A stretch of 61,101 nt of DNA, counting the filler. It is 7 parts of 7 records of this genome, joined end to end, with 100 filler letters (N's around TTAATTAATTAA, not from the genome) between each part and the next. Parts side by side here need not be neighbours in the genome. Positions count along the whole stretch, not along the records: positions 1 to 16,761 come from SRR31156797_63769; 6 more parts are not named here. One strand, given 5' to 3'. Each line of letters begins with the position of its first letter. Positions within the stretch are counted from its first letter, which is position 1. The position numbers and the translations under genes are program-made. Below the pieces are notes generated by a model. That model made no database searches. It was not told where the DNA came from and worked only from the letters and a program-made list of their open reading frames with translations. Below are positions 1-61,101 of this stretch, piece after piece.

Positions 1-130
1 TGGCGGTCTCGTTCAATTGACCGATCATCAGTGTATCCATGAGGGCCATGGAGGAGTTGAGGAAATTCTGGAAAATAATCGGCAGGGCCAGCTTGAATAA
101 AAGGTTGATGAAATCCATGTTTTGCTCCAT
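1..130 (-). CDS. MATE-family efflux transporter, N-terminal part (runs off the window start)
   Basis: Manual translation from ATG at 130 gives MEQNMDFINLLFKLALPIIFQNFLNSSMALMDTLMIGQLNETA, the typical MATE N-terminus (LALPxxxQN...DxxMIGQL). Not in the ORF track. Confidence 0.85.
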   Translation of the reverse strand, partial: MEQNMDFINLLFKLALPIIFQNFLNSSMALMDTLMIGQLNETA

Positions 131-431
131 TGATAACTAATCATCAAAAAAAGTGAAAAGTCCGGTTGGAGCCTTTGAGGGATTGTAAAAAACAACCCGG
201 TTGATTCAGACCTTTGCCGCGCAGATGGGACCGATATCCTTATTGACTGGAAACAGCATTGGCTTTTTCGTGTAACGCTCACCACCTGGAAAAACAGGAA
301 AGACCCTGGGAGCAGGGCAAGCAAAAATGACAATGATTGTCAGGATTCCATTGCTCCAGGTAAACAAGGCGGTGAATAATGCCGGTGGCAAACAGGCCCC
401 CGGAAGACTCCTTGAATTACCGGAAAGCGTA

Positions 432-1148
432 TCATAATTTTTCGGAAAAGGCTCCAAAAGAATGCCCCCTTTTTTCTTGGGCGGATTTTTCCTTTTTCTG
501 GAGAAGGCGCCTGAGTATATAACCGCGGGCAAGTCCGGCTACCCGTGATAATTCCACGGTGATATTGATGTTTTCCTTTATGGTTTTTCCTTTGACTAAC
601 TTTTTTCTGATCAGATCCTCCTGTTCTATGATCTCTTTCCCAAATCGTATGTAGAATCCGAAATCCTCAAGTTCGAGGCCCATTTCCATGAGATGCTTCA
701 GAACATCCCTGCCAAAACGGATATCTTCATGATTATAGCCTTTTTGACTGTTTTCGTTGAGATAGGGCATGATTACCTGGATTCTCTCCGCTTCACGGAG
801 CTCGGCAGGGGTCAAACCGGTACATTCCAGGAATTCCTCTTCGTCCACCAGGTTTTTTGTCTCTTCCGGCCCTGCACCGAATACTGAATTTTCGATCGCT
901 TCGGCATTCTCGAGGCTCAGCCCCTGGTCCATGCGCTTCAGGATGGTTTTGATCAGGGATAACGGGTAGCGGCGTGCGTTTTTTAGAAAAAGAATCGCCC
1001 GGATCTTTTCGATGCAGCTTTTGTCATAATAGGACATGTTCCTATTTACTTTTACTGGATCGGGAAGCAGTCCCTGGGATACATAATACCGTATCGTCGA
1101 TGTCGCCACCTTCGTTCTTTTCGCCAGTTCGCTAATTTTTAAATCCAT
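432..1148 (-). CDS. MerR-family transcriptional regulator
   Basis: N-terminal LKISELAKRTKVATSTIRYYVSQGLLP is a MerR HTH, with a second HTH-like segment near residue 100. Divergent from the acyl-CoA dehydrogenase operon. Confidence 0.9.
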   Translation of the reverse strand: MDLKISELAKRTKVATSTIRYYVSQGLLPDPVKVNRNMSYYDKSCIEKIRAILFLKNARRYPLSLIKTILKRMDQGLSLENAEAIENSVFGAGPEETKNLVDEEEFLECTGLTPAELREAERIQVIMPYLNENSQKGYNHEDIRFGRDVLKHLMEMGLELEDFGFYIRFGKEIIEQEDLIRKKLVKGKTIKENINITVELSRVAGLARGYILRRLLQKKEKSAQEKRGHSFGAFSEKL

Positions 1149-1238
1149 TGTGATCGCCTTTGAAAAAAAGTGTTACGTTTGTACGTGGCTGTGTCTGTCA
1201 AGGGGAACCGGATTAAAAATCGCCGTTAAAAAAAATGC

Positions 1239-1310
1239 TTGACTTTTATAATAATCATAAATATAAAAAAAATAAAGTTTAAACTTTGAAGTTAAACTTT
1301 AAACTTTGAA
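1239..1310 (+). promoter_or_regulatory. sigma70-type promoter and putative operator of the acyl-CoA dehydrogenase operon
   Basis: TTGACT (1239)-17 bp-TATAAA (1262), followed by the perfect palindrome AAAGTTTAAACTTT (1274-1287) and further AAACTTT repeats. Confidence 0.6.
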
Positions 1311-1466
1311 TCCCGCTCATTCAGAAAAGTGCCATCTACTCAATTGATACTTTGATACTTCTTTGCTGCCAGGAATGAATTGATACGGTTCATCCTTTGT
1401 TTTTTTCAGGCTTTTTTAAGACATAACGCGGTTTGAATAAGTGTAAGCGACCCAGGGAGCGCAATT

Positions 1467-2612
1467 ATGTTTTGTGCATCAAAAACACAGATTGAGATCC
1501 GGAAAGCTGCAAGGGAGTTCGCCAAAGGGGAATTTGACAAGGATCAGGCCCATGAACTGGATAAAAATTGCGAATTCCCTGAAGTAATATGGGAAAAGGC
1601 GGCGGACCTCGGGTTTATCGGTATCCATTTCCCTGAGGAATACGGCGGGGGAGGGCTTGGCATATTTGAGAATGTCCTGATTATCGAGGAATTCTGCCGC
1701 AGGGATTCCAGTATCGGAATGGCGCTTTCCCTTGGCGGATTTGCATCTGAATGCGTGTTGCGCTTTGCCTCGGATTCCTTGAGGGAAAAATTCATCGCCG
1801 GCATCGCAGAAGGTAAAATGATGTCCGGCGGGGCGTTTTCCGAAACCGAACGGGGGGGCGATTTTACGGATATACAAACCCGGGCTGTCAAAAAAGATGA
1901 CAGATGGATCATAGCCGGTAAAAAGACACATGTCTTAAACGGCGTACAGGCCGGGTTTTATGTCGTGCTCTGCCGGACAGGGGACGGCGGAGCCCATGGC
2001 CGTGGCATCAGCATGATACTGGTCGAATCCGGCCGTCCCGGTGTAACTGCTGAAAACAGCGGCAGGAAACTGGGGGGCAACATGACCGCCACGGCCAGCG
2101 TTTGCTTTGATGATGTGGCTGTGCCTGTTTCCAATTTGATCGGGGAAGAGGGAAACGGGCTTTCCCAGTTGCGTGCCTTCCAGGATGAAGCCAGGATCGT
2201 CTTTGCCGCCCAGGGGATTGGAATTGCTTTAGGCGCTTTTGACCGGACCCTCGAGTACATAAAAGGGCGGGAGCAGTTTGGCCGGAAAATCGCCGGGTTC
2301 AAGGTGAATCAGCATAAGATCGCGGATATGGCGACCCAAATTGAACTTGCCCGGCTGATCACCTATAAGGCGGCCTTATCGGCGGATAACCGGAACAGCG
2401 ACGGCAGCCTTTCCGCAATGGCCAAGCTCACGGCCGCAAGGACCGCCATGGAAGTCGGCGCCCAGGCCATACAGCTGCTTGGCGGATACGGGTACATGAC
2501 CGAGTACGAAGTTGAGCGATACTACCGTGACGCAAAGGTGATCGAGCTGCTTGGGGGCACCCGGACAACCCAGAAAGATGCCATTGCAGGAAGTGTGATC
2601 GGAAACATATAA
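1467..2612 (+). CDS. Acyl-CoA dehydrogenase family protein (probable non-catalytic subunit)
   Basis: ACAD motifs REQFG and QLLGGYGY..EY.VERYYRDAK are present. The TEPxxGSD motif is degenerate (SETERGGD) and neither canonical catalytic position carries Glu. Confidence 0.9.
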   Translation: MFCASKTQIEIRKAAREFAKGEFDKDQAHELDKNCEFPEVIWEKAADLGFIGIHFPEEYGGGGLGIFENVLIIEEFCRRDSSIGMALSLGGFASECVLRFASDSLREKFIAGIAEGKMMSGGAFSETERGGDFTDIQTRAVKKDDRWIIAGKKTHVLNGVQAGFYVVLCRTGDGGAHGRGISMILVESGRPGVTAENSGRKLGGNMTATASVCFDDVAVPVSNLIGEEGNGLSQLRAFQDEARIVFAAQGIGIALGAFDRTLEYIKGREQFGRKIAGFKVNQHKIADMATQIELARLITYKAALSADNRNSDGSLSAMAKLTAARTAMEVGAQAIQLLGGYGYMTEYEVERYYRDAKVIELLGGTRTTQKDAIAGSVIGNI

Positions 2613-2636
2613 ATACCGGGATAATGAGGATAGATA

Positions 2637-3779
2637 ATGGGACCATTGAAATATACCGGGGAACATGATGCGTTCCGTCAACGGGTGCGCGGCTTTCTTG
2701 CCAAAGAGGTGGTTGCCTTTGCCGATCAATGGGAAAAGGACCGCATCGTTCCTAAAAGCGCCTGGAAAAAGATGGGGGCGGAAGGGTTCTTGTGTACGGC
2801 TGTTTCAAAAAGATACGGAGGGCCGGACAAGGATTTCCTTTACTCGGTGATTGTGGCGGAGGAGATGGTGAAAACCGGCCAGAGCGGCCTTGTATCCGGC
2901 CTGCACAGTGATATTGTCGTGCCCTATATTGGATCATTCGGTTCCGAAAAACTCAAGGAAAAATACCTTCCGGGATGTGTCTCAGGGGATATCATAACGG
3001 CCGTGGCCATGACGGAACCCAATGCCGGAAGCGACCTTGCCTCCATGGAAACCACCGCCGTTGAAGACGGCGATGAAGTGGTCATCAACGGTTCCAAAAT
3101 TTTCATATCCAACGGCGTCAACTGCGATATCGTGATACTGGCGGCAAAGGACCCCGGGGTTGAGAATAAATATGAAGCCGTCTCCCTCTATATCGTTGAA
3201 AACGGCACCAGCGGATTTACCCGGGGCAGGAAACTTGAAAAAATGGGAATGCACAGCCAGGACACGGCGGAACTCTTCTTCACCGATTGCCGGATTCCCA
3301 AAAGCAACCTTTTGGGTGAAAAAGGGGCCGGGTTTATCATGCTGATGCAGAAGCTGCAGCAGGAACGGCTGGTCAGTGCGATCTGGAATGTGGCGGCGGC
3401 CGAGCAGATCCTCGAGATCCTGGTGGCGTATTGTAAAAGAACCGTTGTGGACGGAAAACCCCTTTCGAAAAACCAGGCCATCCGGTTTACCCTTGCTGAG
3501 ATGGCCACTGAAGTCAAAATGAACCGGGTGTTTCTGGACCATGTGATTTCCCGGCATATGGAAGGGGAAGATGTGACCCAGGAGACCATGATGACCAAAC
3601 TGGCGAGCTCTGAAATGAGTAATCATATGATAGACAAGGCCCTGGATCTGTACGGCGAATCCGGCACCCTTGAAAGCAATCCCCTTGTGCGGTGGTTCCG
3701 TGATCTCAGGGTCAACACGATTTTTGCCGGGACAACGGAAATCATGAAAACCATCATTGCCGGAATAATGAAGTTATAA
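2637..3779 (+). CDS. Acyl-CoA dehydrogenase family protein (LCAD-type catalytic Glu)
   Basis: AMTEPNAGSD, GSKIFISNG, KMGMHSQDTAEL, LQQERL and IFAGTTEIMK motifs. Confidence 0.92.
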   Translation: MGPLKYTGEHDAFRQRVRGFLAKEVVAFADQWEKDRIVPKSAWKKMGAEGFLCTAVSKRYGGPDKDFLYSVIVAEEMVKTGQSGLVSGLHSDIVVPYIGSFGSEKLKEKYLPGCVSGDIITAVAMTEPNAGSDLASMETTAVEDGDEVVINGSKIFISNGVNCDIVILAAKDPGVENKYEAVSLYIVENGTSGFTRGRKLEKMGMHSQDTAELFFTDCRIPKSNLLGEKGAGFIMLMQKLQQERLVSAIWNVAAAEQILEILVAYCKRTVVDGKPLSKNQAIRFTLAEMATEVKMNRVFLDHVISRHMEGEDVTQETMMTKLASSEMSNHMIDKALDLYGESGTLESNPLVRWFRDLRVNTIFAGTTEIMKTIIAGIMKL

Positions 3780-3812
3780 GTCGTTATAAATGAACCCGTA
3801 AAGGAGCGAAAC

Positions 3813-5351
3813 ATGCAAAAAAAGTCGACAGGCACGTTCAATATCGGCAATTTCCTTAAAGTCGCCGCAATTCGGTACCGGGACAGGGAAGCGGTTTACT
3901 GCAGCACCACCGGCCGCAGGTACACCTTTCTTGAGCTCAACGACCGGGTCAACCGCCTAGCCAACGGGCTCATGGCCATGGGATTGAAAAAGAATGATGT
4001 GGCGGCGTTCATCTGTACAAACCGCAGTGAAATTCTCGAGATCTTTTTTGCCCTTGCCAAGATCGGCGTGGTTGGCGTTCCCCTGAACTATCGCCTTGCC
4101 ACGGAGGAAATGATCGACCTTGTAAACCATTGCAATGCCGGCGCTTTTTTGTATGATCCCTGGTTCGGTGAAATCGCCGAAAAAGTGCGGGGCAGGCTTC
4201 CCGGGGTTACGGCTTTTGTGGGAATGGGAGAGAATCTCCCGGAATTTGTAACCGATTATGAAACCCTCATTGCCGGGAACTCTTCTGAAGAACCCGGGGT
4301 TGAAATTTCCGAAGAGGATGTCCAGTATTTCAACCTTACTTCCGGAACAACCGGACACCCAAAGGTATATACCCTGACCCACTATAACAATGCCGCCGCT
4401 GTGTCCGTCGTTTCCGCCCACCATGACATCTCCCGGGATGATGTTATTTTGACCGCGTTCCCGATTTTCGGGCGGGTGGGATTCGGCTGGTGCCTTTGCG
4501 GTATTTTAACCGGCGCCCGCAATGTTATCCATCAGTTCCATCCAAAGGAAATCCTCGAGCTTATTGAATCCGAAAAGGCCACCGTAACCAACTGGGTGCC
4601 TGCCATGGCAAGTTTCATTCTCATGCAGGAGGAGTTCGATAAATATGACTTGTCCTCATTACGGGCCCTTATTTTTGCCTCATCCCCCCTGACAAGTGAT
4701 CTTCAGCGGGAGGTCCGGGAGCGTATCTGTCCGAACATCTACGAGTATTACGGTCTTCAGGAATCGGGGGTCCTGGTCAGTGCCGGGGCTGAAGAAAAGA
4801 TGCGCAGGCCTGATTCCGTGGGCCAGCTTGTCTTCAGCGCGGATGTGAGGATCGTGGATACCAAAGGCAATGACGTCAAGACCGGTGAAATCGGAGAGAT
4901 TATCGCACGGTCGCCGTCATCAACGTCCGGTTATTACAGGAATGAAGCAAAAAACAGGGAAAGCTTCAGAAACGGCTGGTTTTACACAGGCGATCTCGGC
5001 CGGTTTGATGGGGAAGGGTTTCTCTATCTTGCGGGACGGATTAAGGACATGATCATAACCGGCGGTCAGAACGTGTTTTCCATGGAAGTGGAGGATGTGA
5101 TCATGGGGCACCCCGGTGTGGCGGAATGTGCTGTCATCGGCCTTCCCCATAACACCTGGGGGGAGGCGGTTACGGCCGTGGTGGTGAGAAAACCGGATGT
5201 TGAGGTGACAAAAGAGGAATTGACCGACTTTGTCCGTGAAAAGATCGCCGGATTCAAAACCCCCAAGGAGATCATCTGGCATGAAGGTCCATTACCCAGA
5301 ACCCCCACCGGCAAAGTCACCAAATTTGTCCTTGTTGAAAAATACACGTGA
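3813..5351 (+). CDS. AMP-forming acyl-CoA ligase
   Basis: LTSGTTGHPK, YGLQES, TGDLG, R.KDMIITGG and PRTPTGKV motifs. Confidence 0.93.
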   Translation: MQKKSTGTFNIGNFLKVAAIRYRDREAVYCSTTGRRYTFLELNDRVNRLANGLMAMGLKKNDVAAFICTNRSEILEIFFALAKIGVVGVPLNYRLATEEMIDLVNHCNAGAFLYDPWFGEIAEKVRGRLPGVTAFVGMGENLPEFVTDYETLIAGNSSEEPGVEISEEDVQYFNLTSGTTGHPKVYTLTHYNNAAAVSVVSAHHDISRDDVILTAFPIFGRVGFGWCLCGILTGARNVIHQFHPKEILELIESEKATVTNWVPAMASFILMQEEFDKYDLSSLRALIFASSPLTSDLQREVRERICPNIYEYYGLQESGVLVSAGAEEKMRRPDSVGQLVFSADVRIVDTKGNDVKTGEIGEIIARSPSSTSGYYRNEAKNRESFRNGWFYTGDLGRFDGEGFLYLAGRIKDMIITGGQNVFSMEVEDVIMGHPGVAECAVIGLPHNTWGEAVTAVVVRKPDVEVTKEELTDFVREKIAGFKTPKEIIWHEGPLPRTPTGKVTKFVLVEKYT

Positions 5352-5430
5352 ATCGAAAAATACACATGTATTCCAACAGATGCCGGGAGATGAAAAATGG
5401 AATCCGAAGTGCTTACGGAGGTGGACAGGG

Positions 5431-5930
5431 CTATAGCTTCAGGACTTTCGCCCCTCGAATGCGCTTGGTCCTGAGCTCCACCAGGGCCTTGTTTGCGTCT
5501 TCCAGCGGAAATTCCTGAATCTCCGGTTTCAGGGCCATCCCGGCCGCAATGGTTAAAAATTCCCCGACGTCCTTCCGGCAGATGTTGGCAACGCTTTTGA
5601 TCTCCTTTCCCTGCCGCTGCGGCAGAACTTGCATTCCCCACAGGCTGAATAGATCCAGGCGATGCCGACCCGGTCTTCCGGCTTGAACCGGTTGGCTTTA
5701 TCGCCCGTTTCCTCCACGTACCCGATCACCTGATGGCCCGGAATGACCGGCAGGTGCGGGGGAGGGGTTCTGCCCTCGATCTCGTCCAGTTCCGTATGGC
5801 AAACCCCGCAGGCCGATACTTTCACCAGTATTTCCAGCTCTCCCGGAACCGGAACCGGAACATCCATGGGATCCAGCGGGGTTGGATTCCCATGGAGTTG
5901 ACAGAGCCTGTTCAATACCATTGCCTTCAT
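5431..5930 (-). pseudogene. Zinc-dependent alcohol dehydrogenase pseudogene (large internal deletion plus frameshift)
   Basis: The N-terminus (MKAMVL..CGVCHTE..GHQ..CGECKFC) is joined out of frame near 5610 to the extreme C-terminus (KEIKSVAN..ANKAL..IRGAKVL). The NAD-binding domain is missing. Confidence 0.85.
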
Positions 5931-6341
5931 TTTTCCCCGGCCCCTTTCCTGTTGTTCCATTGCGAGGTCATGCCCTCTATCATTTATAGTCTCCACGATT
6001 TTAAAATGGTCAAGGGCGTCGGCCTTCCGGTCATGGAAAACGTTCCTTACTTTTCCGTTCATTTTCTTTTCCTGATTGATTTTTTGAAGAACTCTTTGTA
6101 TAGAGCGTATGTCGCTTGCATTATTTTAAAAAAGCGATGGTTGTCCAGGGTAAAACGGAATGGGGGCCATTGATCGATCATGGCTCATGGAAACTGAAAC
6201 GTTGGAGCTATGATGACTATACTTATGAAGAAAAAGGAGACAACCTGCCGCAGTCCGCACTGAATTGTAAGTCTTAAAGAGCGAAACGAGCATTGAAAGA
6301 ATCGTTTTATTTCATGAAGAACATATGAGAAGGAGTATCAG

Positions 6342-7595
6342 ATGAGTATCATTTCAGAGATCGAATTGTATCATGTCCGCATTCCCTTGAAAAAAACATT
6401 CTATCCCAGCTGGATTCCCGGATATCCCTCAACCGACAACAGGTTTGACCTGATCCGCGTGGTCACCAAAAGCGGTGTGGAAGGATATTCCGCAGGGCCT
6501 GCCATTTCCAATGAAAGGCAGGGGCTTGGAGAGCTGATCGCTCCTTACCTCATCGGTGTGGATGCCCTGGATATGGATCTTGTTCTCCAGAGGCTCAGGG
6601 AGGTTTCCTACCTGGGCGTGCGGGCCAACTGGATCGAACCCGCGTTCTGGGATATCCGCGGTAAGATTGAACGCAAATCCGTGTATGAACTTTTCGGCGG
6701 CAGAACCAAGCCGGTGGAACTCTATGCTTCCACTGGAGAGCTCAAATCCGCGGAAAAGCGCATCGAGGAAGCGGAAAAACGGTATGATGAAGGGTTCAGG
6801 ACCATCAAACTCCGGGTCCATGATTTTGACAGGAAGGAGGATGTCAGGCAGGTTGAAGCGGTTGCCAAGGCCGTTGGGCATAAGATGAAAATCGGAGTGG
6901 ATGCCAACCAGGGCTGGCGGGTAACCATTGTCAACGATGCCCCCCTGTGGGATCTTGACCGTGCCATGTATTTTGCCGATGCCTGCCATGACCTGGGTGT
7001 TTCATGGCTCGAAGAACCGCTGCCCATGGACGACTTTGACGCCTTGACCGAACTGACCGACTACAGCAGGGTGCCCATCAGCGGCGGAGAGATTCACACC
7101 AACGGATATCCTGAGCTCAAGGTGATGGTCGAGAAAAAATGCTACGACATCTTCCAGCCGGACAGCATCATGACCGGCGGAATCAAGCAGACCCTGGATA
7201 TCGCCGATTGCTGCCGGGAAAACGGCCTTGGATTTACGCCCCACACCTGGACAAACGGCATCGGTTTTGCCGTAAACCTTCAGGTGATGCTGGCAAGCGG
7301 TTTCAATGGCGTCAAACCCCTTGAATATCCCCTGGATCCCCCCTCATGGACCATTGAAAAACGGGACGGCCTGTTGAGAAAACCCTTTGCCCATGACAAC
7401 GGATTCATGAGGCCCCCGGCCCTTGACGGCCTTGGATTTGAGATTGATGGGGACCAGCTGAAAAAATATGGAAAGCGGTTCTTTCACATGAACAGGCGCA
7501 AACTGATCTTTCATGCCATCCGGGACAAGGGCCTGATAAACGCCGCCAAGCTCCAATACAACCGAAGCAAATACGGGGTGAACATAAATCAGTAA
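6342..7595 (+). CDS. Mandelate racemase/muconate lactonising enzyme (enolase superfamily) protein
   Basis: YAS, KLR, VDANQG, WLEEP, GGE, QPD and PH motifs of the MR-like subgroup. Substrate unknown. Confidence 0.88.
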   Translation: MSIISEIELYHVRIPLKKTFYPSWIPGYPSTDNRFDLIRVVTKSGVEGYSAGPAISNERQGLGELIAPYLIGVDALDMDLVLQRLREVSYLGVRANWIEPAFWDIRGKIERKSVYELFGGRTKPVELYASTGELKSAEKRIEEAEKRYDEGFRTIKLRVHDFDRKEDVRQVEAVAKAVGHKMKIGVDANQGWRVTIVNDAPLWDLDRAMYFADACHDLGVSWLEEPLPMDDFDALTELTDYSRVPISGGEIHTNGYPELKVMVEKKCYDIFQPDSIMTGGIKQTLDIADCCRENGLGFTPHTWTNGIGFAVNLQVMLASGFNGVKPLEYPLDPPSWTIEKRDGLLRKPFAHDNGFMRPPALDGLGFEIDGDQLKKYGKRFFHMNRRKLIFHAIRDKGLINAAKLQYNRSKYGVNINQ

Positions 7596-7629
7596 TCTCC
7601 CGCCCTCACAGGGCCGGGGGAAACTTGAA

Positions 7630-7659
7630 ACCGGCGATACCCCTTGGGGTGACGCCGGT
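7630..7659. terminator. GC-rich hairpin between convergent genes
   Basis: ACCGGCG-ATACCCC-TT-GGGGTGA-CGCCGGT stem-loop; U-tract weak. Confidence 0.5.
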
Positions 7660-7689
7660 CTCTTCCCACGGTTTCCTTGGGCTGGAACC

Positions 7690-9006
7690 CTATGGATGAT
7701 TCAGCGGCTGGTTCCCCATGTGTGTTTTTTTCGTCATTTTCATGACCAGTTCCATCAACATGGCGCAGGCGAAGGAGGGAATGACCCAGGAGAAATCCGA
7801 CTCGTAGAATGGCAGGTGTGATATGAGCTTGCCCGCAAGCCCCGTGTCGATCTTCAGATAGGACAACGCATCAAAAACGCTCACAACCAGGGCGCCCATC
7901 ACGGCGCCGCGATAGAAATGCGAGCTGATTTTTCTGGAGGCAATGGTGAGCACGATCAGAACAATGACCACCGGATAGGCAATAACCAGGAGGGGGATTG
8001 AAAATTTGATGATGTTCTCGATGCCGGATACCGAAATCGCCATGCTGAATATGGTGGTCACAAGGACAATCAGCCGATAACTTACTTTTCCCTTGGTTTC
8101 CTTTTCAAAATAGTTGCCGACAACCGCGGTCAGGCCGATGGAGGTGGTCAGGCAGGCCGCTGAAACCGCAATACACATGGCGGTGCGGCCATAGGGGCCG
8201 AACAGGGTATTGGTGATGGTGATGAGAAGATCCGCCTTGGTGATACCGGCCTGGAACAGATCGCTGCCGGTGGCGCCCAGGTACAGCAGGCCGCCATAGA
8301 CGAACATCAACCCCATGCCTGCGAGCAAGCCGGCATGACAGGCCATGTTGATCTGTTTCCTGGGATCGGTATACCCTTTTTGACACAGGGATACCAGCAC
8401 CAGTCCCCCAAACAAAATGGAAGCCAGGGCATCCATGGTTTGGTACCCTTCCGAAAAGCCGTTTGAGAACGGGTTGGTAAAACCGGTATCAACAGGGGTT
8501 CCCATGGGCGCGGTGACACCTTTGGCGATAATCATGCTGATGATCAGCAGCAGCAACGGGGTCAGATATTTACCGATTTTATCAATAACGCCCGATGGTC
8601 TGAGGGCAAAAAGCAATGTGATGGAAAAGAAAACGGCCGAAACCAATAACGGATCCATATTGGGCAACAAGGGTTTGACGCCTATTTCGTATACCGTGGC
8701 GCCGGTCCTTGGAATGGCAAGGAAAGGCCCGATGGAAAGGACGATCACCGCGCCAAGCACCTTTGCAAAGCCGGGACTGACTTTCCCGGCCAGCCTGTTA
8801 AACGAACCATCGTTTTTTGCAACGGCAATGACCCCCAGTATGGGCAGGCCAACCCCGGTCATGAAAAAACCAAGCACGCACATCAGCCAGTTGTCACCCG
8901 CATGAAACCCCAGGGCCGATGGAAATATCAAGTTCCCTGCACCAAAAAACATCGCAAAAAGAGCTGCTCCGACAATCGCAACATCTTTTTTTTCTTTCCC
9001 TACCAA
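7690..9006 (-). CDS. brnQ: Branched-chain amino acid transporter (LIVCS family)
   Basis: LFAMFFGAGNLIFP, GPFLAIPRT, GYQTMDALAS and ACLTTSIGL motifs. Probable TTG start at 9006 behind a GGAGG RBS. Confidence 0.93.
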   Translation of the reverse strand: MVGKEKKDVAIVGAALFAMFFGAGNLIFPSALGFHAGDNWLMCVLGFFMTGVGLPILGVIAVAKNDGSFNRLAGKVSPGFAKVLGAVIVLSIGPFLAIPRTGATVYEIGVKPLLPNMDPLLVSAVFFSITLLFALRPSGVIDKIGKYLTPLLLLIISMIIAKGVTAPMGTPVDTGFTNPFSNGFSEGYQTMDALASILFGGLVLVSLCQKGYTDPRKQINMACHAGLLAGMGLMFVYGGLLYLGATGSDLFQAGITKADLLITITNTLFGPYGRTAMCIAVSAACLTTSIGLTAVVGNYFEKETKGKVSYRLIVLVTTIFSMAISVSGIENIIKFSIPLLVIAYPVVIVLIVLTIASRKISSHFYRGAVMGALVVSVFDALSYLKIDTGLAGKLISHLPFYESDFSWVIPSFACAMLMELVMKMTKKTHMGNQPLNHP

Positions 9007-9775
9007 ATCTAACCTCCATATTGCCGTTGAACAGGAACCCGGCAAAAATTAATCCATGCACGAAAAAAGTGTGCCGTTCCCTGCTGGGCAGGGCACACGT
9101 AAATTCATAACCGTCAAAATGATCCTGATATAATTGAAAGGCCGGCCGTTCCGTCAACTTCTCTTATTCAAGTTCCCTTTGTTCCGTCATGCCTCCGGGG
9201 GGCATTGGGATGCTTCCTCGGCCCCCTGGACACGCCGGGCGTAAATATCACGTTTCTCTACATAAATACAGGGTAAATTTCAGTTTCATCCAAAGCAGGG
9301 AAAAATTCTTTAGGGTGGATTTTAACTCGCATATCTTCGGGAAGGGAATCGGGTAAAGGTTGTTTACAAAAGGGTGTACTCTATATTGGGTAACTAAACA
9401 TCCTTTCCGGCGTAAACTATGAAAAAAAAATCATAAAACAGTGACAAAGGAGGACATATTGATACTTTTTTTTCATATATTTAATTTTGTGCTGCTGCTT
9501 TCAGGCCTTCACCAGGACCTTGAACTTGGCCGTTTTCTGCAGGTTTGCCGGCGACGCTGGAGCCAAAACTTGTGTCGATGGAGATCAATATCAGATGTAA
9601 GGGCGAAATGCCGGTGAAAAGGGTGGCGGCCAGTCAGGGGGAAGGGGCTCGGCTGAAAACAGTCCGGCGGGGGGGGGCGGTATGAGAACCGGCTGCCACC
9701 GGCCCGGGTGTCGGATAATTTTACGGGTTGATTTTGCCACGGCCCCCACAGCCCGGGAGAAATAGAACCATGGGG

Positions 9776-9820
9776 GGCATCATAACATCCCCCGGTTTGC
9801 ACCGGGGATGTTATGATGCC
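9776..9820 (-). terminator. Long hairpin downstream of the PEP-CTERM gene
   Basis: GGCATCATAACATCCCC(C)GGT-TTGC-ACCGGGGATGTTATGATGCC, a stem of about 20 bp located 12 bp after the stop codon. Confidence 0.7.
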
Positions 9821-9832
9821 ATTTAAAACAGG

Positions 9833-10579
9833 TCAGCTTTTTGGGTAGACCCGCTTGCGGCTGTACCTCGCCAGCCAGAACAGGCCGACACCCGAGAGCA
9901 GGATGGTGGAGGGCTCTGGAGTAGGAACAGGCCCAGGCATATTTGCCGTTATCTGTTCAAATGTGCCAATGGTCATGTCGTCAAAACCAAACCAGTCCTC
10001 TCCATTGGTATTGCTGAAGGAGATAGAGGTGAACGCCAGGTTTCGATCCTTTTCATAAAAACCGAAATAAATGACTGAAGCATTCTCAGCGCCTACCGTA
10101 TGGTCAATGTTCAAGGTGCTGGTGGCTCCGTTTGTATAGTTCAGGATTACCTTTCCGCCAAAATCTCCTATGTCGGTTCCGTAAAATCCAAAAGCTGAAA
10201 TTGCCGTGGAAAAGATGATGTTGAAATTTGAATTTGTTTCCCAGTAGTGGTTTCCGGATGTGGCCCACCTCCCGTCACTTGGCTTTCTCCCGTCATTCGG
10301 CTTTCTTTCAATTGCGCCGCTTCCCGAGAGGGTTGCCGTTCCGGCAACGCCGAAGTCAAGATAGATCGGTCCGTAATCGCCAGCTGTAAAGGTTTCAAAA
10401 TCCTCAGTTTTCACACCGGTCATATTTGACATGAAGTCTGCGTTGGCGGCATCCGCATTCACTCTTCCGCCCCCCATGTCTTCTCCAAAAAAGGAGACCG
10501 CTGTTGCATTGGCACTTCCAGCCAATATAATCAACAAAAACAACATGGTTGCCAATCCTGTCAAATATTTATGTTTCAT
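9833..10579 (-). CDS. PEP-CTERM sorting-domain protein
   Basis: Signal peptide MKHKYLTGLATMLFLLIILAGSANA; C-terminal TPEPSTILLSGVGLFWLARYSRKR; GGAGG RBS. Confidence 0.92.
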   Translation of the reverse strand: MKHKYLTGLATMLFLLIILAGSANATAVSFFGEDMGGGRVNADAANADFMSNMTGVKTEDFETFTAGDYGPIYLDFGVAGTATLSGSGAIERKPNDGRKPSDGRWATSGNHYWETNSNFNIIFSTAISAFGFYGTDIGDFGGKVILNYTNGATSTLNIDHTVGAENASVIYFGFYEKDRNLAFTSISFSNTNGEDWFGFDDMTIGTFEQITANMPGPVPTPEPSTILLSGVGLFWLARYSRKRVYPKS

Positions 10580-10640
10580 TTTTTTTCCTCCCGAAAATAA
10601 ATACATTGCATTTACATGCCGTTCTCTTTCACACAACCTG

Positions 10641-10656
10641 AGCAATTATCGTGCCG
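10641..10656 (-). promoter_or_regulatory. sigma54 (-24/-12) promoter of the PEP-CTERM gene
   Basis: Minus strand reads CGGCACGATAATTGCT, matching YGGCACG-N4-TTGCW. Confidence 0.8.
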
Positions 10657-10819
10657 CTCAGGGTAATTGTTTTTGTGCCACCAAGCCGTTCAATGGCGGA
10701 TTCCCGGAGAGATTAAAGCATGTTTACAAACGGTGTCGCCTATATTACTATTTCTTCAATTCAGGCATCTTCGATGCTGTAACCAGATAACCTTTTGCCG
10801 GATCTGGAAGAGAGAGGAT

Positions 10820-11470
10820 ATGGGCCGGAGACCGCGATCCAAAGAAGAAATTGAAATCATCAGGAACAAGATACTGGAACATGCATTGACCATGATCGTC
10901 GACCATGGCTATGAAGGGTTCAGTATCCGGAAACTGGGTCCCCACGTGGGCATCGCCCCTAAAACGGTCTATAACTATTTCAGGAACAAGGATGAGCTCT
11001 ATCTCCACGTGCTGACCAGGGGATTTGAAATTCTGCACGAGGAATTATGCGGGAGTGCCGATCCATTGGCCGACCCTTTTGAGAAACTGTCGGCCCTGGC
11101 CCTGGCATATGTTCGGTTTGGTATTGAAAAACCCTACTATTACGACATCATGTTCACCCGCTTTGTACCGAAGTATAATGATTTTGTCGGTAAACCACAG
11201 GAACCCATCGCCTTACATGAATTACAGACCGCCTTGAAACCCTTTGATTTCGTTGTCCGGGTGATGGAGGAAATAGCCTCCGTTCATGGTGTTGCCCATA
11301 GGAGTGATGCCCGTACGGCCGTTATTCAGTTGATGGTGGGGCTCCATGGCATTGTCTCCTTGAAAAACAATTCCATCCTCGGTTATGTTTCCGGTGATCC
11401 GGATAATTTGATCGATATATTGCTGGCAAACATCCTTGCCCCTTTCAATCCGGGGGCCAAATCGTCTTGA
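10820..11470 (+). CDS. TetR/AcrR-family transcriptional regulator
   Basis: GYEGFSIRKLG..VGIAPKTVYNYF.NKDEL HTH. ATG at 10820 follows a GAGG RBS. Confidence 0.92.
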   Translation: MGRRPRSKEEIEIIRNKILEHALTMIVDHGYEGFSIRKLGPHVGIAPKTVYNYFRNKDELYLHVLTRGFEILHEELCGSADPLADPFEKLSALALAYVRFGIEKPYYYDIMFTRFVPKYNDFVGKPQEPIALHELQTALKPFDFVVRVMEEIASVHGVAHRSDARTAVIQLMVGLHGIVSLKNNSILGYVSGDPDNLIDILLANILAPFNPGAKSS

Positions 11471-11528
11471 TCCCGGACCGGGCTGTCAGCCGTCAGTCTT
11501 TGGGAGGGACCGTTCGTATAAAAAATAC

Positions 11529-11587
11529 TTGACAATAAATGTAACACTGTTAGCGTTATGATAAAAGTAACAGCGTTACATTTATTG
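11529..11587 (+). promoter_or_regulatory. Promoter with two palindromic operators upstream of the SCP2-GRE operon
   Basis: TTGACA at 11529 and extended -10 TGtTAGCGT at 11548-11556. Palindromes GTAACACTGTTAG (11541-11553) and GTAACAGCGTTAC (11567-11579). Confidence 0.7.
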
Positions 11588-11682
11588 AGTCCGTTAATTT
11601 CCGGGTAGATCCGTTTCCATGGGACGATCCCGGTTAACCAGTGCCTGATACCGCGAATAATTGAGGAAAAGGGAGGGGATGG

Positions 11683-12048
11683 ATGAGATTCAGTCTGCTG
11701 TTGTTTATTCTTCACTTAAAGTTGACCCGGGCCGCCAGAATCAATGTTTCTTTTAAAAAGTTCATCAAGGATAAGTGCCTTAAATTCGGCATCAAGACCG
11801 CTGACGGTTCCAGGGGACGCCTTTTTGTTTTTAACCAGGGCGTCGTTTCCTCCCGCGCCTGCAATCCTGAAGCCCCGGATTCCGCAATGGTCTGGCTGGA
11901 TGCCCATACCGGCTTCCAGGTAATGTCATCGGGCAACGACGAGGCCGCCGTTGCCGCGCTCACCGAAAGAAAGCTCCTGGTGGAGGGGGATTTCAAGGAG
12001 TTCATGTGGTTTTCCAGGGCGCTGGACATAATGATGGGAAAAGCATAA
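11683..12048 (+). CDS. Small SCP2 (sterol carrier protein 2)-like protein
   Basis: 121 aa with strong RBS. The pattern (helix, FxIxT..G..R.F.F..G.V.S, PD..M, AL..RKL.VEGD...MWF) fits the SCP2-like fold; recognised by eye only. Confidence 0.6.
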   Translation: MRFSLLLFILHLKLTRAARINVSFKKFIKDKCLKFGIKTADGSRGRLFVFNQGVVSSRACNPEAPDSAMVWLDAHTGFQVMSSGNDEAAVAALTERKLLVEGDFKEFMWFSRALDIMMGKA

Positions 12049-12064
12049 TCAGGGGAGGTGTCAA

Positions 12065-14611
12065 ATGGGAGTGGTTGCTGAGATTGAGATCCAGGCAAAG
12101 AATCGCAAGCCCTGCGGGATTGTGCCCTTTGATAAGGATTGGGGAACGGGGTACAATGCCTGGGAAGAGAATCCTTCGCCTTTTGCCAGGGTCAACCGGT
12201 TAAAGAAGTTTGTGGACGATCATCCATTCACCGTTGACCATGAACGGGCATGCCTGGTGACCGAAGCCTATAAGAAACATTCGGACAAACCGCAGATAAT
12301 CCGGTGTGCAAAGGCCCTGGCCCATGTGCTGGAAAATTTCACCATTCATATCCATCGCGACGAGCTGATCGTCGGCGAGATGGGGGCTCCGTTGAAATCC
12401 GCTCCCATCTTCCCGGAATTTTCCATGGACTGGATCATGGATGAAATGAAAAATCATCCATGGCGAAAACGCCTCCATGACAGGTATACGATTTCAAAGA
12501 AATCCGAAAAACGGTTAAGGGGGATCGCCGGATTCTGGAAAGGAAAGACGGTTGAAGAGACCGCCATTGCCAGGATGTCCGAAGATGAGTTAAAAGGCAC
12601 CAACCTGGGACGGGGGGTTTATCTCTTGAACCTCTATCTGTCCGGCGGCGTCGGCCATACCCAGGCCAATTACGAGAAACTCTTTGCCAACGGTTTTGGC
12701 GGACTCAGGAAAGAGGTTCGTCAAACAATGCTGTCCCTGGATCCCACCCTTTCGGAAAATCTCAAAAAGCGGGAGTTTTATCAGGCGGAACTGATCGCCC
12801 TTGACGCATCAACGGCGTTTTTAAAACGCTATTCCGCCCTGGCCGGGGAATTGAAAAAAAAGGAGAAAGACCCGGAGTGGAAAAAGGAGCTTTCAAGGAT
12901 CGAAGCAACCTGTGACTGGGTGGCTGAAAATCCTCCCAGGACCTTCCGGGAAGCGTTGCAGCTCTGTTTTATCGCAACCACTATTATCCTGATCGAATCC
13001 AACGGCCATTCCGTGTCCTACGGCCGGTTTGACCAATATATGTATCCCTTTTATGAAAACGACATTGAATCGGGCATCGAAACCAAAGAATCGATCCAGG
13101 AGCTGCTTGAAATCGGTCTTTTCATCAAGGATCTCTGGTGGACGAAGCTGAGGGACCGCCTCACCGTCATTGCCAATTCCGGAAGGGGCATGGGCGGGGA
13201 CTCCCTCACCGTGGGCGGCGTGGATACTGGGGGGAATGACGCCACAAACGATCTGAGTCATATGATCCTCGATGCCCAGGTGCATACCCGATCCGGGGTG
13301 CCCTGGGTGGCCGTCCGCCTCCATGAAAACAGCCCCAGGGAGTTCAAGGTAAAAGCCTTCAACGTTATCCGGGTGGGAACCGGGCAACCCAAGCTCTACA
13401 ATGATCAGGCTGCGATACCCGCCATGATCCGGGGGGGCAGAACCAAAGAGGATGCTTATAACTACCATATCGTGGGCTGCGTTGAGATGGATGCCGGCGG
13501 GAAAGAGTACGGATGGCACGACTCCGCCTATTTCAGCATTGCCAAAATCCTTGAACTGGCCGTCAATGACGGTCGATGCATGGGATGCGGGGCCCATTGT
13601 CCCCGGTGGGACCGGTGCGGGGGCGCCGGAAAGCGGTTGGGGCCTCAAACCGGAAGCCTGGCCGGGTTTACCTCCTTTGACCAGGTCAAACAATCCTATG
13701 ACCGTCAGATGAAGTACTGGTGTGACCGGATGATCGCGGGAACGGAAATCATGGATCTCACCCACCAGGAACTCAAGCCTCTCCCGTTTCTTTCAACCTT
13801 GATGGATGACTGTACCCGGCGGGGAATCGATGTCTCTGCCGGCGGCGCTGTTTACAATTTCACCGGCCCCCAGGCCGTGGGGGTGGGCACCGTGGCCGAC
13901 GGGCTTTCCACCATCAGGCAGCTTGTCTTTGACGAGAAACGGGTGACAGGAAAAGAACTGCTTGACGCTTGTGAGAAAAACTGGGTGGGATATGATCCCC
14001 TGTACGCCCTTGTCAATGGCCGTAAAGTTCATCACTACGGCAATGATGACGATTATGCCGACGACCTGGCCCGCTTCGGGGCCGACACCTATTGCAAGCA
14101 TATTGAGAACCGGCCCAACGCCCGTGGCGGCCATTACCTGCCCGGTGTATATTCGGTTTCGGCCAATGTCGGCCTTGGATTGATCCAGTGGGCATCGGTG
14201 GACGGCAGAAAGGCCCTGGAGCCTGTTTCCGATTGCCTGGGGCCCGTGCACACCCAGGCCGGCTCCCATGACGTCAAAGGGCCCACCGCCATTGCGAAAT
14301 CCGCATCCAAGCTGGACCATGTCCGCGCAACCAACGGCACCCTGCTCAACTGGAAGTTCACCCCTTCCTGCGTTTCCGGGGAAACAGGGCGGGACAACCT
14401 GATTTCACTGATCGACGTCTACTTTGACCGGAAGGGGATGCACAGCCAGTTCAACATTGTCGGCAAGGAAACCCTGGAGGCCGCCCTGGCGGATCCGGAT
14501 GCCTACAAAGATCTGATGGTCCGGGTGGCAGGGTACAGCGCTTACTTCGTCGAGCTGAGCAAGCCCCTGCAGTATGACATCCTGTCCAGAACCGAGCTCT
14601 CCTTTGATTGA
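12065..14611 (+). CDS. Glycyl-radical enzyme, glycerol/propanediol dehydratase-like subgroup, substrate unknown
   Basis: Gly loop LMVRVAGYS (G823), single-Cys loop VGCVE (C472/E474), plus GGVGH, ESNGHS, GRFDQY and GWHDSAYF. Confidence 0.93.
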   Translation: MGVVAEIEIQAKNRKPCGIVPFDKDWGTGYNAWEENPSPFARVNRLKKFVDDHPFTVDHERACLVTEAYKKHSDKPQIIRCAKALAHVLENFTIHIHRDELIVGEMGAPLKSAPIFPEFSMDWIMDEMKNHPWRKRLHDRYTISKKSEKRLRGIAGFWKGKTVEETAIARMSEDELKGTNLGRGVYLLNLYLSGGVGHTQANYEKLFANGFGGLRKEVRQTMLSLDPTLSENLKKREFYQAELIALDASTAFLKRYSALAGELKKKEKDPEWKKELSRIEATCDWVAENPPRTFREALQLCFIATTIILIESNGHSVSYGRFDQYMYPFYENDIESGIETKESIQELLEIGLFIKDLWWTKLRDRLTVIANSGRGMGGDSLTVGGVDTGGNDATNDLSHMILDAQVHTRSGVPWVAVRLHENSPREFKVKAFNVIRVGTGQPKLYNDQAAIPAMIRGGRTKEDAYNYHIVGCVEMDAGGKEYGWHDSAYFSIAKILELAVNDGRCMGCGAHCPRWDRCGGAGKRLGPQTGSLAGFTSFDQVKQSYDRQMKYWCDRMIAGTEIMDLTHQELKPLPFLSTLMDDCTRRGIDVSAGGAVYNFTGPQAVGVGTVADGLSTIRQLVFDEKRVTGKELLDACEKNWVGYDPLYALVNGRKVHHYGNDDDYADDLARFGADTYCKHIENRPNARGGHYLPGVYSVSANVGLGLIQWASVDGRKALEPVSDCLGPVHTQAGSHDVKGPTAIAKSASKLDHVRATNGTLLNWKFTPSCVSGETGRDNLISLIDVYFDRKGMHSQFNIVGKETLEAALADPDAYKDLMVRVAGYSAYFVELSKPLQYDILSRTELSFD

Positions 14612-15582
14612 TGATGACAGACGACACGCTAAACGGTATCGTATTCAATATCCAGCACTTCACCGTCCATGACGGCCCTGGCATCCGTACCGAGATATTT
14701 CTCAAAGGCTGTCCCTTGCAATGCAAATGGTGCAGCAATCCCGAGAGCCTGAAACTCAAACAGGAGGTCGGGGTCCATGGATCACGCTGCATCGGTGTCG
14801 ACAAATGCGGCTATTGTCTCAAAGCCTGTCCCGAATGCGACCGGGGCGTTTTTTTCCTGAATGAAAACCGGGTGGTGGCCATTGACCGAAACCGTTGCAC
14901 CGATTGCCTGAAATGCGCTGAAGCGTGTCCGGCAGACGCCCTTACCACCTGGGGCAATACCCTGTCGGTCAAGGAGGTTATGGCGGAGGTGATGGCGGAT
15001 CTGGAATTCTACGAAAAATCAAACGGCGGCGTAACCATCTCCGGCGGCGATCCCCTCATTCAATGGCCCTTCGCCCTGGCGATCTTAAAGGCGTGCAAGG
15101 AGCAGAATATCCATACCTGTCTGGAGACGGAACTCCATTGCAAAAGCTCCCTGCTGGAGAAACTCTATCCCCATACGGACCTGGTCATCACCGACATCAA
15201 GCACATGGACGGCGGGCGCCACAAAGCGTATACCGGTGTCGGCAACGCCAGGATTCTCGCCAATATCATCAAAACGGTTGACATGGATATGCCCCTGGTG
15301 ATCCGAATCCCGGTGGTCCCCGGCCATAACAACGGTGAAGAGAACATCAGGGCAACAGCTGAGTTTATCTTGAACAAACTGCATAATAAGGTAAAACAGG
15401 TTCAGCTGCTGCCCTACCGTCCCCTGGGAATAGAAAAATACCAGTCCCTGTCCATGGAATACCCCATGGCGAATTGTTCATCCCATGACCCCGGTACCCG
15501 TGAGAAGGAAACTTTAAACCTTGTGTCAATACTGTACTCTTACGGTATCCCGGCGGTGGCCGGTACAAATTCAAAGTATTAA
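14611..15582 (+). CDS. Glycyl-radical enzyme activating enzyme (radical SAM with ferredoxin insert)
   Basis: HDGPGIRT..FLKGCPLQCKWCSNPE, two extra Fe-S motifs and GGVTISGGDP. The start overlaps the GRE stop (TGATG). Confidence 0.95.
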   Translation: MMTDDTLNGIVFNIQHFTVHDGPGIRTEIFLKGCPLQCKWCSNPESLKLKQEVGVHGSRCIGVDKCGYCLKACPECDRGVFFLNENRVVAIDRNRCTDCLKCAEACPADALTTWGNTLSVKEVMAEVMADLEFYEKSNGGVTISGGDPLIQWPFALAILKACKEQNIHTCLETELHCKSSLLEKLYPHTDLVITDIKHMDGGRHKAYTGVGNARILANIIKTVDMDMPLVIRIPVVPGHNNGEENIRATAEFILNKLHNKVKQVQLLPYRPLGIEKYQSLSMEYPMANCSSHDPGTREKETLNLVSILYSYGIPAVAGTNSKY

Positions 15583-15666
15583 CGTTTTTAGACCATGAGC
15601 ATTGCTGAAATAGGTGGTTTTGTAGTTTTAGATAATTTTCGTAGAAAGCGTGTTCGATAAAACAAT

Positions 15667-16443
15667 ATGATTAAAATTGTCAAGACGATTCGTGGGGCTT
15701 GCTATCGCGCTCTCGGGTATTACCCGGCACGCATTGATGGATTGACGTTCAAACTGGATCCGTATCATATTGATTTCTGGAGAAAGGCCGCGGAAGGCAG
15801 ATGGGAACCCCATACCTATAAAGTGCTTTCGCGGTTTATTAATCCTGATACCGTTTATTGTGACCTTGGTGCATGGATCGGTCCCACTGTGATCTACGCC
15901 GCGAAGAAGTGCAGGCGGGTTATCTGTTTTGAGCCGGACCCCGTTGCCTATCGATACCTCTGCTGGAATGTTGAGCTGAACGAGTTGCGGAATGTGACGG
16001 CTTTCAATATTGCATTGGCTGATCGTACTGGAATACAAGGAATGTCAAGTTTCAGAGGCCGTCTTGGAGACAGCATGACCAGCTTGCTCGCCCATGGCCG
16101 GGGAAAAAACAGGGTCCATGTGCTGACCCTGGGGTGGGAGGAATTTATTAATTTTTCCAGGATTGGCAAGATCGATTTCTTAAAGATCGATATTGAGGGA
16201 GGCGAATTTGCCTTGCTTCCTACCTTGAAAGGGTATCTGGCCCAGCACCGTCCTGTTGTGTACCTGTCCCTCCATCCCCATTTGCTCGATGCCGGAACAA
16301 GACAGGAAAAGATGCGGCAGATCATGGACGTAATGGCGATATACGAAAACTGTTTGGATAAAGATCTCAAGCCTGTGGATATTGCTGAATTGATGGGGGG
16401 CGATGCCATGAACCGCGGCCGTTCGTACATATTTATGGATTGA
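15667..16443 (+). CDS. FkbM-family SAM methyltransferase
   Basis: DLGAWIG, CFEPDP and IDFLKIDIEGGE motifs. Confidence 0.9.
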   Translation: MIKIVKTIRGACYRALGYYPARIDGLTFKLDPYHIDFWRKAAEGRWEPHTYKVLSRFINPDTVYCDLGAWIGPTVIYAAKKCRRVICFEPDPVAYRYLCWNVELNELRNVTAFNIALADRTGIQGMSSFRGRLGDSMTSLLAHGRGKNRVHVLTLGWEEFINFSRIGKIDFLKIDIEGGEFALLPTLKGYLAQHRPVVYLSLHPHLLDAGTRQEKMRQIMDVMAIYENCLDKDLKPVDIAELMGGDAMNRGRSYIFMD

Positions 16444-16553
16444 CCGGCGTAGGATGGGAGCGGTGGTCGCAGTGATGTGGAGCTGTGTCGGAAGAGGGGG
16501 AGCCTAGGGCCCTGGACGTGAGGATGATCCATGATCTCTGTGGTCCCTTTGGG

Positions 16554-16761
16554 TTATTGGGTGTGGCAAACCTGGTTACGTCCCTGTTTCTTGGCACAGT
16601 AAAGGCATGTGTCCGCACGCTCGATCAGCTGGGGTGTATCGGTTTTATGGTCCGGAACCATACAGGCAAGGCCGATGCTCACGGTGACATGGTCGGACAC
16701 ATCCGATTTTTCATGGGGGAGGGCCAGTTGCCGGATATTGTGCTGCATTCTGGCTGCCACC
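16554..16761 (-). CDS. Diguanylate cyclase (GGDEF) domain C-terminus, truncated by the contig end
   Basis: VTVSIGLA...LIERADTCLYCAKKQGRNQV is the standard GGDEF-domain C-terminal motif. Confidence 0.88.
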
Positions 16762-16861
16762 NNNNNNNNNNNNNNNNNNNNNNNNNNNNNNNNNNNNNNN
16801 NNNNNTTAATTAATTAANNNNNNNNNNNNNNNNNNNNNNNNNNNNNNNNNNNNNNNNNNNN
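16762..16861. other. Artificial contig linker
   Basis: N-run + TTAATTAATTAA (stops in all six frames) + N-run. Confidence 0.99.
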
Positions 16862-18297
16862 ATTTTATTGAGCCATACAGAGAATGTGAAATCTCCCGTA
16901 AGATCAAGAGAGTCACTGTCCTGAACTTCGACATAGCTTGCACCGTCAAAGCTGGCAGCAGCACTTCCTACTACACCGGTGCTGAAAGCCATATTTCCCT
17001 GTGAAGTTCCATGATTATTATTGCCGGAATAATCCCTTACATCATTATCAAAAGGATAGTAGGCAACAAGCCCCCTGGTTGGGATGGATGTCGAACCCGG
17101 AGTGGAAGCAGGAGTTGAGCCAGATGTTGAGGTCGGAGTCGATGATGCGGTACCCGTACGAATAGAATTAATCTCGCTTTGCGTAAGGGCGGAATTATAG
17201 ATCCTCACCTCATCAATGACACCATCAAAATTGCCCCCGTACGAAGGATTGGAACCAATATGGGTGTAGTCCCAGCCACCGCTAAGTACACCTTTTTTAG
17301 TGTACATCTCATCATTTACATACAAGGTTACGGTTTCAGCATCCTGATCATAAACCGCTGCTATAAAGGTCCATTCTCCGATTGTGACAGGATGGAATCC
17401 CAGAACACCACCTGAACCGCTAAATGCAGACCACCCAAGCCCTCCGCCACGGTTATCGATGGCTATGGTTCTATCATAGCCCACATTATCATGTGAAATA
17501 ACGGTTCTCGATTCAATATCAGACTTAACCCAGGCAACTATGGTTACTTGTGGCAGAACATCCGGATTGATGTTGACTGGTGAACGTACATAGTCATCCG
17601 TTCCATCAAAACTCAATGCCTGACCCTTTGCACCGGAAACAAATGTAGCACCATTGTTGGTACCATGGTTGTTATTGCCGGAATAATCCCTGGCATCACC
17701 ATCAAAAGGATAGTAGGCAATAAGTCCTTTCTCTGAAATCTGTGTTGGAGTCGGGCTTGCTTGTGCTGGTGCCACTAGACCGAAGAAATAAATGGTTACA
17801 TGATCACTACCGCCTGGACCATCGACCCCCATATTCTCCACCCTTATAGTGTGAACATCTTTTTCCAGACCGGATATTTCCAGATACTTGATAAACGCAT
17901 CTCCTGCAAGATGGTTCCCATAAGTATCCCCGGTCCATACCTCTTCACCATCAACAAGAACACGTGCCCAGCCATCATTGCTATCACCCCATAGCTGAAC
18001 ACCTACTGCATTCGTTTCAACAGTTGTCTTTGCTTCAACCCAGTTACCCTGCTCCATCAATGCAATCACATGGTTATACCGCCAGATATTACCACCTGCA
18101 GTTATCTGGAACTCAGATGGTGGAGTCACATAAGCAGTGTTTGCAAAGGCTATAACATCGGGCGGAGATGCAAACTCAGCGGCGTTTCCATCATACAATA
18201 CAGTACTCACTTCTGCAGAAGCAACTGCTACTGAAAAAGTGAAAAATATTAAACAAACAAAAAGAACATACTGTAAGCTCTTCGATTTGCTATACAT
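16862..18297 (-). CDS. Secreted/surface protein with tandem LamG-like (concanavalin) domains, C-terminally truncated
   Basis: Signal peptide; repeated GL(I/V)AYYPFD..RDYSGNNNHGT...FDG; F.G.IDEVRIYN.AL; Ser/Thr/Pro linkers. Confidence 0.85.
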
Positions 18298-18451
18298 ACG
18301 ACACCCCCATTTGTTCCCCACGAACAAATCAGTTTATAATAGTATATCTGAATCTAATCTTAGTTATAAATTACCCCGTACATTTGAAGAAAAAGGATAT
18401 GAAGCTACCTAATATTATACCTGTTTGCAGACTTGAACCGCGAAATAATAC

Positions 18452-18793
18452 CTAAAGTGACTTTAAAGGAATAATATAAGGCACACCTTCCTCCTCTTTG
18501 ACCAGAGCTTCAACACCATAGTGATCCCTTATGTTAGCCTCACAAAGTACTGATAAAGGACTGCCTGCAGCAACAATCCGTCCATTTGACATCATCAAGA
18601 GTCTTTGGGAATAGCGGGCTGCGATATTAAGATCATGGATAGCCATTATAACTGAGATACCCAGATCCTGAACAAGACCGCCCAGTATTTCCATCAGGCC
18701 AATCTGGTGTTTGATATCAAGACTGCTTGTGGGCTCATCCAGCAGCAGTATATTGGTTTCCTGGGCAATTCCCTGTCCATTCAAAACCTTCAT
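18452..18793 (-). pseudogene. 5'-truncated iron-siderophore/cobalamin ABC ATPase remnant
   Basis: Retains LLLDEPTSSLD..HQ and HDLN.A but lacks Walker A and the ABC signature; abuts the photolyase stop. Confidence 0.75.
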
Positions 18794-20184
18794 TCCACTG
18801 ATTTAAACATCATCAAAGCCACATTGCGTTCCTTTGAATGATCAAGCACAGGACGTGGATAATCGACTTCCCGAAGCTGTTGTCCCTTTTCAAGAGAATG
18901 AATGTCTTTTGGGTCGATATCGGCAAGTTCAGGAATCCACTTTTTTATGTACAGGCATTCAGGATCAAACTTTTTCTGTTGTGTCCATGGATTAAAAATA
19001 CGGAAATACGGCTGTGAATCCGCCCCTGTTGATGCTGCCCACTGCCAGTTACCATTGTTTACACATGGATCATAATCAACGAGTTTGCTGGCAAAATAAC
19101 GTTCACCCCATTTCCAGTCAATGTGCATGTCCTTCACAAGGAAGGATGCAACTATCATACGCACACGATTGTGCATGCAACCAGTGGTGTTCAATTCCCT
19201 CATTCCTGCATCAACAATTGGAAAACCGATCCGTCCTGAACACCATGCTTCAAAAAGACCCTTGTCGTTCATCCATGAAAGGTTGTCAAATTTTTTCCTG
19301 AAAGCATGCCCGAATACATCAGGAAAAGCAACAGCAATGTTGGTGAAGAAATCTCTCCAGAACAATTCGTTTATCAATGTGTGCCCTGTGCCTAACTCGT
19401 CCTTTACATAATGATAAAACTCCCGTATGGAGACTGTACCCAGTTTGTTATGGGCGGAAAGTCCTGTGGTTCCCTTAATTGATGGGTAATCGCGTTCATT
19501 GTCATAGTTCACAAAACTACCAATATTCTGCAGGATCGATAGAGCATGAGTTCTACCACCTTTTGCGAAAAGATGATCGTTTCTTTCTGATGGCCAGATG
19601 TCGGAAATATTATCCAGTTCAATACCTGTAGCGAGACTTATATTGGCTGAACTGAATCTATCAACGCTCTGCATTTCCGGCAGTGGTACCTCCACCTTTG
19701 AAGCCTTCCTGAAGAACTGGGAGAATACTTTGTAAGGCTTTCCTTCATTGGTCAGCACAGTTCCCGGCTCATGAAGGAGTGCATCATGATAGCTGAATAC
19801 TTCGATACCAGCATCATCACATGCACTTTCTATTGCCTCATCTCGTTTCTTGCTGAAAGGCGTATAGTCCCTGTTGAAGAAGATGGTATCAACCCCATGC
19901 TTCCGGGCAAGTTCCTTTATGATATCTTCAGGCAGACCGGAAAAAAGAAACAGCTCACCATCCCTTGATTGCAATTGTTCTTTCAGGTCTGTAAGGGATT
20001 CCAGCAGGAACTGAAAAGCATTGTTGTTGAAATATTTTCGTTCCCTGTCTGCAAGCCTTGGGTCGAAGATGAAACATGGAATTACCTCGTCGGATAGCTC
20101 CAGCGCCCTGTTCAGGGCTGTGTTGTCATCAAGACGAAGATCACGCCTGAATATGAACAAAGATAACCTGAATTTCTTTGGCAC
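18790..20184 (-). CDS. phr: Deoxyribodipyrimidine photolyase (class I/III-like CPD photolyase/cryptochrome family)
   Basis: FRRDLRLDDN.AL, ELFWRDF, VDAGMREL..TG.MHNRVRMIVASFL, D.D...NNGNWQW and RIFNP motifs. Confidence 0.93.
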   Translation of the reverse strand: MPKKFRLSLFIFRRDLRLDDNTALNRALELSDEVIPCFIFDPRLADRERKYFNNNAFQFLLESLTDLKEQLQSRDGELFLFSGLPEDIIKELARKHGVDTIFFNRDYTPFSKKRDEAIESACDDAGIEVFSYHDALLHEPGTVLTNEGKPYKVFSQFFRKASKVEVPLPEMQSVDRFSSANISLATGIELDNISDIWPSERNDHLFAKGGRTHALSILQNIGSFVNYDNERDYPSIKGTTGLSAHNKLGTVSIREFYHYVKDELGTGHTLINELFWRDFFTNIAVAFPDVFGHAFRKKFDNLSWMNDKGLFEAWCSGRIGFPIVDAGMRELNTTGCMHNRVRMIVASFLVKDMHIDWKWGERYFASKLVDYDPCVNNGNWQWAASTGADSQPYFRIFNPWTQQKKFDPECLYIKKWIPELADIDPKDIHSLEKGQQLREVDYPRPVLDHSKERNVALMMFKSVE

Positions 20185-20769
20185 TCATTCCACCTCGATG
20201 GCAATCTCATTACGCATAAGAGTAGGCGGCATCCATGGTGGATCATAGCGCATCAGGAAATAGTCACCTTTTACGGAAATATTACCGGCAGCAAGTCTAT
20301 TATCAATAAGAAGACGATGCTTTTCAATTGAATCATCATTTGCATAGCCTGAAAATCCTATAACTGCCAGCTTTCTGGAAGGAATCGTATGAATTGATAT
20401 TCCGGAATCATCAGGTTCCGGGGCATTGTCCTGGTCATAAGCAGCAGGAAGTACAAAGGACATATTGACATAAGCACCTTCCTCCGAAGAGAGAACAGGA
20501 GCAGTCATATCAATTTTTTCATCCTTAGCGTCGCCTCCATAAGTATAAGACGCGAGCAAAGAGAATGCATCGCCGGAATCTTTTGCCACCGTCGAGATTA
20601 CGGTCATTTCACCATATTGCCTGATCTCAACGTTGTCATCTAACTCGTCAAGAACCTCATATGCAATCTCTTCCGTTGTCATTGATACATACACCCCCGC
20701 AAAGAACCAGGAACCAGCCGTAACGGCTGCCACTGTCAATAAAGCGAAGATAACCCCTGCTTTATCCAT
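20185..20769 (-). CDS. SOUL-family heme-binding protein with N-terminal membrane anchor
   Basis: EIRQY, AF..LA.Y..G, KIDMTAPV, MSFVLP, FSG and YDPPW....MRNEI motifs. Confidence 0.88.
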   Translation of the reverse strand: MDKAGVIFALLTVAAVTAGSWFFAGVYVSMTTEEIAYEVLDELDDNVEIRQYGEMTVISTVAKDSGDAFSLLASYTYGGDAKDEKIDMTAPVLSSEEGAYVNMSFVLPAAYDQDNAPEPDDSGISIHTIPSRKLAVIGFSGYANDDSIEKHRLLIDNRLAAGNISVKGDYFLMRYDPPWMPPTLMRNEIAIEVE

Positions 20770-20833
20770 AAGTATAGATTAATTTCAGAATTAAAAGAGC
20801 TTTATGGTTCAGGAATGAAATTTTGGTTTTTTT

Positions 20834-21228
20834 GGCTCAGAAGAATCCTGCTAATTGAAACTTAAAACTCAACAATTTTCAATAACTACATTATTTCAAT
20901 AGTATGTAGAATAGCAGTAAAGAAACGTGCCGCCTGCGGTGGATGGTCGCACTGTTCTTTATTTACCAGTGATTTTTTTGTAGAACTATCAAAGACACAA
21001 GGAACGGTTGGTTTGACTAATCGGAAGTCATGTATAACTAAATCCATCCCGGAGGATCCGGCGAAGCCGGCGCGATCCAAAAAGATGAATATAAAAATAT
21101 GTTTTATTTAGCTCTTTTTCGCGCATCGATCATTAAAAACCAGAATGTTCCCATAAAGCTGATACTTCGCAATCATGACAAGCATGCCCGATCACATGAG
21201 CAATTCAAATTAGGATTTCTAAAGAGCC
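20834..21228. mobile_element. Candidate non-autonomous element (MITE or IS remnant), about 395 bp
   Basis: Imperfect inverted ends GGCTCAGAAGAATCCTGCTAATTGAA and (reverse complement) GGCTCTTTAGAAATCCTAATTTGAA. The same end recurs at 38677-38706. No transposase inside. Confidence 0.65.
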
Positions 21229-21320
21229 TTTTTTCCACATATTAATTCTATATAGATAAGTATAGTCCTATGCAATTTTCCCAGATCAACTAGATATATG
21301 AACCTGACAAATTTCTGAAT

Positions 21321-21971
21321 GTGATAGAAGCTCTGATATTTGATATGGACGGCGTGCTCATCGACTCGATGCATCTGCATTCAAAAGCATGGAAGACCGC
21401 TTTTATGGAAGCCGGGATAGACATCAATGAAAGGGAGATATTCAGTCTTGAAGGCGAGAATGATCCGGGTATCGTAAAGAGGATACTTGATAGTAGTGGA
21501 AATGATGATGACAGGTTTGATGAACTGATGGAATCGGTCCCGCCAAGGAAACATGAGGTCTTTGACAGGGATGCTGCCACTATGTTCAATGGTATCGATG
21601 AATGCCTGAAAACATTAAAAAGCAGATTCAGACTTGGTGTTGTTTCAGGTTCTGACAGGACAGTGGTTGAGATGATGATGGAAAGGTATTTCCCCGGGCT
21701 GTTCGATGCAATTGTCAGTGGGGATGAAACTGAAAAAGGGAAGCCTGAACCTGATCCCTATAACAAAGCCGTTGAAATGCTGGGAGTTGAGAAGCAGGAC
21801 TGCATTGTTGTAGAGAATGCAATACTGGGTATCATGTCTGCAAAAAATGCCGGGATATTCACGGTGGGAATACCCACATACCTTGAAAGGAAAGAGCTTG
21901 AACATGCTGACATAGTGCTGCATGACCACGAAGAACTTTACAGGTTCATGGGACTATTGCTTCGTACATGA
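21321..21971 (+). CDS. HAD-superfamily phosphatase (beta-phosphoglucomutase-like)
   Basis: FDMDGVLIDS, VSGS and GKPEPDPY motifs. Confidence 0.9.
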   Translation: MIEALIFDMDGVLIDSMHLHSKAWKTAFMEAGIDINEREIFSLEGENDPGIVKRILDSSGNDDDRFDELMESVPPRKHEVFDRDAATMFNGIDECLKTLKSRFRLGVVSGSDRTVVEMMMERYFPGLFDAIVSGDETEKGKPEPDPYNKAVEMLGVEKQDCIVVENAILGIMSAKNAGIFTVGIPTYLERKELEHADIVLHDHEELYRFMGLLLRT

Positions 21972-21977
21972 GAAAGC

Positions 21978-23105
21978 CTATTTATAATCTTCCACTCTTT
22001 TCCTGATATATGCAGGACCATCCAGAAGCTGAGCCTGCTCTTTTAGTTCGGATGTTCTGGAACCGAAAGTTTCATCGTCTAGCAATTGACGGATGGAATA
22101 AAGTAGTTCCTCAGGAGTGGCAGAGTAAGTGAAAAAGAATCCGTAGCCATTTTTTTCCAGAAGATGGGCATTGTTTTCCTGTTCATTGTGGGACTGGTCA
22201 GGGAATGAGATCACAGGCAGGCCATAGCTTAGTGACTCGGTGAGAGTACCGTGGCCCCCTGTGCATATTACCATATCACTTGAGCGATAGTAAGGAAATG
22301 GATCAGGGATGAGCTTCTTTATAGTTACATTTTCAGGTACGTTATCCAGCAAGTCATAGTCGAGGTCCGGGCCACCTATCAGAGTATAATTGATGGTGGA
22401 GTCCATTTCTGCTGCCTTGAGGATTTTCCTGAATATCTGAAGGCGATAGCCGAATCCTCCTATACTGCAGAGCACGTGTGGACTTTTCACATCGTTCATA
22501 GGGACCACTTCATCGAACCTTTTTCTCAGGACCGGACCTGAGAACTCCACTTTGTTCTCCACACCTTTGGGGAAAGATAGATTGGAACCGCATATGGTTG
22601 ATGGAGGTTTGAAGTCAGGGACGAAGATGATATCTATATTATTATAGATCCATGTATAGAACATCCTGACCACTGAACCCGCAAGAGCTACGGCAGGTCC
22701 TTTGCCCTTGAAGAACTCCTCCATGCTGGACTGGTTCACTATCATAGCCCTATTTATGCCTCTTCTTTTAGCTGCGAGGATGCCGAGATAGTATCCGTCC
22801 GAGATCACAAAATGCGGGTTGACCTTTTTAACAATGTTTGTGACCTTTCCGATGTTCCCGAGAGAAATAGCACCAACTGTTGCCATTATGGACTTGCTGA
22901 TATTTAGCGAACCATTCTTTCCATTGAGCTTCAGTTCCTGTGGGACCTCCGTTACGCTGAGACCTGACTTTTCAATTAGTTCCTTTGAATAGCCATAGGC
23001 TCCGATGGTCACATCATGGCCTGCCAGTATCATGTCATTTGCCAGTGAGATGCAACGTCCGGTATGACCCATACCTTCCCCGCATACGAAAATAAGGAAC
23101 CTCAT
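21978..23105 (-). CDS. GT-B glycosyltransferase (GT28/MJ1255-like)
   Basis: GEGMGH.GR and CTGGHGT..E....G.P....P.....EQ.NNA motifs. Confidence 0.85.
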   Translation of the reverse strand: MRFLIFVCGEGMGHTGRCISLANDMILAGHDVTIGAYGYSKELIEKSGLSVTEVPQELKLNGKNGSLNISKSIMATVGAISLGNIGKVTNIVKKVNPHFVISDGYYLGILAAKRRGINRAMIVNQSSMEEFFKGKGPAVALAGSVVRMFYTWIYNNIDIIFVPDFKPPSTICGSNLSFPKGVENKVEFSGPVLRKRFDEVVPMNDVKSPHVLCSIGGFGYRLQIFRKILKAAEMDSTINYTLIGGPDLDYDLLDNVPENVTIKKLIPDPFPYYRSSDMVICTGGHGTLTESLSYGLPVISFPDQSHNEQENNAHLLEKNGYGFFFTYSATPEELLYSIRQLLDDETFGSRTSELKEQAQLLDGPAYIRKRVEDYK

Positions 23106-23115
23106 GACCTCACCA

Positions 23116-23215
23116 NNNNNNNNNNNNNNNNNNNNNNNNNNNNNNNNNNNNNNNNNNNNTTAATTAATTAANNNNNNNNNNNNNNNNNNNNNNNNNNNNN
23201 NNNNNNNNNNNNNNN
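23116..23215. other. Artificial contig linker
   Basis: N-run + TTAATTAATTAA + N-run. Confidence 0.99.
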
Positions 23216-23260
23216 AGAACCCGTTGGAAAAGATCTGTGGAGCAAATTTGCGTTTTTCTA

Positions 23261-23289
23261 TTCTGCCGCCTTTGAGATAGGCGGCAGAA
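23261..23289 (-). terminator. Hairpin downstream of the EF-hand gene
   Basis: TTCTGCCGCCT-TTGAGAT-AGGCGGCAGAA perfect 11-bp stem. Confidence 0.6.
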
Positions 23290-23325
23290 CCGACAGTACC
23301 CATTTCCATTATTAATTAAATCATG

Positions 23326-23865
23326 TTAGCATAACACGTTGATTTGCCCACCGCTTGCGGAGGACTGATTCGACCCGATATTTGATTGCTTGACGTATTC
23401 CTGAAGCAGGTTGATGATCTCCGAGGTTGCTCCCTCGGCATCAACGACGCCGTCTCCGTTTGCATCCAGCGCATCGGTCAAATCCGTTGAGTCTTCATCA
23501 TCCTCGCTGTTCAATGTGTTCAGGAGGCTTTCGATACCGTTTCCTTCCATACCGCCCCTCATCCCAGGAGGAGGACCCGTCATCCCCGCAGGAGGGCTCC
23601 CAGGACGACCGGGACGACCGGCCTCAAATTCCGCCTGACTAATGAGGTCGTCTTCGTCCGTGTCCATATTGGAAAACATCTCTTCAACATCTACGGTTTG
23701 ACCGGTCATCTCCGAAACCTTATCGGAGAATGCACTCATTTCCGTCTTCGTGAGCGATCCATCCCCATCGGAATCCGCCTCGGTGAACGGGTTCTTCTTC
23801 TGCCCCCCCATGTTGACCATCTGGCTGTAATCCATGTAACTTCCCGACCCTATGCCGCTTATCAT
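23326..23865 (-). CDS. EF-hand calcium-binding protein
   Basis: DSDGDGSLTKTE, DTDEDDLISQAE and DANGDGVVDAE loops; Pro/Gly linker; AGGAGG RBS. Confidence 0.85.
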   Translation of the reverse strand: MISGIGSGSYMDYSQMVNMGGQKKNPFTEADSDGDGSLTKTEMSAFSDKVSEMTGQTVDVEEMFSNMDTDEDDLISQAEFEAGRPGRPGSPPAGMTGPPPGMRGGMEGNGIESLLNTLNSEDDEDSTDLTDALDANGDGVVDAEGATSEIINLLQEYVKQSNIGSNQSSASGGQINVLC

Positions 23866-23968
23866 CTTTATTACCTCCTTTTCTCAGAACCTGAGACTTG
23901 GAAATCATCCAAATTTTGCCTACACCGGCAAAATGGATGGGATATGGGTACCATACGCACCTTCCTAA

Positions 23969-23984
23969 AGCAGGAAAAGTGCCA
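23969..23984 (-). promoter_or_regulatory. sigma54 promoter of the EF-hand gene
   Basis: Minus strand reads TGGCACTTTTCCTGCT (GG-N10-GC). Confidence 0.7.
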
Positions 23985-24392
23985 CATGAATCGACCGGTA
24001 GAGGCTAAAAATGCGGGGCGGCAAACGGATAAGTTACGGCCAAATGAGGGTTACTCCTGGATCAGAATTCTTTTATAAATAAATCCTGACCGGCAATGCA
24101 TTCGGCCGTCCAATGAGCCTTTCGGGTCGCCTTTATAAGGATAAGGGGAATGTAACTTATAGGTACTCCAAAATAATACTGAAAAATATTGAAACACAAC
24201 CCCGTTGCGGTTCTTCACGACATGCTCCTTCGGTCTGACTGTTGTTCAGGTAGGAAAATATTGCACTGAAAGGGAGATTGTTACCGGCCAAGAGGACCGT
24301 TGAAATGGGGCGCCAACGGCCCTTCGGCGACTTCGGGAATGACGTAAAGAGGCTGAGTCCTCATCACACATCCAAGACAGGTACGACCGGTC

Positions 24393-24587
24393 TCATTTCT
24401 GTCGCCTCCCGTCTTCAAGAACAATACTCGCCTGCTTGAAAAGCTTGGACTTCCAATTTTTGATTTGATTGGGATTAAGGTTATGTTCTTCCGCCAAATC
24501 CTTGAGCCCCTTTTTTCCTTTTAACCATTCGAGAACAAGTTTGGCCTTAAACTCTCCGGTATAGGTTTTTCGTTTCATATCAGCCAT
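24393..24587 (-). CDS. Small IS3-family OrfA-like HTH protein (no OrfB)
   Basis: RKTYTGEFKAKLV.....G......LA..H.L...QI.NWK pattern; GAGG RBS; no DDE ORF follows. Confidence 0.7.
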   Translation of the reverse strand: MADMKRKTYTGEFKAKLVLEWLKGKKGLKDLAEEHNLNPNQIKNWKSKLFKQASIVLEDGRRQK

Positions 24588-24953
24588 ATGACCTCTTTTC
24601 GTTTTGCCCTTTTGTGGTTACATCGTTTGTGCCCTTCAAATCGTTACAAAAAAATAATTTTGTGTTATGTCACTTAAAGTTATGATAAATAAGAGTGGAA
24701 AAACCCATCGATGAAAACGAGGGCAAGCGCACTGAGTTGAAATCGAAAAATATGTCATGCATTAAATTGAGTAATGGGGGGGAAGGACGTACATCAGAAC
24801 ATACATCAGATTATAAGTTTATATGCCATGCAAAACTTATATGGAGGAGCATGGAAGACTGCACAATTCAGGGAATGAACCAAAAGCCTTTGAATAACTT
24901 ATAATCTGACGTCCCCTAGATCTCGTTACAAACTAAAACCATTTGGAATATTC

Positions 24954-26177
24954 ATGAGATATTCATTAATGGAGTTTATTAGCTGCTCATTTTGCGGTGG
25001 AGAATTAGCCTGCCTTGCAACCTCTCCAAAATTGAAAAAGCAAGATAAGAATCATTTCTTTTCAATTGTGGGAACTTCACCGGAATCTCAAAAGATGACA
25101 TCCATAGCGAACATTCTGAAAAAGGAAAATTTCACCCGTCCAATGAAAATAGGCAAAGAGATGGAATTGGAAGACGGGTTGCTGATTTGTGAAGAGTGCG
25201 GTCATTGGTTTCCCTTACGCAATTTTATCCCTGAACTCCTGCCGGATCACCTCAGAGATTGGTTGGAAGATATACGGTATTTCAAATCACTTGAGTCTAG
25301 GCTTCCGCAGGATCTTTTCAATGAATTATTTGAAAAAACACAAAAATTTTCCAGTAAGGTCTTTTCTGTTGACGACCCGGGAATAAATCATAAAAAATCC
25401 GAAATATCCATTGAAACAAAAGTAACGGATGAGGACTTTTTCGGACCTGGTTTTATCGCGCCTTTCTTCTTTGGGAATACTGAATATACCATGCATTTAT
25501 TGAAACGTTTTGGTAACGTGTTACCGCTTTTGGAGCCCCGTAGCGGAGACCTGGTATTGGATATAGGTGCCGGTTACGCCTGGACGACGGAATGGCTGAT
25601 GAAAATGGGTCTGGAACCTATTGGTGTTGATATCTGTAGAACATACCTGGATATAGGCTTACAAAGGATGAAAGAGGGAAAAAGGCCCCATTTAGTGGTT
25701 GGGGATATTGAGAATTTGCCTTTAAAAGATAATGTGCTGAATAGTATTCATTCCTTCGATGCTTTTCATCACATTCCGGACCGCGAAAAGGCTATGGGGC
25801 ACTTCTTTCGCTCTTTAAAGGGATATGGCAATATAGTCCTGGCTGAACCGGGAGGTGATCATGAACATGCCCCGGTATCAAAGGATGTTATGGATAAATA
25901 TGGCATCCTTGAAAAAGGCATGGAACTTGTTGATGTGGAAGCTTATTGTGAAGGATTGAACTTTTTGCCCCCGGAACAACATTTTGTTATGAAATCATTA
26001 CGTCATGAACTGGATAGTCGGTTATCTTTAGAATATGCAAAGTCTCATGACTATATGGATTGTAATATTTTTGTTGTGAAGAAAAGGCTAGATGAAATAC
26101 AATCTTATTCTGATTCAACAGATCGATTAAACCGCATAAAGCGTAAGGTAAAATCCAAGTTAAAACAGATATTTTAA
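24954..26177 (+). CDS. Trm112-like zinc ribbon fused to a class I SAM methyltransferase
   Basis: MRYSLMEFISCSFC...GLLICEECGHWFPLRNFIPELL, then VLDIGAGYAW, GDIENLP and AFHHIPD. AT-rich relative to the operon that follows. Confidence 0.8.
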   Translation: MRYSLMEFISCSFCGGELACLATSPKLKKQDKNHFFSIVGTSPESQKMTSIANILKKENFTRPMKIGKEMELEDGLLICEECGHWFPLRNFIPELLPDHLRDWLEDIRYFKSLESRLPQDLFNELFEKTQKFSSKVFSVDDPGINHKKSEISIETKVTDEDFFGPGFIAPFFFGNTEYTMHLLKRFGNVLPLLEPRSGDLVLDIGAGYAWTTEWLMKMGLEPIGVDICRTYLDIGLQRMKEGKRPHLVVGDIENLPLKDNVLNSIHSFDAFHHIPDREKAMGHFFRSLKGYGNIVLAEPGGDHEHAPVSKDVMDKYGILEKGMELVDVEAYCEGLNFLPPEQHFVMKSLRHELDSRLSLEYAKSHDYMDCNIFVVKKRLDEIQSYSDSTDRLNRIKRKVKSKLKQIF

Positions 26178-26372
26178 AAATTGATTCGCTAAATCAAAGG
26201 GAGGCCGAGGTCAGTCCAAAATAAAGGGGTCAAGGATTCCGAAATAGTGGACAATGTTTTCCCCGGGAAACCCATTCACGGCTCGGCAATGCAGGATTAA
26301 AGTTGATTCGAGTTAAAGGGGATTCAAATCATGAAAACTAAATCCGTCCTGTGGGCCCGGCCCCCTGGCGGA

Positions 26373-27908
26373 TCAACCACCATGGGAATACCGCTTTCTG
26401 AGTTCTGTTTTTAAGACCTTCCCCAAGGCGCTTTTGGGAAGGCTGTCGACGAACCGGAGTTGCCTGGGGATCTTGTATCCCCCGATTTTCCCTCGGCAGT
26501 GGGAGATAATCTCTTCCGGGTTCAGTTGAGCTCCTTCCGATAAGACAATCACCGCAAGGAGTGCCTCCCCGTACTTTTCATCCGGAACGCCAATGACCGC
26601 AGCTTCGTGCACGCCGGCATGCTGGTGCAACACCGCCTCAACTTCCGAGGTGTAGATATTTTCACCCCCGGAAACGATCATGTCCTTTTTCCGATCCATC
26701 AGGTAAATAAATCCCTCATGATCTTTTCGTCCCACATCCCCGGTATGGAACCAACCTTCGCGAAAAGTACGGCGGTTTTCATCGTCCCGGTTCAAGTATC
26801 CCCGGGTGATGTTTGGCCCCCGGGCCGCCACTTCGCCCACTTCGCCGGCAGAGACGCTTTTGCCCATATCGTTAACGATTTGTAATTCCACGCCCGGAAT
26901 GGGATGTCCGCAAGATTTCAATGGCTCGTATGAGCCCGTTCTCAGAGCCTTTTGGTGAACTTCCCACGGCAGAATGGACAACAGTGGGGATGTCTCCGTT
27001 AAACCGTACCCTTGATGGAGTTCCGCATTTGGAAGGGCTTTCGTGGTACGTCGAATCCAGTCCACGGCCATGGGTGAGGACCCGTAGATCATTCCGCGCA
27101 GGCTCGACAGATTGTATGCATGGAAATCCGGAACCTGCAGTGCCATAATGATCATGGTGGGCGGCAGCATGGTGAAGGTAATTTTGAAACGGGAAATGAT
27201 TTCAAGCAGCCCTTTTGGAGAGAAGGCCGGCATATAAACGTGGGCGGCCCCGAAAAGGTACCAAATCGTTCCCAGAAGGTCCGCCGAATGAAACATGGGG
27301 GCGGCGTGTAGGTAAATGTCGTTCCGCAGAGGCCCGAAGGACGGCGCACACTGGAGCGCATCGGAGAGGATATTGCCGTGGGTCAATGGCACGCCTTTGC
27401 TTTGTCCAGTGGTTCCTCCCGTATACAGAAGGATGGCTTCGTCGTCGGGATGACCTGCGTGCATGGAAGCCGGTTCGAATCCGTTCCATCGTTCCCGGCG
27501 GGCGTCATCCGTTTTTCCGGCCCCCATCAGCTCTGCCTTTTCTCGCCAGGGCGCAAGGTCATCATGGTCCAGCAGTGAATGAAATCCCGGATCAATAAAC
27601 AGACAGCCTACTGCCGCATCCTTAAGGATATGGCAAATCTCAGGCGGCGCCAGACGAATGTTGATGGGGACAGGCACGATGCCTGACCAGTAACCGCCGT
27701 AAAATAGTTCGTTGGCCTGTACGCTGTTGGGTGAAATGACGCCAAATCGCTCACCCGGCTTGAGCCCCAACCCTCGCAGCATGCCGGCCGTTCTTTTCAC
27801 CCGATCCAGAAAGGCGCCGTATGTTAAGGTCATGTCCTCTTCCACTACCGCTGTCCGGTCGGAATATTGAATGGCTATCGACCGGAGCATCTCCGCCATG
27901 GTACTCAT
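26373..27908 (-). CDS. Long-chain-type acyl-CoA ligase (AMP-forming)
   Basis: YTGGTTGQSKG, GYGLTET, TGDVG and LPKSALGKV motifs. ATG at 27908 follows GGAGG. Confidence 0.92.
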   Translation of the reverse strand: MSTMAEMLRSIAIQYSDRTAVVEEDMTLTYGAFLDRVKRTAGMLRGLGLKPGERFGVISPNSVQANELFYGGYWSGIVPVPINIRLAPPEICHILKDAAVGCLFIDPGFHSLLDHDDLAPWREKAELMGAGKTDDARRERWNGFEPASMHAGHPDDEAILLYTGGTTGQSKGVPLTHGNILSDALQCAPSFGPLRNDIYLHAAPMFHSADLLGTIWYLFGAAHVYMPAFSPKGLLEIISRFKITFTMLPPTMIIMALQVPDFHAYNLSSLRGMIYGSSPMAVDWIRRTTKALPNAELHQGYGLTETSPLLSILPWEVHQKALRTGSYEPLKSCGHPIPGVELQIVNDMGKSVSAGEVGEVAARGPNITRGYLNRDDENRRTFREGWFHTGDVGRKDHEGFIYLMDRKKDMIVSGGENIYTSEVEAVLHQHAGVHEAAVIGVPDEKYGEALLAVIVLSEGAQLNPEEIISHCRGKIGGYKIPRQLRFVDSLPKSALGKVLKTELRKRYSHGG

Positions 27909-27961
27909 TTTAACCCTCCTCCTCTCGCAATAGGCATCACCAGCCGTTTCGAATCGACAGT

Positions 27962-28576
27962 TCACCCGGATGAACGTTTTATTATTTCATTTTCCAAGGC
28001 TCTGGCGGCATCAGGAAATCGTTCCACCAACGCCTCCAATCCACTGTAAAAAACCCTCGGCCCGGTTCGATGCTTTTTCAGAAGCGGCCTGGCTTCAGCT
28101 TGGGAAACCCTTCGATGAATTTCGCTTTCCGGGTCATCCAGATCTCCAAAGGTCAGGGCTTCCCCCGGACAGGCATCTACGCACAGAGGGTTCTGTCCCT
28201 CGGCCAGCCGATCTCTGCAAAGGTTGCATCCTTCAGCCTTACGGGTATCCGGGCGCATGACGATCGCACCATAGGGACAGGCCAGGACGCACAATTCACA
28301 TGCCACGCATCGTTTTGAATCGACCCTTAAAATGCCGTCCTCCCCTTTGACGCAGGCGGAAAAACGGCAAACGGCGACGCAGGGCGGGTACTCGCATTGC
28401 ATACAGGGCAACGGGAGTATCCAGCGGTTGATGTCCGGATGGGTCCCCAGGGTGAAGTCCACAATCCGTATGCGCCCGGGACCGCCCGCGGGCAAACCGT
28501 GCCAGTTCTTACACCCCACAACGCAGGCTTTGCAACCGATACATCGGGAAATATTCACCAGCAAACCGTATTTCAC
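27962..28576 (-). CDS. 4Fe-4S dicluster subunit (DmsB/NrfC-like)
   Basis: CIGCKACVVGC, CMQCEYPPCVAVC, CVACELCVLACP and CNLC...CVDACP. Confidence 0.92.
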   Translation of the reverse strand: MKYGLLVNISRCIGCKACVVGCKNWHGLPAGGPGRIRIVDFTLGTHPDINRWILPLPCMQCEYPPCVAVCRFSACVKGEDGILRVDSKRCVACELCVLACPYGAIVMRPDTRKAEGCNLCRDRLAEGQNPLCVDACPGEALTFGDLDDPESEIHRRVSQAEARPLLKKHRTGPRVFYSGLEALVERFPDAARALENEIIKRSSG

Positions 28577-28579
28577 AAT

Positions 28580-30826
28580 TCAACCTTTCTCTTCCGTTTT
28601 GGCTCCATGATTCGGGGGTAAACACTTCTTTAACCGTACCAGTGTATTTTTGCTGATATTTCCAGTAATTGGGTCCTGTGCATTCCAGGGATAGAGAACA
28701 TTTGGATTGACGCCCCCATCAAAGGAAGTCTTTGCTTTTAATCCCAGTTCCGCACAACCCTGCCACCATCCGTGCTGGCCCATGACCGTATCCCGCCGCA
28801 TGCCTTTAAATAAGGCCACCCGGACAATGATTCTGCCGTGGGGAGACGCAACTTCCACCCAATCCCCTGTTGCAAGGCCGTACACTTTTGCCGTTAGCGG
28901 ATGAATCTTGATGTAAGGATGACGGTGTTGCTCTCGCAGCCAGGGCAGGTCCCGCATCCACGAATGGTGGCTCAAAGCGTCCGAGTGCTCGTCGGTGAAC
29001 AGGAGCGGATAACCCTTTTGAAGATCGGGTGCATTGATGGGATCCTCAGGCTCGCCTCGATAGGTGGGAAGTGCCTCAAAGCCTGCATCGGCCAACTGTT
29101 TGTTGTGAAGCTGAACTTTTCCTTCCGGAAGCCGGCTAAAAAATTTGGCGTATCGTTCACGTTGATCCATACCTGAATGTGACGGCAGATAGATCCCATT
29201 ACGCCCGCTTTCTCTCAAGTCTTCAAGGGTCACGCCGGAGGGCGCCAGGAACTCCCGCACCATGATTTCCCGATCCCCCTCCCAGAAATCCTTTCCCAAA
29301 CCGAGACGTTGCGCCAAATCCAGAGTGACCGCCAATTCGTCGCGGCACTCGCCCAAAGGGAGGATGACCCTTCGACTCATGGCCAGGTGGTTCCCCCAGA
29401 GACAGGGCTGATCGGCGCATTCGTAGCGGGTCGCGGCGGGAAGCACCAGATCCGCAAAACAGCTGGTGGGATTCAGGGTCACATCAAACTGGACCAGAAA
29501 ATCCAGCCGGTTCAGGGCCCGGGCCATTCGGGAAGGATCGCGTGCGGTGTTAACGGGATTGGAACCATAAAGCAGCATGGTGCGGGGCCGGTAAGGTTTA
29601 CCCTCAATCAGGGCGCGAATCACATCTGGAAAATGGGCAAAGGCCCCGCCGTGGGAACGGACATAAAAGCGATCGCCCCCGAGAACACGGGCCTTCTGAT
29701 GTTTGGAGAGATGGCGGAAAAGCACGTCAAAGCCAAGTCGAGCGGACGGTTGAAACCAGATATTGCCGCCCGGGCGATCCAGGTGCCCGGTGAGGGCCAT
29801 GAGGATTGGAACGGCGGTGCCAAAAGATTGAAGGTCTCTTTTTTGGGGGGCCTCTGAGTACCGAATCGCCGCACGCGGGGTCGTCGCGTACGCCTGGGCC
29901 AGAGAGATGATTTCTTCGGCCGCCACGCCGGTGACGGCCGCGGCCCAACGGGGTGTGTATGATTGTACGTGGGCGGACAAGGCGTCAAAACCTGAACACC
30001 AGTTGGAGACGAAATCCCGATCGTAGAGACCCCGTTGTATGATAACGTGAATCATACAGAGTGCCAGGGCCCCGTCAGTCCCGGGCCGGATCGGCACCCA
30101 CCGGTGACAACGGCCATTGGCCGCCAGAGGGATCAACTGGGGGTTGATAACGATCAATTTTGCCCCCTGGTCCAGCCGGTCCAGAATTTTTTTAGGCACG
30201 CTTCGAAGGTTGGTATCCGCCGTTTCCACGCCTCCCCGGGCTGGTCCGCCCTGCCCTCCGCTGGTGAACCATTCGATGATCAGATCGGCGTTATCATAGT
30301 CCGGTCTGGCGTAAGTGGGTCCACCGACCGTAAGCTTGTGGTAAAAAAGCTGAGGTCCGTAGCAGACGTATGGACTCCAGGGGGTGAAATTTGGCGAACC
30401 GAGAGCATGAAGAAATCGCAGAATGACCAGGTGATGCAAGCTGAACCAGCCGGCTGCCTGGCCTTTGCTCGCCAGGATATATTCCGGGCCGTAATCCTGC
30501 CGGGTTTCGCCGATTTTCTGAACGAGTATGGCCATGGCCTCGTCCCAGGAAATCCTTTTAAATTGATCGGTTCCTTTAGGCCCCCGGCGCTTCAGCGGAT
30601 GCAGCACCCGACGCGGATTGTAAACCCACTGGGGTGCAGCCAAGCCCTTGGCGCAAAGCCTGGCCTTATTGAGCGGGTGCCCAGGATTCCCCTCTACCTT
30701 TGTCATGACCCCTTTTTGAACGTGGGCCAATATTCCGCAATTGTACCCACCGTAGGAGCAGCCGTGGCAAAGGGTCGAAATAATGCCGTCCATTTGGGGT
30801 AAAAATGGATCATTTTGCGGATTCAT
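28580..30826 (-). CDS. Mo/W-bisPGD (DMSO reductase superfamily) catalytic subunit, cytoplasmic
   Basis: CHGCSYGGYNC...LCAKG Fe-S motif, RISWDEA, RPGTDGAL, ADLVLP and HGWW; no Tat signal. Confidence 0.92.
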   Translation of the reverse strand: MNPQNDPFLPQMDGIISTLCHGCSYGGYNCGILAHVQKGVMTKVEGNPGHPLNKARLCAKGLAAPQWVYNPRRVLHPLKRRGPKGTDQFKRISWDEAMAILVQKIGETRQDYGPEYILASKGQAAGWFSLHHLVILRFLHALGSPNFTPWSPYVCYGPQLFYHKLTVGGPTYARPDYDNADLIIEWFTSGGQGGPARGGVETADTNLRSVPKKILDRLDQGAKLIVINPQLIPLAANGRCHRWVPIRPGTDGALALCMIHVIIQRGLYDRDFVSNWCSGFDALSAHVQSYTPRWAAAVTGVAAEEIISLAQAYATTPRAAIRYSEAPQKRDLQSFGTAVPILMALTGHLDRPGGNIWFQPSARLGFDVLFRHLSKHQKARVLGGDRFYVRSHGGAFAHFPDVIRALIEGKPYRPRTMLLYGSNPVNTARDPSRMARALNRLDFLVQFDVTLNPTSCFADLVLPAATRYECADQPCLWGNHLAMSRRVILPLGECRDELAVTLDLAQRLGLGKDFWEGDREIMVREFLAPSGVTLEDLRESGRNGIYLPSHSGMDQRERYAKFFSRLPEGKVQLHNKQLADAGFEALPTYRGEPEDPINAPDLQKGYPLLFTDEHSDALSHHSWMRDLPWLREQHRHPYIKIHPLTAKVYGLATGDWVEVASPHGRIIVRVALFKGMRRDTVMGQHGWWQGCAELGLKAKTSFDGGVNPNVLYPWNAQDPITGNISKNTLVRLKKCLPPNHGAKTEEKG

Positions 30827-30898
30827 CCTTACACCTCCATGATTATGGCGCCTGATTGAAAACAGGGATTCAAATGCAGGCCCTTAAGCACACTCGGC

Positions 30899-32017
30899 CT
30901 ATGCGGGGGGCTCTGTTCCGGCGCTCCTTTCTTCCAGACGTTGCCGGACCAGCTCGGAAAATCCCGGCTGCGGATCAGGAATATCTTCGCGTCGTACCAT
31001 TTTAATGGCATCGTTGGGGCAGCTGGACGTACAGACCCCGCACCCGATGCACCACTCCAGGTCCACTTGGGACGAACCTTCCCCCACCGTTACGGCGTCA
31101 ATGGGGCAGGCTTCCACACAGAGTCCGCAGCCGTCGCACCCGTCCATGTCCGTTTTTCGGATGAATTGGCAGGCCATCAAAAGATCACGGGGAATCCTGC
31201 GGCGTTTATAATTGCCCAGGCTCCAGCAGCAGCAGGGACAGCAATTGCAGGCGTGTTTGATTTGACCGTCCACAACGTTGTCGGCAAAATGTACGCAACC
31301 CGCTTCTTCGGCCGCCCGGTTCAGGGCCAGCGCCTCGTCCGTGGAGAGTTCCCGCCCGATCCCCGTATCAATGACGTATTCGGCCAGATCGTCGTACTTC
31401 ATACAGACTTCCAGGGGGTATTGACAGGGATTTCGTCCTTTCAGTCTCGACATCACCCGACAATTGCAATTCACCACCGCAACACGATCCGTTTGAGCAA
31501 TCACGTTTTCAATGTCCGCGTAAGGGAGCACCGCTTGTTTTTGGGTTTCAATGGTACGGTAGGCGGGGATCCATCGGTAGACCTGGCTTTTGGGTCCGCC
31601 AAAGGCTTTCAGCAACGTTTCTTTTCGTGAATGGCGGATGCAAAGATCGGCCATTTTGCGGGCATAGGGAGTATCCTCATTGGGCCAGAAGATGGCCTGA
31701 GGCATGCCGTAACCGAACTGGTGCAGGCAATATCCCCATTGGCCATCGGCCGTCTTGCGCCGGTAAACCAGGCCTCGAAGCGCCAAATCGGAGAGAAGCG
31801 CTTCCACCTGGTCTCCGGAAAGGCCGCATTTCAATGCAATCTCCCGGGCAGAATGGGTCTCAAAGGGGCCAACGCCCGAAGGTATGTGCAAAAGGATTTG
31901 GGCTTCTTGCGGATTCAGGCTCTCCCTGAGAATCTGCACCAGATATTCGTTGTAAGGCGGTCCCATAGCCAGGTCCGCCATGTGAACGGCGAGTTGTTCG
32001 TAGAGGTCCGTTGTCAT
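30899..32017 (-). CDS. Cys-rich 4Fe-4S binding protein with N-terminal winged-helix-like region
   Basis: CNCR, CNCCPCCC and two C-terminal CxxCxxCxxxCP motifs. Confidence 0.85.
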   Translation of the reverse strand: MTTDLYEQLAVHMADLAMGPPYNEYLVQILRESLNPQEAQILLHIPSGVGPFETHSAREIALKCGLSGDQVEALLSDLALRGLVYRRKTADGQWGYCLHQFGYGMPQAIFWPNEDTPYARKMADLCIRHSRKETLLKAFGGPKSQVYRWIPAYRTIETQKQAVLPYADIENVIAQTDRVAVVNCNCRVMSRLKGRNPCQYPLEVCMKYDDLAEYVIDTGIGRELSTDEALALNRAAEEAGCVHFADNVVDGQIKHACNCCPCCCWSLGNYKRRRIPRDLLMACQFIRKTDMDGCDGCGLCVEACPIDAVTVGEGSSQVDLEWCIGCGVCTSSCPNDAIKMVRREDIPDPQPGFSELVRQRLEERSAGTEPPA

Positions 32018-32034
32018 ACGCTTCTCCTTCTCAC

Positions 32035-32223
32035 TTAAGACCAGCGGCCCAAAAGGGACGTCTTGCCTTGCGTCATGTGTTCATGAATCGCCTTTTCCAC
32101 CCTTGAGGGATCCCGATGGAGGATTCCCTGGAAAATTTCACGATGTCCGTTCAAGGCCTCATGGGCCGCACCGGGGGACCGGAAGGCTTCCATACGGTAG
32201 AGCAGCATCCTCTCCTGGAGCGA
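32035..32223 (-). CDS. GntR-family regulator FCD domain C-terminus (truncated by the contig end)
   Basis: Manual translation SLQERMLLYRMEAFRSPGAAHEALNGHREIFQGILHRDPSRVEKAIHEHM fits the FCD pattern H..I...I...D...A.....H. Confidence 0.7.
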   Translation of the reverse strand, partial: SLQERMLLYRMEAFRSPGAAHEALNGHREIFQGILHRDPSRVEKAIHEHMTQGKTSLLGRWS

Positions 32224-32323
32224 NNNNNNNNNNNNNNNNNNNNNNNNNNNNNNNNNNNNNNNNNNNNTTAATTAATTAANNNNNNNNNNNNNNNNNNNNN
32301 NNNNNNNNNNNNNNNNNNNNNNN
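32224..32323. other. Artificial contig linker
   Basis: N-run + TTAATTAATTAA + N-run. Confidence 0.99.
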
Positions 32324-33335
32324 ACCAGATGGCAGGATATCCCCATTTCCATGCAAGTTCCGGCATATAGGAGAAGTTCATCCCGTACATCCCGGCAAGG
32401 AATGTCAATGGTATGAAAATGGTAGCTATGATAGTAAGCGTTTTCATAACTTCATTCATTTTATTGCTTACACTTGACATGTAGACATCCAGTATACCGG
32501 AGAGTATATCGCGATAAGTGTCGATGGTCTCTGCTATCTGGATCGTATGATCATAGACATCTCTGAGAAATGTAAAGGTTGTCTCTTTAAAAAGTGGAGA
32601 CTCTGTTCTTCCCATGTTATTGATGACTTCCCGGAGAGGCCAGACGGACTTGCGAAGGTAGATCATCTCTTTCTTCATCTCATGTATACTCTGGAGGGTC
32701 TCAGGGTTTGGATCCTCTATCAGTCTATCCTCCAGTTCCTCGATAATATCCCCTGACCCCTCTATGATCACGAAGTAATTGTCAACTATAGAATCGATGA
32801 GTGCATACGCCAGATAATCGGCACCCATTGTGCGTATCCTTCCCTTTGAGTTCCTGATACGTTCCCTCACTGGACCGAAAGTATCACATTCAAACTCCTG
32901 GAACGACAGCACGAAATCCTTTCCAAGTACTATGCTGACCTGCTCTCCCTTTATACTGGTATCGTCTTCTATGAACCTTAGCATCTTAAGGACGATGTAT
33001 ATGTAAGAGTCATGGTCCTCCATCTTCGGTCTCTGGCTTGTGTGAACGATATCTTCCATTACCAGCGGATGCAGGCCAAAGTGCTTTCCAAGTTTCTCAA
33101 TTGTGTCTACCTGGTGGATGCCATCGACATTGATCCACGATACTGTAGGGGAATCTTTGAACGGGAAGCATTCTTCTACGTCATCGACAATTCTTTCATG
33201 ACAATTGTTCCTGTCGTAGTCCATAATGGTTATCTTTACGTTCCCTGTCCTTTTCTCTCCCACATGTACCAGGCTTCCGGGCACCATTCCTGCTTTCTTT
33301 GATCCTCTACCTGCAAATTTCCTGATACATAACAC
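32324..33335 (-). CDS. corA: Magnesium/cobalt transporter CorA (3' truncated)
   Basis: HPLVMEDI...QRPK, MK.LT....IF.PLTF.AG.YGMNF..MPEL signature. Confidence 0.95.
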
Positions 33336-33403
33336 CCCCGCTTACTTTTCATTGACCGGAATGAACAGAAAATGAACAGAAATGATCACGCCGATCCCAC
33401 AAA

Positions 33404-34570
33404 TTATGAAAGCATTTTCCTGTAAACATCTACTGTCATCTTCGCTATGTTGTTCCAGTTGTACCTTGTTCCAATGAGTTTTTTCCCCACTTTTCCAAGC
33501 TCATCGTCCTCATAGTTGTCCAGTACATGGTTTATTCCCCATGCAATTGATCCAGGATCCTGATAGACTATGACCCCGTCCGTGAAATTATCTATCAGTG
33601 ATATCGCATTGGTTGCAACAATGTTCTTACTGGCATCCCATGCCTCGAGCAATATGATCCCGAAGGGTTCGTTGCGGCTTGGGACACATATGAGATTGCA
33701 GGCGTTCATCCACTCCTTCTTGACGGATTCATCAACATAGCCCAGAAAATGACAGCTATCATGGATACCCATTTCATGGGCGATACGTTCGCATTCAGGT
33801 CTCATCTCACCTTCGCCTATGATCACAAATTTTGCATCCCATCTGTTAGCAAGCACATCAGGGATCGCCTTTACAAAAAGATCCGGACCCTTCTGGTAGT
33901 TCATCCTTCCAACAAAAAGGACAACCGGGGCGTATGGATGTATACCATACTCCTCCTTGATCATTCCAGGGTCAACTTCCATCTCTATAGTGTGCTCATA
34001 TATACCGTTTGGGACTATGGATATCTTGTGATCAGGTATCTGGTAGAGGTACTGTATCTCCTTTGTAAGGTTAGTAGATGTAGATATAACACATGCGGAT
34101 TCATATCCTCCTCTCCATTCGCGGTGGCTTATCTCTGTGGCTTCCCACCAGGTTCCGTGCTGGTTCCCGTTCCTTCCCCATTCCGTGCTGTGATATGTAA
34201 ATGCAAAGGGAAGACCAAATTCCTCTTTAAGTCTGCATACAAGGTTCACAGGATGCCAGTCATGTACATGTGTCAGGTCAAAATCCCCGAAATTTCTCGT
34301 TGCTTCAATAAAAGCGGCATACATAGAGTCACACATGCTGTCCATCTGCTGTACTATTCCACCGTCAAGTGCATGGTATATTCTATGATAATGTACTCCG
34401 TTCACAATCTCATAAGGAAGCATATCCCTGTTCCGTGTGAAGATATGTACTTCATGTCCCGTGGTAGCCAGAGCTTCTGATAGTTCAGTAACGTGTGGTG
34501 CCAGTCCCCCGACCTTTACAGCATTCAGACTTTCCCATGAGAACATGGCTATTCGTAATCTATCTTTCAT
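33404..34570 (-). CDS. GT4 glycosyltransferase
   Basis: SWE...KVGGL, HVHDWH, FVGR...QKG and PSRNEPFGI..LEA motifs. Confidence 0.9.
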   Translation of the reverse strand: MKDRLRIAMFSWESLNAVKVGGLAPHVTELSEALATTGHEVHIFTRNRDMLPYEIVNGVHYHRIYHALDGGIVQQMDSMCDSMYAAFIEATRNFGDFDLTHVHDWHPVNLVCRLKEEFGLPFAFTYHSTEWGRNGNQHGTWWEATEISHREWRGGYESACVISTSTNLTKEIQYLYQIPDHKISIVPNGIYEHTIEMEVDPGMIKEEYGIHPYAPVVLFVGRMNYQKGPDLFVKAIPDVLANRWDAKFVIIGEGEMRPECERIAHEMGIHDSCHFLGYVDESVKKEWMNACNLICVPSRNEPFGIILLEAWDASKNIVATNAISLIDNFTDGVIVYQDPGSIAWGINHVLDNYEDDELGKVGKKLIGTRYNWNNIAKMTVDVYRKMLS

Positions 34571-34589
34571 TGATTACACCCTATAGTTT

Positions 34590-35567
34590 TTATTCCTTCC
34601 CAAGAAGCTGCCTGGCAGCTACTTCCGGTGGCATTGTGTTGATATATATTTCAGTGTTCTTTTCAAATCCGGCTGCAATTGATGTCAATGGAGCTATACG
34701 TACATTGAAATGGTACCTGATGTCCTGTTCTATCTGGAAGAACATGTAGTTGTATGCCAGTTCCGGTATTGTATTGTCTAATAGTGAAACGGCTTTCCTG
34801 ATGCAGTCTCCCAGAGAGAACAACATCTCATCACTAAAAGCGGATAAATGGTTTACATGCTTCTTTGGAAGCATCCACATCTCATAAGGAGATTTAGAAT
34901 AGTACGGAGCAATCAGGATGAAATCATCGTTCTCATACACCATTCTTTCTTTTCCGTTTTCTTTTTCAACTATGGTACAATAAGGGCAATTTTCAATTTC
35001 GTCAATTACCTTTTGTTCTTTCTTAATGGAAGAAGGCATTAAAGAAAGTGCAATGAGCTGTGAGTGTGTATGTTCCAGTGAAGCACCTGCCTTTTTCCCC
35101 CAGTTCTTGAAAAGGGAGACATATTTAATTCCATCCTGTGACTGGTAATGCTCTACTCTGTCCCTATATGCTTTCATCAGCAGAAGGATCTCATCATCCG
35201 AGAAAAGGTGTAGTCTGCTGTCATGCAGAGGATTCTCAATTATGACTTCATGAAATCCAAATCCTTTTTTGGTCTCAAAAGGTGCGTCTTCGACTTCATT
35301 AGCATTGGGAGAGAGTGCAGGATAAAGGTTTGGAATGCATCTGATATCCCAGTTTTTAACAAGTGCTTTATCCGTATCTTCAAGTACTGTTCCTTCCTTG
35401 TAGACAGCAGTTGCAGGTGGAGTCTCCTCTTCATGTCCTTTGCAGAATACGCAGCTTGAAGATTTTATATCCTCACCACACGCTTTTGGAGCAGAGGGCC
35501 TCTTACTTCTTCCGAATGCTATTATGCAGTGCTCGTCAAGAAAATAATGTTTACGTATTTCGGACAT
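34590..35567 (-). CDS. GalT-family (HIT-like) sugar-phosphate nucleotidyltransferase
   Basis: CVFC.G.E..TP, PNLYPAL, HEVIIE, GASLEHTHSQ and CPYC motifs. Confidence 0.9.
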   Translation of the reverse strand: MSEIRKHYFLDEHCIIAFGRSKRPSAPKACGEDIKSSSCVFCKGHEEETPPATAVYKEGTVLEDTDKALVKNWDIRCIPNLYPALSPNANEVEDAPFETKKGFGFHEVIIENPLHDSRLHLFSDDEILLLMKAYRDRVEHYQSQDGIKYVSLFKNWGKKAGASLEHTHSQLIALSLMPSSIKKEQKVIDEIENCPYCTIVEKENGKERMVYENDDFILIAPYYSKSPYEMWMLPKKHVNHLSAFSDEMLFSLGDCIRKAVSLLDNTIPELAYNYMFFQIEQDIRYHFNVRIAPLTSIAAGFEKNTEIYINTMPPEVAARQLLGKE

Positions 35568-35570
35568 AGT

Positions 35571-37421
35571 TCACTCCATTCTTGTTCCGGTTAGAAGCTC
35601 ATAGTAAGTTTTAATGGGGGCTTCCCAGTTCATGTCCCTTGCCAGCAGGTTAGCTTCCTGGCAGAGAAGGTTATATTTTACCTTGTCATCGGTATAGGTG
35701 CTAATGAAATAGTCCATAGCCAGTGCATAATCAGCGATCGATTCAAGATAAGGTATATTGATGTTATCAACGACGATTACACCACCCATTCCCATTACCA
35801 GCCTTTTAAGCGTCGTGAGGGCATCACTGAAACCACATACCTTGCTTACTATGCTTGGTGTGGATTCCTTGCCTGCTTCAAGCCCTGTAAGAAGGAATGG
35901 TTCATATTTAGAAGGGAATACTCCGGCAATACATCCTGACATGAACTCATCCGGGTTCAAGTTAAGACCACCGTCATGATCAGATATCCACTGCGGGTAC
36001 AATACTGCTGAAACATGTCTGCTGCCATCGGGTATTTTAGAGCAGTCAAGTCCTCTGGACTCTATCATCTGTTGCAGGCGTATTTCCTCTCCGACAAGTA
36101 CTTCTTCAGGAAGGTTGATCGGGAAATTCTCGGGAGTATCAGTTTTTGGACCCTGTGCTGCTATGATGAAGCATATGACGCGATAGTCTTCATCCAAATG
36201 ACCGGCTTCGATCTCGGTCTTTATCATCCTGTCAAGTATTACAAGGGAATCTAAAAGATCAGGGTAGCCTTTGTTCTCTATTTCTATCCTCGATATAGAG
36301 AAAATCGGGATAATCCTGTCAGGTGGGATCATTCTGCTATCGAACACATTATTTATCTTCTCGGAGAGGAATGCCTGGATCTTTCTTCTGGAATTTATTT
36401 TCTTTTCCCAGTCGATCTCCTCATCCTCTTTATCGATACCATTGCGAACTATTATAGAGTCAATATCATAGAATAGCTTTATTTCCTTACGGGTGGAATC
36501 ACCCACTGCTGTCACCACATCTGCATGAGCTGAAAGTGATTCCAGTTTCGCATGGTTAATAGGAACACCGCTGTCCCATGAACTGTCATTCTCCCTTATC
36601 TTCTGGATTGAGCGGTGACCGGATGACCTTCCCGGAAGTGTTGCATGATATGTTGCAACGGTCTTGACACTGATGCCGAGCTTCTTCAGGCGTGTGAGTG
36701 CATAAAAGACACCGAACTCATGACAGTGAAGAGAAACATGTATCTCCGGCATAAGAGAAGCTGCAAATTCAGATATATCTTTGTCCCCATACTCCTCTGA
36801 ACTCTTCTCTCTGGCAGTTACCAGTGCTCGTACAAATTCCGAGATAGCATAGGAGAGATTTAGGTAATGAGTGTACTCCATACCATTACCCATGTTCTCA
36901 TAGGTCATGGAATCAAGTCCTGCAAGATCATATGCCTCTGCCTTGATCATACTGGCAAGGCACATCTCCTTTCCTTTGTATTCCCTGCTCACCCTGCAAA
37001 AATCATCAGTCCTGAACATCAGATGAATGACCTTCACACCTTTTACCATCTCGATACCGACAAAGGATTCTATTCCCCTTCTTTTTAGTTCCTCGATGGT
37101 CTCAAAAAGCTCGCCTTCGGATTCTATTTCTTCAAAGGAGCCCATATCAGTTATACGGTTTAAACCCTTGTTCCAGTCAGAACCACTATGTCCGTAGTAA
37201 GGCCCGGCAACAATGATACTTGGTGTTGTTTCCTCATCGATAATGCCTTTGCTGATAAGACTGGCAAGACTTTTTGCTTCGGCATCTATGACATTCCAGA
37301 TACCTCCCATTTTGTTGGACCGTGGTCCTGCCTCCTCACCAGCTATTATTATACATTTGCTTTCAAGCGTCATTCCCTTTCTCCCAAAATTATCTTCCTT
37401 TTTTAATAGTGTCCCAATCAT
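35571..37421 (-). CDS. Glycogen synthase-like glycosyltransferase (GT3-like)
   Basis: NKMGGIW, HCHEF, HAT..GR, R.E.ENKG.P and G...GVFPS.YEPF resemble GT3 synthases. The start may instead be 37373. Confidence 0.75.
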   Translation of the reverse strand: MIGTLLKKEDNFGRKGMTLESKCIIIAGEEAGPRSNKMGGIWNVIDAEAKSLASLISKGIIDEETTPSIIVAGPYYGHSGSDWNKGLNRITDMGSFEEIESEGELFETIEELKRRGIESFVGIEMVKGVKVIHLMFRTDDFCRVSREYKGKEMCLASMIKAEAYDLAGLDSMTYENMGNGMEYTHYLNLSYAISEFVRALVTAREKSSEEYGDKDISEFAASLMPEIHVSLHCHEFGVFYALTRLKKLGISVKTVATYHATLPGRSSGHRSIQKIRENDSSWDSGVPINHAKLESLSAHADVVTAVGDSTRKEIKLFYDIDSIIVRNGIDKEDEEIDWEKKINSRRKIQAFLSEKINNVFDSRMIPPDRIIPIFSISRIEIENKGYPDLLDSLVILDRMIKTEIEAGHLDEDYRVICFIIAAQGPKTDTPENFPINLPEEVLVGEEIRLQQMIESRGLDCSKIPDGSRHVSAVLYPQWISDHDGGLNLNPDEFMSGCIAGVFPSKYEPFLLTGLEAGKESTPSIVSKVCGFSDALTTLKRLVMGMGGVIVVDNINIPYLESIADYALAMDYFISTYTDDKVKYNLLCQEANLLARDMNWEAPIKTYYELLTGTRME

Positions 37422-37597
37422 ATATCAAAATATCTCAGGAGCTTTACTGATCGGGATATTTTCAGGTAACGTTTTAACAAAATGGTATAATGCATACTTT
37501 TTTATCTGTACTTTGAAGTCGTACTCCAGAAAGCTTTTATTACTCCTGCAGGCATAAAGGGAACCGGGTTTTTGAATATCGACCCAGCGGATAATAC

Positions 37598-38623
37598 ATG
37601 AATAATCTAATAATCTGGTTTTTAATCGTTCTCTGCCTGATTCAGTCCGGGATATTTTCCGGTCTGACCATCGGTATGTTCGGCCTGAGTCGCCTTCGTC
37701 TTGAAATTGAGGCAGAGGCTAAGAATAAGAATGCAAAAAAAGTACTGGAGCTTAGAAAGAATTCACATTTGCTTCTTTCAACCTTGCTCTGGGGTAATGT
37801 AGGAATCAATGTTCTTTTGACCTTGCTAACAGATTCGGTTATGGCAGGAGCATCAGCTTTTGTATTCTCCACAGTTTTCATAACATTATTCGGTGAAATA
37901 GCTCCACAGGCATACTTTACACGTAATTCCATAAGACTTGGAGCCTCACTTTCCCCGCTTGTAAAGTTCTATATGTTATTGTTGTATCCGGTTGCAAAAC
38001 CTTCGGCAGTTTTGCTGGATCTGTGGCTTGGTAAAGAAAAAATGGAATTCTTCAAGGAACGTTCCCTTGGAATTATGCTTAAAAAACACATCGTTTCAGA
38101 GAGCAGCGACATTGATCACCTGGAAGGCCTTGGTGCATTAAATTTTCTTTCTATTGATGATCTTTTTGTGAAACAGGAAGGTTCGAAACTTGATCCTTTG
38201 AGTATTATCTCTCTTCCTACTTTTAACGGTCTGGTTATATTCCCGTCCGTGGACGACCAGGAGTTTGATTCCTTGCTTGAGAAGATGGCTTCCAGCTCTA
38301 AGAAGTGGGTCATAGTTGTAGACGAAACTGGCGAGCCAGCACTGGCTATTGATTCAGGTTCATTCCTGCGTGATGCCATATACGGGGAGAAGGAGTTCAA
38401 TCCATACAGCTACTGCCATCATCCCATCATCATACGTAACCCTAAAGAGAAAATCGGTGATGTACTACATCGTCTGAAGGTCTATCCTGTGGACGCAGAG
38501 GATGATGTCATAGATGACGACCTGATACTTTACTGGAACAAAGAAGATTCTGAAAAGATAATTATAACCGGTTCTGACATACTTGGTAGGCTACTCAGAG
38601 GGATAGTCATAAGGGTCGAATGA
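37598..38623 (+). CDS. DUF21/CNNM transmembrane-domain protein
   Basis: FSGLT.G.FGL, LL.TLL.GNV..N and FGEI.PQ motifs; degenerate CBS-like C-terminal half. Confidence 0.85.
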   Translation: MNNLIIWFLIVLCLIQSGIFSGLTIGMFGLSRLRLEIEAEAKNKNAKKVLELRKNSHLLLSTLLWGNVGINVLLTLLTDSVMAGASAFVFSTVFITLFGEIAPQAYFTRNSIRLGASLSPLVKFYMLLLYPVAKPSAVLLDLWLGKEKMEFFKERSLGIMLKKHIVSESSDIDHLEGLGALNFLSIDDLFVKQEGSKLDPLSIISLPTFNGLVIFPSVDDQEFDSLLEKMASSSKKWVIVVDETGEPALAIDSGSFLRDAIYGEKEFNPYSYCHHPIIIRNPKEKIGDVLHRLKVYPVDAEDDVIDDDLILYWNKEDSEKIIITGSDILGRLLRGIVIRVE

Positions 38624-38676
38624 ATAATCTCTGTTTATCCCATTCATTTCATTATATTTAACAATTTGATAATCTT

Positions 38677-38706
38677 GGCTCTGTAGAAATCCTGCTAATT
38701 GCAACT
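38677..38706 (+). mobile_element. Terminal repeat of an IS/MITE at the contig end
   Basis: GGCTCTGTAGAAATCCTGCTAATTGCAACT matches both ends of the 20834-21228 element; the contig stops inside it. Confidence 0.6.
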
Positions 38707-38806
38707 NNNNNNNNNNNNNNNNNNNNNNNNNNNNNNNNNNNNNNNNNNNNTTAATTAATTAANNNNNNNNNNNNNNNNNNNNNNNNNNNNNNNNNNNNNN
38801 NNNNNN
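38707..38806. other. Artificial contig linker
   Basis: N-run + TTAATTAATTAA + N-run. Confidence 0.99.
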
Positions 38807-38878
38807 CAGCGTATTGGTCATACGTAAACCAGGCTGGTCGCTGGAAGATCTGGTGCCCTGCGAGCAGTTATCTTTTGC

Positions 38879-40855
38879 TTACAAGTCTTTTTCTATCGCC
38901 TCTATTGCTGCCTGGGCTTCTTCCCATTTTACATAAGCCCGCTCCAGGTAACGTTCGACCTGTGCATACTCCTTGCTTACTTCTGCCCACGATTCCTTTT
39001 GTGCGTACAATTCAGGATCTGCCATCAGCTCTTCCAGTTCGCCTTTGCGAACTTCATACTTCTCAATCTCTTTTTCAGCGTCCTGATTTTTCTTTTTCCA
39101 GGGGCCGATTTTTTTATTGAGCTGTTCACGCTCCTTTGCCCGTTGCCTGCGATGCTCTTTTTTATCTTTCAGTATGGCTCCGCCTTTCTCTATCACCTGT
39201 TGGGCATTCTGCTTCCCTGTAGAGGCCGGATTATTTGCCAAGGCTTCTTCTTCCTGCTGTCTTTGCGCCAGGTACTCATCCACATTCCCCTCGTAGATGG
39301 TTGCTTTGCCGTCTCGTATCTCCAGCACTTTATTAACAAAGGAATTGACAAAAAACCTATTATGAGAGACCACCACAATGGTCCCCTCGTATTGAGCCAT
39401 GGCTTCCTGCAGTACTTCCTGAGAGCTGATATCCAAATGGTTTGTCGGCTCATCTAGCAACATCAGGTTAGCCGGACGAACCAGCATCTTTGCCAGAGCC
39501 ACCCGTGATTTTTCCCCACCGGAGAGTACCTGCACTTTTTTCTCAACCTCGTCGCCGGTAAAAAGAAAGGTTCCCAACAACGAGCGCACCTGGGTTACAG
39601 TCATATCTACTGCCGTATGGTACACGGTGTCGAGAATACTTATCCCACCGGAAAGTTCCTGGGCCTGGTGCTGTCCGAAATAGGTCAAAACAACATTATG
39701 CCCTTGCTTGATAGTCCCTTCAGCAGGCTCCACTTCGGCAAGCATTTTCAGAAGTGTTGTTTTACCTGCACCGTTAACACCGACCACAGCCAGCTTATCA
39801 CCCCTCTGCAGGGAAAGAGAAACATCGGTGAGGACCTTCTTGCCGCCAAAGGACTTGCTCACCCCTTCCACGGTCAGCACATCTCGCCCTGAAGAGGCTG
39901 CAGGGGGGAAGGAAAAGGCAACGGTCCGGTCGGTCTCTGAGAGTTCGATCCGTTCTATTTTTTCCAGCTGCTTAACCCTACTCTGTACTTGCTTTGCCTT
40001 GGTGGACTTAGAGCGAAAACGGGTAATAAAACGCTCGGTCTGTTTAATCATGGCCTGCTGGTTATTATACGCTGCACGCTCAAGTTCCAGCCGCTGCTCT
40101 TTTTCAACCAGATAGTGGGAATAGTTACCCCGGTAAACAGTCAGTCGCCCGAGGCTGAGTTCCCAGGTTGTCGAGGTCAACCGATCAAGAAAGATCCGAT
40201 CATGGGAGATAATAATTAATGCCCCCTGATACTGCTGAAGAAAATTCTCCAGCCAGGTTAGGGAGTCCAGATCCAAATGATTGGTAGGCTCATCCAAAAG
40301 CAGTAAAGACGGTTTTCTCAGCAGCAGTTTGGCCAGCAGCAACCGCATAATCCAGCCCCCTGAAAAACTGGCTGCCGGTTTTTCAAAATCCTCAGTCTTA
40401 AACCCCAACCCACCCAAAATTCGCTCAATCTGTGGTCGAATACGAAAGACATCACACCCTTCCAGAGCATGCTGCAACTCACCCTGACGGGTCAACAGAG
40501 GCTCAAGGGCATCACTCCCCTGCTCCAGCAGAGAAAGTTCTTCACTGATTCTGTCAAGTTCTTCCTGCTGGGCAAGGACATCATCAAAGGCAGACTCAGC
40601 CTCTTCAAAAAGGGTTCGCGAACCAAGGTCAAGGGTTACCTCCTGGGGTAAATACGCCACCGAAAACCATGAGGCCCGCGATACTATGCCGGGATCCGTC
40701 TCCTGTTCTCCGCACATGATTTTTAACAGGGTCGATTTACCGGTCCCGTTTACACCTGCCAGTCCTATGCGATCACCAGTATGCACCTGGACCGCTACAT
40801 CGCGAAAAATATGTTTACTTCCATACTGGAGGTTTAAGTCATTGACACTGAGCAT
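38879..40855 (-). CDS. ABC-F family ATP-binding protein (YheS/Uup-like)
   Basis: Two ABC domains (GVNGTGKST/FSGGW/LDEPTNHLD and GVNGAGKTT/LSGGE/LDEPTNHLD), a linker, a C-terminal coiled coil and no TM segments. Confidence 0.93.
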   Translation of the reverse strand: MLSVNDLNLQYGSKHIFRDVAVQVHTGDRIGLAGVNGTGKSTLLKIMCGEQETDPGIVSRASWFSVAYLPQEVTLDLGSRTLFEEAESAFDDVLAQQEELDRISEELSLLEQGSDALEPLLTRQGELQHALEGCDVFRIRPQIERILGGLGFKTEDFEKPAASFSGGWIMRLLLAKLLLRKPSLLLLDEPTNHLDLDSLTWLENFLQQYQGALIIISHDRIFLDRLTSTTWELSLGRLTVYRGNYSHYLVEKEQRLELERAAYNNQQAMIKQTERFITRFRSKSTKAKQVQSRVKQLEKIERIELSETDRTVAFSFPPAASSGRDVLTVEGVSKSFGGKKVLTDVSLSLQRGDKLAVVGVNGAGKTTLLKMLAEVEPAEGTIKQGHNVVLTYFGQHQAQELSGGISILDTVYHTAVDMTVTQVRSLLGTFLFTGDEVEKKVQVLSGGEKSRVALAKMLVRPANLMLLDEPTNHLDISSQEVLQEAMAQYEGTIVVVSHNRFFVNSFVNKVLEIRDGKATIYEGNVDEYLAQRQQEEEALANNPASTGKQNAQQVIEKGGAILKDKKEHRRQRAKEREQLNKKIGPWKKKNQDAEKEIEKYEVRKGELEELMADPELYAQKESWAEVSKEYAQVERYLERAYVKWEEAQAAIEAIEKDL

Positions 40856-40927
40856 TAAGATCTCGTCTTTCTCTTTAAAGTACTTTGGGGAATTTAATAT
40901 TTGGGGCAGACACTAACCAGGCATTCA

Positions 40928-41953
40928 TCAAGTTGTTTTTTTATTAGCCTGGCGGGTAACCTGATAACGCTCCTGCCTGTCATCGGTTTGCAGGGAAAAA
41001 CAATCCAACAAACCCAACTCCGACAGCCGGTACGTATTTGCAGAGCGTATCCCTTTAAAAATAGACATATCTTTACTATTAATGATCAGGGTGGGGCAGG
41101 ATTCTACCTGCCCTTGCAAGAGCGCCCTCGTCTGCTTGAGCATCAACCTGGACAAAACCATCTCCCCAAAAGAGGGGTGATAGGGTCCGGCAAGCAGAGA
41201 ACTTTCCAAGGACTCTCCAGCCTGCAGTCCCATGCGTATAACCCGGATGTCCTCACGATCAAAGTTTTTTTTCATATATGCTGCCTGCAAAACGGCCTTG
41301 CCCAGTGAGAGCGGTGCATATGTACCTTTTTGACAGGCAGCTTCCAAGCCGCTGCCCTTCACCACCAGTACCGGATAAATACGCACAAAGTCAGGCTGCA
41401 ACTGGATTGTTTGCACGACTGTCCGTCGTAGTGAGCTAAAGGACTGACCAGGCAGGCCAAGCATTAATTGCATGCCTACCTGAAACGAACCCTTTTGCAG
41501 CATTTCCACGGCTCTGTACACATCCCCTTTACTATGACCGCGTCCTGCCTGCTTGAGAACGTTGTCATCCAGTGACTGTACTCCAAGCTCAACAATTTCT
41601 ACCTGGTGTTTCTTCAGCAGGGCAAGTTTCTCCTGATCGATATAATCAGGACGGGTAGAAAGTCGTATCTGGTGCACCCTTCCCTTATCCAGAAAAGGGG
41701 CAACAGCGCCAAGCAACTCCTGCTGTCTATCATACGCAAGACCAGTAAAACTGCCGCCATAAAAAGCGACCTGGACAGGGTGAGCCTGCTTGGACAAAAA
41801 ACGATCCAGCCAGGTTGCTATGGTTGACGTGACTTCTGCGGGCGTCACCCGCTGTACAGTGCTGCCGCTGATGGAATTTTGATTACAAAAGATGCAGCTG
41901 TGCGGACACCCTTCATGGGGTATGAAAATCGGGATAATAGAAGTCATATACAC
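40928..41953 (-). CDS. Radical SAM protein (Elp3/HemN-like, rnc-linked)
   Basis: IPIFIPHEGCPHSCIFCNQ, AFYGGSFT, STRPD, ELGVQS and GPYHPSFGE motifs. Confidence 0.88.
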   Translation of the reverse strand: MYMTSIIPIFIPHEGCPHSCIFCNQNSISGSTVQRVTPAEVTSTIATWLDRFLSKQAHPVQVAFYGGSFTGLAYDRQQELLGAVAPFLDKGRVHQIRLSTRPDYIDQEKLALLKKHQVEIVELGVQSLDDNVLKQAGRGHSKGDVYRAVEMLQKGSFQVGMQLMLGLPGQSFSSLRRTVVQTIQLQPDFVRIYPVLVVKGSGLEAACQKGTYAPLSLGKAVLQAAYMKKNFDREDIRVIRMGLQAGESLESSLLAGPYHPSFGEMVLSRLMLKQTRALLQGQVESCPTLIINSKDMSIFKGIRSANTYRLSELGLLDCFSLQTDDRQERYQVTRQANKKTT

Positions 41954-41986
41954 TCAGGACAAAGGAGAGATCCAGGTCAATAGAAG

Positions 41987-42727
41987 CTACAGCTCGTTTT
42001 CTTTTGTCTGCTGCAGCTGCTGTAGCGCAACCTGGGCAGCCTGCTGTTCCGCTTCCTTTTTGCTTGAAGCAGTTCCCAGCCCCAGCTCTTTTCCCTGGAA
42101 ACAGGCGGCAATGGAAAACTGGCGCGCATGGGCTGGCCCCTCTTCACTTTTTAACACATACTCAGGCCCTTCATTAAACTGCTCCTGCAAAAATTCCTGA
42201 AGGGAACTCTTGGCATCGGCAATAATAAGATGATCACCGCGCTTGGCAATATGCGGCTCAAAAAAGCGTCGTACAAAGTCCAGGGCAGCACCATAACCGC
42301 CGTCAAGGAAAAGCGCCCCCACCAGGGCCTCATAGGCGCAGGAAAGGATGGACGGTTTCTCTCTTCCTTTTGAGGCATTTTCGCCTCGCCCCAGCAATAA
42401 GTACTTTCCCAGGTCAACTCCTCTTGCCATGTGAGCAAGTCCGCCTTCGTTAACCAACGCTGAACGGATCCGGGTCAACTTGCCTTCCCGTAAATCCGGA
42501 AAGCTGGTGTAAAGGATATAGCCCACTGTCAAATCAAGCACAGCATCGCCAAGGAATTCCAGCGTTTCGTTGTGACGCTTGTCATCTAATCGTTCAAATG
42601 CATAGGAGCTGTGCACGAGAGAGAGCTGCAGGAGCTGCAGGTCACGGAATTGATACCCGATCCGTTCCTGCAGCTCCTGCAGTTCCTCTTCGTGGTCCTG
42701 CACCAAAGCCCAAAGTGTTGTTCCCAT
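41987..42727 (-). CDS. rnc: Ribonuclease III
   Basis: HNETLEFLGDAVL signature, EALVGALFLD and a C-terminal dsRBD (K..LQE, GPAH, SKKEAEQ.AA). Confidence 0.97.
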   Translation of the reverse strand: MGTTLWALVQDHEEELQELQERIGYQFRDLQLLQLSLVHSSYAFERLDDKRHNETLEFLGDAVLDLTVGYILYTSFPDLREGKLTRIRSALVNEGGLAHMARGVDLGKYLLLGRGENASKGREKPSILSCAYEALVGALFLDGGYGAALDFVRRFFEPHIAKRGDHLIIADAKSSLQEFLQEQFNEGPEYVLKSEEGPAHARQFSIAACFQGKELGLGTASSKKEAEQQAAQVALQQLQQTKENEL

Positions 42728-42787
42728 AAATGCAATTTCCTCTTGTCAAAATTTTTATCTGTGGTATAAGATGTCGCACTTTCTAAC

Positions 42788-42862
42788 GGCGACGTAGCCA
42801 AGCGGTAAGGCAGTGGTCTGCAAAACCATTATTCAGCGGTTCAAATCCGCTCGTCGCCTCCA
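42788..42862 (+). tRNA. tRNA-Cys(GCA)
   Basis: GGCGACG/CGTCGCC acceptor stem, GTGGT-CTGCAAA-ACCAT anticodon arm, GGTTCAAATCC T-arm and encoded CCA. Confidence 0.97.
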
Positions 42863-42869
42863 GACATTC

Positions 42870-42904
42870 AAAAGGGTCACAGTTTTTACTGTGACCCTTT
42901 TTTT
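42870..42904 (+). terminator. Rho-independent terminator after the tRNA
   Basis: AAAAGGGTCACAGT-TTTT-ACTGTGACCCTTTTTTT. Confidence 0.9.
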
Positions 42905-43141
42905 ATTTCCCTGCCCAATAAGCGTAAAATGCCTCCGGCAACAAATCCGGTTAACACTTACTTCATATTCCCTTTAAGTTCAACAAAGAGAAATGTCCCT
43001 TACCCCTGCTATTTAAAATTCCGGAAACGCGAACTTAATCCGGACAAACAGGTTCTTTCAAGCAACACTCCAACCACAACACAACCACGCAAGAAAGTTG
43101 CAAACACACAATTAAACAAAAAAAAAGCCCTGCAGGAAAAC

Positions 43142-43157
43142 AGGTGCAAAGCTTGCA
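43142..43157 (+). promoter_or_regulatory. Putative sigma54 promoter of the PEP-CTERM gene
   Basis: AGGTGCAAAGCTTGCA (GG-N10-GC with TTGCA) about 40 bp before the ATG; the -24 box is imperfect. Confidence 0.5.
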
Positions 43158-43194
43158 TATCTATATGGAAGATCAATCCACTGCGGGGGAAACC

Positions 43195-43872
43195 ATGAAA
43201 CACAACTTGACAACCAGCGTGCTTTTTGTTTTGGGAATACTGTTTATAAGTGTTCTTCAGGCACAAGCATTGACACTTACAGCAGACACCGTTTTTTATG
43301 AAGAAGAAGGGGTATTCAAACCAGCCCCTGACGGCACCGCCCCTTGGCTAACAGCTCTCTTTGTACAAGATGGTAACAATGTCAACCTTACCTTAACCGC
43401 CAATTTCACGGACTCGCAAACTGATAATTTCATCAGTGAAATTTATTTAAATTATGAAGGAATAGAATCATCATCGATCGCTGCAACAGCTCAAGCACCT
43501 GTTGAGGCTATTTCTTTTGGAAAAGACTCATATAAAGCGGATGGCACGGGAGGATATTTTGACATTTTTATCGAATTACCAACTAGCAATAATCCTAATA
43601 ACCTCCCCGCTAACAGATTCAACGAAAACGATGAGATTACAATAGTTTTTTCAGACGCTTTAGTTGCCAACTTTGATGCACTTGCTCAAAGTGTCCAAGA
43701 TTTTGCTTCTCCTTTTAGTATTGCCGCCCATGTGCAAAGCATCTCAACTGACCCACCTGGCTCAACATGGATTGGAGGTGACGCAGATCCAATCCCCGAA
43801 CCAACGACCATGCTTCTTTTCGGCACCGGTCTTGCCTGCCTGACAGGTGTTATTCGGAAAAAGCGGAAATAG
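43195..43872 (+). CDS. PEP-CTERM sorting-domain protein
   Basis: Signal peptide ending AQA; C-terminal IPEPTTMLLFGTGLACLTGVIRKKRK. Confidence 0.93.
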   Translation: MKHNLTTSVLFVLGILFISVLQAQALTLTADTVFYEEEGVFKPAPDGTAPWLTALFVQDGNNVNLTLTANFTDSQTDNFISEIYLNYEGIESSSIAATAQAPVEAISFGKDSYKADGTGGYFDIFIELPTSNNPNNLPANRFNENDEITIVFSDALVANFDALAQSVQDFASPFSIAAHVQSISTDPPGSTWIGGDADPIPEPTTMLLFGTGLACLTGVIRKKRK

Positions 43873-43900
43873 TACTTCCCATTTTCCGGAAAAAAATCCG

Positions 43901-43932
43901 GAAAAAACGGAGCCGCAAGGCTCCGTTTTTTC
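43901..43932. terminator. Bidirectional intrinsic terminator
   Basis: GAAAAAACGGAGCC-GCAA-GGCTCCGTTTTTTC between convergent genes. Confidence 0.88.
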
Positions 43933-43949
43933 CTTTTCCATTCCCCCGC

Positions 43950-44498
43950 TTACTCTCCCACCGCTAGACCATACTCCTGCTCAATGGTATGCACAGCCCC
44001 CTGTCTGCCGAGCACACTGGAATAGAGCCTGAAATTGTCCACCATAAACTGTTCTGTACAGAAAAGGCCATACTCTTCCAGGTAGCGGGCCACCTGGCTT
44101 ACCGGCGTGTTTTTCAAACGGGCAAGAGTGATATGCGGGGCAAATTTTCGTTTCTCCAGCTTTACCCCTACTCGGGTCAAACAGGTATAGATTTTATGGT
44201 GAAGCGCATGGAGTTGTTCATTTTTCTCAACACCCACCCAAACCACTCTCGGCTTTCCCCTGGGAGGAAAAAACCCCAGCCCATCCAAACGCATGGAAAA
44301 AGGTTCTGCGATGATGTGTGAAAGTTCTTCCCGGATATCGTGAAAAATTGCCCCCTCCACCTCACCAATAAAACAAAGTGTCAGGTGCAGTTGTTCCGGT
44401 GTTACCCAACGCGCAGAGGGCAGCCCGCAACAAAGCCGCTCTATTCTGGCCGTGATCGATCCTGGCAAATCCAAGGCAACAAACAACCTTTTTTTCAT
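43950..44498 (-). CDS. thpR: RNA 2',3'-cyclic phosphodiesterase (2H phosphoesterase)
   Basis: RLFVAL, HLTL.F.G, RVVW.G and PHITLAR (two HxT motifs). Confidence 0.92.
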   Translation of the reverse strand: MKKRLFVALDLPGSITARIERLCCGLPSARWVTPEQLHLTLCFIGEVEGAIFHDIREELSHIIAEPFSMRLDGLGFFPPRGKPRVVWVGVEKNEQLHALHHKIYTCLTRVGVKLEKRKFAPHITLARLKNTPVSQVARYLEEYGLFCTEQFMVDNFRLYSSVLGRQGAVHTIEQEYGLAVGE

Positions 44499-44544
44499 CG
44501 GCTTATCCGGGTAATACCCATCTGCAACCAGTACCTTTCCACTG

Positions 44545-44637
44545 TCAGGCCGTACACCAGTCCATGCCAATATCACAGGCAGGGGCTGAATGGGTCAACC
44601 CACCAACGGAAATCACATCCACCCCGGTTTCGGCAAT
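44545..44637 (-). CDS. nadC: Quinolinate phosphoribosyltransferase C-terminus (truncated)
   Basis: Manual translation [26 protein letters not shown] matches the NadC C-terminal motif. Confidence 0.85.
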
Positions 44638-44737
44638 NNNNNNNNNNNNNNNNNNNNNNNNNNNNNNNNNNNNNNNNNNNNTTAATTAATTAANNNNNNN
44701 NNNNNNNNNNNNNNNNNNNNNNNNNNNNNNNNNNNNN
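44638..44737. other. Artificial contig linker
   Basis: N-run + TTAATTAATTAA + N-run. Confidence 0.99.
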
Positions 44738-45122
44738 CTGGGATTCTTTTCGGACTTTTCGAAAATCGCCCAGAAGAAATTGACTTCCGTTTATTTTTAT
44801 TTCATGCAATTGCCCCGTAAACATTATTGATTTTACGGACTATGTTCATTACACTGGATGCCTGTCAATAAATAGGATAGCGCTTTTCAAAAAGATCTCA
44901 TCTTAAAAGGATGATCTTATGCCCACTTTCATGATGGCGCCAAATTCGCTCTCTCTTTCTCTTTTTTACCCCGCCAACTTTAAGGGAAGATCTGTCAAAA
45001 ACATCTGAAGATGCCCGGGTGGCCATAGGGGGTGTGATCAGATCCATGAAGCCTTTTCCTCAAATTACATCTCGACCTTTTAGCAAGTGTTGGGTGAACC
45101 CTGAACCTTTAATGGCGATTCC

Positions 45123-47201
45123 TTGGAGACCGGGATGAAAAAGCATAAAAGGGGTCAATATAAACGGGATCTCCCACGGCGCGCGGCGGAAGAGATCGAG
45201 GGCCGCAGGGAAAAGAGTGCGAATGTCTCATCCCCGGGATCTGAGGAGAAGGATGGGGCTTCACATTGGGCTAAGCTTGAGAGCATGCCTATCCAGATTA
45301 ATCCATCGGATTCTCCCCGGATTCGAACGGCGGTCATGGATATCGCGAAAGAGAAGAAAGAAGGCGAATCGCTTTTTGAGAGCGAACAGCGGTACCGCTC
45401 CCTGTATAACGATACCCCTGTCATGTTGCATTCCATTGACCATGAGGGGCTGATTATCAGCGCCAGCGACTATTGGCTGGATACATTAGGCTACGAACGG
45501 GAAGAAGTGATTGGCCGGAAACTCGTGACGTTTTTCACGGAAGAATCAAGGGATTTTGCGGAGAGAGTCGCTCTGCCTGAATTCTTCAAAACCGGTTTTG
45601 TAAAGGATATTTCCTACCGGATGATAAAGAAAAATGGCGAGACCATGGATGTGCTCCTTTCCGCCATTGCTGAAAGAGATTCCGCGGGAAATGTTATTCG
45701 TTCCCTCGCGGTCTTGATGGATGTGACGGAGCGAAAGCGGGCTGAAAATGAATTAAATGAACTGAACCAGGCCATTCTGGAGCAGAACGACTGGATTGTT
45801 TCCATAAACCGGATCGTTACGAACCTCGGTAAAACCTTAACGCTGCCGGAAGCTGTGGCGGTTATGATTTCTGCGCTAAAGGAAGATATGGACATAACGC
45901 GGTTCCTCCTGGCAGTAAAGATGGAAAACGGGGATTTAGAATGTGTGAGAAATGAAGGATTCCCCCAATCATCAAAAGCGATTCATAATGCCATGATGGA
46001 AGACGCCGCCTGTCAAGTGGTCCTGGATAGAAGGCGAAAACTGGGAAAAGCCGATTTCGAGGGAAGATTTTCCTGTTTGGACGACTATTTTCCTAACTGG
46101 GCCATTTGGCCCTTGAAAGGGAAAAAAGACGTTCTGGGCTTCCTGATTGTAGATGAAAACGACCCTAAAAAGAGTGATAACCTGGGAACTTTTCTCAATC
46201 AGGCAATCCCTTTTTTTGAAAATGTCATGCTTTACGAAGATATGGCCAGGGTGAACGAAACCCTGGCGCAGGAAGTCAAATCCCGGAAAAAAGTAGAGGA
46301 GGCGTTGAAATATGCTCATAATGGATTGGAACAACGGGTAGAGGAACGCACCGCCGAACTGAGAGAAGCCAACGTGCAACTGCTGAAAGAAATAGAAGAA
46401 CGCAAGGCGGCAGTAGATGCTAAAAGAGTGGTGGAACAGGAACTGGAAAAGCAACGGGTCTTATCCATACATAGGGACCGTCTGCTTTCACTGGGGGAAA
46501 TGGCTGCAGGGATTGCCCACGAACTCAACCAGCCCCTTGCGGGGGTTCGCGGGCTTGCTGAACATATTCTGATCGGCATGGATAGAAAGTGGGATTTTCC
46601 AGAGGAAAGGATCCGTGAAAAGCTCAATCTCATTGTGCAACAGGCAGACAGGATGTCCCACATTATAGAGCACGTGCGCATATTCGCCAGGGAAGCGGGC
46701 AAGCCGGAGGTTCGGTCCGTGAACGTGAATGAGGTGGTGAAATCAGGCGTGGACATGCTGGGCGCCCAATTTAAGGTTCACGGGATGGAATTGGAATGCG
46801 ATTTTTCAGGAAACCTCCCCCTTGTGCGAGCGAATCCCTTCTCCCTGGAGGAGGTGGTGCTGAATCTGATGACCAACGCCCGCGATGCCGTGGAAGAGCG
46901 ACTGGAAAAAGCGTCGGCCTCTTCCGCTTCCCTTTCAATCCTGCTGCGCACGCTGCTCGATGGAGAAGGCGGCGATCAGCGAGTGAAAATCCAGGTGGTT
47001 GACAGAGGCGTTGGCATCTCACGGGAAGTCCTGGCAAGAGTCTTTGATCCCTTTTTTACAACGAAGGAGCCGGACAAGGGAACAGGTCTTGGGCTGTCAA
47101 TCTCTAAATCCATTGTAGCGGAGTTCGGCGGCGGCTTGGAAATTCAATCGACGCCCGGAGAGGGAACGACGGTAACCGTCTCACTACCCGTTGGATATTA
47201 A
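45123..47201 (+). CDS. Cytoplasmic PAS/GAF sensor histidine kinase (NtrB-like)
   Basis: PAS-PAC, GAF-like region, AHELNQPL H-box, NL..NARDA, D.G.G and FFTTK...GTGLGL. Exact start uncertain. Confidence 0.92.
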   Translation: METGMKKHKRGQYKRDLPRRAAEEIEGRREKSANVSSPGSEEKDGASHWAKLESMPIQINPSDSPRIRTAVMDIAKEKKEGESLFESEQRYRSLYNDTPVMLHSIDHEGLIISASDYWLDTLGYEREEVIGRKLVTFFTEESRDFAERVALPEFFKTGFVKDISYRMIKKNGETMDVLLSAIAERDSAGNVIRSLAVLMDVTERKRAENELNELNQAILEQNDWIVSINRIVTNLGKTLTLPEAVAVMISALKEDMDITRFLLAVKMENGDLECVRNEGFPQSSKAIHNAMMEDAACQVVLDRRRKLGKADFEGRFSCLDDYFPNWAIWPLKGKKDVLGFLIVDENDPKKSDNLGTFLNQAIPFFENVMLYEDMARVNETLAQEVKSRKKVEEALKYAHNGLEQRVEERTAELREANVQLLKEIEERKAAVDAKRVVEQELEKQRVLSIHRDRLLSLGEMAAGIAHELNQPLAGVRGLAEHILIGMDRKWDFPEERIREKLNLIVQQADRMSHIIEHVRIFAREAGKPEVRSVNVNEVVKSGVDMLGAQFKVHGMELECDFSGNLPLVRANPFSLEEVVLNLMTNARDAVEERLEKASASSASLSILLRTLLDGEGGDQRVKIQVVDRGVGISREVLARVFDPFFTTKEPDKGTGLGLSISKSIVAEFGGGLEIQSTPGEGTTVTVSLPVGY

Positions 47202-47254
47202 ATATTGAATATTTTGGATTGAATATTGAATTTTAAATCCCGTCAGGAGCGGTC

Positions 47255-48628
47255 ATGGTTGCAGAACATTCTTTGCAAATCCTTCTGGTGGACGATGAGC
47301 TGGTCATCCACCGGACTATCGGCGAGTATCTCCGGGATTCCGGACACCACGTGGTGAGCGCCCATGACGGTATTGCCGGTTTGAAGTCCATTGAAGCCTG
47401 CGACTACGATCTGGCGCTGATTGATCTGAAAATGCCGGGCGCGGACGGCATGTCTCTCCTGGGCGAGATTCAAAAGATTCGTCCTGCCACGCCGGTGGTC
47501 ATCATCACCGGTCACGGGTCCATGGAAAAGGTGATCCAGGCGCTGAGGCTCGGCGCCGCGGATTTCCTGACGAAACCCATAAAGCTGCTTGAACTGGATG
47601 CCGTCCTGGAAAAATCCGTTAACATCCGTTCCCTCCTTTTGGAGAAGCTCAATCTCAGAGCGACGATTGGCGTTATACAAACCTCACTTGAAAATCGTAT
47701 GCAAAAACAGAGGTTTGTCGCTGCGAGCCCTGCCATGCAAGAGGTGCGGGAAAAGATCAGGCAGGCCGTGGAGGCGGCCTGCGACACCATCCTCATTGAA
47801 GGGGAGACGGGCGTCGGGAAAGAGGTCGTAGCGCGCCACATTCACTTTGAGGCCGGTTCCTATGAAAGCCCTTTTATTGCAGTGTCCTGCCCTGCATTGC
47901 CGGAATCCCTTGTGGAAAGTGAATTGTTCGGTCACGTGAAGGGATCATTCACAGGGGCCACACGGGATAGAGCGGGATATTTCGAGCTTGCCGACGGCGG
48001 CGCCCTCTTTTTGGACGAGGTGGCGGACCTTTCTCCCGCTGCACAGGCCAAGCTTCTTCGCGTTCTGGAGACGCGCACCATAAGGCGCGTGGGGGGCGCC
48101 AGAGAGATCAACGTCAAGGTTCGGGTTATCGCGGCCACCAATGCGTCCCTGGAAGGGCTCATTGAATCAGGCAAGTTCAGGCGCGATCTTTACTACAGAC
48201 TCAATGTGTACCCGATCAAGCTTTTGCCTCTCCGGGAGCGAGTCGAGGATATCATCCCCATGGCCGAGCATTTTTTATGGGTCTATGGGATAAAGAGAGG
48301 TCTCCAATTCGAGGGCTTCTCCCCTGAAGCGAAACGTTCGCTCTTGAGCTGCAATTTCCCCGGCAACGCCCGTGAACTCCGCAATATGGTCGAACGAGCG
48401 GCTATCCTGTGCCGATCCGGCCGGATCCTGCCGGAACATATCAGCCTTCCCAAAAGGCCGGGGGGCCAAATCGCCTCCTCGCCCGGGCCTGCCGGCGGCG
48501 ACCAGGAACGCGCCCGCCTTCTAAAGGCCCTGGAAGATGCCAAATGGAACCGCCGGGGGGCAGCCAGAAACCTCGGCATGCCCTACTCCACTCTGAGGTA
48601 CAAGCTGAAAGCACTGGGGATTGAATGA
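47255..48628 (+). CDS. sigma54-dependent response regulator (NtrC family)
   Basis: Receiver domain, GETGVGKE, ESELFGH.KGSFTGA, LFLDEV, PGNAREL.N and Fis-type HTH. Confidence 0.95.
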   Translation: MVAEHSLQILLVDDELVIHRTIGEYLRDSGHHVVSAHDGIAGLKSIEACDYDLALIDLKMPGADGMSLLGEIQKIRPATPVVIITGHGSMEKVIQALRLGAADFLTKPIKLLELDAVLEKSVNIRSLLLEKLNLRATIGVIQTSLENRMQKQRFVAASPAMQEVREKIRQAVEAACDTILIEGETGVGKEVVARHIHFEAGSYESPFIAVSCPALPESLVESELFGHVKGSFTGATRDRAGYFELADGGALFLDEVADLSPAAQAKLLRVLETRTIRRVGGAREINVKVRVIAATNASLEGLIESGKFRRDLYYRLNVYPIKLLPLRERVEDIIPMAEHFLWVYGIKRGLQFEGFSPEAKRSLLSCNFPGNARELRNMVERAAILCRSGRILPEHISLPKRPGGQIASSPGPAGGDQERARLLKALEDAKWNRRGAARNLGMPYSTLRYKLKALGIE

Positions 48629-48721
48629 TTGGGGACTTGTCCGCCGGCAGTGTGGCGGATTGACCATTTCATCTTTTCCTTACTCCCCAAAATGACCGGA
48701 GTGCGCCAATTCCTTGGCAAC

Positions 48722-48757
48722 TGTTGCTAACAACTGTTACTAAAAAAGTTAGCAACA
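48722..48757. promoter_or_regulatory. Inverted repeat, candidate enhancer (UAS)
   Basis: TGTTGCTAAC-N16-GTTAGCAACA about 85-120 bp upstream of a sigma54 promoter. Confidence 0.55.
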
Positions 48758-48841
48758 TGGCTTTGCCCCACTCCGTTCCTCGTTGCTCCATTCTCATTGA
48801 ACCATCCTTTTTTCAAATATTTATGTTTCTTCCAGCATCTC

Positions 48842-48857
48842 TGGCAGGCGAATTGCT
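48842..48857 (+). promoter_or_regulatory. sigma54 promoter of the chemosensory operon
   Basis: TGGCAGGCGAATTGCT matches TGGCA-N6-TTGCT. Confidence 0.8.
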
Positions 48858-48927
48858 TATGGGAATTACGACAATCGATATTCCTTGTTCGATATTTCAT
48901 CAAGTCTCACATGACGGGGTCGCCTCC

Positions 48928-49302
48928 ATGCACATATGCGTCGTTCATGAGGACCGGATCGTAGCGTCAACGCTCCATGATTTCCTGACCGATCTTGGGC
49001 ACGACGTTTTAATGCTTCATGGGGTTGATACGCTGCTTGAAGGATTAGAGAAGGCCCCCGCAATGGCGGACATTGTTATTGCAGACTTGCGAATGAACAA
49101 TTTAAACGACGTTTCCGCGGTAAAAAAAGCTCACGAGCGGTATCCCCATATTCACATCATCGCCATGGATGCAGCCGGTTGGATTCCTCCCCCGGAACTG
49201 GCCTTATCCTGCGGCATTCACGCCTTTATTCGTAAACCGATCCGCTTTTCCGAACTGGAACTCATGCTCATCCGGCTGCCTGAGACCAGAGCGAGACCTT
49301 GA
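48928..49302 (+). CDS. Atypical single-domain response regulator
   Basis: CVVHED, IVIADLRM and AFIRKP receiver pattern; ATG at 48928 lies downstream of the sigma54 promoter. Confidence 0.75.
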   Translation: MHICVVHEDRIVASTLHDFLTDLGHDVLMLHGVDTLLEGLEKAPAMADIVIADLRMNNLNDVSAVKKAHERYPHIHIIAMDAAGWIPPPELALSCGIHAFIRKPIRFSELELMLIRLPETRARP

Positions 49303-49312
49303 GGAGAAAGAG

Positions 49313-51328
49313 ATGAATTCAGATTGCAACGAGCTGCGGGAGTATGGAAATCGTCTGAAAGAGGCCGATGAGGAGGGCCGGGTTGATCTCTACCGGGAAC
49401 TGGGCGACCTGGGGATTCCCGAGGGAAACCTCATTCTCATGGAAGGTCTTTCCGACCCGGCCCAAAGGGTCCGGTTGGTGGTTGCCGAGGCATTGACCGA
49501 GATCGCCGATGAAAAGATGGCGGAAAGGTTATTGGAACTCCTTCGCTGCGACGACCCCGGCCTCCGTTCGCGCGCGATGATGATCCTGGCCGACCTGGGG
49601 ATGAGGGCCTTGCACCGGGTTGAAACCTATCTGAACGATGAAGATCCCGACGTTCGGATCTTTGCGGCCAACATCCTGGGCAACAGCGGCCTGAAGGAGG
49701 CCTTTCCGGCGCTGCGAAAGGCCCTTTCAGACCCGGAGGAAAACGTCCGCTATTCGGCTGTTGAGGCGCTGGGGAAAATCAACGAGGAGGAGGCCGTCCC
49801 CCATCTCATGGATATCTTGAAGGACGAATGGGCCCGGTACCCCGCGGTGGAGGCCTTGGGGTTGCTGAAGGCGCGGGAGGCCGTCCCCCATCTCCTGAAG
49901 ATCTATGAAGAGGACGAGTGGGTGCGGTACGCGGTGATCGAGGCCATGGGCAGGATCGGAGATTCGGGTCAGGTGGATTTTCTGATCCGGGAGATGAACA
50001 CGGAAAATGAAATGATCCTGATCGCGGCCCTGGCAGCTCTTGCCAAAATCGAGCAGATCGCGCCCGCCGGGGTCTTTGATCGAGTAAAAGAAAAGGGCAT
50101 TGACGTGGAAGCCATTATCTCCTCCGCCCTCAAGGTGAATGAGCCCGAGATCAGAAAACCGGCCATCTGGACCCTGGGGATCGTGGGGAATGAGCATCAC
50201 ATGGGGATGCTGTTGGAACAGCTTGCCGATTTTGATGAAGAGATACGGGCCGTTTCCCGTAAAGCCCTCATCAGCCTGGGCGCCCGGAACCTGCAAGCCT
50301 TGTTGAATGCCTATGGGAACCGGGAAGAAAGGATGCAAAAGGAGCTTATGGGGGTTCTGGGGCAAATCGGGGATAAAAAAGCCGTTCCCCTCATTGTCGC
50401 CGCCCTTGAAGAGGGCAGCGACCCCATCAGGGAAACAGCGGCGGAAACCCTGGCTCTTTTTAAGGATCGTTCGACAGTGGACCCGCTGATAGCGCATTTG
50501 AGCGACCCCAACGGCCATGTGAGGGCCGCCTGTGCCGCCGCCCTGGGGGCACTGAAGGCGGTCAGGGCCACGCGTTATTTGCTCCCTTTGCTGAAGGATC
50601 CCTATGGAGATGTCAGGGAGACGGCCTCCGAGGCCCTGGGAAACATCGGGACCACTGAAGTGGTCACCCATGTCGCTCCTCTTCTAAAGCATGAGGGGAT
50701 GGAAGTCAGGCAGGCCGCCATCCAATGCCTGGGGTTGATCATGGACCGAAGGGTAAACGCCTGCCTCATGGACGGCCTGAACAACTCGGAGCGAGGGGTG
50801 CGCCGCTTTGCGGCGAACATCCTGGGGAAACGCAAGATCGTTCAGGCCCTCAAACCGTTGATGCTTGCCTTGCTGGATGAGGACTGGCAGGTCAGGAAGT
50901 CTGCCGCTTCAGCCCTCGGCAACCTTCGCGATGCGCGAAGCGTGGCGGCGCTGCTGGGCTCCCTGAGAGATGAAAACATCTGGGTGCGTTACGCCGCGGC
51001 GATCTCTCTGGGAAGGATTGGAGATGAAAAGGCGAGGTTGCCGTTGCGCCAATGCACAAGACAGGATGCGGGGCCGGTCCGTATAGGCGCCATAGAGGCG
51101 CTCATGGGGATGAAAGATCCGGACATGGTCCCTTTACTGGTTCCTTTGAGCGAGGACCCTGATGAGGAAGTGCGCAAGGCCGTTGCGGAGAGCTTGGGCC
51201 ATTATAAAAATGATGAGACGACGGCAGTGCTGGAGAAGATGAAGCAGGACTCCCATCCAGGGGTGCGACAGGCTGCGGAAAAGGCCTTTGGATTGAAGAT
51301 TGAAAAACCGATAAATCCTGAACCTTGA
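49313..51328 (+). CDS. HEAT-repeat (PBS-lyase-like) protein
   Basis: Many L.D....VR..AA.ALG repeats; GAGGAG RBS before ATG at 49313. Confidence 0.92.
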   Translation: MNSDCNELREYGNRLKEADEEGRVDLYRELGDLGIPEGNLILMEGLSDPAQRVRLVVAEALTEIADEKMAERLLELLRCDDPGLRSRAMMILADLGMRALHRVETYLNDEDPDVRIFAANILGNSGLKEAFPALRKALSDPEENVRYSAVEALGKINEEEAVPHLMDILKDEWARYPAVEALGLLKAREAVPHLLKIYEEDEWVRYAVIEAMGRIGDSGQVDFLIREMNTENEMILIAALAALAKIEQIAPAGVFDRVKEKGIDVEAIISSALKVNEPEIRKPAIWTLGIVGNEHHMGMLLEQLADFDEEIRAVSRKALISLGARNLQALLNAYGNREERMQKELMGVLGQIGDKKAVPLIVAALEEGSDPIRETAAETLALFKDRSTVDPLIAHLSDPNGHVRAACAAALGALKAVRATRYLLPLLKDPYGDVRETASEALGNIGTTEVVTHVAPLLKHEGMEVRQAAIQCLGLIMDRRVNACLMDGLNNSERGVRRFAANILGKRKIVQALKPLMLALLDEDWQVRKSAASALGNLRDARSVAALLGSLRDENIWVRYAAAISLGRIGDEKARLPLRQCTRQDAGPVRIGAIEALMGMKDPDMVPLLVPLSEDPDEEVRKAVAESLGHYKNDETTAVLEKMKQDSHPGVRQAAEKAFGLKIEKPINPEP

Positions 51329-51344
51329 ACCCCTGAATCGAATC

Positions 51345-52175
51345 ATGGAATTAACACGGGAAGACTTCATAACCCTGAGGGATCTCATCAAAGAGCGGAG
51401 CGGAATCTGGCTTTCCGAGTCCAAAACGAGTTTTTTGAAGGTCAGACTGAATCACCGTCTCAAGGTCACCAGCATGGAAACGGTCAGGGACTACCGTTTT
51501 TACCTGAAATACGACCCGAGTGGTGAAAAGGAAATCGGGGAATTGATTGACGCCGTGACGGTCAACGAAACCTATTTTTTCCGTGAGCAAGGCCAGTTGA
51601 AGGATTTCAGCCATGAGATCGTCCCTCAACTGCTGGAACGAAATCGAGGGATCGTCCCTCTCAGGATCTGGAGCGCACCCTGTTCAACAGGGGAGGAGCC
51701 GTACACCCTGGCCATGCTCATAATGGAAAAATTTCCGGACTCCGGGCTTTCAAGGTTCGAGATCCTGGGTTCGGATATCAGTCCGAGGGTCCTTCGATCA
51801 GCGCGTGAAGGCCTGTATGATGATTACAGCATAAGGCATGTTCCGCCCATGTATCTCGTAAAGCACTTTGATAGAACCGAAGGGAAATATGTCGTCAAAC
51901 CGAAGGTAAAGGAGATGGTGAAATTTGCCAACGTCAACCTGATGGATCCCTTTGCCACCGGCCGGATCAATAACATGGACTGTGTCTTCTGCCGAAATCT
52001 CATTATCTATTTTGACGATAAAGACAAAGCCAGATGCATCGAGCATGTCTATCGCTCCCTCAATAAGGGCGGTTATCTGCTGCTGGGCCATGCCGAGAGC
52101 CTGGCCCATGTGGCCAATCCCTTTGAGGTGGTTCGGCTAAAAGAATCGGTCGTGTACAGAAAACCGATCTCTTAA
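51345..52175 (+). CDS. cheR: Chemotaxis methyltransferase
   Basis: TVNETYFFRE, IWSAPCSTGEEPYTLA, FCRNLIIYF and LLGHAESL motifs. Confidence 0.95.
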   Translation: MELTREDFITLRDLIKERSGIWLSESKTSFLKVRLNHRLKVTSMETVRDYRFYLKYDPSGEKEIGELIDAVTVNETYFFREQGQLKDFSHEIVPQLLERNRGIVPLRIWSAPCSTGEEPYTLAMLIMEKFPDSGLSRFEILGSDISPRVLRSAREGLYDDYSIRHVPPMYLVKHFDRTEGKYVVKPKVKEMVKFANVNLMDPFATGRINNMDCVFCRNLIIYFDDKDKARCIEHVYRSLNKGGYLLLGHAESLAHVANPFEVVRLKESVVYRKPIS

Positions 52176-52246
52176 ATTGCAGCATAGTGCAAATATCAGA
52201 GCATGAGTCTCGGAATCAACCTTCAGAAATCCAAAGGGGGAGTGAG

Positions 52247-52618
52247 ATGCACACTCAGAAGAAAATTTTGGCCGTGGACGATTCGTCCAGCATTCGGAAA
52301 ATGGTGGAGTTTTCCCTTAAGAGCAAGGGTTTTCAGGTGACTTGCGCCGCAGACGGGCAGGAAGCGATCGAAATGTTGGTCCAGGAACCATTTGACGCCA
52401 TCATTCTTGACATCAATATGCCCCGCCTGGATGGATTTGAATTCCTGAAAAAGATCAAGGGCGACGCGGCGTACGCTTCCATTCCCGTGGTCATGCTGAC
52501 CACCGAAGGCCAGGAGGAAGATAAGAAAACGGCCCTGTCTCTGGGCGCCCGGGATTATCTTGTGAAGCCTTTCAAACCTTCGGAGCTCATTGCGCTGGCG
52601 GAGAAACTCCTGGATTGA
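52247..52618 (+). CDS. cheY: CheY-like response regulator
   Basis: AVDDS, LDINMP.LDG, MLTTE and VKPF motifs. Confidence 0.88.
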   Translation: MHTQKKILAVDDSSSIRKMVEFSLKSKGFQVTCAADGQEAIEMLVQEPFDAIILDINMPRLDGFEFLKKIKGDAAYASIPVVMLTTEGQEEDKKTALSLGARDYLVKPFKPSELIALAEKLLD

Positions 52619-52685
52619 TGATTTTCGATTGATGGACGGAGCGAAGCGACTCCCTTCAATCGCCAAACCAAAAGAGGGGCTCGAA

Positions 52686-54389
52686 ATGCCTGATACTCAA
52701 AATGAGGATTTAGACGCGCAGCTTCTGGCCCAGATGCTCGAGGACTTCCTGGAGGAGTCTCAGGAATATCTGGATCTGTTAAACCTCAACCTGACCCGCC
52801 TGGAGGAAACGCCCCGGGACGAGGAACTGATCAATGAGATCTTCCGTGCGGCCCACACCCTGAAGGGATCGGCCTCTTTCGTGGGACTGGACAGGATAAG
52901 GGAGGTTGCCCACCGGATGGAGGACGTGTTCGGGGCGATCAGGAGAGGGACGCTCCAGGTTACGGCCGCCATTATCGACGATATGTTTGAGGGCCTGGAA
53001 CTCCTGACCCTGCTCAGGGACAAGGCCGTGAACAAAGACGACCTTGATGTGGACATTTCCTGGATGGTGGAAAAGCTGGAACAAATCCATGATCAGAGTA
53101 CGGAGGACGGAGGTCGGAGGACGGAGGTCAGAGAACAGAGGACGGAGGTCAGAGAACAGAGGACAGAGGACAGAGGACAGAGGACGGAGGGTGGAGATCC
53201 GTCGTCCGTCGTCCGTCATCAGTCGTCCGTAATCCGTGTGCCCACAAAGCGGCTCGACAGTCTGGTAAATCTTGCCGGCGAGCTGATCACCAGCCGCAAT
53301 CGTCTGAATGAGTTCTCTGTGCGGTTCAAGAATGATGAACTGGAGTCCATCGCATCGGCCATTAACCGTCTCACCCGCCAACTTCACAACAATGTCATGC
53401 GTGTGCGCATGGTGCCCATTGAGAAGTTGTTCATCAAGTTTCCGGGGGTGGTCCGGAATCTGGCCCGTGAAAGAGACAAGGAAGTGGATTTTATCATCGA
53501 GGGCAAGGAAACCGAGCTGGACAAAAACTTCATCGAACAGATTTACGACCCTCTGGTTCACCTGCTCAGAAACGCCATCGACCATGGAATAGAAACACCG
53601 GAAGTGAGGCAGCGGAAAGGCAAGCCCCGGGCCGGCCGGATCAAAGTTGCCTCCTGGCGCCGCGAGAACAATGTGATCATCGAAATTTCCGATGACGGCA
53701 AAGGCATAGATCCCGAGAAGATGAAAATGGCGGCGATCCGAAAGGGGATCATTACGGCGGAAGAGGCCTCGGTAATGACCGATGACCATGCCGTAAAACT
53801 CATTTTTGCACCGGGCTTCAGCACGGCCGAGAAGGTGACCGATGTTTCCGGCCGCGGGGTCGGCATGGATGTTGTGAAAGAGAATGTTCAAAAACTGCGC
53901 GGCATAGTGGATATCATTACACACATTGATAAAGGCGCCGCCTTTCGGATCCAGATGCCGTTGACCCTGGCCATTCTCGAAGTTCTTCTGGTCAGAGTAG
54001 GCGGCCTGACCTATGCCCTGCCCATTCACGCCGTCAATGAAACATTATTGGTCGCCGCCTCGGAGATCCGAACCATGGAGAAGCGCGAGGTGGTCTTTAT
54101 CCGGGATATCGCCCACCCCTTCAAACGACTGGGCGCCATTCTGAAGCTCGATTCCGGATCGATCCCGAATCAAACAATCAACAATCCATTCCTTTCCATA
54201 GTGGTCGCAGGCCTCGCCGAAAAGCGGGCGGCTCTCAGTGTGGATGAACTCCTGGGCAAACAGGAGGTGGTTATGAAGTCCCTCGGGGAATATCTGGGAA
54301 AGGTGGATGGCATCGAGGGGGCTTCCATCCTGGCCGACGGGAGCGTGACCCTGATCGTGGATGTTGAAGCAGCTGTAGGAAATTCCTAA
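52686..54389 (+). CDS. cheA: Chemotaxis histidine kinase lacking a P2 domain
   Basis: Hpt (IFRAAHTLKG), dimerisation domain, DPLVHLLRNAIDHG, GFST..VTDVSGRGVGMDVV and CheW-like P5. Confidence 0.95.
   Translation: MPDTQNEDLDAQLLAQMLEDFLEESQEYLDLLNLNLTRLEETPRDEELINEIFRAAHTLKGSASFVGLDRIREVAHRMEDVFGAIRRGTLQVTAAIIDDMFEGLELLTLLRDKAVNKDDLDVDISWMVEKLEQIHDQSTEDGGRRTEVREQRTEVREQRTEDRGQRTEGGDPSSVVRHQSSVIRVPTKRLDSLVNLAGELITSRNRLNEFSVRFKNDELESIASAINRLTRQLHNNVMRVRMVPIEKLFIKFPGVVRNLARERDKEVDFIIEGKETELDKNFIEQIYDPLVHLLRNAIDHGIETPEVRQRKGKPRAGRIKVASWRRENNVIIEISDDGKGIDPEKMKMAAIRKGIITAEEASVMTDDHAVKLIFAPGFSTAEKVTDVSGRGVGMDVVKENVQKLRGIVDIITHIDKGAAFRIQMPLTLAILEVLLVRVGGLTYALPIHAVNETLLVAASEIRTMEKREVVFIRDIAHPFKRLGAILKLDSGSIPNQTINNPFLSIVVAGLAEKRAALSVDELLGKQEVVMKSLGEYLGKVDGIEGASILADGSVTLIVDVEAAVGNS
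53094..53233. repeat. Heptamer tandem repeat with inverted arm inside cheA
   Basis: 14 units resembling C(A/G)GAGGA (53094-53191), one spacer heptamer, then 5 units resembling CCGTCGT (53199-53233). Confidence 0.92.
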
Positions 54390-54458
54390 GGCATCCGATA
54401 CGTACATTTTCACAATTGGTCTTTTTCAAAAACCGAATTTATTATACGGAGAGGCGTT

Positions 54459-55380
54459 ATGAAGATATCCGATGTCAAAGTTGGTACGCGTATGGGCTTG
54501 AGCTTTGGGGCAATCATCTTGTTTGCGGCATTGCTGGGCATTGTTGCCATCATAAATATCAACACGTTAGCAAACCTCACAACCAAACTTTACCGTCACC
54601 CCTATGCCGTTAGCACGGCAACACTCCGCATTGAAATCAATATCGCCAGGATGCACCGATCTATGAAGGATGTAGCCCTTGCATCTTCAAAGAATGAAAT
54701 AATGGCGGCTTCAGCCAAGGTCGCAGCCTATGAAGAGCAGGTTCTCAAGGAGTTCGGTATCATAGAAGACCGCTTTCTAGGTGAAAAGGAGAAAGTAGAT
54801 GAAGCCAAGGCGATGTTTGTCGGCTGGAAGATCATTCGAGATGAGGTCATAAAGCTGTCCCTGGCGGGCAATCTCCCCGAGGCAGCCGCCATCACCAAGG
54901 GTAAAGGCGCCGATTACGTGAAAAACCTCGACAACATCATAAGTACATTTATTGTGTTCGCGAACGGAAAGGCCGAAAGTTTTGTCCTCGGCGCCAAAGA
55001 TAAGCAAAGGAGCGTGCTGATATCAATCATTATCCTCACGGTTTTGGTCGTTCTGGTCGGCTTTTTGTTTGCTTTTTTCCTGAGCCGCGATATCACCGGT
55101 TGTCTCAAACAGATTGTAAAGGTGTCCGAAAGGATGGTTGCCGGAGATTTGAATCAAGAATTGAACATCATGAGGGGTGATGAGTTTGGGAACCTGCTCA
55201 AATCCCTCAATGAGATGATCAAGTCCTGGCGGTTGATCGTTCAAAAGATCCTTGACGGTTCGACCAAGCTTTCTTCCTCTTCCACCCAGATCGCGGCGTC
55301 CACCGAGGAGATGAGCCGGGGCGCCGGTTCCCAGATGAGACAGATCATCCAGACCTCTTCGGGCATGGAGGAGATGTCGG
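54459..55380 (+). CDS. Methyl-accepting chemotaxis protein (4HB sensor, HAMP), 3' truncated
   Basis: TM1, four-helix periplasmic domain, TM2, HAMP (GDL......DEFG.L) and the start of the methylation helix. Confidence 0.9.
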
Positions 55381-55480
55381 NNNNNNNNNNNNNNNNNNNN
55401 NNNNNNNNNNNNNNNNNNNNNNNNTTAATTAATTAANNNNNNNNNNNNNNNNNNNNNNNNNNNNNNNNNNNNNNNNNNNN
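55381..55480. other. Artificial contig linker
   Basis: N-run + TTAATTAATTAA + N-run. Confidence 0.99.
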
Positions 55481-55481
55481 C

Positions 55482-55751
55482 AGTCTGGTTTACTGGGGGA
55501 ACAGGAATGTTTCGGAAGGTGTCTGTGATATGATCGCCATCGGCCGGCAGTCCCTGTCGGACAGCCAAATCCCCCGGAAAATGCAGGAAGGCCGGGAAAA
55601 TGAGATAAAGTGGTGTACCGCATGTGACAACTGCATCGAATTCCTAATCCGCCAGCAGAATGTTGGATGTGCAACCTTTGACCGTGAGTACACTCAGGCA
55701 CTCAAGGCCATTAGGCAGGCGGAAGGAAACTTGAGGGAAAAGAGAACCTGA
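55482..55751 (+). CDS. NADH:flavin oxidoreductase (OYE/DCR-like) C-terminus, 5' truncated
   Basis: G.CDMIAIGRQSL.D..IP.K..EGR..EI.WCTACDNC...GC pattern. Confidence 0.8.
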   Translation, partial: SLVYWGNRNVSEGVCDMIAIGRQSLSDSQIPRKMQEGRENEIKWCTACDNCIEFLIRQQNVGCATFDREYTQALKAIRQAEGNLREKRT

Positions 55752-55816
55752 TAAACGAGGTCCTCGAGACTCAAACTTTTTTCATCTTTTCAACGGCGGC
55801 TGTGCCTGGGGTGTCA

Positions 55817-56878
55817 TCACCCCAGCCGGCCGTCTTTCAATTCATGAACCTGCCAGCCCAGCCCCTTAACCGCCTCATGATCACGGGAAACAAGAATCAT
55901 CGTAGGCATCTCATTGCGGGAGACCGAGGCAAGCACTTTTAAGAATTCCTTCCGGGAGCCGGCATCCAGAGATGAAATTGGATCATCCAGAAGGATGAGA
56001 CCCGCCTTCTGAGCCAGACAGCGGGCCAGAGAAACCCGCAGCACCTCCGCCCCGGAGAGGGAAGAAATACTCTCATCCTTCAGACCAAAACAGCCGGTTC
56101 GACGCATGGCAATCTCGATCTCATACGCCCGCTCTTCATTCGGCTCGTCCACAGCACAGCCGGCGGCAACGACCTCCCGGGCCGAAAGAGGGAGAAAATA
56201 ACCGGAGAGTGCCGGTTTTACAAAACCGATCATCCCCCGTTTCCGCCGGCAGGATGAGATCTGTTCACCGATCCGGATTTCCCCGGCCGAAGAACGCAGC
56301 CTGCCGAGAATTGCATTCAGGAGGGTGGACTTCCCGGCCGCTGGCTCTCCGGTGACAATCACCCCTTCTCCAGCTGTCATCTTCAATGAAAGCCCCTTGA
56401 GAACCGGTTTTTCCGGAAACCCCGCAGAAAGCTCCCGGATCTCCAACCCGACACCCAGGATAAGCCCCGCCCGTTTCTTCAGAAGGCCGTAAACATGATC
56501 AATATCCATATCATGAGAGATAAGATCTTCGGTCCGGCAGAGGATCCGGTCCACCAGCTGGTTGAAAGTACAGTTCACGCCGTGACGTTCGAAGACCTCA
56601 AGGGCCGGCCGGCTCACCGTATCAATAGAGCAGGATCGGAAGCCCATCCGGCAAATCAGGGACGCCGCCGCCCGGCCGCCTATCCTGTCATGGAGAAAAA
56701 GAGAGACGGGATTTAGTCCCGAACGCTCCAGAAACACCTCCAGTTCAAAAAGAGGATAGAGCCATTTTCCGTTGCTGGAAAATACCGGTCCATCATCCCT
56801 CCTTACTTCAAGAGAGACACCCTCTCCCAGGGGAGTTGCACATTTTACTTTGTTTTCCAGGATTGTTGAACGGGACAT
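55817..56878 (-). CDS. DUF1893 (TM1506-like) domain fused to a degenerate ABC ATPase
   Basis: N-terminal F.S.GK.L.PL, L.DRIGGRAAA, S.PA and C..E pattern; C-terminal GEPAAGKST, LSGAE, LLDDP and VSRD. Confidence 0.7.
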   Translation of the reverse strand: MSRSTILENKVKCATPLGEGVSLEVRRDDGPVFSSNGKWLYPLFELEVFLERSGLNPVSLFLHDRIGGRAAASLICRMGFRSCSIDTVSRPALEVFERHGVNCTFNQLVDRILCRTEDLISHDMDIDHVYGLLKKRAGLILGVGLEIRELSAGFPEKPVLKGLSLKMTAGEGVIVTGEPAAGKSTLLNAILGRLRSSAGEIRIGEQISSCRRKRGMIGFVKPALSGYFLPLSAREVVAAGCAVDEPNEERAYEIEIAMRRTGCFGLKDESISSLSGAEVLRVSLARCLAQKAGLILLDDPISSLDAGSRKEFLKVLASVSRNEMPTMILVSRDHEAVKGLGWQVHELKDGRLG

Positions 56879-57144
56879 ATTACACCTCGCAATCGATTTG
56901 CCTGAAAGCGAGAGTATCAGGGAAAGGAGTGTAAAACAAGTGGCTTCCCATGTGGTGGAGGAAGAAAGGGGTAACCTTTTTTTTACAGATTATTAAGATG
57001 AAACTCAAAAATATCTCTTGCAAGCGATAATTTTTAAACCCATAATTAAATGTGCGCCATCACGGAAAACCCACCAGCACGACTTCACACACCCAATCTG
57101 GCAAAACAGAAAGATCCAAAAAAAAAAAGGGAGAACCCTGAACA

Positions 57145-59241
57145 ATGAAAATCAGAACAAAACTCATCCTGCCTGTAATTTTCATGCTCCTGGCCGCGGT
57201 CAGTGCCGTATCTATCATTGGATACACAAATATGAAGCAGGAAATCGAAAATGTCATGAAAATTTCAACCCAATCCACCCTCCAGGAGATTGTTTTCCAG
57301 AATGGAACAGCAAAGCAGGATAAAGAGATCCTGACCTCAACCCTCAACCATAACTTCCTGAGGATCGCCCGATCCATTGCCCACGGGATAAGTACGAACC
57401 CCGAGAATATGAGCACTGCGTACTTCCAGGACCTTGCGGAATCGATTCAGATCGATGAAATTCACATATCCGACAGCAATGGAATCCTTTACGCAGGCAA
57501 CACTCCAGGATTCTACGGATTTGACTACGGCTCGGGAGATCAGTCGAAGCCCTTCCTTCAACTCCTCTCCACCCCGGACTTCGAACTTGCTCAGGAACCC
57601 CGGTACAGGGAAGTCGACGGCGCCCTCTTTCAGTATGTCGGGGTTCAAATCCCCGGACGGAATGAATTCGTTCAGATTGGAGTCAAACCCGAAGAACTCC
57701 AAACACTCCTGGAAGCCACAAATCTTCAGAATATAATCGCTGATTTTCCCTACAGGGAAGGAGAGTACGGCTATGTTCTCGATCCGGAGGAGCAGGTCTG
57801 CACAGCCCATGTGAATACCGATCTCATTGGTTACGATATGTCCACCCTGGACTTTGCCGCCCGGATTTTCGAAATAGAAAACGGAAATTTCACTTATATA
57901 TGGAAGGAGAACGAAATCTTCACCAGTTTTATAACGACTCCGGAAGGGACATTTGTGACAGCCGTCCCGACGGCAAACTACTATAACAAGCTGGTTCCCA
58001 TCCTCCGGGCCCTGATTATAACCTCCACCGGCTCACTGCTCCTGATCCTGGGGCTCATCCTCCTCCTGATGCGGCCAATTCTGGCTCCGTTGAAAGAGGT
58101 TAATCGTTCCCTGGTCGAGATTGCCGAAGGAGATGCCGATCTGACGAAGCGTCTTACGGCCGACGGCCGGGATGAGATCGGCGATGTGGCCCGGAACTTC
58201 AACGCCTTTATGACCAATCTTCAGGAGCTTGTCTCGGGAATCAAGACCGCGGTCTCGGAAACCGAACAGGTAAAGAACGATATTCTCGGAGGCTCCGAAG
58301 GCAACGCCGACCGAGCGCAGGTGATCAACTCCAGTATAGGCGCCATCAATACGGGAATGGAGCAGATGGGCATACAGATCTCCGAGAGTTCCGGTGCCCT
58401 GGAACAGATAAACTCCAACACCGAATCCTTCGACAGGGTCATCACTTCCCAGGCTGCAATGGTAGAAGAATCCACCGCTGCAATCACCGAAATGATAGCG
58501 TCCCTGAACAGTGTCGGCCAGATCACCAGGAACAAGAAGGAATCGACAGGAACTCTGAAGTCTGTCACCGAAGAGGGAAAAAAACAGATCGAAGAGACTT
58601 CGAACGATCTGGCCCAGGTGGTCAGCCGGATTTCCGGCATTCAGGAGATGGCCGATACGATCAACAGCATCGCCTCCCAGACCAATCTCCTCTCCATGAA
58701 CGCCGCTATTGAAGCGGCTCACGCCGGGGACTCTGGAAAGGGATTTGCCGTCGTCGCCGAAGAAATCCGAAAACTGGCGGAGACATCGGCCAACTCCTCG
58801 GAAGCGATCAGCAAACTGATCGGAGAGATCACTTCGGGAGTGGAAAATACCTCCACAAGCATGAACTCGACCTTATCAACCTTCGAATCCATTACACGGG
58901 AGATCGACTCCACGGTTAATGCCTTTATGGAGATTGAAAACTCGGTCTCCGAACTGACCGTCGGCGGGCAGCAGATTATGGAATCCACCGAAGAGATCAA
59001 CAATGTAACCTCCGAAGTGAACACCGGCTCCAAGGAGATCCACAAGGGGATCGAAACAACAAACCGCTCTCTGACCCGGTTCAGAAGCAGCTCGGATGAA
59101 GTAACAACCAATATTCAGGAAATTTTTACGAAGGTAACTGAAAGTGCCGACGTTATGAAAAGCATCGGAGAGCGCGCCGCGGTTCTGGACGAGATAACGA
59201 AGAACCTGGTTGAAAATTTCCGACGCTTCAAGACGGAGTAG
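57145..59241 (+). CDS. Methyl-accepting chemotaxis protein (Cache-type sensor)
   Basis: Two TM segments, HAMP and the [36 protein letters not shown] hairpin. Confidence 0.95.
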
Positions 59242-60097
59242 AAGGAGAGGCCTCCTCCACGATTTCCCCGGCCGCGGATTTCTGAATCCGTTTTCGATAA
59301 TGGCCGGGGGTTTCATTAAACCGCTTTTTAAAAAGCTTCAGAAAGTTTTCATACACCCGAAAACCTGATCCATAGGCGGCCTGTTTCACCGAAGCTCCTC
59401 CGGCCAGAGACTCCCTGGCCCGATCCAGCCTCAGCTCCCGAATATAGGAGGCAATCCCCAGCCCCGTCTGTTTCCGGAAGAGCCGGGAGGCATAGCTACG
59501 CTCCAGATGAACATACTCGGTCACATCCTTCACACTGATCAGGGTCTCACAGTATTCACTGATAAAGCTTTTCATGGTCCGGACATGATCCGGTCCCAGC
59601 CCCCGGGAAGAGAAGGAACTCCTATCTTCACGGGATTCCAGAAGGTCGGCCAGAATCCCGAAAAGAGCGGCATACCGTCTGAACTCCCCCCCTGCGGCCT
59701 CGCTCCGGTGGCCGGGCTTTTTAATTTGCCCGAAGAGCCGGTAAAGCTCCTCCGCTCTTTCCGAATGAAGGACCGGAGCGGAAGAACTGATTCCGTGAGA
59801 TTCCAGAAAGGGAATCAACTCAGATCCCAGGGCCAGCCAGAAGTAGTGCCAGGGCTCCTCACCGTCGGCTCTATAAAGGTGGGTCTGTTCTGGGAAAACA
59901 ATGAAGGCATCTCCCGCAGTAAGCTCCCATCCCCTGCGCTGAAGAAAAAACTGCCCTCTTCCGGCCAGAACAATATGAAAAAGAAGATAGGGCCGCTTCC
60001 CGCCGAACTCATGGGAAGGTGAACACCGCTCCTCTCCGCTGAAGAGAAGGCGGACAGGAGGAAGATCCGAGGGGTGATGAAACTGCGGATTATTCAT
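59228..60097 (-). CDS. AraC-family transcriptional regulator
   Basis: Cupin-type ligand domain (H.V..G.G.F, W.YFW) and a C-terminal double HTH; divergent from the GH4 gene. Confidence 0.92.
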
Positions 60098-60217
60098 ATC
60101 TCCATCCTACCGAATAAAATCACATTTTACCAGTTAAAAACAACACTTACACAGTTCTCAAAAGTCGGAAGGAGATTTATTCTTAATGGGTAAACTAAAA
60201 GACAAGCGAGGCCCACA

Positions 60218-61101
60218 ATGGCAGAAATCGTAATCATCGGAGCGGGAAGCCTGGTATTTTCCAGCCGTCTGACCGCCGACATCCTTACCTATCCCGAGCT
60301 GGCGGACTCACACTTCCGTCTGGTCGACACCGATCCCGACCGACTGAAATACGCCGAAGAAATCGTCCGCCGCATATTCAAAGAGGGCAACTACACAAAC
60401 GCCAGCGTAACGAGTTACTCCGACAGGAAAGAGGCCCTGAAAGGGGCCCGGTATGTGATCATATCGATCCTCATCGGCGGATATGAAGCGATTGAGAAGG
60501 AGATCGACATCCCCCGGAAATACGGGATCGATCAGTGTATAGGCGACACCCTGACCCCCGGCGGTATCATGCGCTGCGTCAGGACCCTGCCGATTCTTGA
60601 GGAGATGGCCGATGATATCCTTGAGATCTGTCCCGATGCACAGGTCCTCAACTACACGAACCCCATGGGAATGCTTTCCAAGGGATTTATCGAATACGCC
60701 CCGGAACTCAACTATGTAGGTCTCTGCCACTCGGTCCAGGCCACTGCGGATGAGTGGGCCCGAAGGCTCGAACTGCCTCTGGAGGAGCTCAACTACCTCT
60801 GCGCCGGGATCAACCATGAAGCCTGGTATCTGAAGTTTGAGCATAGCGGAGAGGACCTCCTCCCCCGGATGCGGGATCTGGCAGTCAAACCCGAAGTCTG
60901 GTACGGAGACACCGCCCGGATGGAGTACGCCAAACATCTGGGTTACCCGGTTACCGAATCCAGCGGACATGTCTCCGAATACAACCCCTGGTTCCGGAAA
61001 AACGAGAAAACCATTGAACGCTACTGCACAGATGAGTACACCGACTGGAACGGCGATCATGCTTTCATAAAAACTCTCTACAACCGGCCTGACTGGAAGG
61101 A
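60218..61101 (+). CDS. melA: GH4 NAD-dependent glycosidase (alpha-galactosidase MelA-like), runs off the window end
   Basis: Manual translation MAEIVIIGAGSLVFS...IPRKYGIDQCIGDTLTPGGIMR...NYTNPM...VGLCHSVQ...AGINH...TESSGH.SEY. Absent from the ORF track because there is no stop. Confidence 0.88.
   Translation, partial: MAEIVIIGAGSLVFSSRLTADILTYPELADSHFRLVDTDPDRLKYAEEIVRRIFKEGNYTNASVTSYSDRKEALKGARYVIISILIGGYEAIEKEIDIPRKYGIDQCIGDTLTPGGIMRCVRTLPILEEMADDILEICPDAQVLNYTNPMGMLSKGFIEYAPELNYVGLCHSVQATADEWARRLELPLEELNYLCAGINHEAWYLKFEHSGEDLLPRMRDLAVKPEVWYGDTARMEYAKHLGYPVTESSGHVSEYNPWFRKNEKTIERYCTDEYTDWNGDHAFIKTLYNRPDWK

What the first reader, a model, noticed from the sequence alone, without database searches (positions are those of the whole stretch)
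10820..15582. TetR-controlled SCP2-like + glycyl-radical enzyme + activase operon: candidate new anaerobic radical dehydratase for a lipophilic substrate
Seen: tetR, a promoter with twin palindromic operators, a 121-aa SCP2-like gene, an 848-aa GRE and a translationally coupled activase. No microcompartment, aldehyde or alcohol dehydrogenase, sugar transport or small Bss/Hpd-type subunit genes are adjacent. Known: the single-Cys GCVE loop with GVGH, ESNGHS and GWHD is the signature of B12-independent glycerol and propanediol dehydratases. It does not match PFL (CC) or fumarate-adding enzymes, and SCP2 folds bind fatty acids, sterols and isoprenoids. Inference: a diol-dehydratase-type eliminase acting on a hydrophobic vicinal diol (long-chain 1,2-diol, alkylglycerol ether, monoacylglycerol or steroid diol) delivered by the SCP2-like partner. 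I know of no characterised GRE with this partner.
Basis: partly seen in the sequence, partly recalled or inferred. Interest (0 to 1): 0.85.

Follow-up and report, generated by a model that had tools for sequence, protein, structure and literature searches.

The report
Radical dehydratase with lipid-carrier partner
An anaerobic bacterium carries a repressor-controlled four-gene unit for an untested oxygen-sensitive radical enzyme of the diol-dehydratase type and a small protein with a lipid-carrier fold, which probably turns a greasy, glycerol-like diol into an aldehyde, although the substrate is not known.

Summary
Observation confirmed: tetR, twin GTAAC-N3-GTTAC operators, a 121-aa gene, an 848-aa glycyl radical enzyme (GRE) and its activase. 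The small protein has an SCP2 fold. It lies directly before the GRE in all 13 of 76 genome loci with at least 66.8% GRE identity, and in none of the other 63.

The GRE keeps the glycerol-dehydratase catalytic set, but its closest characterised relative is the sulfonate-diol dehydratase HpfG (about 50%). It passes NCBI's HpfG cut-off (1093 vs 1000), yet scores far below HpfG stand-ins (1644, 1696). It lacks one HpfG pocket arginine, and its activase fails the HpfH cut-off.

Sister SCP2 proteins sit beside aldehyde oxidoreductases and 2-hydroxyacyl-CoA-lyase-like enzymes. Best reading (0.5): a terminal 1,2-diol dehydratase for a C3-substituted, lipid-tailed diol, with SCP2 carrying substrate or aldehyde. 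Against: a polar distal pocket with one retained arginine, and two Syntrophomonadaceae sisters with the same pocket but no partner.

The scan noted SCP2-GRE pairings before, mostly fusions, on other DNA; this clade was not found by sequence.

The parts
10820..11470 (+). TetR-family regulator, 216 aa
   Evidence: PF00440 E 4e-11 and PF13305 E 2e-10. A tetR-like ORF lies in tandem or divergent beside the unit in most related loci.
11529..11534 (+). Putative -35 hexamer TTGACA; -10 uncertain (TAGCGT at a 16-nt spacer would overlap operator 1)
   Evidence: Seen in the sequence; not called by the consensus scan. Inference.
11541..11553 (.). Operator box 1, GTAAC-N3-GTTAC with one mismatch
   Evidence: motif found in 24 of 45 related loci vs 119 of 3000 background windows.
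11567..11579 (.). Operator box 2, perfect GTAAC-N3-GTTAC, 26 bp after box 1
   Evidence: twin boxes 25 bp apart also in L005, L008, L016, L086, L090, L095.
11683..12048 (+). 121-aa SCP2-fold protein of a subfamily that Pfam misses
   Evidence: AF2 pLDDT 92; Foldseek best hit UbiJ-SCP2 E 1.4e-5; VIA wide search best Z 12.2, rmsd 2.7, 111 aligned, and all 10 hits with Z>=8 are SCP2 proteins or SCP2-bearing alkylsulfatase; 34 of 64 family members match PF02036 weakly.
12065..14611 (+). Glycyl radical enzyme, 848 aa, C-O eliminase type, sister clade of HpfG
   Evidence: NF048009 1092.8 bits; 49.9% and 47.2% to HpfG stand-ins, 40.4% to glycerol dehydratase; tree; pocket mapping; model TM 0.90-0.91 to PD and GD.
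13577..13618 (+). Cys-rich insertion Cx2Cx3Cx5C (C505, C508, C512, C518) inside the GRE; candidate Zn or Fe-S site
   Evidence: In 49 of 96 aligned GREs, including all 14 of the SCP2-linked clade; absent from the GD, PD and HpfG references. Residues 511-520 are poorly modelled without metal (pLDDT 59). Metal binding is inference.
14611..15582 (+). GRE activating enzyme (radical SAM with auxiliary 4Fe-4S insert), coupled by a TGATG overlap
   Evidence: TIGR02494 above cut-off; NF048008 HpfH 392 vs cut-off 500; overlap.

Best explanation
The unit is a TetR-repressed, stand-alone module for one anaerobic reaction. The activase puts a glycyl radical on G823 (established for the family). The C472 thiyl radical takes an H from C1 of a terminal 1,2-diol, E474 deprotonates the C1-OH, H198 protonates the C2-OH, water leaves, and R-CH(OH)-CH2OH becomes R-CH2-CHO (inferred from full conservation of the glycerol-dehydratase set; about 0.85). 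R is larger than in glycerol or propanediol and probably starts with a polar linker and ends in a hydrophobic tail: a 1-O-alkylglycerol, a monoacylglycerol, a glycerophospho-lipid head or a long-chain diol or triol (inferred; about 0.55-0.6). The SCP2-fold protein is an accessory carrier that holds the tail of the substrate or of the aldehyde product and passes it to aldehyde oxidoreductase, alcohol dehydrogenase and beta-oxidation encoded elsewhere (inferred). Shown here: genes, fold, conservation, operator, residues. Not shown: substrate, binding, activity.
For: Catalytic set H198/H315/S316/C472/E474/D486/Y696 equals GD H164/H281/S282/C433/E435/D447/Y640 (roles of H164, C433, E435 from PMC13450708 section 5.6). 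GD Tyr339 is replaced by G377-G378, as in HpfG. SCP2 fold. Small gene directly upstream in 13 of 13 genome loci of the clade, and the clade is the same 14-row group in the tree (SH 100). Of 80 metagenome loci of the small family, all 36 scoring >=159 bits are followed by this GRE (33) or end within about 230 nt (3). The other 44 lie in AOR-MoaD-SCP2-MoeB/ThiF clusters (22) or beside TPP enzymes or an NAD-epimerase-family gene (22). The one downstream TPP enzyme compared with the PDB is closest to 2-hydroxyacyl-CoA lyase, and two AOR clusters carry an acyl-CoA ligase. Downstream of the activase: AOR in L087 and L095; a second SCP2 gene + Fe-ADH + AOR in L009; lipase-family hydrolases in L096 and L082. 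Two other GRE groups carry a fused SCP2 domain: P0117/P0122 (PF02036) and about 1000-aa GREs in 3 of 5 genomes that also hold this unit. Named hosts include Desulfobacteraceae, Desulfoluna, Syntrophaceae and Syntrophomonadaceae, recalled as fatty-acid oxidisers.
Against: Positions that bind the carboxylate in HypD (S334, Y450, T645; PMC7077986 passages) are N371, Y489 and S699 here, and the second HpfG arginine is kept (R374 in 35 of 35 ORFs that matched the loop pattern, duplicates included). The distal pocket is therefore polar and may bind an anion. The sister GREs L013 and L011 (65-66%) keep N/R, tetR and activase but have no small gene in the locus or in their MAGs (MAGs may be incomplete). 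Most loci are bare four-gene units with no lipid gene; the two closest relatives (L015, L002) sit beside corrinoid methyltransferase genes, and L106 has a sulfatase before the small gene. The hydrophobicity of the presumed channel helices (0.5-1.3 vs -0.7 to -0.05 in HpfG, GD, PD, HypD) is matched by sister clades that lack SCP2 (up to 1.6), so it does not discriminate. An SCP2 fold does not by itself show lipid binding.
Confidence: 0.5

Rival explanations
1. It works like HpfG on DHPS or another small anionic C3-substituted diol (glycerophosphate ester, dihydroxy acid); the SCP2 protein is incidental or handles the aldehyde.
For: Passes the NF048009 equivalog cut-off; same 57-row superclade as the HpfG stand-ins; shares G-R-G-[MF]-G-G and the Tyr at position 489 with HpfG; sulfatase before the small gene in L106.
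Against: Score 1093 vs 1644 and 1696 for the stand-ins, and many sister clades with quite different pockets also pass 1000. HpfG R363 is N371, N678 is S699 and Q180 is L187. Activase 392 vs 564 and 594. No TauE- or HpfD-type neighbours among the genes annotated around 13 genome loci, apart from one Fe-ADH in L009. The PNAS HpfG paper could not be read, so the role of R363 is inferred by position.
Confidence: 0.2
2. The small protein is a structural or gating subunit of the GRE (like BSS beta or HPAD gamma in role, but with a new fold) and carries no lipid; the substrate is some neutral substituted diol or polyol.
For: Strict one-to-one adjacency; fused forms in other GRE groups; known small subunits gate the channel or aid solubility (PMC13450708 section 4.2).
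Against: Sister GREs with the same pocket lack it. Sister subfamilies of the small protein accompany unrelated folds (AOR, TPP enzymes), which fits a shared ligand type better than a shared protein surface.
Confidence: 0.12
3. It is an ether lyase: the C1 radical expels an alkoxide or aryloxide from C2 of a glycerol ether, releasing a fatty alcohol or phenol.
For: Same CXE chemistry as CutC, IslA and HpsG, which expel non-water leaving groups; SCP2 partner; ADH + AOR in L009; corrinoid methyltransferases beside L015 and L002 would suit methoxylated products.
Against: H198, H315 and D486 around C2 are the same as in GD, which suggests a free hydroxyl there; the space opened is at the C3 side.
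Confidence: 0.1
4. It is an ordinary glycerol or 1,2-propanediol dehydratase.
For: Best solved-structure matches are GD and PD by sequence and fold; V698 matches the PD-type valine; basal members of the superclade sit beside PocR regulators (L026, L046).
Against: Only 40-42% identity; separate clade; both GD pocket positions F333 and Y339 are changed; no microcompartment, PocR or diol dehydrogenase genes in the unit.
Confidence: 0.08

Closest known systems
HpfG, (2S)-dihydroxypropanesulfonate dehydratase (NCBIfam NF048009; stand-ins from Enterococcus raffinosus L077 and Fusobacteria ZRK30 L078)
   Same: About 47-50% identity; same superclade; same catalytic set; Gly-Gly in place of GD Tyr339; R374 = R366; Y489 = Y481.
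   Different: R363 -> N371, N678 -> S699, Q180 -> L187; Cys4 insertion; SCP2 partner and TetR instead of HpfD/HpfE; gene order GRE-activase rather than activase-GRE; score about 550-600 bits lower.
B12-independent glycerol dehydratase (C. butyricum, PDB 1R8W) and GRE 1,2-propanediol dehydratases (5I2A/5I2G, 9RCO)
   Same: H164/H281/S282/C433/E435/D447/Y640 equivalents all kept; model TM-score 0.90-0.91.
   Different: 40-42% identity; F333 -> N, Y339 -> G-G, F450 -> Y; no microcompartment or dha/pdu context.
GREs with small subunits (BSS, MASS, HPAD)
   Same: A small gene tightly linked to the catalytic subunit; the substrates are hydrophobic or aromatic.
   Different: Those subunits are HiPIP- or rubredoxin-like iron proteins; this one has an SCP2 fold and no conserved Cys; different reaction class.
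SCP2-fold proteins and domains (UbiJ-SCP2, alkylsulfatase SdsA1/YjcS C-terminal domain, SCP2, AF1534)
   Same: Fold: Z 8.4-12.2 over 100-116 residues.
   Different: 8-19% identity; no PDB sequence match to the family profile; ligand unknown.
Uncharacterised SCP2-GRE fusions (P0117/P0122; the about 1000-aa group L172/L175/L176; earlier scan notes)
   Same: SCP2 module paired with a single-Cys GCxE GRE; TetR or AOR neighbours in L175 and L176.
   Different: 26-39% identity to this GRE; P0117 and P0122 fall elsewhere in the tree and lack the H315 equivalent; fused rather than free. L172/L175/L176 were not placed in the GRE tree.

Membership tests
GRE 1,2-eliminase (C-O cleaving) | Gly loop (RVxGY) and single-Cys CXE motif | tested here: met
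   R820-V-A-G823-Y; G471-C472-V-E474; definition from PMC13450708 section 5.6.
GRE 1,2-eliminase (C-O cleaving) | His equivalent to GD H164, plus H281 and D447 around the diol | tested here: met
   H198, H315, D486. The roles of H281 and D447 are recalled.
GRE 1,2-eliminase (C-O cleaving) | Cognate radical-SAM activase | tested here: met
   TIGR02494 329 vs cut-off 174.
GRE 1,2-eliminase (C-O cleaving) | Glycyl radical by EPR and aldehyde formation | not testable with these tools
   Needs anaerobic biochemistry.
HpfG (DHPS dehydratase) | NF048009 score >= 1000 | tested here: met
   1092.8; but stand-ins score 1695.8 and 1643.8, and the wider 47-79% group scores 925-1133.
HpfG (DHPS dehydratase) | HpfH-type activase, NF048008 >= 500 | tested here: not met
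   392; stand-ins 563.6 and 594.1.
HpfG (DHPS dehydratase) | Arg at the pocket position of GD F333 / HypD S334 (presumed sulfonate anchor) | tested here: not met
   N371 vs R363 in both stand-ins; that this position lines the pocket is from PMC7077986; its role in HpfG is inferred.
HpfG (DHPS dehydratase) | Linked hpfD (Fe-ADH) and hpfE/TauE exporter | tested here: not met
   Absent in the window; one Fe-ADH (L009) and no TauE among neighbours annotated in 13 genome loci (not every ORF was scanned). Present in L078.
HpfG (DHPS dehydratase) | DHPS turnover | not testable with these tools
   Needs an assay.
Glycerol / propanediol dehydratase | Aromatic residues at GD F333 and Y339 closing the pocket | tested here: not met
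   N371 and G377-G378. The pocket role of Y339 is recalled, and supported by position from HypD F340.
Glycerol / propanediol dehydratase | Clusters with GD/PD in a tree | tested here: not met
   Separate clades (FastTree, SH-like support only).
SCP2 fold | SCP2 alpha/beta fold | tested here: met
SCP2 fold | PF02036 match | tested here: inconclusive
   Window protein none; 34 of 64 family members match at E <= 0.1, best 7.6e-5; one Atlas cluster has 11% PF02036.
SCP2 fold | Binds a fatty, sterol or isoprenoid ligand | not testable with these tools
   Needs a binding assay or a structure.
BSS/MASS/HPAD small subunits | Conserved Cys ligands for Fe-S or Fe; HiPIP or rubredoxin fold | tested here: not met
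   No Cys among the invariant or 90%-conserved columns; the fold is SCP2.

The most novel reading that the evidence does not exclude
The unit is an oxygen-free entry into ether-lipid breakdown. The GRE dehydrates the free diol of 1-O-alkylglycerols to 3-alkoxypropanal, which loses the fatty alcohol by beta-elimination, directly or after oxidation and CoA activation. The SCP2 protein ferries the lipid or the long-chain aldehyde, and the Cys4 insertion is a metal site in the catalytic chain. This would be a GRE eliminase acting on a membrane-lipid-sized substrate, with a non-iron accessory protein of a fold that GREs appear to have recruited more than once.
Probability: 0.15. Interest if true: 0.9.

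Novelty: new variant of a known kind. Interest (0 to 1): 0.62.

Why it matters
The 2026 review lists six C-O-cleaving GREs, all on small polar substrates, and small subunits only for BSS, MASS and HPAD, all iron proteins. A diol-dehydratase-type GRE with an SCP2 partner would extend radical dehydration to lipid-like molecules and could explain part of how glycerol ethers or long-chain diols are opened without oxygen in sediments and digesters. A cultured carrier exists (Desulfoluna limicola ASN36, L016), and the operator gives a ligand-discovery handle through the TetR. There is also a practical point: NCBI's HpfG model cut-off sweeps in this and several other uncharacterised clades, so DHPS-degradation surveys based on it will over-count.

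Tried and rejected
No whole genome is held for the window, so co-occurring pathways in this organism could not be checked.

The complex prediction of GRE with the small protein gave no answer (score 0.00, alignments not used); it is not used either way.

The HpfG primary paper (Liu et al. 2020, PNAS) was not held under its DOI, PMC id or PubMed id, so HpfG pocket roles are inferred by alignment. A family search of whole genomes with NF048009 failed on the accession. blastn of the GRE gene against E. coli genomes found nothing.

Profile comparison of the small family with full-length P0117 showed no similarity, so that SCP2 domain is a different subfamily. The family profile had no PDB sequence match.

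P0065, a 364-aa small-protein + GRE N-terminus fusion, is a single sequence that ends in an apparent frameshift. I treat it as a likely read-through artefact and do not count it as a fusion.

One marine-sediment metatranscriptome held 6% of the words. Its contigs cover short pieces of the small gene, GRE and activase, none at 99% identity or more, but also flanking genes, so they do not show transcription.

The first tree run timed out; FastTree was used, leaving out 16 of the locus GREs (15 redundant GD/PD-like rows and one distant GRE). Split or truncated GREs under 770 aa were not in the alignment. Channel hydrophobicity did not discriminate.

Literature: no relevant paper for glycyl radical + SCP2 + dehydratase, + sterol carrier, + ether lipid + anaerobic degradation, or + vicinal diol + long-chain + lipid. 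Searches gave nothing useful. Subscription journals are not covered, and no search was made for the Cys insertion beyond a word check in the review.

Full report
Observation. The window is a set of contigs joined by N spacers; the finding lies on the first (1-16761). The intergenic stretch holds a 27-bp-arm inverted repeat made of two GTAAC-N3-GTTAC boxes, the only two on the contig; 1 of 20,000 shuffles gave two. The same box lies upstream of the small gene (or the GRE) or of tetR in 24 of 45 related loci: 16 in the 400 nt before the small gene or GRE, 8 more only before tetR. The background is 119 of 3000 random 400-nt windows; two windows were tested for 16 of the loci, so chance there is about 8%. 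Twin boxes 25 bp apart recur in six loci. That the TetR binds them is inference.

The small protein. It has no family hit of its own, but 64 relatives of 110-127 aa were found. The AlphaFold model from their alignment (pLDDT 92) matches only SCP2 folds at high score: Foldseek UbiJ-SCP2 E 1.4e-5; wide VIA search best Z 12.2, rmsd 2.7 over 111 residues, with all ten hits at Z >= 8 being SCP2 proteins or an SCP2-bearing alkylsulfatase, then a drop to 6.4. 34 of 64 members match PF02036 weakly. No Cys is conserved, so it is not a BSS/HPAD-type iron subunit (PMC13450708 section 4.2).

Linkage. Of 76 genome loci fetched with the GRE (the best 80 of 599 confirmed stretches), the small gene lies directly upstream in all 13 with at least 66.8% identity and in none of the other 63; some of those are cut short. 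These 13 plus the window form one clade (SH 100). The next relatives, two Syntrophomonadaceae GREs at 65-66%, keep tetR, operator-like boxes and activase but have no small gene in the locus or in their genome assemblies. In the reverse test, 80 of 130 metagenome loci of the small family were kept. All 36 scoring >=159 bits are followed by this GRE (33) or end within about 230 nt (3). Twenty-two lie in AOR-MoaD-SCP2-ThiF clusters and 22 beside TPP enzymes or an NAD-epimerase-family gene; after merging at 95% identity the counts are 29, 3, 10 and 13 of 55. Two of the TPP-class loci have a biosynthetic acetolactate synthase instead. The one downstream TPP enzyme compared with the PDB is closest to 2-hydroxyacyl-CoA lyases. 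The common thread of dehydratase, lyase, AOR and ADH is an aldehyde, which suggests the small protein handles a lipophilic aldehyde or its precursor (inference). The clade is rare: 2 of 401 genomes sampled from the phylum of Desulfoluna (one of them the centre genome) had a GRE above 70%, both with the small gene. Named carriers span Thermodesulfobacteriota, Spirochaetota, Actinomycetota and Bacillota, which suggests a mobile cassette.

The GRE. NCBIfam would name it HpfG (1092.8 vs cut-off 1000), but its activase fails the HpfH cut-off (392 vs 500). I obtained two HpfG stand-ins from plasmids: E. raffinosus (1695.8; activase 563.6) and Fusobacteria ZRK30 (1643.8; activase-GRE-TauE-FeADH). They are identified by score and context, not by assay. 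The window GRE is 49.9% and 47.2% identical to them, 40.4% to C. butyricum GD and 42.1% to a PD-type GRE. The wider 47-79% group scores 925-1133 and splits into subclades with different pockets. So HpfG is one branch of a mostly uncharacterised radiation. The model superposes on PD and GD at TM 0.90-0.91.

Pocket. H198, H315, S316, C472, E474, D486 and Y696 equal GD H164, H281, S282, C433, E435, D447 and Y640, and V698 stands at GD S642. The review gives the GD mechanism (E435 deprotonates C1-OH, H164 protonates C2-OH) and says HpfG has only a homology model. GD Y339 is replaced by G377-G378, as in HpfG, which opens room beyond C3. The three positions that bind the carboxylate in HypD (S334, Y450, T645; the paper equates S334 with GD F333) are N371, Y489 and S699 here and R363, Y481 and N678 in the HpfG stand-in. 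The second HpfG arginine (R366) is kept as R374 in every ORF matching the loop pattern (35, duplicates included). The distal site is therefore polar but less cationic than HpfG's. It fits a polar linker or a mono-anion better than either a bare hydrocarbon or a sulfonate. I could not see coordinates, so the direction of R374 is unknown. The helices that I take, from the review's description and the model, to line the substrate channel are more hydrophobic than in HpfG, GD, PD and HypD, but so are those of sister clades without SCP2.

Residues 505-518 form a Cx2Cx3Cx5C insertion, present in 49 of 96 aligned GREs including all of this clade, and absent from the GD, PD and HpfG references. An HpfG-like fragment (P0140) has it, so it may be ancestral in the superclade. 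A metal site is the natural inference; the review has no main-text passage on zinc or insertions.

Other SCP2-GRE pairings. P0117 and P0122 (the P0122 cluster includes an Odinarchaeota member) carry a PF02036 domain on a distant GRE. Three of five genomes with this cassette also encode about 1000-aa GREs (two measured at 26% identity) whose N-termini weakly match the small-family profile (E 7e-6 to 8e-5). Earlier scan notes describe such fusions in at least 17 genomes, one mentioning a separate small gene (8 shown; AI notes, leads only).

Mechanism and odds. Diol-dehydratase chemistry on a terminal 1,2-diol about 0.85; a lipid-tailed C3-substituted substrate with SCP2 as carrier 0.5 overall; DHPS or a small anionic diol 0.2; structural subunit with a neutral diol 0.12; C2 ether lyase 0.1; plain glycerol or propanediol 0.08. 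Supporting neighbours are few (AOR in L087, L095 and L009; hydrolases in L096 and L082). Others point elsewhere (corrinoid methyltransferases in L015 and L002, a sulfatase in L106). The physiology of the hosts, the aerobic ether-cleaving route and the beta-elimination chemistry in the novel case are recalled knowledge, not results of calls.

Papers seen. PMC13450708: abstract, sections 4.2, 4.3 and 5.6, and word passages. PMC11489063: passages. PMC7077986: passages. Liu et al. 2020 PNAS: nothing; its text and supplement may settle which HpfG residues bind sulfonate and whether this clade was already drawn in its similarity network. Searches for a GRE-SCP2 or GRE-lipid-diol link found no relevant paper.

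Verdict. A real, conserved, regulated unit. It works like a GRE diol dehydratase, and is not HpfG, GD or PD by the features tested. It is a new variant of a known kind with an untested substrate. Interest 0.62.

Noticed in passing
window 13577-13618: Cx2Cx3Cx5C insertion in the GRE, shared by 49 of 96 aligned GREs, mostly of the HpfG superclade; candidate metal site.
   Followed up: partly
L110:1324-4909, L142:3088-7444 and 42 similar loci: Sister subfamilies of the small SCP2 protein in AOR-MoaD-SCP2-MoeB/ThiF clusters and in NAD-epimerase-family-SCP2-HACL-like-Zn-ADH clusters; possible anaerobic 2-hydroxy-fatty-acid or long-chain aldehyde modules.
   Followed up: partly
L014, L030, L032, L028, L034, L035, L033, L025, L031, L022, L017, L019: Pairs of HpfG-superclade GREs (tandem or divergent) with different pocket residues; where an activase is visible there is often one for the pair. 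TRAP transporters lie near L028 and near single-GRE loci L027 and L042. Could be an enantiomer or substrate pair.
   Followed up: no
L040:2088-15117, L041:3930-13829: GREs at 50% identity beside Fe-ADH, aldehyde dehydrogenase and an acetyl-CoA hydrolase/transferase-family gene in gut Bacillota; suggests a C4 substrate such as 3,4-dihydroxybutyrate or butanetriol (inference).
   Followed up: no
NCBIfam NF048009: The cut-off of 1000 admits many non-HpfG clades; HpfG stand-ins score above 1600.
   Followed up: yes
L172, L175:1878-4883, L176:4308-7268; P0117, P0122: Two further GRE groups with N-terminal SCP2-type domains; L175 has a TetR and activase, L176 an AOR.
   Followed up: partly
P0066; L181:297-2840; P0155: SCP2-like domain fused to a 3-hydroxyisobutyrate-dehydrogenase-like enzyme; an apparent SCP2 domain (by eye) on a fused 2-oxoacid dehydrogenase E1; a GRE with an inserted F5/8 type C domain.
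   Followed up: no
window 1467-5351, 6342-7595, 9833-10645: Same contig: two acyl-CoA dehydrogenases and an acyl-CoA ligase in one run, a mandelate-racemase-family enzyme, and a PEP-CTERM protein divergent from tetR; no link to the GRE unit was seen in relatives.
   Followed up: partly
window 5553-6062 (-): Short ORF with only the N-terminal part of a zinc alcohol dehydrogenase; probably a broken gene.
   Followed up: no
window after 16805: The rest of the window is other contigs joined by N spacers, with G+C from 0.41 to 0.57; they may not all come from one organism.
   Followed up: no

Follow-up and report, generated by a model that had tools for sequence, protein, structure and literature searches.

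An optional four-cysteine loop, probably a structural metal site, in the catalytic chain of HpfG-related glycyl radical enzymes

Glycyl radical enzymes (GREs) are oxygen-sensitive radical enzymes. In the window, the whole 61,101-nucleotide stretch of DNA (filler included) that we analysed, a GRE catalytic subunit related to the DHPS dehydratase HpfG carries four cysteines shortly after its catalytic Cys loop. This Cys4 loop of the HpfG-related clade is real and conserved and, as far as we searched, undescribed; it probably serves as a structural metal site. Judged from sequences and a predicted model, the four cysteines very probably bind a metal. The reading we prefer, with slightly better than even confidence, is that they form a small structural knuckle, likely around one Zn2+ (or Fe2+), which is likely optional and sits on a probably surface-exposed hairpin of a dehydratase-type GRE that is ordinary in other respects. 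The features of the locus are as follows.

10667..11470, + strand: TetR-family regulator, upstream of the cassette
11683..12048, + strand: small protein of 121 aa, SCP2-like (a lead only), upstream of the GRE
12065..14611, + strand: GRE catalytic subunit, 848 aa, C-O eliminase type, HpfG-related (Pfam PFL-like and Gly_radical; 48% to K. oxytoca HpfG)
13478..13486, + strand: catalytic CxE motif, C472 and E474 (in GCVE)
13577..13618, + strand: four-Cys motif C505-x2-C508-x3-C512-x5-C518, predicted metal knuckle
13592..13630, + strand: insertion of about 13 residues missing from loop-less orthologues (gap edges uncertain by a few residues)
14531..14533, + strand: G823, the glycyl radical site in RVAGY
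14608..15582, + strand: radical-SAM activating enzyme with a ferredoxin-like insert (TIGR02494, above cut-off)

The first-pass annotation had located the motif and numbered its residues correctly: C472, C505, C508, C512 and C518 are all present, and the codons of the motif span exactly 13577-13618. A TetR gene also lies upstream of the GRE cassette at loci L001, L002 and L011.

The window enzyme is a PFL-like GRE with a ten-stranded barrel fold, a Gly loop (RVAGY) and a Cys loop, as judged from Pfam and the model. C472 and E474 are invariant, and a CxE motif on the Cys loop defines 1,2-eliminase-type GREs (PMC13450708 section 5.6.1). Also as in eliminase-type GREs, a radical-SAM activase adjoins the catalytic subunit; it scores 392 bits against the HpfH model, below the cut-off of 500. 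HpfG is the (2S)-dihydroxypropanesulfonate (DHPS) dehydratase, whose product is 3-sulfopropionaldehyde. The nearest characterised enzyme is HpfG of Klebsiella oxytoca (A0A318FL05), 48% identical over 840 columns, with which the window GRE has in common its clade, the CxE motif and an RGxGG(E/D) strand. It passes the NCBIfam HpfG model NF048009 narrowly (1093 bits, cut-off 1000); core HpfG proteins reach 1640-1740 bits, and paralogues with other active sites pass as well. In a 162-row tree it falls outside the HpfG orthologue clade, in a separate clade of 14 rows, and it is 47-52% identical to core HpfG rows that are 76-87% identical among themselves. H185, R363 and N678 of HpfG, kept in 99-100% of 122 HpfG rows, correspond to L192, N371 and S699, whereas HpfG R366 is kept as R374. 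In HpfG these three invariant residues lie on active-site strands and may have a role in sulfonate binding. Among the 24 window ORFs scanned (positions 1-30826) there is no hpfD (Fe-ADH) or hpfE (TauE) neighbour, unlike loci L077 and L078, which have both. We do not classify the window GRE as HpfG. With HpfG-invariant residues changed and hpfD and hpfE missing, its likely substrate is a vicinal diol different from DHPS, perhaps a less polar one, which it would dehydrate.

The closest solved structures are the B12-independent glycerol dehydratase 1R8W and the 1,2-propanediol dehydratases 5I2G and 9RCO, at about 39% identity and a query TM-score of 0.90-0.91 (Foldseek, predicted model). C472, E474 and H198 are the counterparts of C433, E435 and H164 in glycerol dehydratase; on the strand that follows the 360s helix, these dehydratases and the window GRE have different aromatic residues. 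At the motif site the four closest solved GREs, glycerol and propanediol dehydratases included, have a short Cys-free loop. A side observation concerns annotation: several enzymes whose pockets differ, the window GRE among them, receive the label DHPS dehydratase from the NCBIfam HpfG model.

The four cysteines were kept in all of the 120 closest homologues (62-95% identity), from a search whose region contained the loop and was thus biased to loop-bearing matches. When a second search was run with P0107 as query over a region without the loop, 67 of the 75 new proteins had the full motif, six had no loop cysteine (one of them a truncated fragment), one had the first cysteine only and one had an aberrant Cys-rich loop. 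All four were also kept in every one of 50 loop segments spanning 40-86% identity, and across 76 genome loci the motif occurs in 49 GRE reading frames at 39 loci, down to 39% identity. A profile of the loop matched at least 10 of 401 sampled genomes from the phylum of the centre genome G001, itself counted. Since all four cysteines persist in 120 of 120 top homologues, the pattern indicates that the motif is not chance, and their invariance in close relatives, which had been proposed as a check, held up in these 120. Residue conservation around the motif was scored over 209 distinct motif strings: R514 is kept in 89%, W, Y, H or F at position 515 in 100%, P513 in 61%, G509 in 69% and G522 in 99%. 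The CxxC and Cx5C spacings are constant in every motif parsed. The spacer between the second and third cysteines is 3 in 231 of 327 parsed rows (not de-duplicated), 4 in 6 rows and 7 in four further genomes.

Comparison with other GREs refined the description of the loop as a Cys-bearing insertion. Other GREs have at this site a hairpin N-G-x-(D/C/S)-x-x-(T/S)-G-x-Q-x-G, and C505-x-x-C508-G509 replaces its D/S-x-x-T/S-G turn. About 13 residues are indeed inserted, and they supply C512 and C518; C505 and C508, however, occupy the two turn positions of the ordinary hairpin and are not part of the insertion. In a survey of the 150 best representatives at 50% identity, 87 of which could be parsed at the turn, 24 had a cysteine at the C505 position; of these, 5 had the full motif, two distant GREs (P0153 and P0270) had a CxxCG turn without the insertion, and P0133 had a different Cys-rich insertion at the same site. 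Because a cysteine at the C505 position, or CxxCG alone, occurs in other GREs, the knuckle looks as if it was built stepwise on a pre-existing turn. An AlphaFold2 model of the window GRE, made with a 144-row alignment, has a mean pLDDT of 95.4; the loop is modelled as ordered (pLDDT 95 for residues 501-510 and 91 for 511-520), with short helical turns at 515-517 and 519-521. A 66-residue fragment modelled alone gave the same pattern of pLDDT and helical turns.

Trees built with the motif cut out (FastTree only) were used to follow gains and losses. The 162-row tree was rooted on three outgroup GREs, and the most distant loop-less GREs of an earlier 132-row tree are excluded from it. The loop is found in 138 rows, with 14 state changes, 12 of them forced by starred branches. 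Since loop-bearing rows sit at the base of a 155-row clade, the simplest reading would be one or two gains near the base of the HpfG-related clade, followed by about a dozen losses. Retention in 138 of 162 rows is taken to show selection for the loop. It is gained or lost nearly always as one 13-residue unit, all or none, and losses of a single Cys pair were essentially never seen among the 75 new proteins and 120 HpfG orthologues. We also considered whether patch recombination had carried the loop-less form outward from the main HpfG clade that lacks the loop, and rejected this for want of any signal; in both flanking windows, all six isolated loop-less proteins were as near or nearer to loop-bearing ones. 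The suggestion that the loop defines a distinct GRE subfamily must be dropped, as the 155-row clade includes several distinct active-site types, HpfG among them, and the loop is polymorphic within HpfG orthologues of 76-87% identity.

HpfG itself provides natural orthologues with and without the loop. Among the 120 best matches to an HpfG orthologue, searched with a region lacking the loop, 50 have four cysteines (mostly 839 residues), 67 have none (mostly 824-830 residues) and the remaining 3 are partial or truncated. A 126-row HpfG tree has 8 changes of loop state, 5 of them forced. The usual loss is a deletion of 13 residues together with replacement of the first two cysteines by Ser and Thr, and such losses occur in orthologues that are 80-86% identical to loop-bearing ones. 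The characterised K. oxytoca HpfG (A0A318FL05, P0521) is loop-less, with a clean 13-residue gap against both the window GRE and the HpfG of Hungatella hathewayi; the latter is loop-bearing and shares 83% identity with the K. oxytoca enzyme. Both organisms are named as DHPS reducers in a review (PMC12890257). As the characterised K. oxytoca enzyme lacks it, the loop is not needed for DHPS dehydratase catalysis, nor does it bound a functional subfamily; rather than marking a new class of enzyme, it is likely an optional addition that stabilises the protein. Its dispensability makes a role in stability alone the most likely.

The facultative anaerobes named among HpfG carriers are all loop-less: Klebsiella, Citrobacter, Escherichia, Enterobacter, Superficieibacter and Enterococcus, which together make up two lineages only. 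Loop-less strict anaerobes occur too, namely Schaedlerella, an Allofournierella cluster, a Clostridium sp. and L040.

The gene directly upstream of the GRE had been expected to co-occur with the four cysteines. Its 121-residue product has no Pfam match, and in the Atlas it matches, at 0.94, a cluster of which 11% of members carry PF02036 (SCP2). A homologue lies directly upstream of the GRE at 13 of 39 motif-bearing loci, some of them cut by contig ends. These 13 are the closest loci, exactly those in the 14-row clade with the window GRE. The gene was not found at L079-L082, and no relationship was detected between the small protein of the window and the SCP2 protein at L047. At 13 of 39 loci, a general link between loop and SCP2-like gene is ruled out and the expected co-occurrence fails; the gene marks the subclade of the window enzyme, not the loop.

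The sequence has the elements of a Zn(Cys)4 knuckle: four co-conserved cysteines, two half-sites and a CxxCG turn. Because the cysteines are invariant, are gained and lost together and lie in a confidently modelled loop, a built-in metal site is predicted. This fits the first-pass annotation, which had proposed a Zn or [4Fe-4S] site for structure, radical quenching or redox sensing; an essential radical-quenching role is unlikely, however, since the characterised HpfG works without the loop. A variable spacer between half-sites of fixed CxxC and Cx5C spacing suits two half-sites closing around one ion, and a single Zn or Fe ion is slightly favoured over [4Fe-4S]. In the proposed course of events, the ancestral hairpin turn D/S-x-x-T/S-G would have become C-x-x-C-G, and the added 13-residue loop would have brought the second half-site, C-P-R-aromatic-x-x-C, so that four thiolates could close around one metal ion. 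The metal would stiffen the hairpin and the helix after the catalytic Cys loop, giving a gain in stability while taking no part in the radical chemistry. One or two gains close to the root of the HpfG-related clade would have been followed by about a dozen losses of the loop.

Profile and fold searches (PDB, Pfam, Foldseek and VIA-align) returned no significant match to any metal site. The motif gave 11 matches to PDB sequences at E up to 10, none of them significant (the best, a gamma-crystallin, at 0.034), and its profile run against all PDB sequences had no GRE among the matches. A Pfam scan of 50 members gave weak Fer4 matches in 3 and 2 and a zinc-knuckle match in 1, all insignificant. 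With the 66-residue fragment, Foldseek found GRE chains only, none at E up to 0.001, and VIA-align gave five matches at Z>=2, four GREs and one spliceosome chain (Z 2.2); neither result shows the fold to be new. The nearest Atlas features for residues 492-535 were NrdD-type clusters at 0.82-0.85, a weak likeness below the 0.9 threshold with 51-54 shared features.

Zn and Fe-S sites are hard to distinguish from sequence, according to a review (PMC11138216), and the main competitor of the single-ion knuckle is a structural [4Fe-4S] cluster, a built-in counterpart of the small-subunit clusters of hydroxyphenylacetate decarboxylase (HPAD) and benzylsuccinate synthase (BSS). Such a cluster would lend the enzyme stability in anoxic habitats rich in iron and be shed wherever exposure to oxygen makes it a liability. 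We regard it as a substantial but minority possibility. CX2CX3C forms part of the flavoenzyme motif CX2CX3CX11-13C (PMC11574389) and of the Nqo3 motif (as worded in a reference title in PMC5953540), and Cx5C ends the endonuclease III motif CX6CX2CX5C (PMC11138216). Against such fixed CX2CX3C motifs, the spacer between the second and third cysteines varies here (3, 4 or 7), and CX2CX3/4/7CX5C differs from the exact flavoenzyme and endonuclease III motifs; this mismatch lowers membership of those two motifs only, and not Fe-S binding as such. The conserved R514 (89%) and the aromatic residue or His at 515 (100%) favour a cluster and are not explained by a bare Zn site, yet none of the searches in PDB, Pfam, Foldseek or VIA-align gave a significant sequence or fold match to an Fe-S protein. 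That every named facultative anaerobe among HpfG carriers is loop-less fits shedding under oxygen; these organisms, however, are two lineages only, and strict anaerobes have lost the loop as well. GRE small-subunit clusters are themselves thought to be structural (PMC13450708 section 4.2). A bolder form, which we consider unlikely, is a compact built-in [4Fe-4S] with a new CX2CX3CX5C ligand set, the first in a PFL-like GRE catalytic chain, that would tune the installation or lifetime of the radical.

It is less probable still that the site is redox-active or regulatory, transferring electrons with the activase or the glycyl radical (quenching or protection) or docking the activase or the SCP2-like protein. 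Strong retention across a deep clade would fit such a role, but repeated losses are seen among orthologues that share 80-86% identity with loop-bearing ones, and only 13 of the 39 motif-bearing loci have the SCP2-like gene. The Zn ribbon of class III ribonucleotide reductase (RNR) is linked to the glycyl radical domain (PMC4493059 and PMC9669993), whereas the present loop is about 300 residues away from that domain in sequence. Protection has been suggested as a function of the HPAD small subunit, though without experimental support (PMC13450708 section 4.2). Least probable of all, and in our view very improbable, is that no metal is bound and that the cysteines pair up as two disulfides, act as a thiol redox switch or serve only for packing. 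All-or-none loss fits paired disulfides too, and the best PDB look-alikes are non-metal Cys-rich stretches, all at chance level; yet losses of one pair were essentially never seen. Stable disulfides are also unlikely in a cytoplasmic enzyme that acts in a reducing, anoxic environment.

PFL-like GRE catalytic chains are treated as metal-free. A built-in Cys4 site would change what expression and purification require. The loop clade is large and consists mostly of uncharacterised enzymes, in sulfate reducers, syntrophs and gut Clostridia, and the H. hathewayi and K. oxytoca HpfG pair, which differ by the loop, forms a natural control. Were the built-in [4Fe-4S] true, it would perform within the large chain the task that HPAD and BSS leave to their Fe-S small subunits, and the same pair would make the role of iron cofactors in GREs directly testable. 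That role, on accessory subunits, is called enigmatic in a 2026 GRE review (PMC13450708), in the consulted portion of which the word 'zinc' is absent and activases and small subunits are the only places given for Fe cofactors. Our literature search returned no description of the loop, the 2020 HpfG paper and its supplements aside (that paper may show the loop in an alignment), and the string 'CX2CX3CX5C' had 0 matches.

The premise that GRE catalytic subunits carry no metal holds for PFL-like GREs in the portions of the literature consulted, but not for class III RNR, also a GRE, which has a Cys-ligated Zn ribbon inside its catalytic chain (PMC4493059 and PMC9669993). A metal site in a GRE large chain thus has a precedent, at another position. 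In NrdD the Zn motif, CxxCx14CxxC or CxxxHx6CxxC, comes after the final strand of the barrel and ahead of the Gly loop; that of the window enzyme is found past the Cys loop, is spaced differently and is optional, and we claim no homology between the two. On PFL-like GREs, four-Cys Fe-S or Fe sites are found in the small subunits of HPAD, BSS and MASS, where their role is probably structural (PMC13450708 section 4.2). Those subunits are proteins in their own right, resembling HiPIP or rubredoxin, and are required for solubility or activity. The window site is a loop of 14 residues within the large chain itself, and searches by sequence and by fold did not match it to them.

A cassette composed of a small SCP2-like protein, a glycyl radical enzyme (GRE) and an activase, mostly 3' of a TetR-sized ORF, occurs in the window (10667-15582) and at the related GRE loci L001-L010, L015, L016 and L020. 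Across these loci, it is kept in Thermodesulfobacteriota, Spirochaetota, Actinomycetota and Bacillota, and no conserved enzymes were found downstream of it. The small SCP2-like protein may serve as an accessory subunit, or it may carry substrate. Locus L047 carries a distant (39%) GRE that is loop-bearing, i.e. possesses the four-cysteine hairpin motif, together with this upstream gene:

L047:351-917, SCP2 protein (Pfam)

Its similarity to the window's small protein was undetectable, and the L047 arrangement may represent an independent pairing, separate from the window cassette.

Loop-bearing paralogues with differing active-site residues stand in tandem pairs at L014, L022, L025, L028 and L030-L035. 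At L014, L022, L028 and L034, the loci with available flanking DNA, one activase-sized ORF is common to both GREs of the pair. Such pairs may serve a two-step pathway or form heterodimers. Some GRE genes depart from the usual length or integrity:

L022:3226-7224 (-), GRE of 1332 aa with ~530 additional N-terminal residues
L012:5983-8521, GRE gene broken into two ORFs
L036:69-2672, GRE gene broken into two ORFs

The additional L022 residues gave zero Pfam matches. A frameshift, a stop or an assembly error would account for the split genes.

At the equivalent hairpin, the homologue P0133 has a Cys/His-rich insertion unlike the four-Cys loop, P0153 and P0270 have a bare CxxCG turn, and P0323 has a four-Cys loop of aberrant pattern. 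Judging by this variety, metal ligands seem to have been gained here unusually readily. P0423 and P0424 differ in the loop alone, P0423 lacking two residues including the second Cys; this gap reflects either sequencing error or very recent loss.

Other window genes are:

9833-10645 (-), protein with PEP-CTERM-like tail
16810-18327 (-), LamG-domain protein
18452-20769 (-), SOUL haem-binding gene, DNA photolyase and ABC ATPase C-terminal fragment (113 aa)

The first two are probably both surface proteins. The three genes at 18452-20769 lie close to an anaerobic GRE operon; among them, the photolyase points to exposure to light, and the ABC ATPase seems to be truncated.

The NCBIfam HpfG model NF048009 was applied to the window GRE (12065-14611), L014, L016 and L028. 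Because its cut-off of 1000 bits admits enzymes scoring 1020-1250 bits with other pocket residues, this model probably labels too many enzymes as DHPS dehydratase.
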